Source of the DNA: Candidatus Saccharimonadota bacterium | GTDB taxonomy: Bacteria; Patescibacteriota; Saccharimonadia; Saccharimonadales; Saccharimonadaceae | Reading direction: 5' to 3' | DNA length: 32,000 bases | NCBI GenBank assembly: GCA_020160975.1 | Contig: JAIUPJ010000001.1 | Location: 540,001 to 572,000 of the forward strand | Part shown: piece by piece, positions 1 through 32,000 of the stretch | How positions within the stretch are numbered: the first letter of the stretch is position 1 | Layout: each line of letters opens with the position of its first letter | The notes under the pieces: generated by a model | What the model saw: the letters and a program-made list of their open reading frames with translations, nothing else | Told to the model about the DNA's origin: nothing | Databases searched by the model: none | Translations under genes and position numbers: made by a program

Positions 1-109
1 AAAATGATGACATGATGACTGTCCTCTTTTTTGCATCTATAGGTATAGTGGGTGCTCTTGGTTTTCTTATTGGTCGACTTGTCTCGAAAATACGCGTATA
101 ATTTCTGGC

Positions 110-478
110 ATGACAGCGCAAGAAAAAAAGAAACTGACGCAGTCGCCAACTAGCGGCAATAAGCAGGGTTCGATAATGGCTGGTATTGTAATAGGGTGGT
201 CAGTATTATGGTTACTGGGAATCCCACAGCACTCGTATTACTTTGTGCGATGCGGGGGAAGGCTGCCAATACAGCACACATCTAGTATGATTGCGGGGTT
301 TGCGGCAGGTCGAGACGATGGATATCTCTTACCTTCAGACTTTCAGTACTACCATCCACCTTATCTGTGGACAACAAGCTTCTATTGTAGCGAGCAGGAT
401 GCGCTAAATGATGGTGTAGCGCCTGACCCGATGTCGGCATCGTATCGACTATATAAAGATGATCCGCGAGTTAAGTAA
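110..478 (+). CDS. hypothetical membrane-anchored protein (122 aa)
   Basis: Open frame with an N-terminal hydrophobic helix (IMAGIVIGWSVLWLLGI). Its stop directly abuts the stop of the convergent gene. No family recognised. Confidence 0.35.
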   Translation: MTAQEKKKLTQSPTSGNKQGSIMAGIVIGWSVLWLLGIPQHSYYFVRCGGRLPIQHTSSMIAGFAAGRDDGYLLPSDFQYYHPPYLWTTSFYCSEQDALNDGVAPDPMSASYRLYKDDPRVK

Positions 479-1915
479 TTATTTCGCGCCGGTTTTTCGC
501 AGTACGACACCAATTGTCTTAAATAAAATTCGTAGATCGAGCCAAAAGCTCCAGTTTTGAGCATAGTAGAGCTCGAGCTCTACGCGCTGGCTAAAGGCCA
601 GGTCGCTACGACCCGATACCTGCCAAAGGCCTGTTACCCCAGGGCGGACACTGAACAGAAGCGGCGCACGGTCGCTATAAAACTTCTTTTCCTCCTTGAT
701 GATAGGCCGAGGGCCGACGAGGCTCATATCGCCTTTTATGACATTGAGGATTTGAGCTACTTCGTCGAGTGAAGTCGCGCGGAGGAACTTACCAAACTTA
801 GTTATTCGTGGGTCATTTTCGATTTTGCGGGTTTTTTCGTACTCGGCCGCGAGGTCTTCACGGCCCATCTCACGAAATATTGTCGCCGCATCGGCGCCAC
901 AGTATTTCCAAATCATGGACCGAAACTTGTAAGTCTCGATTATTTCGCCATGAAGTCCGAGACGTGTACTCATGAAAAAGATAGGGCCAGGGTTGAAAAT
1001 CTTTTGAGCGATTGCGAGCAGGCCAAATAATGGAATCCAGAATATTGATGTAATTAAGACTACAAAGACGTCGAAGAAGCGTTTGAGGATTGCCCCCCAT
1101 CCAATCAACGGTGTCTGGCTCACGGTGATCATTGGGTAACCAAGGAAGACATCGACCGTGTTTTTGCCAGTGTAGAATTCGGGCTCGCCCGGAATGAAAT
1201 TGTACTGGATGTGACTAGTCTGGGCCGCACCCAAAATCAAGTGATTGCGATCCTCGCTGTCGTAGAGATCGGTCTGAATAATTGTCGTGATGCGTAATTT
1301 CTTGATGTCCTTGAGTGCTGCCTCTACGCGAGAATAATGTATGACGCCGAGGTGTGCAGGTAGCAAGCGGGCAGGCCCGGCGTAGGCAACGACTTGGTAG
1401 CCAGACTTGTGGTCACTGGCAAGAGAGTCGATGATATCGGTAGTGGCTGCAGAATTACCAATCACCATCACCCGGCTCACCCCACGCCCATATCGGTACA
1501 TTTCGTTTCGCACATCGCGGATAATTTCGCGCACAAGCATGATGGCAGCGGTTGAACCCAGCAAAACGTAAAGGGCAACCAGCCTCGCGGGAAAGATGTG
1601 AATATTGGTAGCATACTCCCAGCCAATCACCAGCAAGATACCTATGAACGTGCCAAGCATTATCCGGCTCCATTCGACGAGGCGACGACTATAGATATTG
1701 CTGCTGTAGAGACCGAGCGTAGCAAAAATCATAATCCAAACGGGTGCGATGATGACAAATCCTATCATGTATTCCATGGCATAGACGGTGTGAAGGAGCG
1801 CGCGTGGGTCGAGTTGTGTGCGGACAAAGTAGGCGATGGCGAAGACGCCAGCAAGAACCAGGATGTCTGCTGCCATCAGCACGAGACTATAGAACTTGGT
1901 GTTTTTAGAAGGCAT
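479..1915 (-). CDS. polyprenyl glycosylphosphotransferase (bacterial sugar transferase, WbaP/EpsB-like priming enzyme)
   Basis: 478 aa. N-terminal TM helices, then C-terminal sugar-transferase motifs: PGPIFF, KFRSM, DPRITKFGKFLRATSLDE, LVGPRP, RPGVTGLWQVSGRS. Confidence 0.9.
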   Translation of the reverse strand: MPSKNTKFYSLVLMAADILVLAGVFAIAYFVRTQLDPRALLHTVYAMEYMIGFVIIAPVWIMIFATLGLYSSNIYSRRLVEWSRIMLGTFIGILLVIGWEYATNIHIFPARLVALYVLLGSTAAIMLVREIIRDVRNEMYRYGRGVSRVMVIGNSAATTDIIDSLASDHKSGYQVVAYAGPARLLPAHLGVIHYSRVEAALKDIKKLRITTIIQTDLYDSEDRNHLILGAAQTSHIQYNFIPGEPEFYTGKNTVDVFLGYPMITVSQTPLIGWGAILKRFFDVFVVLITSIFWIPLFGLLAIAQKIFNPGPIFFMSTRLGLHGEIIETYKFRSMIWKYCGADAATIFREMGREDLAAEYEKTRKIENDPRITKFGKFLRATSLDEVAQILNVIKGDMSLVGPRPIIKEEKKFYSDRAPLLFSVRPGVTGLWQVSGRSDLAFSQRVELELYYAQNWSFWLDLRILFKTIGVVLRKTGAK

Positions 1916-1956
1916 AATGTGGTGGTATTATATCATTTTTCGCTACAATAGAGACA

Positions 1957-3282
1957 ATGAAGCACCTATCTCTGCCTCGTATCATTGCCGGCCTACTGCT
2001 TGTTATTTTCGGTCTGCTGGTACTACATGCGCCGCTGACGGTGTGGCTCACCGCACAGGGAGCGCCAGTGTGGGTAAAGGCATGGAAAGAGGTATTGCTT
2101 GGTGCGGCGGCTGTCATGCTAATGATTGACCTCATCAGACGCCACAAGGCGGATATACTGAACGATCGCTTGCTCTGGCTTATAGGTGGCTATGTGCTAC
2201 TTCATTGTGTCGTGGCATTTTTCGGCCAATCATCGCCCTACAGCCTGGGGGCAGGGCTGCTCATCGATCTGCGATATGTAGTGTTTTTTGCAACGGTATA
2301 TGTATTTTTACACGCATACCCACAATATAGACGTCGGTTTATAGTTGTAGTAATTGCTGGAGCAGGAATTGTCGTCGGCGTTGCCTTGCTGCAGCTCGTT
2401 CTGCCGCACGATGCGTTAAAGTATCTAGGTTACAGCGACGCAACAATTAAGCCGTATATTCTACTCGATGAAAACCCTCACTTTATTCGTATGAATAGTA
2501 CGCTGCGCGGGCCAAATCCGCTCGGGGCGTATGCAATGATGGTGCTGCTTGGAGTGGTCGCGTACGGCCTGGCGGTGGGGAGAAAACTAACAGACGGCCG
2601 TAAGAAAGCGCTTCATTTGTTCCTTGCAATTGGCGGTGCGGTAGCGCTATGGATAAGCTATTCTCGGAGTGCGGCGCTGGGCTTTGCAATCGGACTCATC
2701 ACGATGGTAGTGCTTCGGTATCGCAATCATCCGGTGCGGTGGCGGCAGTATATTACGACAGGACTTGTCATAGGTATGCTCGCACTTGCCGGGTACTCGC
2801 TTCGTGATACGGTATTTTTCAAGAACATCATACTCCACGACAACCCCACCACGGGTGCTGCGTATACCTCCGATCAAGGTCATAGCGATTCGCTGAAAGA
2901 GGGTATCGCAAAGATGTTGCAGCAGCCATTTGGAGCGGGTATCGGTAGCACCGGGTCGGCATCGATCGGCTCTCAAAGCCCGTTGGTAATCGAGAACCAA
3001 TATCTCATGGTAGCTCACGAAGTAGGTTGGTTGGGGTTGGCAATATTTGTGTGGTTGTGGGGCCTTGTACTTTGGCGACTATGGCGGGTTAAGCAAGACT
3101 GGTTAGCTACGACGGTACTGGCGAGCGGTGTAGGACTGGCGGCAATTGCATGTACATGGCCTGTGCTGGTCGATGACCCAGTGTCCATGATTTGGTGGGG
3201 ACTCGCGGCAGTCGCCCTAACGGTGCAAAAAGAATCGAAAGGAAAAAAGCATGGAACAACGACCCACAAAAAAGCAGCGTGA
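1957..3282 (+). CDS. O-antigen ligase / Wzy-like polytopic membrane protein
   Basis: 441 aa with many TM helices. Wzy_C-like loop WISYSRSAALGF. Divergent neighbour of the priming glycosyltransferase. Confidence 0.7.
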   Translation: MKHLSLPRIIAGLLLVIFGLLVLHAPLTVWLTAQGAPVWVKAWKEVLLGAAAVMLMIDLIRRHKADILNDRLLWLIGGYVLLHCVVAFFGQSSPYSLGAGLLIDLRYVVFFATVYVFLHAYPQYRRRFIVVVIAGAGIVVGVALLQLVLPHDALKYLGYSDATIKPYILLDENPHFIRMNSTLRGPNPLGAYAMMVLLGVVAYGLAVGRKLTDGRKKALHLFLAIGGAVALWISYSRSAALGFAIGLITMVVLRYRNHPVRWRQYITTGLVIGMLALAGYSLRDTVFFKNIILHDNPTTGAAYTSDQGHSDSLKEGIAKMLQQPFGAGIGSTGSASIGSQSPLVIENQYLMVAHEVGWLGLAIFVWLWGLVLWRLWRVKQDWLATTVLASGVGLAAIACTWPVLVDDPVSMIWWGLAAVALTVQKESKGKKHGTTTHKKAA

Positions 3283-3640
3283 GCTCCTGAGTTTTATTGA
3301 CGGATTTATCAAGGGCAACGGCTATGGGCCGAGCTATCGGGAAATCATGCGTGCGCTAGACTACAAAAGTGTGTCAACTGTCGCAACTCATGTCAATGGG
3401 TTGATCGCGCGCGGTTGGTTGGCAAAAAAAGACAATTCGGCTCGCACACTCGAGGTTGTAGGCGAGACGTCGCCGTCGGGTGCTGCTGCGGCATCATCAT
3501 CGACCGAGCAGGAGATTCGCCGCAAAATTGAAGAACTGCGCGGCCAGAACAATGACGAACATGCGGCAGCAATTGCGGCGTTGCTCACGACGCTTGATCT
3601 CTTGGGGTATGGGCCACGAGACGATACTACTCTTGCTTAG
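3251..3640 (+). CDS. LexA-type winged-helix DNA-binding protein lacking the S24 peptidase domain
   Basis: 129 aa. The N-terminus (KKQRELLSFIDGFIKGNGYGPSYREIMRALDYKSVSTVATHVNGLIARGWL) matches the LexA DNA-binding domain pattern. An Ala/Ser-rich linker and a short helical tail follow. No Ala-Gly cleavage site and no Ser/Lys peptidase module. Overlaps the upstream gene by 32 nt. Confidence 0.65.
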   Translation: MEQRPTKKQRELLSFIDGFIKGNGYGPSYREIMRALDYKSVSTVATHVNGLIARGWLAKKDNSARTLEVVGETSPSGAAAASSSTEQEIRRKIEELRGQNNDEHAAAIAALLTTLDLLGYGPRDDTTLA

Positions 3641-3657
3641 CAAGGTATAATAGAACT

Positions 3658-5370
3658 ATGCGAAAAGTGAAAACGTCTCTTGCGCGAGTCGTGCGCCGAC
3701 TGAAATCGTGGTCGCGGCGTGACTGGTTGCTGCGTGTTGGCGCGCCAGTTATCGGACTTATCATTTTCTTCCAACTATGCTATCCAGCCGACCGAATGTT
3801 GCCGTTTACTCGTGTGGACGGCGTCTCAGTGGCTGGCATGACACGTACCGCCGCCGCACAGTTACTCAACCAGGCGTACGATACTCATTCGATTGCGATT
3901 TACATGGGTGATGACAAAAAACCAGTGACATCGCCAACGCTTAAATCTGCTGGGATAAAAGTCGACAACACGCCACGCATAGAGCGCATGAATTACCCCT
4001 GGTATATGCGGCTGATTCCGACGTCATTGCTATGGGCTGGTCTCAAGACATCACCAGTCCCAGCTCCGGCATTTGGCGACAATTTTGACGCCTATGTCGA
4101 GGCCACGATCATGCAGAAGTGTCGTGAGGACCCGGTTAATGCCAGTCTCAAAGCAGCGGAAGATAAACTTGTCGTCGTGCCGTCAAAACGCGGTGGTCAG
4201 TGTGAGAAAAAAGATGTACTTGCTAGTATGAAAAAAGTTGCGCCAGTGGCAGACCGCGAGACGTCGATTCGCGTGGCACGAAAAGCAATTGCTCCGGCTG
4301 TTGATGACGATCAGGCAGCAGCTAAAGCCAAGGAGCTAAACGAGCGCCTGAAAGACGGGATTGGTGTCACTGTCAACGACACCGTGAAGGTTGCGCTCGC
4401 CAAAGATGCTTTGTCATGGCTTGATATCACAGTAAAAGATGACCATCTTGTCGCCACAGTAAGTCTAGAGCGTGCAGCGAGGTGGCTCGATGCGACGGTA
4501 GCGCCGGCTGTGGTGGTGAAGCCTGGTACATCGTACATTACGACCAAAGACTTTACTGAGACGTCGCGCCAAGACGGTGCTGCCGGACAAGCGCTCGATA
4601 TTGCAGGAACTTTTGCCCGCATACAAGAGGTGGTTGATGGTGTGCTGGCGCGTGCTGCAGTCGTTACGAAAGCCGTGCCGCCACTCGAGCAATATACCCG
4701 AACTTATAGCGCAAGTGATGCAGGGCTAACTGCGCTAATGACCAACTATGCCAAAGACCATCCGGGGACATTTGGCATTTCGATGGTCGAGCTCGATGGC
4801 AAAAAACGCCGCGCAGAGTATAACGGCACCAAGCAATTCGTAACAGCGAGCACCTACAAATTGTTTGTGGCATATAGTTTGATGAAACAAATTGACGCCG
4901 GAAAACGGGATTGGGATTCGAGTGCTGCATGTTTCAACAAAATGATTAGCCAGAGCGACAATGCCTGCGCGGAAAGTTTTCTCACAAGCCTTGGACTTAC
5001 GAATGTGACAAAAGATATCAATGCAATCGGGTTGAAAGATTCTAACTTTACGAAATCAGGTGGTCCGTATACGACGGCTAACGATCTCGCGCTGCTTACG
5101 GGTATGATAGCGACGGGCCAAAACTTTTCATCAGCCAACCAGCAGCGGTTGATTGCCGCGATGAAAGGCAATGTCTATCGTAATGGCATTCCAGCGGGTG
5201 CGGGCGGCACAGTTGCTGACAAGGTCGGTTTTATGGGCGGGTTGCTGCACGATGCGGCAATTGTCTACGGGCCAAACGGCACGTACGTGCTCGCCATCAT
5301 GACCGACGGCAGCAGCTGGGCGACAATCGCTGACTTGACTCGTCAGCTCGATACACTCCACGCTCAGTAG
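3658..5370 (+). CDS. membrane-anchored serine hydrolase (class A beta-lactamase / PBP-like fold)
   Basis: 570 aa with an N-terminal TM anchor (LLRVGAPVIGLIIFFQL). The C-terminal module carries S-x-x-K (STYK), SDN (QSDNACAE) and a K-x-G-like motif (DKVGF). Confidence 0.7.
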   Translation: MRKVKTSLARVVRRLKSWSRRDWLLRVGAPVIGLIIFFQLCYPADRMLPFTRVDGVSVAGMTRTAAAQLLNQAYDTHSIAIYMGDDKKPVTSPTLKSAGIKVDNTPRIERMNYPWYMRLIPTSLLWAGLKTSPVPAPAFGDNFDAYVEATIMQKCREDPVNASLKAAEDKLVVVPSKRGGQCEKKDVLASMKKVAPVADRETSIRVARKAIAPAVDDDQAAAKAKELNERLKDGIGVTVNDTVKVALAKDALSWLDITVKDDHLVATVSLERAARWLDATVAPAVVVKPGTSYITTKDFTETSRQDGAAGQALDIAGTFARIQEVVDGVLARAAVVTKAVPPLEQYTRTYSASDAGLTALMTNYAKDHPGTFGISMVELDGKKRRAEYNGTKQFVTASTYKLFVAYSLMKQIDAGKRDWDSSAACFNKMISQSDNACAESFLTSLGLTNVTKDINAIGLKDSNFTKSGGPYTTANDLALLTGMIATGQNFSSANQQRLIAAMKGNVYRNGIPAGAGGTVADKVGFMGGLLHDAAIVYGPNGTYVLAIMTDGSSWATIADLTRQLDTLHAQ

Positions 5371-5519
5371 GCATGCCTACCCATCCATCGTGAACATGTG
5401 ATTGTGTAAATTGACATAGAGACATCGGCCCCTGCACCAGAGTGTTTACACCTTAGAGCGAGTGAGGTAAAATAAACGATGTATCTATCACCAGATGATA
5501 GACGTACCTTACATTTTAT

Positions 5520-5594
5520 TCCGGCATAGCTCAGTGGTAGAGCGGATCGCTGTTAACGATTAGGTCGCTGGTTCGAGCCCAGCTGCCGGAGCCA
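5520..5594 (+). tRNA. tRNA-Asn (anticodon GUU), CCA encoded
   Basis: Hand-folded cloverleaf. Acceptor TCCGGCA/TGCCGGA. D arm GCTC-AGTGGTA-GAGC. Anticodon stem GATCG/CGATT with loop CTGTTAA (GTT at 5552-5554). T arm GCTGG-TTCGAGC-CCAGC. Discriminator G followed by CCA. Confidence 0.92.
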
Positions 5595-5849
5595 TGAATT
5601 AGATTCAGCACAAAAAGCCATCGTTTCGAATGGCTTTTTGTATTTCCACCTCAGTAAATCTCCGTCTAGTTCTAAGTTCGAGACTACAAGGTTTAGGATG
5701 CTACGCTTTTGTTCATGATTGGCCTTTTTAAATAGATTTTGGGCGTTGTGGGACAGTCTTAACAGATGAGAAACTGTTCCATAGTACTCGTCATTGGTAA
5801 GTTCGAGACTTTCTCTTTGCTCTTGCTTCAGTTTGATCTTCGAGTTGAA
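5556..5849 (-). pseudogene. in-frame C-terminal remainder of the serine recombinase (98 sense codons after the TAA)
   Basis: The same frame stays open for 98 codons: FNSKIKLKQEQRESLELTNDEYYGTVSHLLRLSHNAQNLFKKANHEQKRSILNLVVSNLELDGDLLRWKYKKPFETMAFCAESNSWLRQLGSNQRPNR. I checked every triplet by hand. The frame passes through the terminator hairpin and the 3' half of tRNA-Asn. It stops at the complement of anticodon-loop bases 5553-5555. Confidence 0.6.
5612..5639. terminator. bidirectional hairpin terminator between tRNA-Asn and the recombinase gene
   Basis: AAAAAGCCATCG-TTT-CGAATGGCTTTTT. About a 12-bp stem with one bulge. A-run and T-run flanks give a U-tract on either strand. Confidence 0.6.
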
Positions 5850-7028
5850 TTACTCAAACTTTCGGGTGTAGAAATCTTCAGATATTTTGTTATCCAAGTA
5901 GTCTTCATAAACCTTCTCTTTCCGTGACTGATATTTCTTGATTTCAGCTTCAATTGCAGTCATATCTGTTAGATACCGCTGTTTCTTTTCTTCGTGAGAT
6001 TTGCGTAGCGCTTCACTCACTTGAATGTACGCCTGCTTAGGGATGGAAATAGATTTTAGGATCTTCATTACTTGAATGGTGATCTTATCTTCATTTATGT
6101 AAGTGACATAGTGATCTTTTCTTTTGCTGGTGCAGTGACCATAAATGTACTTTTGCTTCTTAGTCTCAAATGTAATACCACAGCCACACTCGGCACACTT
6201 AATCAGTCCACGATAGGGAAAAGGTAAGCCACCCCACCTATGTGGTTTTACTTTGTATCCTTCGCGTACAGACTTAGCTTGCTCGAATAACGAGTAAGGG
6301 ATAAGAGGTTCGTATTTATGAGGGTATATATCACCCTTTACGCGCATCTCGCCGTAATAAAAGGGATTTTTAAGGAGCTGATCGATACGACTCGATCCTG
6401 CTTTAAGTCCATACTCACTGCGCCATTTCTTAGCGATTACAAGTAGGGAATAATTGCCGCTCGCGTACATCTCGAACGTTTTTCGAATGAGGCTGGCGGT
6501 CGTCGGATCGGGTTCGACCCATTTCTTGCCATCCTTGACCGTATTTAAATAGCCTATGGGCGCTCTGCCGCACCATTCGCCATCACGCCACTTCTGTTGA
6601 TTACGACGCTTTACGTTGTCGCTGATAGAGTCTGAATAGTATTGAGCCGTCGATACTCCCATATTAAGCATGAAGTGTTCTTGAGCAGATGAAGTTTTGC
6701 TGATGTAGAGGCTGTCGGACGGAAAGTGAATTTCAATTTTACCTGCTCGGCAAAGATTGTTTAAGAGACTTACTTCGTTGGAGTTTGAATTGCGTGTGTA
6801 GCGATCAATCTTATCAAATACAAGTATGGATATATCGGGTTGTGAAACGATTTGATCAATAATATCTTTGAAGCTTGCTCGATTACCCATATAGGCACTT
6901 TCTTTAATTTCAAAGAGCTCATATTCGAGATCTTTACGTGTGGCATAATCCTTTAGCCGGTATATCTGTCCGGGCAGCGCATCGGATTGATCGTCAGTCG
7001 ATACTCGTGCTATAAGGAATGCTTTCAT
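5850..7028 (-). CDS. large serine recombinase (integrase), ends at a premature in-frame TAA
   Basis: 392 aa. Resolvase-type catalytic N-terminus (FLIARVSTDDQ, catalytic Ser in RVS). Recombinase domain. Zinc-ribbon cysteines (CAECGCG...GHC). The start of the coiled-coil follows. AGGAG Shine-Dalgarno 6 nt upstream. The frame continues past the stop (next feature). Confidence 0.85.
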   Translation of the reverse strand: MKAFLIARVSTDDQSDALPGQIYRLKDYATRKDLEYELFEIKESAYMGNRASFKDIIDQIVSQPDISILVFDKIDRYTRNSNSNEVSLLNNLCRAGKIEIHFPSDSLYISKTSSAQEHFMLNMGVSTAQYYSDSISDNVKRRNQQKWRDGEWCGRAPIGYLNTVKDGKKWVEPDPTTASLIRKTFEMYASGNYSLLVIAKKWRSEYGLKAGSSRIDQLLKNPFYYGEMRVKGDIYPHKYEPLIPYSLFEQAKSVREGYKVKPHRWGGLPFPYRGLIKCAECGCGITFETKKQKYIYGHCTSKRKDHYVTYINEDKITIQVMKILKSISIPKQAYIQVSEALRKSHEEKKQRYLTDMTAIEAEIKKYQSRKEKVYEDYLDNKISEDFYTRKFE

Positions 7029-7050
7029 AAATTCTCCTACTTAAAATGGA

Positions 7051-7139
7051 CGGTTGTGGCTACCCAAAAAACACTGAGCTTTCTGGCACAACCGCCCATT
7101 AAGAGCAGAAAATAAAAACACAGTGTCGTTTTGGGTAGC
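7051..7139. repeat. interleaved inverted repeats in the recombinase 5' leader
   Basis: CGGTTGTG (7051-7058) pairs with CACAACCG (7087-7094). GCTACCCAAAAAACACTG (7059-7076) pairs with CAGTGTCGTTTTGGGTAGC (7121-7139), as 11 bp, an internal loop, then 5 bp. Confidence 0.6.
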
Positions 7140-7148
7140 TTCTTTATT

Positions 7149-7703
7149 CTACTGCTTTCCATAGCGCCTAGACAATATGTCCGAGGCAGATTCGGTGCGG
7201 TGATATCTTGCTGTGGTTTCTGTAGTGTTATCTGTAATAGATCGTTTGTTATCACCTAGCTCATCTTGGCGTTTTTCGCCTAATTTAATGTGTCCTTTTG
7301 TGAGAACTATGCCTTTTCGCTCCGCCTCTGATACCGTTACCTCAATGAGACGATTGTAATTCAAGCGGTAGTGCCGTTTTGCGGGTATACCTTTTCGGAC
7401 TACATCCAAAAACCCAAATTCCTTGCCTTTCTTAATGGCCAGTTTTTGCTGTGCCGATTTGAGACCAAGTTCCTTCACGAAATCTTTTTCGGTTTTAAAT
7501 ATATAGCCGTCCTTGCGAATTTCCATGCCCTTCCAGAACAATAATTGCGAGATCATTGCAGCTAGGGGGTACTTGAAAATTAATACTAATTTTGGTGGAA
7601 TTGGTTTCGGTTTTTCTTGACCGAATAGATCAAAGTAGCTTTTTTGGAGGGGTCTCAAGCCTCTTGGTTTGTTTTGGTTGTTGTACATCGATCTTCCTCT
7701 CAA
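7149..7703 (-). CDS. putative winged-helix DNA-binding protein (replication-initiator/RepA_N-like pattern)
   Basis: 184 aa. The segment YPLAAMISQLLFWKGMEIRKDGYIFKTEKDFVKELGLKSAQQKLAIKKGKEFGFLDVVRKGIPAKRHYRLNY resembles the wHTH of replisome-organiser/RepA_N proteins. Assignment by eye only. An alternative Met start lies at 7688. Confidence 0.4.
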   Translation of the reverse strand: MRGRSMYNNQNKPRGLRPLQKSYFDLFGQEKPKPIPPKLVLIFKYPLAAMISQLLFWKGMEIRKDGYIFKTEKDFVKELGLKSAQQKLAIKKGKEFGFLDVVRKGIPAKRHYRLNYNRLIEVTVSEAERKGIVLTKGHIKLGEKRQDELGDNKRSITDNTTETTARYHRTESASDILSRRYGKQ

Positions 7704-7826
7704 TCTCTGCGAGAACGTTAAAGAATGCGATTAATTGTTCTAGTTCGTTTGCATCCAACTTGTCCTGCATAAATAGCAGTTAAACAAGGCGGGGTGTCTG
7801 TTAATTACACGGACAAAAGTAAGGTG

Positions 7827-8354
7827 TTAATTTGGGTAAAACCAGAAAAACTCTTTGCCTTTAACGCTAAGAGTATCGATTTTCATTTCATCATGTAGTC
7901 TAGTTTTGATTCGATGTGCCGCTTCATATACTTTCCTTGGTGTATCTAGAGATTCATTACCCTTTTTTCTGAATGACTCCGCCACTTCTGTGCATTGCCA
8001 CTTTGTCGCGCGGGGTTTGCCTGACTTTATAACGAACATAGTTTTGAGAAGGTCATTTTCGATGGTGTTACTAAAATCAATTCGATAGTATTTCTCAACT
8101 GTTATTTCGGATGTTCTGCTATTGTAGCGAAGCCGTAGAAACCCTGAACGCATAAACATGATTGAGGACAGCGCATCATGCATCATGTCTAGTTTTTTGT
8201 TTGTTCTTGTCAGCTCTACTCTTAATTTCGTTTCGAGTACTTGAGACTGTATGACTTGAAAGTAAAGGTGCTTCACTACATCTCGAAGTGGAGCATTCGC
8301 AAACTGCCTGTCGGTCAATACTTCTAATAATTTATCTTCGTCTTTATTTGTCAT
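7827..8354 (-). CDS. hypothetical protein, possible C-terminal winged-helix
   Basis: 175 aa ORF in the element maintenance module. The C-terminal PRKVYEAAHRIKTRLHDEMKIDTLSVKGKEFFWF is loosely OmpR/trans_reg_C-like. Confidence 0.4.
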   Translation of the reverse strand: MTNKDEDKLLEVLTDRQFANAPLRDVVKHLYFQVIQSQVLETKLRVELTRTNKKLDMMHDALSSIMFMRSGFLRLRYNSRTSEITVEKYYRIDFSNTIENDLLKTMFVIKSGKPRATKWQCTEVAESFRKKGNESLDTPRKVYEAAHRIKTRLHDEMKIDTLSVKGKEFFWFYPN

Positions 8355-8428
8355 AGTCTAGTCTCTATCTACAGTATAGGCGATTTGTTATTATAGGAGA
8401 GTCTAAGTCAGTTGTAGCGAGTACAGCC

Positions 8429-8452
8429 ATTATTTGTATATTATTTGTATAT
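8429..8452. repeat. tandem 11-bp repeat ATTATTTGTAT x2.2 in a divergent promoter region
   Basis: Exact copies at 8429-8439 and 8440-8450, followed by a partial AT. The period equals one helical turn. Confidence 0.7.
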
Positions 8453-8522
8453 CGAGTGATTGTGTTCATAAATGGGCACCCACTCGACAAACAGTTCGGA
8501 CACAATCCCTACTGCTGGCTTA

Positions 8523-8548
8523 GACACCTAGAGCGGGTGTCCTTTTTT
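8523..8548 (+). terminator. intrinsic-terminator-like hairpin in the leader of the 8569 gene
   Basis: GACACC-TAGAGCG-GGTGTC followed by CTTTTTT. It lies about 20 nt upstream of the AAGGAGGG Shine-Dalgarno of the next gene. Confidence 0.4.
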
Positions 8549-8568
8549 ATTCCAGCAAAGGAGGGTAT

Positions 8569-9105
8569 ATGATAAAAGGCTTATTGATCAGTATTTGTGC
8601 AGTCATCGTTATTGGACTCTTATTCATGTTTCCAGGCGACACCATAAGTTCTGATGATATACACGACTACACGCTAAACAAAGCCTACCTTGCAAAAAAT
8701 ACCGAGCAGTATGCTCGATGTTACAATTCTGTAAATTACGGTACTTCAGGATTGACCGACATCGAACTTGCATTAATGAGTGAACATTTTAACGATCCAC
8801 GGGTTAGTTCCGAAACGATGAAGCCAATTGAGCAAAGCTTCATGAATGAAGTAAAACAAAAATGCGATAAATTCATCAATGATTACGAGTCTGCATATAA
8901 AAAAGTCGAAGCTATTCAGAGTAAATCCCAAAGTTTAAGGGTCGGATGGCGAACATTTGTGTTTGGTAGCGGGAATCAATCAATGCCATCTGGTGAAATT
9001 TTTCAATACAGCCCTTCGAGTGCTCGAATGAAAACATCTTTTAATGATTATGTTTTTACGGAGCAAGATGCAACTGAATATTTTAAGAAACAGCTAAATT
9101 TGTGA
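8569..9105 (+). CDS. hypothetical membrane-anchored protein
   Basis: 178 aa. Strong Shine-Dalgarno (AAGGAGGG). N-terminal TM helix LLISICAVIVIGLLFMF. No family recognised. Confidence 0.55.
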   Translation: MIKGLLISICAVIVIGLLFMFPGDTISSDDIHDYTLNKAYLAKNTEQYARCYNSVNYGTSGLTDIELALMSEHFNDPRVSSETMKPIEQSFMNEVKQKCDKFINDYESAYKKVEAIQSKSQSLRVGWRTFVFGSGNQSMPSGEIFQYSPSSARMKTSFNDYVFTEQDATEYFKKQLNL

Positions 9106-9166
9106 TTATTAGAGAGTATTTGGCATATAATTAAAACAACATGTCAAACAAAGTTAAGAGCGTATT

Positions 9167-10465
9167 GTGACTTCAAATGGCGCTACGTCAATATGGAGTG
9201 GCTACAACCATCAAGGTAGGGTTGGTCTATTTGTCGGCTTACGTGAGCTTAATAGATTAAAAGCGGCTGGAATTCAAGATTTCAGTAAATGGAAACTGAT
9301 ATTTGAGCTTGGCGAAGATTTCCAGATTATTCATGAGCTTGGCGAAGATTCTATTGAAGTCATATCTAGACATCAGGTGAAAGCGTATAACTCGACTGCA
9401 TTTTCAAAGTATTCTCATGTCTTCACTCGTCATCAGAAAAAGAACTCCAAGGATGAACTTATGACTAATGACGACGGAACTCCTCTTATGGAGGATGGAT
9501 TCAATGAAGATGGAGTGCCGGAGAGTGGTCGTTTTATTCATGTCATTAAAGATTTAGATATTAAGGGCTGGCAAAATGATTACGGTATTCAACTGTATGA
9601 ATATCCACCTAAAAAAGAGGGCGATTCACCTAAAAAGTATTGTGATTTCTCGAACTCAACAAGTTCCGATGACGAGCTGATGACATTGGCTATATTAGAG
9701 ATTGAGCGTGCTACCGGTAAGGGCACGGCTGAAGCGTCTTTAATTTGGAAGGAATTACAGCACAGCCTACAAGCCAGAATAAGTGTTGCACACCACACAA
9801 AATCTTTCGCTGAATATCAATTAGACGAGTTGCAAGCTGCTACCACTCAGCCTGAAGGTTTAGCTGCTTACGATGCCGACAAGAACCGCAGAAGCATATT
9901 GGAATACGCCGACGATTTTATAGGTGAACGGGAAGACCTGCCGACGTTCACTGACGCCGAGAGAGTTCGAGTTGTTAGGTATATCCAAGATCTTACTACG
10001 CTAAACAACGATTCTCTATTGGCGAGTCTGCGTTACCTTCATATAAATAATAGTAGGTTCTTAGACGTAAATAGTAACGGCATGAAAAAGGTTGTCTATG
10101 CAACGCTAAGTAAGATTGAAAGTCGTGAATATGAATCCAACTGCATTCAATACAATATTGATGGTTCATCCTATATTCTTACTGTCATTAATGAAATGAA
10201 GCAGGGGAATGATGATGCTCAGCAAGGAACAAATAAATGGCAGACGGAAAGAATTGTCCAGGCTTTGTTGGATAAGGATGTTGCACTAACTTTTAAAAAG
10301 GCAAAGATTGTTAACGAATCCTTGGACGCAAACTTTGATGAGCTTCTGGGTGAAGAACTCTTAACGTCTTTCATTGCAGGAAAGAAAGTGTATGACATTA
10401 TTGAACCGGCACCTTTAGAGTTCGTGTCTGTCGATAGGGCTATTAGCGAGATTAACGGAGAGTAA
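9167..10465 (+). CDS. Lamassu LmuA-like effector with N-terminal Cap4/DUF4297-type nuclease motif
   Basis: 432 aa with a GTG start. N-terminal G-Y-x-x-Q (SGYNHQGRVGL), acidic E-x-x-E-D block (FELGEDF / HELGEDS), then QVK. This is the pattern of Cap4-type PD-(D/E)xK nucleases. It is the first gene of a coupled trio. Confidence 0.55.
   Translation: MTSNGATSIWSGYNHQGRVGLFVGLRELNRLKAAGIQDFSKWKLIFELGEDFQIIHELGEDSIEVISRHQVKAYNSTAFSKYSHVFTRHQKKNSKDELMTNDDGTPLMEDGFNEDGVPESGRFIHVIKDLDIKGWQNDYGIQLYEYPPKKEGDSPKKYCDFSNSTSSDDELMTLAILEIERATGKGTAEASLIWKELQHSLQARISVAHHTKSFAEYQLDELQAATTQPEGLAAYDADKNRRSILEYADDFIGEREDLPTFTDAERVRVVRYIQDLTTLNNDSLLASLRYLHINNSRFLDVNSNGMKKVVYATLSKIESREYESNCIQYNIDGSSYILTVINEMKQGNDDAQQGTNKWQTERIVQALLDKDVALTFKKAKIVNESLDANFDELLGEELLTSFIAGKKVYDIIEPAPLEFVSVDRAISEINGE
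9304..9350 (+). repeat. 17-bp exact direct repeat TGAGCTTGGCGAAGATT, 30-bp period, inside the nuclease motif
   Basis: Copies at 9304-9320 and 9334-9350. They are in-frame and encode ELGED twice. Confidence 0.9.
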
Positions 10466-10470
10466 GGATT

Positions 10471-11184
10471 GTGGAAGATATAGTAGTCAAGCTTCTTGAG
10501 GCTAATGGATATAAGACTCTCGGTAGCATACCGGAAATAGGTATATATACATACGAATCCGAAATGCTAAAAGACGTAGTAATCGTTGCTCCGTATAGCA
10601 CAGGTGACTTAAATGCTTTTGAGAACTCTGATATAACTCACTCTGTAATGGATCAATTTGATTTGGCTTGTAAGCGTAATTCGAATGCCCTCAAAGACAC
10701 TTCATTAATAATTTGCCATAAGGTTGAGAACTCAATTGATATTGATGAGGCTAGAAATATTATTCTAAAAGTCGAAGAAAATACGTTTGGCTTTAGAAAA
10801 TATGTACTACCTTATACGACAGATTCGATCCAAGAGATTGCGAAACTAAGCTCAGGTGATATTACCCAAAACCTATCTGCAAAGTTGCAAGAAGGTTTTA
10901 GCTCATATGCAGAATCAAGTGCGGATAGTCAAATCTCAGAGTATGAAACAATTTTACGAATTTATAGTAAGCTTCCTTTCCTAAACTACATACGAGAAGA
11001 AAACGAGTGGGCTTCGCTAGAAGGCTTTCTAGAAGAGAAACTGAGCGTCCATCAATCTACCCGACAGATGGTCGAGCAATATAATTTAGATGAATCCTAT
11101 ACGGTTACGGATGATGAAATTGCGAAGTTTTTGGACACTGAGGTAATCAAGAGTTTCTTGGAATCCGGAGAGGGTGAGCAGTAA
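10471..11184 (+). CDS. Lamassu LmuC-like / ABC-3C middle-component candidate
   Basis: 237 aa acidic protein. Separated by 5 nt from the upstream gene and by a TAATG overlap from the downstream SMC-like ATPase. Assigned by position only. Confidence 0.45.
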   Translation: MEDIVVKLLEANGYKTLGSIPEIGIYTYESEMLKDVVIVAPYSTGDLNAFENSDITHSVMDQFDLACKRNSNALKDTSLIICHKVENSIDIDEARNIILKVEENTFGFRKYVLPYTTDSIQEIAKLSSGDITQNLSAKLQEGFSSYAESSADSQISEYETILRIYSKLPFLNYIREENEWASLEGFLEEKLSVHQSTRQMVEQYNLDESYTVTDDEIAKFLDTEVIKSFLESGEGEQ

Positions 11185-13805
11185 TGAATATAAAACTACA
11201 CAGTATTACGATTACTGACTTCAAGGGTATATCGGGTGAGCATGTTGTTGATCTTGAATCAGATATAACCTTCCTAAGTGGGCCAAATGGCTACGGTAAA
11301 ACAACTATTTACGATGCTATTGAACTATGTCTTACAGGCAAGATCTTGAGGATTGATGAAGCAAAAAGTGGAGAGAATGCAAGTAAAAGACATCAAAGGT
11401 CTATATTGCACAATGACCCAACAAAAGACATAAGAATCGAACTCGATGTTACATGCGAAGATGAAAGAAGAATTATTAAAGTTAAATGTGCGCGGGTTAT
11501 CGATAGGCAGCCGTTTATTGACTGGTCGGCTTTCCAGAGAAGTACTCATAGCATTGCAGGTGAACAGTTGGAAAGCGATGCTAAGTGGCCAAATTTATCA
11601 TCCGAAAACTATAAGTTATTTACTTATTTACAGCAGAGCGATAGCACCTTCTTTTTAAAGCTTGCGCAAAAGGCGAGGCATGACATCTTGACTCCACTGA
11701 TAGACGCCGGTGGTTATGAGGACGAGAGAAATAAGATTGAGCAGTTCAAGAAGAGGGTGGGTACATACAAAACTTATCTAAAATCTAAGCTTGATTCATT
11801 CGATACAACTCTAGACCAGCCATCGGGTGAGGCTATTGAATATGAGAAAATGATCAAAGCAGATGTTACGCAAGACTACGACAGCGCAAATCCTTTTGAT
11901 CGCTTAACAAGTGATCTTGCAAAAGTGAAACGGGCAGATCTAATACGAAAGCTTGATGAAATTGAAAGTTTTTTGAATAACTTCAGCCCAGACGATTACG
12001 TAAAAAGCGAACGGTATAAATTACTCACGAGATTTTCAAGAGACAAAGACTTCTTAAATTTCTTGGTTTTACGGAATGTAATGGATCAAGACAGTACGGT
12101 AAACACCTCTAGGGACAGAGTAAAGGTTCGTAATTTTACAAAAGATGTAACTATCCTAAGAAAATATATCTTGCGTAAAGAGTTAGCCTTAGATAGGTAT
12201 AACCAGCTTAAAGATGAGTCAGAAGTATTTTACTATCAGAATCGCGCTATTTTTATTGAAGACACAAAGCAGCGTCCAGTAGATGCAATATTGTCCTTCA
12301 TCGCTCAAGCAACCAATCAGTTTACGCCCGAAGAAAAACAAGACGCTACTAAGTATTTGGATGCATATAAGCCTATTGCGGAGTCTGTCGGCGTATATGG
12401 TAGACTCCTTTCGGAACTACAGCGGCTACGAAGCGAATTAATTGTGAACACCAAGACCCTTCATGATCATGACCATAATTTTGTAGAAGACAAATGTCCG
12501 TATTGCGGAGCTAAGTATACAACCCACCAGGAACTCATTGAATCAATTTCCAAGCAAACAGAAGAAGTCGAAAACCTAAAGGGTGAATCTGTTAAAAAAC
12601 TTTCGAGCTTAGAAAAGGAAATTAGAGATATTTTTGTTGCAGGTTTGATTAGTAACCTTTCTAAGTTTAAGCCTAGCGCACTTATATTTGAACAATTGAA
12701 ATCGACCGGTGCTCTAAGTAGGATAGACTTAGAACGTAATGAGTTAATAGATAAGGTGCTGCCCCAAGCAAGTAAAAGATTATCTCCAATTCAAGATTGG
12801 GAAACTAATATTCAGATTGTTGAATCAATAAGAAACTTGCAGCAATACATTGAAGAAAATACATCTCAAGGCGAGCTAGTCTTGGTTGATCTTCTAGATG
12901 AGCTTTATAGCAAAAACTACGATACCGAACTAGCTGTCTTATCTAGACTCAATTTTGAACTGAATGATGATCTTGTTGCGTCGTCTCAGCAAATGCCAAG
13001 TCTAGAGGATGTGATAGATAAGCAAGAGCGATTGAGTGAAATGCTAAGTCAAAAAGCGGCAACAATTGAATACAATCCCGGCTCAGTACTCGAGGAACAT
13101 GTTGCAATATATAAATCAATTTTCGACAGAAATAAGGAATATGTAGATTTCGCAAAGTCAAAAATTAAGGCAAAGCGGTTATATATAGATCAAGAGTATA
13201 GCAAGTCATTTGTAGAAAATAGAAAGCTTATAGAGTTAAAGCTTAAGCAAACAATTACACTTTCGTCTAAGGTTACTGGTCTTTTGGATATGTACAATGA
13301 GGCACTTAAAGAGTATCAGAAGAAAATCACTAAAGACCTGCAACTGCCTTTCTACTTGTACAGCTCAAAAATACTTCAAAATAGCCCACAATGTGATGGT
13401 ATATTTATGCACTCTCAAAAAGAAAGTAAGACCGTCGTGTTCACTACCGCTAGAGGCGAAACCTTAGATGCGGCTCATCAACTCAGCTCTGGGCAGCTTG
13501 TGGTGGTTTCTATGGCGTTCTATTTAGCGATGAACACAGTTTATCCGCAGAAGAGTACTAAACTTATGCTGATAGATGATCCAATTCAGGATCTAGATGT
13601 ACTAAACGTACATTCGCTTACCGAGCTTTTGAGGAGAAAGTTTATTGGTGAGTATCAGTTGATCATGTCTACGCATAATGAGTTAGATATAAACTATATG
13701 AGATACAAATTTAGTACTGCAATATCAAAAGATAGGATTAAGAATGTTAATGTGCAAGAACTATTCTTTGACACTGTTGCAAGTAATGATGAAAATGACT
13801 TATGA
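11184..13805 (+). CDS. Rad50/SMC-like ABC ATPase (LmuB-like) with central zinc hook
   Basis: 873 aa. Walker A GPNGYGKTT. CPYC at about residue 438, the midpoint of long coiled-coil-like sequence. ABC signature LSSGQ. Walker B LMLIDDP. H-loop STHN. Confidence 0.8.
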   Translation: MNIKLHSITITDFKGISGEHVVDLESDITFLSGPNGYGKTTIYDAIELCLTGKILRIDEAKSGENASKRHQRSILHNDPTKDIRIELDVTCEDERRIIKVKCARVIDRQPFIDWSAFQRSTHSIAGEQLESDAKWPNLSSENYKLFTYLQQSDSTFFLKLAQKARHDILTPLIDAGGYEDERNKIEQFKKRVGTYKTYLKSKLDSFDTTLDQPSGEAIEYEKMIKADVTQDYDSANPFDRLTSDLAKVKRADLIRKLDEIESFLNNFSPDDYVKSERYKLLTRFSRDKDFLNFLVLRNVMDQDSTVNTSRDRVKVRNFTKDVTILRKYILRKELALDRYNQLKDESEVFYYQNRAIFIEDTKQRPVDAILSFIAQATNQFTPEEKQDATKYLDAYKPIAESVGVYGRLLSELQRLRSELIVNTKTLHDHDHNFVEDKCPYCGAKYTTHQELIESISKQTEEVENLKGESVKKLSSLEKEIRDIFVAGLISNLSKFKPSALIFEQLKSTGALSRIDLERNELIDKVLPQASKRLSPIQDWETNIQIVESIRNLQQYIEENTSQGELVLVDLLDELYSKNYDTELAVLSRLNFELNDDLVASSQQMPSLEDVIDKQERLSEMLSQKAATIEYNPGSVLEEHVAIYKSIFDRNKEYVDFAKSKIKAKRLYIDQEYSKSFVENRKLIELKLKQTITLSSKVTGLLDMYNEALKEYQKKITKDLQLPFYLYSSKILQNSPQCDGIFMHSQKESKTVVFTTARGETLDAAHQLSSGQLVVVSMAFYLAMNTVYPQKSTKLMLIDDPIQDLDVLNVHSLTELLRRKFIGEYQLIMSTHNELDINYMRYKFSTAISKDRIKNVNVQELFFDTVASNDENDL

Positions 13806-13860
13806 ACTGATATCACGAAGACTTAGCAAAAATGCGATGAATTGAGAGGTTAATGTTTGA

Positions 13861-14109
13861 ATGAATTGGAATGAAATAAAAGATAAAAGTGGCAAATGCA
13901 AAATTATTGCAGATTTGAGCATATTGAAGGACTCTTATACACCAACGTCTGCTCAAGATATCATTGATAAAAAGGGTGTCGAAGCCTTTTATAAAGACGC
14001 AAGTAAGAAAATCCCGGAGAAATCAGTCGGGCGTAAGTTGGGCTATATTCGAGGGAATCCGGACATGTTAATTGATGTACATTATTCCATAAATCTTATA
14101 GGCGACTAG
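13861..14109 (+). CDS. hypothetical small protein
   Basis: 82 aa. GAGAGG Shine-Dalgarno-like upstream. Its stop is 1 nt before the GIY-YIG gene start. Confidence 0.45.
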   Translation: MNWNEIKDKSGKCKIIADLSILKDSYTPTSAQDIIDKKGVEAFYKDASKKIPEKSVGRKLGYIRGNPDMLIDVHYSINLIGD

Positions 14110-14110
14110 C

Positions 14111-14524
14111 GTGAATCAAGATACTAAAAAACACTGGACTCTCTACGTACTAAGACTTCAAGACGGTAAGTTTTATGTTGGCATAACTTCCAAAACACCT
14201 GAAAAAAGAATGCAGGAGCATTTGAATGGCGTGAGAGTTGCATACTGGACGGCAAAACATAAGCCGCTAGAAATTATCCATACGGAAGATCTAGGCGTGA
14301 TTGAGAAATCAAAGGCCGAGAAACGTGAAAATAAAATGGTGCGTGCACTTATGAAACAAAGAGGCCTGAACAATGTTCGAGGCGGCGACCTTACGTCTGT
14401 CGAAGAGTATATTAAGAGGTTTGGCTATATATGGGATAAGGATGGTTGGCAGCTAATTGCCTACATTGTTTTTCTATTACTTTTACTTTCCTACTTCGTA
14501 ATTGATAAATATTTTTTGAGATAA
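14111..14524 (+). CDS. GIY-YIG nuclease domain protein with C-terminal transmembrane helix
   Basis: 137 aa with a GTG start. WTLYVLRLQDGKFYVGITS...RMQEH...EKRENKM...NVRGG matches the GIY-YIG core. C-terminal helix WQLIAYIVFLLLLLSYFVI. Confidence 0.7.
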   Translation: MNQDTKKHWTLYVLRLQDGKFYVGITSKTPEKRMQEHLNGVRVAYWTAKHKPLEIIHTEDLGVIEKSKAEKRENKMVRALMKQRGLNNVRGGDLTSVEEYIKRFGYIWDKDGWQLIAYIVFLLLLLSYFVIDKYFLR

Positions 14525-14732
14525 AAAAATTTTGCGTGCACATCAAGTACAGAACTGAGATAAGTGAAAGGGAAGGTAGGGTGTCTTTTCTTTAGAGATA
14601 ATTTATACAGGGGGGAGTAAGCTCGCAAGCAGAGAGACAGAGCAGGTGCTGGAGACTTCTACCCCTGTTGAGTGTTTAAAATCGTTGCGAAGTACGTCCA
14701 CTAGCGTGAGCCAAGTGATTATTACAACACTA

Positions 14733-14761
14733 AGATCGAGTTCTGTAGACTCGATCTTTTT
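14733..14761 (+). terminator. rho-independent terminator between convergent operons
   Basis: AGATCGAGT-TCTGTAG-ACTCGATCT (9-bp perfect stem) followed by a T-run. On the minus strand it is followed by moderately U-rich sequence. Confidence 0.6.
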
Positions 14762-14908
14762 AAATTCTACCTCTGTAAAAACTATTCTAACTGACTTAGA
14801 CCATATTCTATCATGACAACTCAACACCGAATCGATAAACCATTCTCCTAAGACTGTACGATCGCCATTTTTTGCATAGCTAATGCGTCACCTTTGTATA
14901 CCTATTTT

Positions 14909-16207
14909 TTAGCTTCTCTTCAAAAGCAAATTAAAATACTCCGTTCCCCCAAAAGGTATCTTTTGTTTCACATGTCGGGTTCCTTCTAGAGTATCTGCAG
15001 AATAAATTGTAAATGTTCCATAGAAATCGTTGATCTCATCAATAGCTTCTGTTAAGTAGCTTTCTTTTTCGTTCACGCCGAATAGATCAAGCTGGGATCG
15101 GTTAGATGGTTCAAGATTGTAAAGATACATACCCATCGTCCGTACGACCATATGCTCGGGACGTTTATCAAATATTTTCGATACCCGCTCCCAAATATCT
15201 TCATTTGTATAGCAGGGTACCTTGTACGTTTTTTTATCAACAAATCCTCCGCCTGAATTAAACGATAACCACACGCACACGCTTCGAGCTTCCATGTTAC
15301 GAAACCGTAGTTTCTTAGCGGTTGTTTCCGCCAGGAAATGAAGGCATGAACGGAGATACGTGTCATCATTTGTAGGGTTCTTTACTACCCATTGGCGACC
15401 AACCATTCCAAGTGACGTCTGGATATCATCAACTTCAAAACCTCTCAGCCGTTTATACCAATACGTGCCATTAACGCTCCTAAATATTTGCCGCTTAAGT
15501 ATACTTTCTTGTGCCGCTAAAAATTGCATCGGAGTAAATATATTATGAGCTCGCAGGCGTGAACCATAGCCGTCGGCGATACCATTTAAATCTTGCAGTT
15601 CTAGCGACTCGTACACCTTCACTATATTAGTATGGTCGATAACATCTAATCCATCCGGCTTGTGCAGTCCAGCGGCGGTCTTAGCTAAAAATCGGTTTGG
15701 TGCAATTCCGACATTGATTGTCATATAATCACCAATCTCTTTTTTTACGCGCTCTTTTATCTCATAGCCGATTTTGACTATTTCATCCGTTTTCCCTTCG
15801 AGTAGTGTTCCATGAAAGTCGAGAATACCTTCGTCGATACTCTTCATCTTCACGTGCGGGGTGTAGTCTTTCATGATTGCACATAGCTTTTCATATACGT
15901 GGTGGTATTTTGGTGGATCAGTTTCGAGCATGATAAATTCAGGGCATTTTGCCAAAGCTTCTGTGCGGCGACATCCGACTTTTATGCCTAGTTTTTTCGC
16001 CTCGTAGCTTGCCGCGATAACACAACACTCCTTACTGAGCCTATTTGTTACACCAATCGGCTTACCTCTCAGCGAAGGATGAGCTTGCTGCTCGGCAGTC
16101 GCAAATGCACTATTAAGATCTATCCACATGACACTTGGCTTTTCAGTATTTAGTCCAAACGGATTACTCATCGGAAATCTCCTGGTATCATGCATACGAG
16201 TGTCCAT
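14909..16207 (-). CDS. Y-family (UmuC-like) translesion DNA polymerase
   Basis: 432 aa. WIDLNSAFATAE (UmuC-type D-x-N-S-F). SYEAKKLGIK. SIDEGILDF. C-terminal UmuC-like tail LTEAIDEINDFYG. Confidence 0.85.
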   Translation of the reverse strand: MDTRMHDTRRFPMSNPFGLNTEKPSVMWIDLNSAFATAEQQAHPSLRGKPIGVTNRLSKECCVIAASYEAKKLGIKVGCRRTEALAKCPEFIMLETDPPKYHHVYEKLCAIMKDYTPHVKMKSIDEGILDFHGTLLEGKTDEIVKIGYEIKERVKKEIGDYMTINVGIAPNRFLAKTAAGLHKPDGLDVIDHTNIVKVYESLELQDLNGIADGYGSRLRAHNIFTPMQFLAAQESILKRQIFRSVNGTYWYKRLRGFEVDDIQTSLGMVGRQWVVKNPTNDDTYLRSCLHFLAETTAKKLRFRNMEARSVCVWLSFNSGGGFVDKKTYKVPCYTNEDIWERVSKIFDKRPEHMVVRTMGMYLYNLEPSNRSQLDLFGVNEKESYLTEAIDEINDFYGTFTIYSADTLEGTRHVKQKIPFGGTEYFNLLLKRS

Positions 16208-16443
16208 GTTAAATGCTCGGCGTCATATTCTAGACGATAATCATTGCATCCATCCGAGACATCAAAAACATGAATCATACGCTTTCCTTTTGCGGTGGGA
16301 TGACGCATACCTAACTGCGTAAATTGTATCTCCTGATCTTTCCAGCGCATTTTGTAGGGAACAGCAAGTGTACTAATATCACCGTGCTTTTTATAAAGCA
16401 CAACCATATCAACACGCTCATTTATCTCAATTGTCGGATCCAT
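16168..16443 (-). CDS. hypothetical small protein co-transcribed with the Y-family polymerase
   Basis: 91 aa. Overlaps the polymerase start by 40 nt. AGGA Shine-Dalgarno upstream. No S24 (UmuD) motifs and no YolD-like RGxIKW motif recognised. Confidence 0.5.
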   Translation of the reverse strand: MDPTIEINERVDMVVLYKKHGDISTLAVPYKMRWKDQEIQFTQLGMRHPTAKGKRMIHVFDVSDGCNDYRLEYDAEHLTWTLVCMIPGDFR

Positions 16444-16457
16444 ACAAAAACTATCCT

Positions 16458-16473
16458 GATTAATCGTTTAATC
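16458..16473. promoter_or_regulatory. palindrome GATTAA-N4-TTAATC just upstream of the polymerase operon RBS
   Basis: 6-bp perfect arms at 16458-16463 and 16468-16473, 15-30 nt upstream of the start codon at 16443. Candidate operator only. Confidence 0.25.
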
Positions 16474-16813
16474 TGTAAAAAACGGATTTAGATTGTAGTA
16501 GCGGGATAGGAGTAGAGCCGTTCACTCAAGTGCCATAAACCGATACTGGAAGTTTTGATAGCGCACAGGGACCGGAGTGTGATTGCTAGAATATGTATGA
16601 ATAAAGCTTAAGATCTAATCAAATGATTGAAATTATAGCTGTATATATGTTAACAAGATTTATTGGTAAAAGTAAGACACTGCACGTATGAATCAATAAG
16701 TAAGCATAACAGAGGCAATATTTTAATTGAGGTGCTTGTGTCTCCATTGCAAGCAACAACGTACCTCCAAGCGGTAGCAAAGTCTAGCGAAAAGTGAGAT
16801 AATATACGAAATT

Positions 16814-17734
16814 ATGAGTTTATTCAAAATATCTAGCAATAACGCCTCTCGACTAAAACCAATCACAAACCTAGATGGTAAGAAGATTCTCGAACGTGAC
16901 GTACAGCGTATTTTCGAAGCGAGCCTTCACGAGCTACTTGGCGTTCACTTTTTAGCAAGCGAATACTCAACCAGTTTTGGCGGGCGTATGGACACGCTCG
17001 GTATCGACGATGAAGGCAATCCGTGCATTATCGAATACAAAAAGGGACACAACGAGAACGTAATCAATCAAGGCTTGTCGTATCTACGCTGGTTGCTTGA
17101 TCATAAAGATAGTTTTGAGAAGCTTTGCAATGAAAAGAACATTACAGTTGCTATTCAATGGGCGGCGCCACGAGTGATTTGTGTTGCCGAGAGCTATAAC
17201 AAGTTCGACACAGACACCGCCGACCTATTGCCAATTAACATTGAGCTATATCGGTACAAGCTATATGAAGATGGTTTACTGACGCTAGATACCGAAAACT
17301 ATCAGAAGGTGAAGTTACAAGACGCACCGAAGTTCACTGTTGATTCTGGCAAGGCTGAAAAGTTACAGGAGACGTTCACGCTTGAGTATCACTTAGCGAT
17401 GGCAAGTGAAGAGACGAAAGCGCTATTTGCATCACTGAAAGAGCGGATATTGGCTATTGATACGGAAATTATTGAAGATCCAAAGAAGATGTACGTTGCC
17501 TACAAAACGACACGCAACTTTGTCGATGTCGTCTTCAAGAAGTCAAAGTTAAAACTTTATATCAACATGAAGACCGGCACACTAGATGACCCGCGGGGAC
17601 TTGCTCGTGACGTTGAGTCACCCGTGCATATCGGCCACTGGGGTAATGGTGACTACGAAGTTGAAGTCACGGGTGGCACTGACCTCGATTATGTGATGGA
17701 TCTTATCCAGCAGAGTTACGACATCAATCAATAG
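16814..17734 (+). CDS. PD-(D/E)xK (NucS/EndoMS-like) nuclease domain protein with DUF5655-like C-terminus
   Basis: 306 aa. The D...E-x-K arrangement (RMDTLGIDDEGNPCIIEYKKG) sits in an N-terminal domain of the type often found next to type I R-M genes. The C-terminal domain assignment is by recollection of this architecture. Confidence 0.55.
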   Translation: MSLFKISSNNASRLKPITNLDGKKILERDVQRIFEASLHELLGVHFLASEYSTSFGGRMDTLGIDDEGNPCIIEYKKGHNENVINQGLSYLRWLLDHKDSFEKLCNEKNITVAIQWAAPRVICVAESYNKFDTDTADLLPINIELYRYKLYEDGLLTLDTENYQKVKLQDAPKFTVDSGKAEKLQETFTLEYHLAMASEETKALFASLKERILAIDTEIIEDPKKMYVAYKTTRNFVDVVFKKSKLKLYINMKTGTLDDPRGLARDVESPVHIGHWGNGDYEVEVTGGTDLDYVMDLIQQSYDINQ

Positions 17735-17738
17735 CGGG

Positions 17739-18455
17739 TTGTCTCAAGGCGCTTTTAGAAAAAAGCCGCAACGGCTAGAGCAAATAGTAAACAAGGTATA
17801 TACTGCACATATGAAGATGTCGGATCGTCGCAAAGACTTACGACCAAGGGAGAAGCTCCAGGCGCGAGGTGCTGAGGCTCTGAGTGACTACGAACTTTTG
17901 ATGGCGATAATTGGCAGCGGTACGCAGTACGCTGATGTGACTAAGCTTGCTCGCGAGGTGCAAAAATTACTGAAAGAAAAAGGCAGCGAGCTAGCTTACA
18001 AAGATTTACTCAGTGTCAAAAGTCTTGGCCCAGCAAAAGCAACAAATATTATGGCTGGCTTTGAGCTCTGGCGCAGACAGTTTGAAGTTAGCGAGCGCCC
18101 AATCATCGACAGTCTCGAAAAAGCCGTCGAGCAGTTGAGCGACATTCGTGACAAAAAGCAAGAATACTTCGTTTGCCTCACGCTCGACGGTGCCAATCGA
18201 CTGATTGCAAAACGCATCATCACTATCGGCACGCTCACTGCTAGCCTGGTCCACCCGCGCGAAGTCTTCGCAGAAGCCATTTCGGACCGCGCCGCCAGTA
18301 TCATCGTGGCGCATAATCATCCGAGCGGCACGTTAACGGCCAGTAGCGCCGATAGCGAAGTTACCCAAAGACTCGAAGAGGCTGGTGTGGTGCTAGGCAT
18401 AAAGCTCGTAGACCATTTGATTGTATCGTCGAGTGGGCATCTAAGTATCCTCTAA
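17739..18455 (+). CDS. radC: RadC-like JAB/MPN domain protein
   Basis: JAMM motif HNHPSG. N-terminal RPREKL...LSDYELLMAIIGSG is typical of RadC. The ORF track starts at TTG 17739. The ATG at 17811 (MKMSDRRKDLRPREKL) is the more likely start. Confidence 0.85.
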   Translation: MSQGAFRKKPQRLEQIVNKVYTAHMKMSDRRKDLRPREKLQARGAEALSDYELLMAIIGSGTQYADVTKLAREVQKLLKEKGSELAYKDLLSVKSLGPAKATNIMAGFELWRRQFEVSERPIIDSLEKAVEQLSDIRDKKQEYFVCLTLDGANRLIAKRIITIGTLTASLVHPREVFAEAISDRAASIIVAHNHPSGTLTASSADSEVTQRLEEAGVVLGIKLVDHLIVSSSGHLSIL

Positions 18456-18461
18456 CCAATC

Positions 18462-18470
18462 TGTTATAAT
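18462..18470 (+). promoter_or_regulatory. extended -10 element TGTTATAAT positioned for a leaderless NYN transcript
   Basis: TGnTATAAT match ending 6 nt before the ATG at 18477. No Shine-Dalgarno lies between them. Confidence 0.3.
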
Positions 18471-18476
18471 CAGGCC

Positions 18477-19082
18477 ATGAGAGAGCGTCCGAATAACTAT
18501 GCTTTTATCGATAGCCAAAATCTAAACCTTTCGATTCGTGAACTAGGGTGGAAATTAGACTTTACAAGATTTCGTGTGTATTTGCGTGATAAATACGCTG
18601 TTAATAAGGCATACCTATTCATAGGCTTCATGCCACAGAACGCTGACCTGTATGCTCATCTACAAGAAGCTGGTTTTATATGTATATTTCGACCCACATT
18701 AACGTATCGTGATGGCACAACAAAAGGCAACTGCGATGCAGAGTTGGTGCTTCAGGCTATGATCGAGTTTGAAAACTACGACCAAGCAGTGCTTGTTAGT
18801 GGCGATGGCGACTTTCAGTGTCTAGCAAAGTATTTACACGAACAGGATAAGCTAGCAGCACTACTCATACCGAATCAAGGAAAATTCTCGGCCTTACTGA
18901 AGTTTGACTTCTTGAAACCATACCATAGGTTTGTTAGCGACCTTCAAGCAAAGCTAGAATACAAGCCAATAAAAAAGAAGAACCCCCGCAAGGACAAGCA
19001 CTTGAAGGGGAAATCTTCTATTGGTGATACTTCAAATATAGCAAAAAAGAGCCAAAAAGTCAACCGAAAAAGGGTTGCGTAA
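18477..19082 (+). CDS. NYN (LabA/DUF88-like, PIN-related) ribonuclease domain protein
   Basis: 201 aa. YAFIDSQNL, GNCDAELVLQAM and VLVSGDGDFQCL match the NYN acidic motif set. Lys-rich basic C-terminal tail. Confidence 0.75.
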   Translation: MRERPNNYAFIDSQNLNLSIRELGWKLDFTRFRVYLRDKYAVNKAYLFIGFMPQNADLYAHLQEAGFICIFRPTLTYRDGTTKGNCDAELVLQAMIEFENYDQAVLVSGDGDFQCLAKYLHEQDKLAALLIPNQGKFSALLKFDFLKPYHRFVSDLQAKLEYKPIKKKNPRKDKHLKGKSSIGDTSNIAKKSQKVNRKRVA

Positions 19083-19103
19083 CGGCATAAAGAGGTAGTT
19101 AAA

Positions 19104-20564
19104 GTGGCAGATATACGAACCGAATTTAAAAGAATCGACAACATCCTTTTTGAAGATGCCGGGACTAATGGCGCCAATGATTACATGGCGCAGATGTCGT
19201 GGATTTTGTTCCTCAAGTATCTAGACGACCTAGAAGACACGCGTAAATCCGAAGCCGTGTTCCACGGCCAGACATACGAACCGCTATTCAAGGAAGAGTT
19301 TCAGTGGGACACCTGGGCGGCGCCAAAGCTCACAAGCGGCAAGCCGGATATTTCGACACAAATGACCGGCGACGATCTCATCGAGTTCGTTAATCAAAAG
19401 CTATTCCCGTACCTCAAATCATTCAAAAGCACCGAAAACGACCCGAAGTCGCTTGTCTACAAAATCGGTGAAATCTTCGGAGAAGTCACCAACAAAATTA
19501 ACAGCGGCCGCAACTTGCGCGAGGTTATCGATATCATTGACGCCTTGCAGTTCCAGACCCAAGACGAGCTAGATCAGCTATCGGCACTGTACGAAGACAG
19601 ACTCAAGCTGATGGGCGGCGCGGGGCGCAGCGGCGAATACTACACCCCAAGACCGCTCATCCAGGCGCTTGTGCAGGCAGTCGACCCAGAGCTCGGCAAG
19701 ACGATATACGACGGTGCGGCAGGTTCAGCAGGATTTTTGACCGAAGCGTATGCGTATCTGCGTAGCAAAGTTGAAACATCGAGCGAACTAAAGTTCCTCA
19801 AAGAAGATACGTTCTACGGCAAAAATAAAAAGCCAGAGCCGTATCTGCTCGGTACGATGAACATGATCCTGCACGGCATCGAGTCGCCAAACATGACTCA
19901 CGCTAATACGCTGAACGAAGACACCCGTGCTATTCAAGAAAAAGATCGCTACGATTATATACTGGCCAATCCGCCGTTTGGCGGCAATGAACGGCCAGAA
20001 GTACAACGCAACTTCAAGGTGCAAACGCGCGAGACGGCCAACCTATTCTTGCAGCACTTTATGAAAAAGCTTCGTACTGGTGGTGAAGCGGCGATCGTCA
20101 TCAAAAACACCTTCCTGACCAACGAACCGACCGGCGCGACAGGCAAGATCCGCAAAGAACTGCTCGAAGGCTACAGCCTGCACACCGTCCTCGACTTGCC
20201 AGGCGGCGTGTTCAGTGCAACTGGATCAACTGGTGTCAAGACGGTAGTGCTTTTCTTTCGCAAAGGCGAGCCGACGCGCGAGATATGGTACTACCAGCTA
20301 AACCCAGGGCGAAACCTCGGCAAAACCAATCCACTCAACATCAACGACTTTAGTGATTTCCTTGCCAAATACAAAACCCGCGAAACAAGCGAACAGTCAT
20401 GGACAGTCAAAGTCGAAAACATCGACCAAACCACCCTCGACCTCGGTGTCAAAAACCCACATGAGCCAGAAGCCGAGGAGTTGAAAACACCAGAGGACAT
20501 TTTGGAGGATATCAAGATGGTAGACCGAGAAATTGCTGAGATTCTGGAGAACATCAAACTATGA
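19104..20564 (+). CDS. hsdM: type I restriction-modification N6-adenine methyltransferase subunit
   Basis: 486 aa with a GTG start after an AGAGG Shine-Dalgarno. HsdM_N-like N-terminus. AdoMet motif DGAAGSAGFL. Catalytic NPPFGG. Confidence 0.9.
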   Translation: MADIRTEFKRIDNILFEDAGTNGANDYMAQMSWILFLKYLDDLEDTRKSEAVFHGQTYEPLFKEEFQWDTWAAPKLTSGKPDISTQMTGDDLIEFVNQKLFPYLKSFKSTENDPKSLVYKIGEIFGEVTNKINSGRNLREVIDIIDALQFQTQDELDQLSALYEDRLKLMGGAGRSGEYYTPRPLIQALVQAVDPELGKTIYDGAAGSAGFLTEAYAYLRSKVETSSELKFLKEDTFYGKNKKPEPYLLGTMNMILHGIESPNMTHANTLNEDTRAIQEKDRYDYILANPPFGGNERPEVQRNFKVQTRETANLFLQHFMKKLRTGGEAAIVIKNTFLTNEPTGATGKIRKELLEGYSLHTVLDLPGGVFSATGSTGVKTVVLFFRKGEPTREIWYYQLNPGRNLGKTNPLNINDFSDFLAKYKTRETSEQSWTVKVENIDQTTLDLGVKNPHEPEAEELKTPEDILEDIKMVDREIAEILENIKL

Positions 20565-22552
20565 ATCAAGGTTCAAAAATTTACCTAGAGAAATATCTTG
20601 AGGATTTTGGTAAGAAATCCACCGTTTATACAGCAATCGTCGAAGCTGTAACAAATGCGATTGAAGCTATCGAGCAAAAAGAGAACAGCTCCGATGGTGA
20701 GATTCATATTCACATTGATCGTGATAATGTACTTCTTGATGAAACTTCGGCAAAGATAAATAAAATAACCATTAGCGATAACGGTGTTGGCTTCGTTGAC
20801 GCAAACCGAAATTCATTTAATACCCTTTACAGTCAGCAAAAGAGCGAAAGTGGCGGTAAGGGTCTTGGACGAATGTTCTTCGCTAAATATTTCAAAAATG
20901 TGTCAGTGGAAAGCACCTACATCAAAGATAACAAATACCGTACCAGAAAGTTCGCTTTAGGACGAAAATATGAAATTATCGAAGATGAGCAGGACACGCA
21001 AGCTGACGGCACAATCCCAACAGGGGCAAAACTGGTTTTGAGTGAATACGCAGGAAACGTTGATTTTGATGATGATATTGATCGATTTGCGCACCGTGTA
21101 CTAGAGAAAATCTTGAATTACTTTGTGGTAGAAAAATATACTTGTCCAAAAATTATAATCCACGACGGCACAGAAACAAGAGTTCTAAATGACCTGATAG
21201 GTGATACTGACTCATTTGCAATTCAGTCAAAGAATACCGGCGAGATTGCGGTAGGAGAGAAGACACTCAGCTATAAAATGTTTGAGCTACAAAGTGTCTT
21301 TACTCAGAAAAGTAAAATTATGCTCACTGCAAATCATAAGGTTGTTACAGACGCAAAATTAGAAGATTACGTGCCGGAATTTGCAACAGACTTCACCAAA
21401 CAGGACGAGGAAGGCAAAGAGCGTAAGTACATTGTTCGGCTATATGTTTACGGTAACTACCTAGACGAAGCCGTCAATAACGAGCGGAGTGATTTCAATT
21501 TTGGTGATCACGAGGATTTGGTATATCCGATAGGCAAGAAAGACATTGAAGAAAGTGCAGCGAAAGAGGCAAAAAAGATACTAAAGACTGAGGTAACCAC
21601 TCGCTTTACTGAGAAGAAAAAACGAGTCGAAGAATACGCCGAAGACAATATCTGGTACAAAAATTATCTCGAACATGTTGATTTTGAAAAAATGAAAATG
21701 AGTCCATCAAACACGGATATTGAAGCCGAACTTCACAAAGTAAAGTTTGAACAAGACGCTCAGCGCAAAGCAAAAGTTGCCAATCTGGCAAATAACCTTG
21801 ACGTTAAAGGCGTAAATGTTCAAGAGGAGGTTGAAAAGCTTGTATCGGAGATGAATGATACCGACAGGAGTAACCTTGCCCAGTATATGGCATTTCGTCA
21901 GGTTGTTTTGAATTTATTTGAAAAGGCGCTAGAGTGGGATAATAACGAGAAGTTCGAAAAAGAAAAGACCTTACACAGTATTATATTTCCGGTCAATCAC
22001 AATTCCGATGACACGACCTATGATGAACATAATTTGTGGATTTTAGACGAAAAGCTTAACTTTACAAGCTGGATTAGCTCAGACAAAAGCACATTTACTG
22101 AGTCAGCAGATCGTCCAGATATCGCAGCATTTCATTACCCAGTCTCATATCGAGAGGGTGAAGAAGTGCATAGTCCAGTTAGTATATTTGAGTTCAAAAA
22201 ACCAAGCAGGACAGATTTCATCAACAAATCATCCGACGAAGATCCCATAGAGCAGATTGTACGCTACGTTAATCAGCTACGCGATGGCAAGCTCAAACAG
22301 CCAAATGGACGTGAGATTGATACTGCAGAGAATACACCATTTTACGGCTACGTTATAGCTAGCGCAAACAATGATGTCAAGAAGTGGCTCACTGACGTAA
22401 AAGATATGAAGATGACACCAGATGGCAGTGGTTGGTTTAAGAATATGGACAACATAAACCTTCGAGTAGAGTTTATTACCTGGGATAAATTACTTAAAGA
22501 TGCCAAGATTAGGCACAGGATTTTCTTCGAGAAGCTAGGGGCTCAAAAGTGA
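20561..22552 (+). CDS. GHKL (Bergerat-fold, MORC/paraMORC-like) ATPase fused to a C-terminal PD-(D/E)xK-like nuclease module
   Basis: 663 aa. N-box VEAVTNAIEA (E28, N32). G1 ISDNGVGF (D73). G2 GGKGLG. C-terminal RPD(520)IAAF...SIFE(544)FK(546)KP followed by IEQIVRY. ATGA overlap with hsdM. Confidence 0.65.
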   Translation: MNQGSKIYLEKYLEDFGKKSTVYTAIVEAVTNAIEAIEQKENSSDGEIHIHIDRDNVLLDETSAKINKITISDNGVGFVDANRNSFNTLYSQQKSESGGKGLGRMFFAKYFKNVSVESTYIKDNKYRTRKFALGRKYEIIEDEQDTQADGTIPTGAKLVLSEYAGNVDFDDDIDRFAHRVLEKILNYFVVEKYTCPKIIIHDGTETRVLNDLIGDTDSFAIQSKNTGEIAVGEKTLSYKMFELQSVFTQKSKIMLTANHKVVTDAKLEDYVPEFATDFTKQDEEGKERKYIVRLYVYGNYLDEAVNNERSDFNFGDHEDLVYPIGKKDIEESAAKEAKKILKTEVTTRFTEKKKRVEEYAEDNIWYKNYLEHVDFEKMKMSPSNTDIEAELHKVKFEQDAQRKAKVANLANNLDVKGVNVQEEVEKLVSEMNDTDRSNLAQYMAFRQVVLNLFEKALEWDNNEKFEKEKTLHSIIFPVNHNSDDTTYDEHNLWILDEKLNFTSWISSDKSTFTESADRPDIAAFHYPVSYREGEEVHSPVSIFEFKKPSRTDFINKSSDEDPIEQIVRYVNQLRDGKLKQPNGREIDTAENTPFYGYVIASANNDVKKWLTDVKDMKMTPDGSGWFKNMDNINLRVEFITWDKLLKDAKIRHRIFFEKLGAQK

Positions 22553-22932
22553 GCATGCTAAAAAGACTACTCTTCGAGATCGCAAAGCCTCAGTTAATAA
22601 GAGCGCTTGACTATGCTTCTATGTATAAGAGTCAATGGGCCGACGGCGGCGTTCCTGTCGAGGCATTCGAAAAGCAATTTGATAAGGATTTTCTGCAAGA
22701 GTTAGTCGAGAAAAAATATTTCACTATCGATGATGAGCCTATAGGCATAGACGACTATACTAGAAAGGTTTATAGCCTTACGCCCAGGGCCAGAACAATA
22801 GCTAAAAAGCCAAAAGGTTCGCATGAAACCAGCTCAGATATATACAAGCAGCTATTCTGGTGGCTCATGGGTATTGTGGGTGCGATTGTAGCTGGATTGG
22901 TGCTGGCAAATGTATTCGGAGTTGGAAAATGA
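22549..22932 (+). CDS. small tail-anchored membrane protein
   Basis: 127 aa (GTG at 22549 or ATG at 22555). Soluble N-domain and a single C-terminal TM helix LFWWLMGIVGAIVAGLVLANVF. 4-nt overlaps with both neighbours. Confidence 0.5.
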   Translation: MSMLKRLLFEIAKPQLIRALDYASMYKSQWADGGVPVEAFEKQFDKDFLQELVEKKYFTIDDEPIGIDDYTRKVYSLTPRARTIAKKPKGSHETSSDIYKQLFWWLMGIVGAIVAGLVLANVFGVGK

Positions 22933-24050
22933 AAAGTGTAAAACTTGGTGAATATATTAAAGTTCTGAGTCCAAAAACAAAGATTCAAGCTAAGAAGTTT
23001 TTGGCATCTGGAAGGCATCCTATTGTTTCGCAAGAAGCAAGTTATATTAATGGATATTGGGATAATTCAGATGATGTGATGATACTACGCAAGCCAGTGG
23101 TAATCTTTGGTGATCACACAAGAGCTATCAAATATATTGACTTCGATTTTGTTGCCGGAGCCGATGGTACAAAGATATTAGTTACTCCTGACGATCTAGA
23201 CGCTAGGTACTTCTATCATTGGCTATTAGCGCATCCCGTCGAGCACCTAGGTTATGCTAGGCATTTCCGTTTATTGAAAGATATGGTGATAGATATACCG
23301 TCTCTGGACGAACAGCGGCGGATTGTTGCGCGGTTGGATGCGGCTTTTGAGAAGATCTCGGCGGCGGAAGTTTTGACGCGTCAGAATTTAGATAATGTGT
23401 CTTCATTGCAAAAGAGTATTTTACAAAAGTATCTGAGTGCCTCTGGTAACACGCACAGATTGGGGGACATATGTGCAATTCTGGGTGGCAAGCGCCTACC
23501 GAAAGGAGAGAAGCTGTTAAGTACACCGACACCCCATCCATATGTTCGCGTAACTGATTTTGACGGCAAAGGTGGAGTGGACACGAACGACATTAGATAT
23601 ATCTCAGATAGTGTTTATGAAAAAATATCGCGCTACATCATTAACACAAAGGATGTGTTCTTGAGTATTGCAGGAACGATTGGCGTGACAGGTATTGTCC
23701 CTGAGATGCTAGATGGAGCTAATTTAACTGAAAATGCCTGTCGGCTAGTGCCGTCAGATGCAATTAATACGCGCTATCTTTATTATTTCACTACTTCTGA
23801 AATATTCCGTGTGCAGGCTTTAGCCGAGACAAAACAAACAGCTCAACCAAAATTAGCGCTAATGAGAATTAAGGATATTCAAATCGATTTACCAAGCATT
23901 GAAGAGCAAGAATCCATTGTCATGAAACTTGATAATCATCTTGGAAAAACTCAAAGGGCTGAAGCTCAGTACCAAAAGAAGCTCGCGAAACTCACTGACC
24001 TACGCCAATCCCTGCTAGCCGAAGCATTTTCGACAACAAATACGGTATAA
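22929..24050 (+). CDS. hsdS: type I restriction-modification specificity subunit
   Basis: The MKSVKLGEYI start at the ATGA overlap is preferred over the longer 22860 ORF. Two target-recognition halves are separated by conserved helical regions (LDEQRRIVARLDAAFEKI and IEEQESIVMKLDNHLGK). Confidence 0.85.
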   Translation: MKSVKLGEYIKVLSPKTKIQAKKFLASGRHPIVSQEASYINGYWDNSDDVMILRKPVVIFGDHTRAIKYIDFDFVAGADGTKILVTPDDLDARYFYHWLLAHPVEHLGYARHFRLLKDMVIDIPSLDEQRRIVARLDAAFEKISAAEVLTRQNLDNVSSLQKSILQKYLSASGNTHRLGDICAILGGKRLPKGEKLLSTPTPHPYVRVTDFDGKGGVDTNDIRYISDSVYEKISRYIINTKDVFLSIAGTIGVTGIVPEMLDGANLTENACRLVPSDAINTRYLYYFTTSEIFRVQALAETKQTAQPKLALMRIKDIQIDLPSIEEQESIVMKLDNHLGKTQRAEAQYQKKLAKLTDLRQSLLAEAFSTTNTV

Positions 24051-24052
24051 TC

Positions 24053-26437
24053 ATGAGTAGTATGAACGAAGCCACAACACGCCGAGAACTGATCGATCCT
24101 AAGCTAAAGGACTGTCAGTGGGGGCGAAACGAGACCGTTGGGTCGGAAGTAGTGGCGGAATATGGATTTACTGATGGTCGCTTGATAGGCGCAGGGCAGC
24201 GTGGCAAGCAAAAGAAGGCCGACTATGTACTAGCGTACAAAAACCAAAAGCTCGCCATCGTTGAAGCAAAAGCAGAAGGCAAAGAGATCACCGATGGCCT
24301 CGAGCAGGTCAAAGATTACGCCGAGGTGCTAAATATTCGATTTGTATACAGTACGAACGGCCATGGTATCTACTTTTTTGATATGAAGACTGGCCGTGGT
24401 GAGATGGTAGATAAATACCATTCACCAGATGATCTGTTTGTTATGACGTTTGATGACGTGAATCACAAACAATACGAGGCATTGGTTGAGCCGTATCAAA
24501 TAACCAAACATCGACCGCGTTACTACCAAGAGAACGCCATTAACGCGGCGGTTCGAGCGATTTCTGGCGGTGAAGATAGGGTGCTGCTGACGCTTGCAAC
24601 CGGCACAGGCAAGACAACGATTGCGTTTCAGATCGCCTGGAAGCTGTTTCAAGCGCGTTGGAACAGGCGAGGCGACGACCGACGACCGCGAATACTCTTT
24701 ATTGCCGACCGCAATATATTGATTGAACAAGCCATGGGCGACTTTGAGCCGCTCGAGAGCGAGATCGTGCGCGTCAATGGCGACGCAATTCGCAAAAAAG
24801 GCAGTATCCCGACCAACGGCAATATTTTCTTTAGTATTTACCAAGCTATCGCTGGTGCACCTCGTGACCAGCCAGACAAGCCGTACTTCATGGATTATCC
24901 AGTAGATTTCTTTGACCTGGTTATTATCGACGGATGCCACCGTGGTGGCGCTGGCAACGAAAGTAGCTGGCGCACCGTGCTCGATCATTTTTCTGGGGCG
25001 ACGCACCTCGGCCTTACCGCCACGCCAAAGCGTGATATGAACGTTGATACCTATGATTACTTTGGCGAACCAAAATACACGTATTCGCTCAAACAGGGTA
25101 TCGAAGATGGATTTCTGACGCCTTTTAAGGTAAAGCGCGTTACGACCACCATGGATCGATACGTGTTTAACCCGAGCGACTATGTCGAAAGTGGCGAAGT
25201 AGACGAGTCTCGTGAGTATTCACTAACGGATTTCAACCGTGCTATTTACTTACCTGAGCGCGAAGAGCGACTGGTGCAGATCATGTTTGAGCAGATCGAC
25301 CCTAACCAAAAGACGATAGTTTTTTGTAACGATGAAAAGCATGCCGCTATGGTGCGTGACTACATTAATAAACACAAACCCGAAGGAACGCTTGGAGATC
25401 ATCGAAACTACTGCGTGCGCGTAACAGCCACCGAAGGCAAAATCGGCGACGAGCACCTCGAGGATTTCCGCGACAACGAAAAGCAAGTGCCGACTATCGT
25501 GACGACAAGCCGGAAACTCTCGACCGGCGTGGATGCCCGAAACGTGCGATTTATTGTACTAATGCGAAATGTTGGTAGCATGGTTGAGTTTAAGCAGATT
25601 GTCGGCCGCGGTACGCGGCTATATGACAACAAAGATTACTTTACTATCGTAGACTTTTACGGCAACGACGCGAAGTTCGAAGATCCTGCGTGGGACGGTG
25701 AGCCGGCAGACCTAGAAATAGCAAATGTAGAAGTCGAAAATAAGCCAACGACGATAACTTATCCATTGCCAGGTGATGATGATACATCGCAAGTCAATGA
25801 CCCCGGAGCCAAACCGGGTGATATAACCAACTGCCCACCCGAGCCTCCTGCTCAAAAAACCGTTGTACGCTTAGCCGACGGCAAAGAACTTGAGATCAAA
25901 TACACCGTCGATACTAAATTTTACATGGATGGCAAGCCGGTATCACCGCAAGAATTTCTAGAGAAATTGTTCGGGCAGATTCCTGATTTATTCACGGACG
26001 AAGATGATTTACGTCGCCAATGGTCGGATCCGCGAACTCGCGAAGCGCTATTGCAAGGCTTAGCCGAACGTGGGTTTGAAGAAGAAAAACTACAGGCTCT
26101 CAAACAGCTGATCGACGCCAAAGACAGCGACGTGTATGATGTATTGCGATATATTGCTTATGCAGAAGAAACAATGACACGAGGTGAGCGCGCTGGATTA
26201 GTACGTGAATACTACCTAGAGCAGCTAGACGATAACGAACGTGAATTTGTGACCTTTGTGCTCGACACTTACGAACGAGAAGGCGAGAATGAGTTGAGCC
26301 TACAAAAACTCAAAAGCCTAGTGAATCTAAAATATCACACCATGCGTGATGCATCAGAAAAATTGGGAGAGCCAAGCGAGATCGTGCGAGACTATCTAGA
26401 ACTCCAGCAAGAGCTATACGCCGGAACAGTAGGATAG
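24053..26437 (+). CDS. hsdR: type I restriction enzyme R subunit (EcoEI_R_C-type C-terminus), Walker B reads DGCH
   Basis: 794 aa. N-terminal nuclease D...E-x-K (ADYVLAYKNQKLAIVEAKAEGK). Helicase motif I ATGTGKT. Motif II IIDGCHRG. Motif III LTATP. Motif VI QIVGRGTR. C-terminal YDVLRYIAY region. Confidence 0.9.
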   Translation: MSSMNEATTRRELIDPKLKDCQWGRNETVGSEVVAEYGFTDGRLIGAGQRGKQKKADYVLAYKNQKLAIVEAKAEGKEITDGLEQVKDYAEVLNIRFVYSTNGHGIYFFDMKTGRGEMVDKYHSPDDLFVMTFDDVNHKQYEALVEPYQITKHRPRYYQENAINAAVRAISGGEDRVLLTLATGTGKTTIAFQIAWKLFQARWNRRGDDRRPRILFIADRNILIEQAMGDFEPLESEIVRVNGDAIRKKGSIPTNGNIFFSIYQAIAGAPRDQPDKPYFMDYPVDFFDLVIIDGCHRGGAGNESSWRTVLDHFSGATHLGLTATPKRDMNVDTYDYFGEPKYTYSLKQGIEDGFLTPFKVKRVTTTMDRYVFNPSDYVESGEVDESREYSLTDFNRAIYLPEREERLVQIMFEQIDPNQKTIVFCNDEKHAAMVRDYINKHKPEGTLGDHRNYCVRVTATEGKIGDEHLEDFRDNEKQVPTIVTTSRKLSTGVDARNVRFIVLMRNVGSMVEFKQIVGRGTRLYDNKDYFTIVDFYGNDAKFEDPAWDGEPADLEIANVEVENKPTTITYPLPGDDDTSQVNDPGAKPGDITNCPPEPPAQKTVVRLADGKELEIKYTVDTKFYMDGKPVSPQEFLEKLFGQIPDLFTDEDDLRRQWSDPRTREALLQGLAERGFEEEKLQALKQLIDAKDSDVYDVLRYIAYAEETMTRGERAGLVREYYLEQLDDNEREFVTFVLDTYEREGENELSLQKLKSLVNLKYHTMRDASEKLGEPSEIVRDYLELQQELYAGTVG

Positions 26438-26523
26438 AATGATTCTCAGGAAGAGTAGACTGGGGTCGCGATAGACATGGCTACAAAGAGCACAGGGACC
26501 ACAAGGTTTAACCGCGTAAATGA

Positions 26524-26784
26524 CTATCTATTAATTAAGAACTCTAGTGTAGTGAGCAGGTTATTTCTTATCAGTCTGTAGAGAAGCATCACTCCACTAA
26601 CCACCATAAGAATCCCAACCATCAATCCATTCCAGTCGTGGTTGTGGATAGCCGGTAGCAACGTCGCGAGAGCTTCAGCTGCGCTACTCCAGGCAGCTGT
26701 GATTATAGATTCGAAAAGTACGCTAGATGTGTCTTTGGCCTGTTTCAGCATCTCTAGTATCATCTCAGGGGTAAATATTTGCAT
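26524..26784 (-). CDS. hypothetical small membrane protein
   Basis: 86 aa with one hydrophobic helix (LMVGILMVVSGVMLLY). Divergent from the TA operon. Weak support. Confidence 0.3.
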   Translation of the reverse strand: MQIFTPEMILEMLKQAKDTSSVLFESIITAAWSSAAEALATLLPAIHNHDWNGLMVGILMVVSGVMLLYRLIRNNLLTTLEFLINR

Positions 26785-26817
26785 AAATCCAGTATATCAC
26801 AAATATATACATATATA

Positions 26818-26846
26818 TTGACTAAAAACGTAGAATACGCTAAAAT
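26818..26846 (+). promoter_or_regulatory. sigma70-like promoter TTGACT-17 nt-TAAAAT for the HTH-Panacea operon
   Basis: -35 at 26818-26823 and -10 at 26841-26846 with exact 17-nt spacing. An alternating AT near-palindrome (ATATATACATATATAT) abuts the -35. Confidence 0.45.
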
Positions 26847-26882
26847 AAAGATATCAACAACATAATCGAGTGGGGCAAGGTT

Positions 26883-27671
26883 ATGACTTTTACGACAAAA
26901 ATCAAGCAATTACGTTACGATGCAAACCTCAGCCAGCAGGACGTGGCTGACGCTATTGGTGTTGCTCGTGCAACCTATGCAAGTCTTGAGGCGGATCGGC
27001 GACCCCCAAACCTTGATGAGATTAATAACCTGGCAAGGTATTACGAGGTATCACCAACAGAGTTGATATCGAGCCATGCAAGCATAGCGAATGAGCCGGC
27101 AGTAGAGTATAAACGCGCGCCCCAAAATGAGCCGGACATTGAGCCGCGTAATATTGATCCGCAAGTGAGCCCAGAAAAGCTACGCGAGGTATTGCTGTAT
27201 GTACTAAACAAAGTTGGCGCAAAGCCAAATGTGGGCGAAACAGTTCTGTATAAACTGCTTTATTTCATCGATATGGATTACTACGAAAAACACGGTACAT
27301 CTATCACTGGTTTAACGTATATCCATAATACCTACGGTCCGAGCCCGGTAAAAGATTTTCGTGCCGTAGTGGACGATATGCGGGCGCATGATGAGCTAGA
27401 TATCATTGAAACGAAATTCTTTAATAACAAACAGAAGAAGTATCTTCCGCAAACCACACCAAAGCTAGAAAGCTTAACAGCAAGTGAGATTAAGCATATC
27501 GACGAAGAGCTGGCGCGGCTGGGTGATAAAAACGCATCTGAGCTAAGCGACCTATCGCATAAAGACATGCCATGGATCGCTACACCAGATAAAAAACCGA
27601 TCGACTATCAACTAGTTATGTACCGCACTGCCGCTACGACCGTACGCGAGGATGATGGTGTTGAACTTTGA
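26883..27671 (+). CDS. XRE-HTH + Panacea (DUF4065/SocA-like) domain antitoxin candidate
   Basis: 262 aa. N-terminal HTH_3 (IKQLRYDANLSQQDVADAIGVARATYASLE). C-terminal DUF4065 pattern (LREVLLYVLNKVG...VLYKLLYFIDMDYYEKHGTSITGLTYIHNTYGPSP). Confidence 0.75.
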   Translation: MTFTTKIKQLRYDANLSQQDVADAIGVARATYASLEADRRPPNLDEINNLARYYEVSPTELISSHASIANEPAVEYKRAPQNEPDIEPRNIDPQVSPEKLREVLLYVLNKVGAKPNVGETVLYKLLYFIDMDYYEKHGTSITGLTYIHNTYGPSPVKDFRAVVDDMRAHDELDIIETKFFNNKQKKYLPQTTPKLESLTASEIKHIDEELARLGDKNASELSDLSHKDMPWIATPDKKPIDYQLVMYRTAATTVREDDGVEL

Positions 27672-28032
27672 TGAAACACCAGAATTCCAAAGGGATATAA
27701 AAGCTCTCGCAAAAAGGTGGCGCTCAATCCCTAGCGACCTTGAGAGAGCAAAACTCGCCATAACGCCGCTTTATGTGCCAGTCAAAGAGGTCGACATCGC
27801 AGAATTACGCAACGCCTTTTTTAGTACGAACCGTGCAACAATTTTAAGAGGTGGAGACGGTTACGAAGTGGTGAAAATGCGCTTTGACTGCGCGTCGCTG
27901 GGAAACGATAAACGAACACGACTTGTGTTTATTGCTCTAGTTGAGAATAGCACCATACGATTTATTGAGTTATACGCTAAAAGTGGGAAAGAACGAGAAG
28001 ATATTAAGAGAATTAACAAATATATTCCATAG
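27652..28032 (+). CDS. putative RelE/ParE-superfamily-like toxin partnered with the Panacea antitoxin
   Basis: 126 aa. Overlaps the antitoxin by 20 nt. The layout FQRDIKAL...VVKMRF...RLVFIALVENSTIRFIELY resembles RelE/HigB-type toxins. By eye only. Confidence 0.45.
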   Translation: MMVLNFDETPEFQRDIKALAKRWRSIPSDLERAKLAITPLYVPVKEVDIAELRNAFFSTNRATILRGGDGYEVVKMRFDCASLGNDKRTRLVFIALVENSTIRFIELYAKSGKEREDIKRINKYIP

Positions 28033-28203
28033 ATTCCAAGAAAGAACTCTTGAGTAATACGTACCCGCCTCTGATGTCCTGTGTGTCAATTGTGATACGA
28101 TAATCCTAATGACCGAAGAGATTATATATAAAAACAGAAGAGAACTGATTGAAGCTGGTAATGAGCGTCAGGTGGTAAAGTTTCCACTAAGGTTGTCACA
28201 GCA

Positions 28204-29553
28204 ATGATCTCTAAATCCGACTACATGCTCTTCCTCCGCCAGCCAGCCTGGCTTTGGCTGAAAAAGAATGACCCGAGCAAACTTCCACCAGTCGATGCTG
28301 CAACGCAAGCAATGTTCGACGCTGGCCATGCCTTTGAGCCGTATGTTGAATCATTGTTTCCAGAAGGGGTAACGCTTGGCTTTAGTGATTTCGATGAATA
28401 CCGCTCGCTACCGCTGCGAACCCAGCAAGCTCTTGAATCTGGTGCCCAAGTTGTATTCCAGCCTCGGTTTGAATGGAATGGGTTTACGTGCATATCAGAC
28501 ATCGTTTCAGTCGCAGAGCATAAGACGATTGACCTATATGAGATTAAATCCAGCACACGCGTTAAGCCCGATCACCTATATGATCTTGCTTTCCAAAAAA
28601 CCGTGCTTGAAGGCAATGGATTTACGGTTCGAAACGTATCAGTGATTCATGTAAATAATCAGTATGTTCGTATGGGCGACGTTAATCCAAAAGAGCTAAC
28701 AACGTTTGCCGACGTGACTGATGATGTGAATGAAATTGCTTTAAAAACTCCAGAGTATATGGAGTTAGCGAAGAAGATTGCTGCTCAAGCAGAAATGCCA
28801 GATCCAAATCCAGAACTGGCGAAGCTTGCTTCAAAATCTGAATGGATAAAGGTTTATGACAATATCTTTCCGCCCGAACCTAAGGTGTGGCCAGAAGCTA
28901 CTCGAGCCGAAATCAACAAGCAAGAGATCGAATGCTTTTTGGCTGAACTACAATATCCGCTCTACTTTTTTGACTATGAAACGATGCGGGGGCTTGTACC
29001 GTATTTTGACGGTCAGCGGCCGTACCAGCAAGTACCGTTTCAATATTCTCTGCATATCATCCATGAGCCAGGCAGAGAAGTAGAGCATAGAGAATATCTC
29101 CATAAAGAAAACACTAATCCAGCTCCAGCTTTAGCTAAGCAATTAGTAGAAGACATGGGCGATGCTGGTTCGATCATCACCTGGAATATGCGCTTTGAAA
29201 AATCGGTAAACGAAGAGTTGGGGCGGATGTACCCAGAATATGCCGAGCAGATTAAAGCTATCAACGAACGTGTCGTCGACCTCATGATCCCATTTAAGTC
29301 AAAATGGTATGACGATCCGCGCTGCGAGGGAAGCGCGAGCATCAAAAAGGTGTTGCCAGTGGTGTGCCCTGATCTAAGTTACAAAGACCTTGGTATTCAA
29401 GACGGCAACTCGGCTCAGCGACTTTGGATGCAAGCGGTGCTCGATGAAACGCGAGCGAACCAGAAAGATCAGATACTCGCAGACCTAAGTGAATATTGCA
29501 AGATGGACACCTGGGCGATGGTTGAGATATACAAGAAACTAAAGGAGTTATAA
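28204..29553 (+). CDS. DUF2779-like protein (N-terminal PD-(D/E)xK + C-terminal exonuclease-like module)
   Basis: 449 aa. ISDIVSV...DLYEIKSS (D...E-x-K). YFFDYET...QVPFQYSLH is typical of DUF2779. Confidence 0.6.
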   Translation: MISKSDYMLFLRQPAWLWLKKNDPSKLPPVDAATQAMFDAGHAFEPYVESLFPEGVTLGFSDFDEYRSLPLRTQQALESGAQVVFQPRFEWNGFTCISDIVSVAEHKTIDLYEIKSSTRVKPDHLYDLAFQKTVLEGNGFTVRNVSVIHVNNQYVRMGDVNPKELTTFADVTDDVNEIALKTPEYMELAKKIAAQAEMPDPNPELAKLASKSEWIKVYDNIFPPEPKVWPEATRAEINKQEIECFLAELQYPLYFFDYETMRGLVPYFDGQRPYQQVPFQYSLHIIHEPGREVEHREYLHKENTNPAPALAKQLVEDMGDAGSIITWNMRFEKSVNEELGRMYPEYAEQIKAINERVVDLMIPFKSKWYDDPRCEGSASIKKVLPVVCPDLSYKDLGIQDGNSAQRLWMQAVLDETRANQKDQILADLSEYCKMDTWAMVEIYKKLKEL

Positions 29554-29554
29554 T

Positions 29555-29782
29555 ATGCCACGAATAAAATGTCCAAACTGCAAATCATCGAACACTTGCC
29601 GTATCTTGTATGGATTGCCTGATATGGATGATAAGCTCAAGGCCGAGGCCGAGGAAGGTCGCATACATTTCGGTGGGTGTGTACTATCTTTCGATGATCC
29701 AAACCGCCACTGTAATGAGTGTGGAGCTGATTTCGACACCAAAGCGCCACGTTCTATCGACGAGATATTGAACGTTGGCTAA
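29555..29782 (+). CDS. small zinc-ribbon protein
   Basis: 75 aa with CPNC...CNEC cysteine pairs. 1-nt gap from the upstream gene. Confidence 0.5.
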   Translation: MPRIKCPNCKSSNTCRILYGLPDMDDKLKAEAEEGRIHFGGCVLSFDDPNRHCNECGADFDTKAPRSIDEILNVG

Positions 29783-29787
29783 ATACC

Positions 29788-30225
29788 ATGAATGTATATG
29801 TTGATATTGACGGAGTGCTTCTACTCAACGAGGAGAACCTAGCTATCGGAGCGGCAGAGTTTATAAAATACGCCGCAGATAATTTCGATGTATATTGGCT
29901 GACGACCCACTGCATGGACGGTACGACTGATCACGCAATTGAGTATCTGCAACGTGGAAGTGACGAAGATTTACGACCATGGTTAGAAAAGTTTGAGCCT
30001 GTAACGTGGAGCTTAAAAAAGACGGAAGCAATCGATTTCACGAAACCATTTATGTGGTTCGATGACGACTGTTATACTGGGGAGAAGATTGATCTCTACG
30101 AGCACGGAGTGTTCAATTCATGGATTGAGGTTAATTTAACTAAATATCCAGATCAAATGGTGCATGAACTCAAGCTTTTGAAATCCATCATTGTCGATCA
30201 ACGGGGCGGTCAAGACGGTTATTGA
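29788..30225 (+). CDS. minimal HAD-superfamily phosphatase-like protein
   Basis: 145 aa. Motif I DIDGV. WLTTH (motif II Thr). FDDD (motif IV). Confidence 0.5.
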   Translation: MNVYVDIDGVLLLNEENLAIGAAEFIKYAADNFDVYWLTTHCMDGTTDHAIEYLQRGSDEDLRPWLEKFEPVTWSLKKTEAIDFTKPFMWFDDDCYTGEKIDLYEHGVFNSWIEVNLTKYPDQMVHELKLLKSIIVDQRGGQDGY

Positions 30226-30379
30226 TGTCACTTTTATTTACACTAAGACCTTGAAAGTGGGCGGCTTATTAGGTATCGTCGAGATGGAATCGTAGAGTAT
30301 AAGTAAAAATAAAATACAATGTGAGCGCCAAGAGCTGTGCGCAACTGCGGTGCAACTTCATTGTTAAGGAGTTACAAAA

Positions 30380-30904
30380 ATGGAAAATTATGTAATCTTA
30401 GGTCTAATTGTTCTAGCAATAGTCTTATTTAAGCTGGTCCTATCGAGCGCCTCGACCAAGCGTAAAGTACTCAAAGATAACCTTTATTCTTACGCGGCAA
30501 AAAGCTTTATGATGACTCAGACTGAGAGTGAATTCTTTTTAAAACTAGACCATGTTGTGAGTGAGCGCTACCGTGTATTTCCTCAGGTTCATCTTTCAGC
30601 CCTGCTTGACCACAAAGTAAAAGGTCAGGATTGGAAGTTTGCGTTCCGACACATCAACGGCAAGTCTGTGGATTTCGTACTATGTGATAAGGAAACACTC
30701 CGACCAACCTACGCAATAGAACTTGACGACCTAACTCATGAACAATCTGATAGGCGAAAACGCGACTTAGAGGTAGAGCGTATTTTCAAAGAGGCAAACC
30801 TTCCATTGGTACGATTTAAAAATAAAAGTGTAAGCGAGACTGAAATCATCCAAGCCTTATCTAACGCAAGGAAGCTGTCAGAGTCGAATGGGCAAAGAGT
30901 ATGA
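30380..30904 (+). CDS. DUF2726-like (restriction-endonuclease-fold) protein with N-terminal TM helix
   Basis: 174 aa. TM helix VILGLIVLAIVLFKLVL. ESEFFLKL...RVFPQVHL...SVDFVLCDKETLRPTYAIELDD pattern. Confidence 0.6.
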   Translation: MENYVILGLIVLAIVLFKLVLSSASTKRKVLKDNLYSYAAKSFMMTQTESEFFLKLDHVVSERYRVFPQVHLSALLDHKVKGQDWKFAFRHINGKSVDFVLCDKETLRPTYAIELDDLTHEQSDRRKRDLEVERIFKEANLPLVRFKNKSVSETEIIQALSNARKLSESNGQRV

Positions 30905-31008
30905 AACCAATAATTTACATAGACATTGACGGGGTGCTACTGGCAAATGAAGAGAACTTGACCATCGGTGGGGCAGAGTTTACAGCATTCTGTAAATACG
31001 CGCTGTAA
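30901..31008 (+). pseudogene. truncated 5' fragment of a HAD-like paralog (35 codons)
   Basis: MKPIIYIDIDGVLLANEENLTIGGAEFTAFCKYAL* aligns with residues 1-29 of the 29788 protein (YVDIDGVLLLNEENLAIGAAEF). ATGA-coupled to the DUF2726 stop. No continuation in any frame. Confidence 0.55.
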
Positions 31009-31205
31009 TTGCGCTCATTTTCGCTCATAACTGCACCTCCTCGTGGCTCATTATTGCTATGATCCAATTCTATACATACCGTGTCCGATTTGTAGCGTTC
31101 TACCTCTGTTAAAGAGTTCGTGACCTGTAAGCGGAGCCAAGACAAGATATTTGAGCAGAAGTCCCGTAAGCATTCACGCTACTGGGCTTCTGCTATACTC
31201 GATTC

Positions 31206-32000
31206 ATGAGAACAGTGAATATTGAAGAGTACGGTGAGCCAGAAGTTTTAAAGATTAAGAATATTCCAAAACCAACAATCCGAAGTGGTGACATCTTGGT
31301 CAGGATAAAGGCGACTGCAGTGACCGCCGCCGACTCACGAATCAGGGGTGCGAGATTTCCGAAGGGTTTTGGTTTTCTTGCTAAACTGGTTTTTGGAATT
31401 ACCAAGCCGAGAATAAAAATACTAGGCAGTACTTACTCGGGTATTGTAGAGCAGGTTGGAAAAAACGTATCGCAGTTTCATGTCGGTGATGAAGTCTGCG
31501 GCATGACAGGTGTTCAAATGGGAACATACGCAGAGTATATTAGAATTTCAAAGTATAAAAGCATCGCCTTTAAGCCGAACGGTGTTGCTCACGAAGATGC
31601 TGCTGGCTTATTGTTTGGCGGAACAGCGGCATTATATTTCGTCCGCGATAAGCTGGGTGTGAAAAAAGGTGAAACGGTTGTAATCAATGGTGCCTCGGGT
31701 GCTGTTGGTACGAACGCTATACAACTTGCAAAGTATTATGGTGCTAAAGTCACAGGTGTAACAAGCAGTAAAAATTCCACATTGGTGGAGAGGTTAGGAG
31801 CAGAAGACATAATAGATTACGCTAAGCAGGATCTTGTGAGTGCGGGCAAGAAATTTGACGTTGTTTTAGATACAGTCGGCAATATTTCGCCTCAGGCAGC
31901 GAAAACGTTACTTACCAAGAAGGGTCGAGCAGGGTTGATGGTCGGTACTTTGTGGGAAGGGATGGTGGCTCGTGGTCAAGTCATGACGGGGACTGCTACT
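31206..32000 (+). CDS. zinc-type/MDR NAD(P)-dependent oxidoreductase (quinone oxidoreductase-like), 3' partial
   Basis: Not in the ORF track because it runs off the window. My translation from ATG 31206 is MRTVNIEEYGEPEVLKIKNIPKPTIRSGDILVRIKATAV...GDEVCG...VVINGASGAVGTNAIQLAKYYGAKV. It shows a GroES-like N-domain and a GxSGxxG Rossmann motif. Confidence 0.85.
   Translation, partial: MRTVNIEEYGEPEVLKIKNIPKPTIRSGDILVRIKATAVTAADSRIRGARFPKGFGFLAKLVFGITKPRIKILGSTYSGIVEQVGKNVSQFHVGDEVCGMTGVQMGTYAEYIRISKYKSIAFKPNGVAHEDAAGLLFGGTAALYFVRDKLGVKKGETVVINGASGAVGTNAIQLAKYYGAKVTGVTSSKNSTLVERLGAEDIIDYAKQDLVSAGKKFDVVLDTVGNISPQAAKTLLTKKGRAGLMVGTLWEGMVARGQVMTGTAT

Follow-up and report, generated by a model that had tools for sequence, protein, structure and literature searches.

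Large serine integrases are prized as genome-engineering tools and are usually described as avoiding tRNA targets. In SCCmec, the serine recombinases CcrAB and CcrC insert islands at the 3′ end of rlmH (orfX) in such a way that the gene is preserved, and repeated insertion leads to tandem composite arrays between short repeats. An attP that lies inside a gene of the element itself is known from the int gene of the fusellovirus SSV1 and from the repressor gene of mycobacteriophages, where integration-dependent immunity results. In the prophages of Mycobacterium, integration at tRNA sites is the work of tyrosine integrases, and serine integrases insert elsewhere (PMC10654092). For the LI integrase of Listeria, it has been shown that deletion of the coiled coil abolishes activity on any pairing of sites while binding to the att sites is retained, and that the half-site motif of attP lies 5 bp further out than that of attB (PMC3783163).

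Here we describe an island that appears to have been placed by a large serine recombinase at the 3′ end of a tRNA-Asn(GTT) gene in a ~0.97-Mb Saccharibacteria-type genome. Both features of a classical tRNA island are absent, since the gene adjacent to the tRNA encodes a serine and not a tyrosine recombinase and no direct repeat of a tRNA fragment is present. The features of the locus are listed below, with positions counted along the window, i.e., the whole stretch of 32,000 nucleotides that was analysed.

5520–5594, plus strand: tRNA-Asn(GTT), complete and with CCA encoded, the chromosomal target (ARAGORN; Rfam RF00005, 69.6 bits)
5553–7028, minus strand: large serine recombinase pseudogene (int), 491 codons and final stop, interrupted at codon 393
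5589–5594: attL identity block GAGCCA (acceptor-stem end, discriminator base and CCA), common to both island ends
5612–5639, plus strand: hairpin with T-run on the strand of the tRNA, 18 nt past CCA and within int codons 464–473 (RNAfold)
5850–5852, minus strand: nonsense codon TAA in place of GAA (Glu393), also in L100, L101 and L102
7149–9105: three small island genes, encoding 184 aa and 175 aa (minus strand) and 178 aa (plus strand) (ORF list)
9167–13805, plus strand: ABC-3C conflict/defence module of three genes (Pfam PF20276, PF20289, PF13476, PF02463)
14111–14524, plus strand: GIY-YIG domain protein (Pfam PF01541)
14525–14707: conserved distal island end, with the P-arm motif (14684–14707) and the 34 circle-form codons on the minus strand (match to L005; in-silico circle)
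14708–14713: attR identity block GAGCCA, carrying the genome's only P-arm motif
14732–14763, plus strand: hairpin terminator just outside the island (terminator scan: 11 pairs, then T-run)

The recombinase gene is read on the minus strand, where an ORF of 392 codons (7028..5853) runs into TAA at 5850–5852, after which the same frame stays open for 98 sense codons (394–491) until a second TAA at 5553–5555. On its way the frame crosses the hairpin at 5612–5639 and the antisense of the last 39 nt of tRNA-Asn(GTT). A preliminary description of the window had reported the interrupted frame, its passage through the hairpin and the tRNA 3′ half, and the likeness of the extension to recombinase C-termini, all of which we could confirm, while two of its details needed correction. 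The combined length, given there as 490 aa and as normal for the family, is indeed family-normal and amounts to 491 aa; the final TAA is, as stated, the complement of anticodon-loop bases (U35 U36 A37; the anticodon is at 5552–5554), and it occupies 5553–5555, position 5556 being the first base of the last sense codon. Searches with the read-through translation (X at the stop) retrieved 1969 relatives, the best of which are 491–493 aa long, span 100% of the read-through with up to 93% identity and align with the 98 extra codons along their whole length. Alignment to full-length homologues, which had been set beforehand as the check, therefore places the natural end at 491–493 aa and not near residue 392. 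Purifying selection is similar on both sides of the stop, with dN/dS of 0.03–0.04 before it and 0.05–0.10 after it (85 codons; in comparison with the closest intact genes). The open 98-codon extension is more than an accident of sequence. No in-frame start codon was found in the extension downstream of the TAA (ORF list), and a separately translated C-terminal fragment was thus ruled out.

The domain content of the encoded protein is that of a large serine recombinase. Pfam assigned a resolvase catalytic domain to residues 4–151 (PF00239, E 1e-16), as well as a Recombinase domain (PF07508, E 1e-09) and a recombinase zinc ribbon (Zn_ribbon_recom, PF13408, E 4.7e-07), the latter two above their curated cut-offs. 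Across 52 homologues, R8 and S10 are invariant, as are the zinc-ribbon cysteines C278, C281 and C299. The AlphaFold model of an intact homologue, 93% identical to the window's protein (pLDDT 82.7), contains a long coiled coil made of helices 331–378 and 384–407, after which come two helices, a beta hairpin and a final helix that ends at residue 476; the tail residues 481–491 have pLDDT below 50. With Foldseek, this model matched serine integrase complexes with probability 1.0 and E values from 4.5e-19 to 1e-11, the top matches being 9dxh (SPbeta-type), Bxb1 (9iu2), PhiC31 (9rah) and LI (4kis) at 10–16% identity. Searching the PDB by sequence, with the entire protein as query, gave no match, and a profile search gave matches to catalytic domains only. 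The gene is a large serine recombinase by descent, and the window's own product is incomplete: the full coiled coil of the 93%-identical homologue is missing from the window's allele as a result of the stop at codon 393.

The amino acid at position 393 is Glu in 48 of the 52 homologues. In the five closest loci codon 393 is GAA, so that a single G-to-T change accounts for the TAA in the window; the preliminary description had proposed comparing this codon among relatives, and the comparison yielded a near-invariant Glu. The int region was present in three of the loci that we fetched (L100, L101 and L102; two from ENA and one from JGI, representing at least two projects), and all three are 100% identical to the window over the 1901 bp across it, the TAA included. 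The product of the neighbouring 570-aa gene is present on 17 contigs. The mutation is young, with dN/dS no higher than 0.05–0.10 after the stop. In the model of the intact homologue the stop falls inside the second coiled-coil helix (384–407) and 88 conserved residues are lost, 70 of which stand after that helix. Because the stop cuts this helix and removes those residues, the integrase would be expected to be unable to synapse or excise, and by analogy with other integrases the window's protein is almost certainly dead. This bears out the earlier proposal of an inactivated or truncated integrase, which now draws on the loss of a near-invariant Glu within the second coiled-coil helix, the lack of a downstream start and the inactivity of LI integrase without its coiled coil. 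Pseudogenisation by nonsense mutation is an ordinary event and is well supported here. The window's allele is an exception within its family, as 75 of 80 genomic copies are full-length and intact.

The island covers positions 5595–14713 of the window (9.1 kb) and has a GC content of 0.39 vs 0.51 to the left of the tRNA. Its distal boundary was resolved by comparison with the sister contig L005, which matches the window only at 479–7119, at 14525–14715 and from 14914 onward. The segment 14525–14715 is 80% identical between the two and the match ends just past the GAGCCA core; in both the window and L005 the second GAGCCA block is followed by a hairpin terminator. The cargo between the two ends includes three consecutive genes of an ABC-3C system (a CTD1 protein, an MComp1 middle component and an SMC-like ABC ATPase), and the same trio is held by the sister island in L005. 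For the three small genes nearest to int, Pfam returned only a weak DUF5343 match. A DinB gene and type I restriction genes further to the right would lie outside the island when the P arm and the core are taken as its limit. We infer a defence island at tRNA-Asn that is bounded to the base and frozen by the nonsense mutation.

The two ends of the island have a single sequence in common, the six bases GAGCCA, which on the int strand read TGG CTC and encode W479 and L480, 12 codons ahead of the stop of the integrated form. Comparison of the junctions indicates that the crossover must lie within these last six bases of the tRNA, with the exact dinucleotide our inference. The preliminary description had placed the att crossover probably inside the 3′ end of int, with the integrase C-terminus rewritten by integration; both statements hold once the site is set at the last six bases of the tRNA, outside the T-arm and anticodon region. 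A second copy of the tRNA 3′ half was searched for in the 971,550-bp genome and none was found (up to 3 mismatches in 32 nt), nor was a tRNA repeat found among the direct repeats of the window, and on these grounds a tRNA 3′ half carried by the element was rejected. We also scanned metagenome contigs with a degenerate 32-nt pattern covering attL, attR, attB and attP of the strain. Neither an empty site nor a circle was found in these contigs, in which the pattern hit only an attL copy and attR-like sites of other genomes, and the position of the crossover thus rests on the comparison of junctions rather than on a before-and-after pair. Around the 6-bp identity block the half-sites show little palindromic symmetry. 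Empty sites in the same genus could not be aligned to the right flank of the island, as the DinB gene is elsewhere in those genomes and the flanks are ~70% identical.

Beyond the core, the P arm is conserved over ~30 bp. Its motif occurs once in the window's genome and at 33 distinct sites in other loci, where the core follows the type of tRNA. When the inner P arm was compared unshifted with the tRNA acceptor and T-stem, 7 of 12 positions matched, and with the outer P arm shifted 5 bp outward against the T-loop the weak match covered 5 of 8 positions, all other shifts giving at most 4. These are small numbers, and the outward shift of 5 bp is suggestive of the attP/attB relation of LI integrase. 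Should the shift prove right, the use of six tRNA species as targets would be accounted for by contacts to the CCA end and to the universal T-loop.

Since the identity block lies within the integrase frame, the C-terminus of the protein depends on the state of the element. In the integrated form the frame ends with 11 tRNA-derived codons. When the island ends were joined in silico, int continued after L480 for 34 codons (14707..14606, minus strand) to a stop at 14605..14603. A tandem arrangement on one MAG contig served as a control for this reconstruction: the L020 element, with an int that shares 93% identity with that of the window, is directly preceded by the int gene of L049 (50% identical), and right after W-L the L049 frame enters the P arm of L020 and acquires the same 34-codon tail as the in-silico circle. 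For the circle-form tail, dN/dS values were 0.17/0.23, 0.17/0.16 and 0.09/0.12, i.e., dN ~ dS, on the basis of which a conserved functional peptide was rejected. Where homologues have a stop in the tRNA complement, the ORF ends after 3–9 tRNA-derived residues. Such chance stops point to the tRNA-derived tail as a by-product, and dN ~ dS suggests the same of the circle-form tail, so that the swapped tail is apparently neutral in function.

Integration at the CCA end leaves the tRNA without the sequence that originally followed it. The hairpin at 14732–14763, just outside the island, is probably the displaced native terminator of tRNA-Asn, and empty-looking tRNA-Asn sites in relatives have the same layout of tRNA and terminator. 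The hairpin inside int (5612–5639) has a folding energy of −16.7 kcal/mol with RNAfold (z −4.5). Its stem has been kept in three int subfamilies through compensatory changes of paired nucleotides and amino acids, the corresponding protein motifs being KKPF..MAF, KEPF..MVL and KAPF..ECS, and the T-run is retained in the direction of the tRNA only. A simple consensus terminator scan made no call for this internal hairpin. Because the native terminator lies at the distal island end after integration, the internal hairpin most likely acts as its replacement, as folding energy and covariation suggest.

We then surveyed 80 family loci from genome contigs, all of them from MAGs of Saccharibacteria or related Patescibacteria, of which 69 had a readable junction. 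The junctions were distributed as follows.

52 of 69 loci: TGG coincides exactly with the CCA of a convergent tRNA
9 of 69 loci: tRNA-like 3′ half for which ARAGORN made no call, four of them with a group I intron (Rfam)
3 of 69 loci: clear distal-arm motif right after TGGCTC
5 of 69 loci: unclassified, most of them resembling degenerate arm motifs after the core

The tRNAs at the 52 exact junctions comprised 38 Asn, 5 Gln, 3 Asp, 3 Arg, 2 Trp and 1 Gly. The window's genome also holds an intact paralogue (31% identical), the frame of which enters tRNA-Gly(GCC) and stops after three codons. When the family alignment was searched against the viral contigs of IMG/VR, no relative was retrieved, and hence neither a phage nor a free form. 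Saccharibacterial serine integrases that use tRNA ends were not described in the literature that we searched, although the search was incomplete and its silence is weak evidence. An integrase clade that lands on tRNA CCA ends with its frame running into the tRNA therefore seems to be little described, while the pseudogene as such is ordinary.

The related elements also turn over at their site. Left-flank identity between the window and L005 is 98% across 5 kb, whereas int is 86% identical (dS > 1) and the cargo cannot be aligned, from which it follows that related elements have replaced one another at this tRNA-Asn in closely related strains. In other genomes, two to four attR-like sites are found downstream of the tRNA, at spacings of 0.4–2.3 kb from one another. 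Taking these observations together, we see about an even chance that the clade as a whole targets generic features of tRNA genes, with the crossover at the acceptor end and CCA, the zinc ribbon on the T-loop, and a P arm that mimics the tRNA arm with a 5-bp spacer. Such a clade could move among the genes for tRNA-Asn, Gln, Asp, Arg, Trp and Gly, would have its attP within the final int codons and a replacement tRNA terminator concealed in coding sequence, and through repeated insertion and decay it would build arrays of small cassettes downstream of the tRNA, bounded by attR-like sites.

Three other explanations of the locus were considered. The TAA might not inactivate the integrase, either because it is an assembly error, or because it is read through, or because the 392-aa protein retains some function, for example as a DNA-binding protein or repressor, or in recombination with the aid of a paralogue. 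The other 98 codons are undamaged and selection on them is not relaxed, the catalytic, recombinase and zinc-ribbon parts are all present in the truncated protein, and the intact paralogue at tRNA-Gly could conceivably act in trans, although its identity is just 31% and the tRNA that it occupies differs at the 3′ end. We know of no recoding of TAA in this group of organisms, and the other genes of the window terminate normally under table 11, which speaks against read-through, while the identical TAA in three other assemblies makes an assembly error unlikely. A functional 392-aa protein would have to do without the second coiled-coil helix and the 70 conserved residues that follow it, and LI integrase lacking its coiled coil, which still bound att sites, had no activity on any site pairing (PMC3783163). 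We consider a harmless TAA improbable, albeit the least improbable of the three.

A conventional tRNA island would have brought its own tRNA 3′ half, with the crossover in the anticodon or T-loop and the tRNA-derived codons fixed in both states. The coincidence of the int stop with the anticodon loop fits this description, as do the tRNA-derived tail in most family members and the 27-nt tRNA 3′ fragment that L079 keeps after int, away from the real tRNA. It is nevertheless hard to reconcile with a genome that lacks a second tRNA 3′ half even at 3 mismatches in 32 nt, with junctions not abutting a tRNA that diverge directly after TGGCTC, with a sister-island similarity that stops at the 6-bp block and with homologues that have stops within the tRNA-derived part; we regard it as very unlikely. 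Marginally less probable still is that the two C-termini are a regulatory device that sets stability or directionality according to state, in the manner of the integration-dependent immunity of some mycobacteriophages. The tail does switch with integration, its 34-codon circle form agrees in length and end among three elements, and on the cargo side the sister islands have conserved nothing but the distal 190 bp. A regulatory role is contradicted by dN ~ dS in the circle-form tail, by the wide variation of tail length and sequence across the family and by the occasional stops that shorten the tRNA-derived tail to 3–9 residues, and the tail is predicted to be disordered.

We thus favour, with a probability of roughly 0.75, the reading that a serine recombinase placed the 9.1-kb island at tRNA-Asn through an attachment site overlapping its own last codons, and that the TAA at Glu393 then immobilised the island. 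In this sequence of events, crossover in the final six bases of the tRNA would leave the tRNA intact and separate it from its native terminator, which would end up at the distal side of the island, and the hairpin in int codons 464–473 would take over termination. The int frame of the integrated element runs through the antisense of the tRNA, with the anticodon loop supplying its stop, and in a circular copy it would instead extend over the opposite end of the island for 34 codons. The recent G-to-T change, by removing half of the coiled coil, would then have put an end to synapsis and excision.

A large clade that is mostly intact and lands on the CCA ends of several tRNAs without damaging them provides natural landing sites conserved across species, and its range of tRNA targets makes it a clean case for the study of shifts in site specificity. 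The stretch of int that doubles as a putative tRNA terminator would be a compact example of a dual constraint on one piece of DNA. In addition, the ultra-small genomes of Saccharibacteria appear to rely on such elements as a main route for gaining and exchanging defence genes.

The integrase of the window family shares with PhiC31, Bxb1, A118/LI and SprA of SPbeta the same order of domains and a coiled coil embedded in the zinc ribbon. It may also resemble known serine integrases in its short att sites that share few bases, with a P half-site of ~25–30 bp and an outer motif whose weak match is best 5 bp further out (PMC3783163). Known serine integrases target protein-coding or intergenic sites, whereas the window family targets tRNA CCA ends, and, unlike theirs, its attP overlaps the last codons of the integrase and its half-sites are not clearly palindromic. 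The defence-module cargo and the reuse of one site by related elements are shared with P4-like tyrosine islands, in which, as in ICEKp1 at tRNA-Asn, int likewise lies beside the tRNA 3′ end and the tRNA is preserved (PMC13023037). Tyrosine islands, however, duplicate 15–50 bp or more of the 3′ part of the tRNA, while here 6 bp are shared and no fragment is displaced. The SSV1 int gene and the mycobacteriophage repressor are comparable in that integration alters the coding sequence of a gene of the element; those systems use tyrosine integrases and split int or remove a degradation tag, whereas here a short tail that is apparently not under selection is exchanged. By analogy, the insertion of SCCmec by Ccr recombinases may be regarded as the nearest counterpart in behaviour, its tandem arrays being comparable to the arrays of attR-like sites in the window family, with the difference that SCCmec targets a protein gene and carries its recombinase gene away from the att site, while the elements described here target a tRNA and have their junction spanned by the recombinase ORF itself.

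The sister strain's contig (L005) was compared with the window over 479-7119 and 14525-16194, where the flanks are 98% identical and the large serine recombinase gene, int, just 86%, while the ABC-3C cargo in L005 is a version that cannot be aligned with that of the window, and L005 has an additional methyltransferase gene between the island end and DinB. The island is a mosaic that was replaced and not inherited. Inside its distal end, a segment of ~160 bp (14525-14683) is 80% conserved with L005, whereas the remaining cargo is non-alignable, and this conservation extends past the 25-30 bp expected of a recombinase half-site. No Rfam family matched 14525-14683; the segment may act in regulation, may bind a directionality factor, or may simply be the 3' end of int in its circle form.

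To the right of the island, a series of defence-type genes was observed, all within 16814-29553:

DUF5655, RadC and NYN
set of type I restriction-modification genes into which a HATPase gene is inserted
SocA/Panacea antitoxin-like HTH protein, and DUF2779

No additional copy of the recognition motif of the island's distal arm (P-arm motif) was found that would assign the genes in this interval to the int-bearing element.

In several Saccharibacteria genomes, tRNA-Asn(GTT) is interrupted between anticodon positions 35 and 36 by a group I intron, matched by Rfam RF00028 at 70-96 bits:

L009 834-1069, locus in relative G004
genome G014, C1:913766-914070
L034, L053, L058 and L059, ~11486-11765 in these loci

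The split genes were not called by ARAGORN. An int ORF beside such a gene enters the intron by a few codons, with no stop at the anticodon loop.

Arrays of 2-4 attR-like sites, spaced 0.4-2.3 kb apart, were also seen downstream of a tRNA among the compared loci:

L106 6840-8345
L105 1966-3630
L048 2252-5610
L043, L050, L057 and L031, further arrays

At every site in the arrays, the tRNA-end core is accompanied by the conserved P-arm motif and by a hairpin terminator, and neighbouring sites are separated by 1-2 small genes. These arrays could be remnants left by tandem insertions that later decayed, or they could be small cassettes mobilised in trans.

The window's own genome encodes two further members of the wider recombinase family:

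C1:840604-842058, recombinase L003
C1:864920-866209, recombinase L004

One of the two is broken by a TAG; the other is intact (31% identical) and terminates three codons inside tRNA-Gly(GCC).

Follow-up and report, generated by a model that had tools for sequence, protein, structure and literature searches.

The question raised by this locus is why two additional genes lie inside a type I restriction-modification (R-M) operon, and whether they form one defence system or are unrelated passengers. The window, the whole 32,000-nucleotide stretch of DNA that was analysed, appears to be part of a defence island in a Saccharibacteria-type genome. ORF calling gives the head-to-tail order hsdM, gene 1 (663 aa), gene 2 (127 aa), hsdS and hsdR, all on the forward strand. 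By Pfam, PADLOC and NCBIfam searches, the host operon belongs to the EcoAI (type IB) family of type I R-M systems and is complete, with intact hsdM, hsdS and hsdR. The DNA methyltransferase subunit of this EcoAI/type IB family is encoded by hsdM (19104-20564; Pfam N6_Mtase, 1.4e-56, and HsdM_N; PADLOC MTase_I, 2e-150), the specificity subunit with its two TRD halves by hsdS (22929-24050; Pfam Methylase_S, 2e-26; PADLOC Specificity_I, 4e-52), and the restriction subunit, of the EcoAI/FtnUII family, by hsdR (24053-26437; NCBIfam restrict_EcoAI, 1.3e-243; Pfam ResIII and EcoEI_R_C). The initial annotation had reported three 4-nt start/stop overlaps, and all are present in the raw sequence: ATGA at 20561-20564, where the hsdM stop codon overlaps the start of gene 1; GTGA at 22549-22552, between genes 1 and 2; and ATGA at 22929-22932, where the gene 2 stop codon overlaps the hsdS start codon (ATG at 22929). 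Its further proposal, that translation of the extra genes is coupled to that of the R-M subunits, is plausible but unremarkable, because short gene overlaps are frequent across the window. The description of both genes as passengers within a type I R-M operon is supported.

Gene 1 (20561-22552, forward strand) had been read as a GHKL ATPase fused to a PD-(D/E)xK nuclease, which is correct. Residues 1-320 (20561-21520) form a GHKL (Bergerat) ATPase domain followed by a beta-rich transducer/middle domain, residues 321-459 (21521-21937) form a long helical region (helices 326-340, 342-362, 384-412 and 418-458 in the AF2 model, pLDDT 85), and residues 460-663 (21938-22549) form a C-terminal PD-(D/E)xK nuclease domain with the motif E468-D520-E544-x-K546. 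Pfam HATPase_c matches residues 19-104 above the gathering score (8e-8). The motifs quoted in the initial annotation are present and conserved in an alignment of 31 homologs: E28 and N32 are nearly invariant, D73/G75/G77, G101/G103 and the nuclease-domain residues E468, D520, E544 and K546 are invariant, and the TG motif is retained in the family consensus. In Foldseek searches, the GHKL and middle domains match Hsp90/TRAP1, Topo VI-B and GyrB 43K (E 4e-11 to 1e-9, 400-450 aligned columns). Matches of the nuclease domain are fainter; HSDR_N is found weakly in 45 of 78 family members (best 2.6e-4) and PDDEXK_9 in 35 of 78, and the structural model of this domain (pLDDT 80.7) has McrC, FokI, MspJI and Mus81 as its top, weak Foldseek matches (E about 1e-2).

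The same architecture is found in a tested protein. VcSduA, from VSP-II of the WASA lineage of Vibrio cholerae, is a single-gene anti-phage protein with a GHKL domain and a PD-(D/E)xK nuclease; it protects Escherichia coli when expressed alone, at every MOI tested, and defence is abolished by E27A or K557A (Adams et al., 2025, PMC12137116). In a BLASTP comparison with the first 399 residues of VcSduA (V. cholerae C6706 GPY04_RS00505), gene 1 is 27.9% identical over 384 aa (117 bits, E 3e-32). A V. fluvialis homolog, 61-63% identical to VcSduA, aligns with gene 1 end to end (668 columns, E 5e-74). At the ATPase site, gene 1 E28 and E27 of the V. fluvialis homolog share an alignment column, and the FEAV motif in which they lie also contains E27 of the V. 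furnissii and V. cholerae proteins. At the nuclease site, K546 is matched by K556 of the V. fluvialis homolog, and its equivalence to K557 of VcSduA rests on this protein as a proxy. A second connection runs through Erythrobacter sp. THAF29, which is hit #191 of the VcSduA model in the supplementary table that also gives the VcSduA sequence (Adams et al., 2025, PMC12137116). The Erythrobacter protein is 97% identical to P0034, one of the gene 1 homologs retrieved by sequence search (P0001-P0050), and P0034 is 38% identical to gene 1 (E 1e-136). Judged from these alignments, gene 1 is a distant VcSduA relative in which the residues matching the loss-of-function sites are conserved. The two proteins are of similar length, with an N-terminal GHKL ATPase, a middle/clamp region and a C-terminal nuclease, and both adjoin restriction systems in a defence island. 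However, gene 1 is only about 28% identical to VcSduA and belongs to Saccharibacteria, not Vibrio; it lies between hsdM and hsdS with start/stop overlaps, whereas VcSduA is beside the type IV system GrwAB. The suggestion that the locus encodes an uncharacterised system is thus not upheld for gene 1, which maps to the named and tested VcSduA (type I-D Shedu/paraMORC3).

Proteins of the VcSduA type were earlier called paraMORC3 (Adams et al., 2025, PMC12137116), a name given by Iyer, Abhiman and Aravind (2008, PMC2292703), who found them prevalent in Proteobacteria and Bacteroidetes and proposed a DNA-looping role for paraMORCs. The earlier pointer to that work was apt, and gene 1, assigned to paraMORC3 by features and not by accession, has a GHKL domain with intact ATP-binding motifs, an S5/transducer-type domain and an additional C-terminal restriction-endonuclease-fold domain with an E-D-ExK motif. 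Its family is likewise sporadic across phyla and either R-M-linked or standalone, although the clade of gene 1 is from Saccharibacteria (CPR) and lies in a type I operon. GHKL-bearing forms have also been classed as type I-D Shedu (Gu et al.; Adams et al., PMC12137116). Gene 1 resembles canonical Shedu (SduA; DUF4263/SduA_C; PDB 8TI8, 8PS4) as a PD-(D/E)xK defence nuclease under the control of an N-terminal domain, but its nuclease domain gave no match to the Shedu signature domain in these searches: by HMMER, SduA_C (PF14082) matches 0 of 78 C-terminal domains of the gene 1 family at E up to 10. Alignment of the family nuclease domain with genuine Shedu by hhalign gives a probability of 0.24%, and the top 50 Foldseek matches of the nuclease-domain model, of which even the best are weak, include no Shedu structure. 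A V. fluvialis plasmid with the order hsdR-AAA-hsdM-hsdS-Shedu-GHKL carries a genuine Shedu gene and, as a distinct gene next to it, a VcSduA-like one; SduA_C is absent from the VcSduA-like protein and matches its neighbour at 1.3e-25. Canonical Shedu is a homotetramer, whereas the tetramer model of VcSduA is poorly supported (Adams et al., 2025, PMC12137116). In its RefSeq record, the V. furnissii relative of VcSduA is named 'DUF4263 domain-containing protein'.

Comparison of orthologous operons bears on whether genes 1 and 2 travel together. The pair is found only in the near-identical strains L091-L094. Loci L086 and L090 have the order hsdM-gene1-hsdS, and in L085 an AriA-like (PARIS-type) ATPase gene stands between gene 1 and hsdS; gene 2 is lacking in all three. 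Conversely, L084 has hsdM-gene2-hsdS-hsdR, and in L082 and L081 gene 2 follows a gene for a DUF8370/71 protein; gene 1 is lacking in these. L081 is also without hsdS and hsdR, and it retains a 3' remnant of hsdM upstream, which indicates descent from the same operon. Gene 2 is therefore already absent or replaced where gene 1 is 83-86% identical (L090, L085), and gene 1 is absent or replaced where gene 2 is 60-80% identical (L084, L082, L081). In 80 other gene 1 loci from across phyla, no gene 2 homolog was found. The two genes are thus independently distributed, the pairing of a GHKL-nuclease with a membrane partner proposed at the outset is split in six loci, and gene 2 appears, from its occurrence in these genomes, to be a separate, rare gene and not the partner of gene 1. 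Because the orthologous operons carry varied passenger sets, the hsdM/hsdS junction is a hotspot for interchangeable defence passengers.

Such a hotspot is a known pattern, and the locus is in this sense largely ordinary. Defence genes embedded in type I operons are well documented, both by a 'guilt-by-embedding' survey (Payne et al., 2024, 10.1101/2024.01.29.577857) and by TgvAB, a GmrSD-like type IV enzyme within a type I R-M operon of V. cholerae VPI-2 for which both genes are needed (PMC11411939). As in TgvAB, PrrC and other embedded genes, independent defence genes lie between hsd genes and are co-transcribed with them, and the content of the slot varies among related strains. In contrast to TgvAB, the passengers here are separable. 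They also differ from those of the embedded-gene systems; at E up to 0.1, genes 1 and 2 match no PADLOC model, including those for Shedu, HEC and PDC.

Taken as a whole, the locus is probably best explained as a hotspot with two unrelated passengers, gene 1 being an autonomous VcSduA/paraMORC3 enzyme and gene 2 being independent of it. The hsdM-hsdS junction of the type IB operon of this lineage would gather interchangeable defence passengers, two of which are present here. As a divergent VcSduA/paraMORC3 member, gene 1 would encode a self-contained, single-polypeptide defence enzyme that does not require gene 2. Its GHKL ATPase and transducer, probably an ATP-driven dimeric clamp, would control the C-terminal nuclease, which would cut invading DNA; this mechanism is inferred from the VcSduA mutants and modelling (Adams et al., 2025, PMC12137116). 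Gene 1 would then most likely add a second, sequence-independent layer of restriction beside the type I enzyme. We infer that gene 1 is autonomous in its Saccharibacteria host, and any role assigned to gene 2 has the same standing.

The product of gene 2 (22549-22932, forward strand) consists of a soluble N-terminal domain (about 95 aa) followed by one membrane helix at the C-terminus. A terminal membrane helix had been predicted, and the protein does have one strongly hydrophobic stretch, residues 102-120 (22852-22908; Kyte-Doolittle 19-residue mean 2.31, the maximum). A second possible start, ATG at 22555, lies six bases downstream of the first. Gene 2 is genuine and under purifying selection, with a dN/dS of about 0.08-0.10 against its homologs. 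The family has six representatives among 1.84 billion proteins and is lineage-restricted. In every gene 2 locus with hsdS, gene 2 directly precedes hsdS and overlaps it by 4 nt, whatever lies upstream, and it would most likely be an operon accessory or an independent mini-passenger. The first of these readings, in which gene 2 belongs to the R-M operon lineage, for example as a membrane tether or regulator of Hsd, and other passengers insert between hsdM and gene 2, is possible but doubtful. The constant position 5' of hsdS, the minimal arrangement in L084 and the common operon ancestry of L081 argue for it, and the N-terminal domain looks winged-helix-like by eye, which may point in the same direction. 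However, the orthologous operons L085, L086 and L090 lack gene 2, and its persistence in L081 with the DUF8370/71 gene after loss of hsdS and hsdR fits a passenger-linked or stand-alone role. Moreover, searches of Pfam, NCBIfam, PADLOC and the PDB gave no match to gene 2.

A dependence of gene 1 on the type I enzyme is rather unlikely. Gene 1 would in that case be a non-autonomous accessory that processes the ends or loops that HsdR makes in DNA, or a PrrC-like backup that acts when anti-restriction proteins block R-M. The gene 1 family, with at least 568 loci in species genomes of many phyla, does recur beside R-M genes of five types (type I, type III, type ISP, type IIG and MmeI-type), and among 73 non-redundant loci, 37 have a co-oriented gene no more than 200 nt upstream, mostly an R-M or other defence gene and often with a 4-nt overlap. 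The V. fluvialis plasmid described above, the AriA-like ATPase that shares the slot with gene 1 in L085 and the looping proposal of Iyer et al. (2008, PMC2292703) are in line with such a role. On the other hand, VcSduA protects E. coli by itself, and a neighbouring co-oriented gene is missing from about half of the family loci. Others adjoin non-R-M genes, the neighbours across the family also include other defence genes and SF2 helicases, some members are on plasmids, and many copies are solitary, as in L087, where a lone copy lies amid glycosyltransferase genes. Because these contexts are so varied, the family fits an autonomous module that moves through defence islands.

Still less probable is a dedicated two-component system, in which gene 1 would be a GHKL-nuclease sensor/effector with gene 2 as its tail-anchored partner in the membrane, translated together with the R-M subunits. 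In its favour, the two neighbouring genes overlap by 4 nt, the pair is kept in L091-L094, and the gene 2 membrane helix shows unusually strong conservation, which suggests more than anchoring. Yet either gene is absent or replaced at the identities given above, none of the 80 family loci has a gene 2 homolog, the six representatives of gene 2 stand against the hundreds of gene 1 loci, and VcSduA acts as a single gene. Finally, a sensor histidine kinase function for gene 1, suggested by the UniRef name of one homolog ('Sensor histidine kinase') and by the best PDB sequence matches of gene 1 (histidine kinase ATP-binding domains, E 0.006), can be given almost no weight, as the ORF list and Pfam show no HisKA/DHp domain in gene 1 and no response-regulator partner, the whole-model fold is of the Hsp90/Topo VI-B/GyrB class with a transducer domain, and the C-terminal domain is a nuclease with an invariant E-D-ExK motif.

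The initial annotation had noted a fall in GC content across the middle genes, and it is real: GC is 0.504 in hsdM, 0.395 in gene 1, 0.435 in gene 2, 0.415 in hsdS and 0.485 in hsdR, with 0.439 for the whole window. By itself the dip gives no date for a transfer event, because orthologous loci show the same pattern and GC ranges from 0.34 to 0.55 across the window. The idea that the passengers and hsdS were swapped in as a single cassette is weakened by the comparison of close strains, where hsdM, gene 1 and gene 2 are 98-100% identical and hsdS is only 63-99% identical. Across the Saccharibacteria operons compared, the R-M backbone is orthologous (hsdM 74-85% and hsdR 62-82% identical), and hsdS is hypervariable among these orthologous loci, at 28-42% identity.

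Gene 1 (20561–22552), the 663-aa gene lying between hsdM and hsdS, was read in the initial annotation as a GHKL ATPase fused to a PD-(D/E)xK nuclease, and this reading is right. Pfam HATPase_c matches residues 19–104 above threshold (8e-8). In an alignment of 31 homologs with identities down to 24%, E28 and N32 are almost invariant, and D73, G75, G77, K94, G101, G103, R104, E468, D520, E544, and K546 are invariant. The AlphaFold2 model (mean pLDDT 85) has four parts: an α/β N-terminal domain, a β-rich second domain extending to about residue 300, long helices (326–458), and a C-terminal α/β domain. Foldseek against the PDB aligns Hsp90/TRAP1, topoisomerase VI-B, and the GyrB 43K fragment at ~1e-10 over 400–450 columns, which span the GHKL domain and the transducer. 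Modeled on its own (pLDDT 80.7), the C-terminal domain has weak Foldseek matches, the best of which are PD-(D/E)xK nucleases (McrC at 9.5e-3, followed by FokI, MspJI, and Mus81). Among the 78 C-terminal domains of the family, 45 are matched by Pfam HSDR_N (best 2.6e-4) and 35 by PDDEXK_9. PDB sequence searches with profiles of gene 1 and of its nuclease domain gave weak histidine-kinase matches or nothing, and PHROGs gave no meaningful match for gene 1. On architecture and fold, gene 1 is very unlikely to be a histidine kinase.

Homologs of gene 1 occur throughout bacteria (50 clusters in the protein collection), with at least 568 confirmed loci in species-representative genomes and 55 plasmid records. 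All of the features by which paraMORC3 was defined, a GHKL domain, an S5 domain, and a C-terminal restriction-endonuclease-fold domain with E-D-ExK motifs, are found in gene 1; paraMORC3 genes lie either within R-M neighborhoods or alone (Iyer et al., 2008, PMC2292703). The same architecture is also found in VcSduA, a single-gene anti-phage system of Vibrio cholerae that protects at every MOI tested, is inactivated by E27A and by K557A, and has been classed as type I-D Shedu, with paraMORC3 as its earlier name (Adams et al., 2025, PMC12137116). The supplementary table in the bioRxiv version of that paper gives the first ~400 residues of each model hit, including V. cholerae C6706 VcSduA, a V. 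furnissii copy, and a protein of Erythrobacter sp. THAF29. Within this part, gene 1 is 27.9% identical to VcSduA over 384 residues (117 bits, E 3e-32), and the V. furnissii copy, which has its full N-terminus, places E27 within an FEAV motif. The THAF29 protein is, over the part given, 97% identical to the gene 1 homolog P0034, which is itself 38% identical to gene 1 (E 1e-136). A V. fluvialis plasmid protein, 61–63% identical to VcSduA over the same part, aligns with gene 1 end to end (668 columns, E 5e-74), and E28 and K546 of gene 1 correspond to E27 and K556 in this proxy. The similarity to VcSduA, the V. fluvialis protein, and THAF29/P0034, together with the equivalent E28 and K546, places gene 1 within the VcSduA/paraMORC3 family, of which it is a divergent member. 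A repeat homolog search with the 31-sequence profile returned an unchanged set, with no Vibrio protein. The assignment extends the family into the CPR bacteria (Saccharibacteria). These bacteria have very small genomes. Another Saccharibacteria copy of gene 1 (L087, 8001–9881; 626 aa, 66% identical) is without the N-terminal motif I region and may be decaying; it is solitary, with glycosyltransferase genes around it.

We file gene 1 under VcSduA/paraMORC3, which may be related to Shedu at a deeper level, because its nuclease domain falls short of the Shedu signature in standard searches. Pfam SduA_C matched none of the 78 family C-terminal domains, no PADLOC model, Shedu models included, matched gene 1, and no Shedu chain was among the best 50 Foldseek matches of the nuclease domain. 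When the family nuclease domain was compared by hhalign with a genuine Shedu, the probability was 0.24% and the ExK strand alone aligned. The gene for the Shedu used (SduA_C 1.3e-25; PDB 8TI8 5e-34) comes from the V. fluvialis plasmid, where it immediately precedes the VcSduA-like gene. On this plasmid (pIDH5335-1, NZ_AP028130.1; L088, 1–7968), a type IB operon of the order hsdR–AAA ATPase–hsdM–hsdS precedes the Shedu gene, which is followed with a 4-nt overlap by the close VcSduA homolog; the canonical Shedu and the GHKL "Shedu" are possibly co-translated. The silence of PADLOC at gene 1 is probably due to this mismatch of the nuclease domain with the Shedu signature, and other tools that rest on this signature will probably overlook loci of this kind as well.

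Pfam, PADLOC, and NCBIfam assign the host operon to the EcoAI (type IB) family of type I systems and show it to be complete. Its five co-oriented genes are hsdM (19104–20564), gene 1, gene 2 (22549–22932), which encodes a 127-aa protein with a membrane helix, hsdS (22929–24050, the ATG at 22929 being taken as start), and hsdR (24053–26437; restrict_EcoAI, 1.3e-243). In the raw sequence the junctions overlap as ATGA at 20561, GTGA at 22549, and ATGA at 22929, and gene 2 has an alternative ATG start at 22555. The GC content is 0.504 in hsdM, 0.395 in gene 1, 0.435 in gene 2, 0.415 in hsdS, and 0.485 in hsdR. The ORF list, the junctions, the R-M family matches, and these GC values bear out the gene order, 4-nt overlaps, and GC dip described initially. 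As a similar dip is present in the orthologous loci and short gene overlaps are frequent within the window, neither feature is special alone. A promoter/terminator scan of 16.4–27.0 kb gave counts of 23 (17.0 ± 3.4 in shuffled sequence) and 15 (10.5 ± 3.0), not clearly above the controls, and no terminator within the operon was convincing.

Several Saccharibacteria contigs share an orthologous R-M backbone (hsdM 74–85% and hsdR 62–82% identical) with a hypervariable hsdS, and in these type IB operons at least five combinations of passengers occur in the slot between hsdM and hsdS. The order hsdM–gene 1–gene 2–hsdS is found in the window and in L092–L094, and gene 1–gene 2–hsdS is what is visible on the partial contig L091. 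Gene 1 alone occupies the slot in L086 and L090 (70% and 83% identical, respectively), and L085 (86% identical) has the order hsdM–gene 1–AriA-like ATPase–hsdS–539-aa gene–hsdR. Gene 2 is alone in L084 (hsdM–gene 2–hsdS–hsdR). In L082, hsdM is followed by a 114-aa ORF, an M78/HTH gene (PD-Lambda-2_B-like), a DUF8370/71 gene (PDC-M36A-like), gene 2, hsdS, and hsdR; L081 consists of an hsdM 3′ remnant, a 262-aa gene, the DUF8370/71 gene, and gene 2, with hsdS and hsdR absent. The DUF8370/DUF8371 protein upstream of gene 2 in these two loci (L081, 5484–8384; L082, 3506–8384) has 486 residues and weak similarity to PADLOC PDC-M36A (1.9e-8). In L082, gene calling did not report the hsdM (80% identical), which may be disrupted. 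No homolog of gene 2 was found in any of 80 gene 1 family loci from other genomes. With this absence and the variable content of the slot, a two-gene defence system of gene 1 and gene 2 is unsupported; the two genes do not belong together.

In strains whose hsdM, gene 1, and gene 2 are 98–100% identical, the identity of hsdS ranges over 63–99%; relative to the hsdS of the window, the values are 63% in L092, 99% in L093, and 69% in L094. The passengers and hsdS therefore do not form the one moving block implied by the proposal of a single swapped-in cassette, and the comparison indicates that the target-recognition domains are exchanged rapidly and independently of the passengers. That type I operons can contain embedded, independent defence genes has been documented for TgvAB (PMC11411939) and in a survey (Payne et al., 2024, 10.1101/2024.01.29.577857), and the hsdM–hsdS slot is a known kind of hotspot. 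Of the initial interpretation, the GHKL-nuclease domains stand, and the two-gene system and the cassette do not: an apparently new system becomes a divergent member of a validated single-gene defence family in such a hotspot, which spares follow-up effort. What remains novel is the orphan gene 2 and the passenger series of the Saccharibacteria hotspot; this well-resolved type IB series could be mined by guilt-by-embedding.

A co-oriented gene lies within 200 nt upstream in 37 of the 73 non-redundant loci of the gene 1 family. The commonest domains in these neighbors are N6_Mtase (10), DEAD (10), MUG113/T5orf172 (9 and 8), Eco57I (7), ResIII (5), Methylase_S (4), and RhuM (3); individual examples of neighbors are type III Mod and Res genes, a type ISP enzyme, Eco57I-like type IIG enzymes, and a PDC-S06 ATPase. 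Another Saccharibacteria type I family has the order RadC–hsdM–RhuM–GHKL–hsdS. A recurring module with overlapping junctions comprises an MmeI-type enzyme (~920 aa), sometimes a ~290-aa gene, an SF2 helicase (~690 aa, PMBR repeat), a T5orf172/MUG113 protein (~405 aa), and the GHKL-nuclease (L034, L044, L049, L055, L056, L072, L077, and L080, upstream of the match at ~8001). Most of its hosts are named Alphaproteobacteria (for L049, the annotation stops at Proteobacteria), and the module resembles an R-M-type system of several genes with the VcSduA-family protein as a fixed component. Gene 1 may cooperate functionally with the adjacent R-M enzyme. Many other copies of the family are solitary or lie beside mobile-element genes. 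Given R-M or defence neighbors in some loci and solitary or mobile-element contexts in many, the family fits what Iyer et al. described, and it also fits a module that is autonomous and moves through defence islands.

The most likely account is that gene 1 would act by itself as an ATP-regulated nuclease. ATP binding would dimerize the GHKL and transducer module, which would then gate or position the PD-(D/E)xK domain on foreign DNA and so provide a sequence-independent defence layer beside the type I enzyme. The architecture, the conserved catalytic residues, the homology to VcSduA, and the independence from gene 2 are observed. By analogy with VcSduA, gene 1 would work as a clamp, would need both active sites, and would target phage directly and not through abortive infection.

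Gene 2 is a real gene, with a dN/dS of 0.08–0.10 against homologs 74–80% identical. It has a single strongly hydrophobic stretch (residues 102–120), and this membrane helix is near-invariant in the homologs, FWWLMGI.G..(I/V)AG...A..FGVGK. It has no match in Pfam, NCBIfam, PADLOC, or the PDB, including a profile search of the PDB, and nothing meaningful in PHROGs. When 1.84 billion representative proteins were searched with a profile, only six relatives emerged, and the named sources among the closer homologs are Candidatus Saccharibacteria. By eye only, gene 2 gives the impression of a winged-helix-like protein. The 278-aa protein P0063, from the profile search, resembles gene 2 solely in its C-terminal membrane helix and the stretch immediately preceding that helix (FWWLMGIIGAVIAGLILAFLFGVGK), which suggests that the conserved tail may be a portable module joined to different soluble domains. 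Gene 2 may serve this R-M operon lineage as an accessory, for example as a membrane tether or regulator; alternatively, it may work independently as a small membrane effector or have some other role. It is very improbable that gene 2 represents a new class of small membrane-anchored adaptors, restricted to Saccharibacteria, that would serve any defence protein encoded immediately upstream. If it did, its partners would be the GHKL-nuclease here and the DUF8370/71 (PDC-M36A-like) protein elsewhere, or else the type I methylase/specificity complex; it could tether the partner where DNA enters at the membrane or be a shared membrane effector, and the conserved helix and fixed site 5′ of hsdS would reflect a mechanism common to interchangeable partners. 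The tiny distribution of gene 2 limits its general importance.

The GC content drops from ~0.51 to ~0.41 after a tRNA-Asn gene (5520–5594), beyond which a large serine recombinase (Resolvase, Recombinase, and Zn_ribbon_recom domains) is encoded on the minus strand (5850–7028). Everything downstream, the R-M operon included, may be on an integrated element; in L084, a serine recombinase gene likewise lies just upstream of hsdM. The window also contains a three-gene ABC-3C system (9167–13805) consisting of a CTD1-domain protein (9167–10465), the middle component MComp1 (10471–11184), and an 873-aa ABC/SMC-like ATPase (11184–13805). A Y-family (ImpB/MucB) polymerase gene on the minus strand (14909–16207) is overlapped by a small upstream ORF (16168–16443). 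Downstream of the operon, an HTH and Panacea (SocA-like) antitoxin (26883–27671) and an overlapping 126-aa ORF (27652–28032) are likely to be a toxin-antitoxin pair, and they are followed by genes for a DUF2779/RNase H-like protein (28204–29553) and a DUF2726 protein (30380–30904). Upstream of hsdM are genes for the candidate defence protein PDC-S18 (DUF5655; 16814–17734, PADLOC 7e-95), RadC (17739–18455), and an NYN-domain protein (18477–19082); RadC is also encoded upstream of hsdM in L082, L085, L086, and L006–L008.
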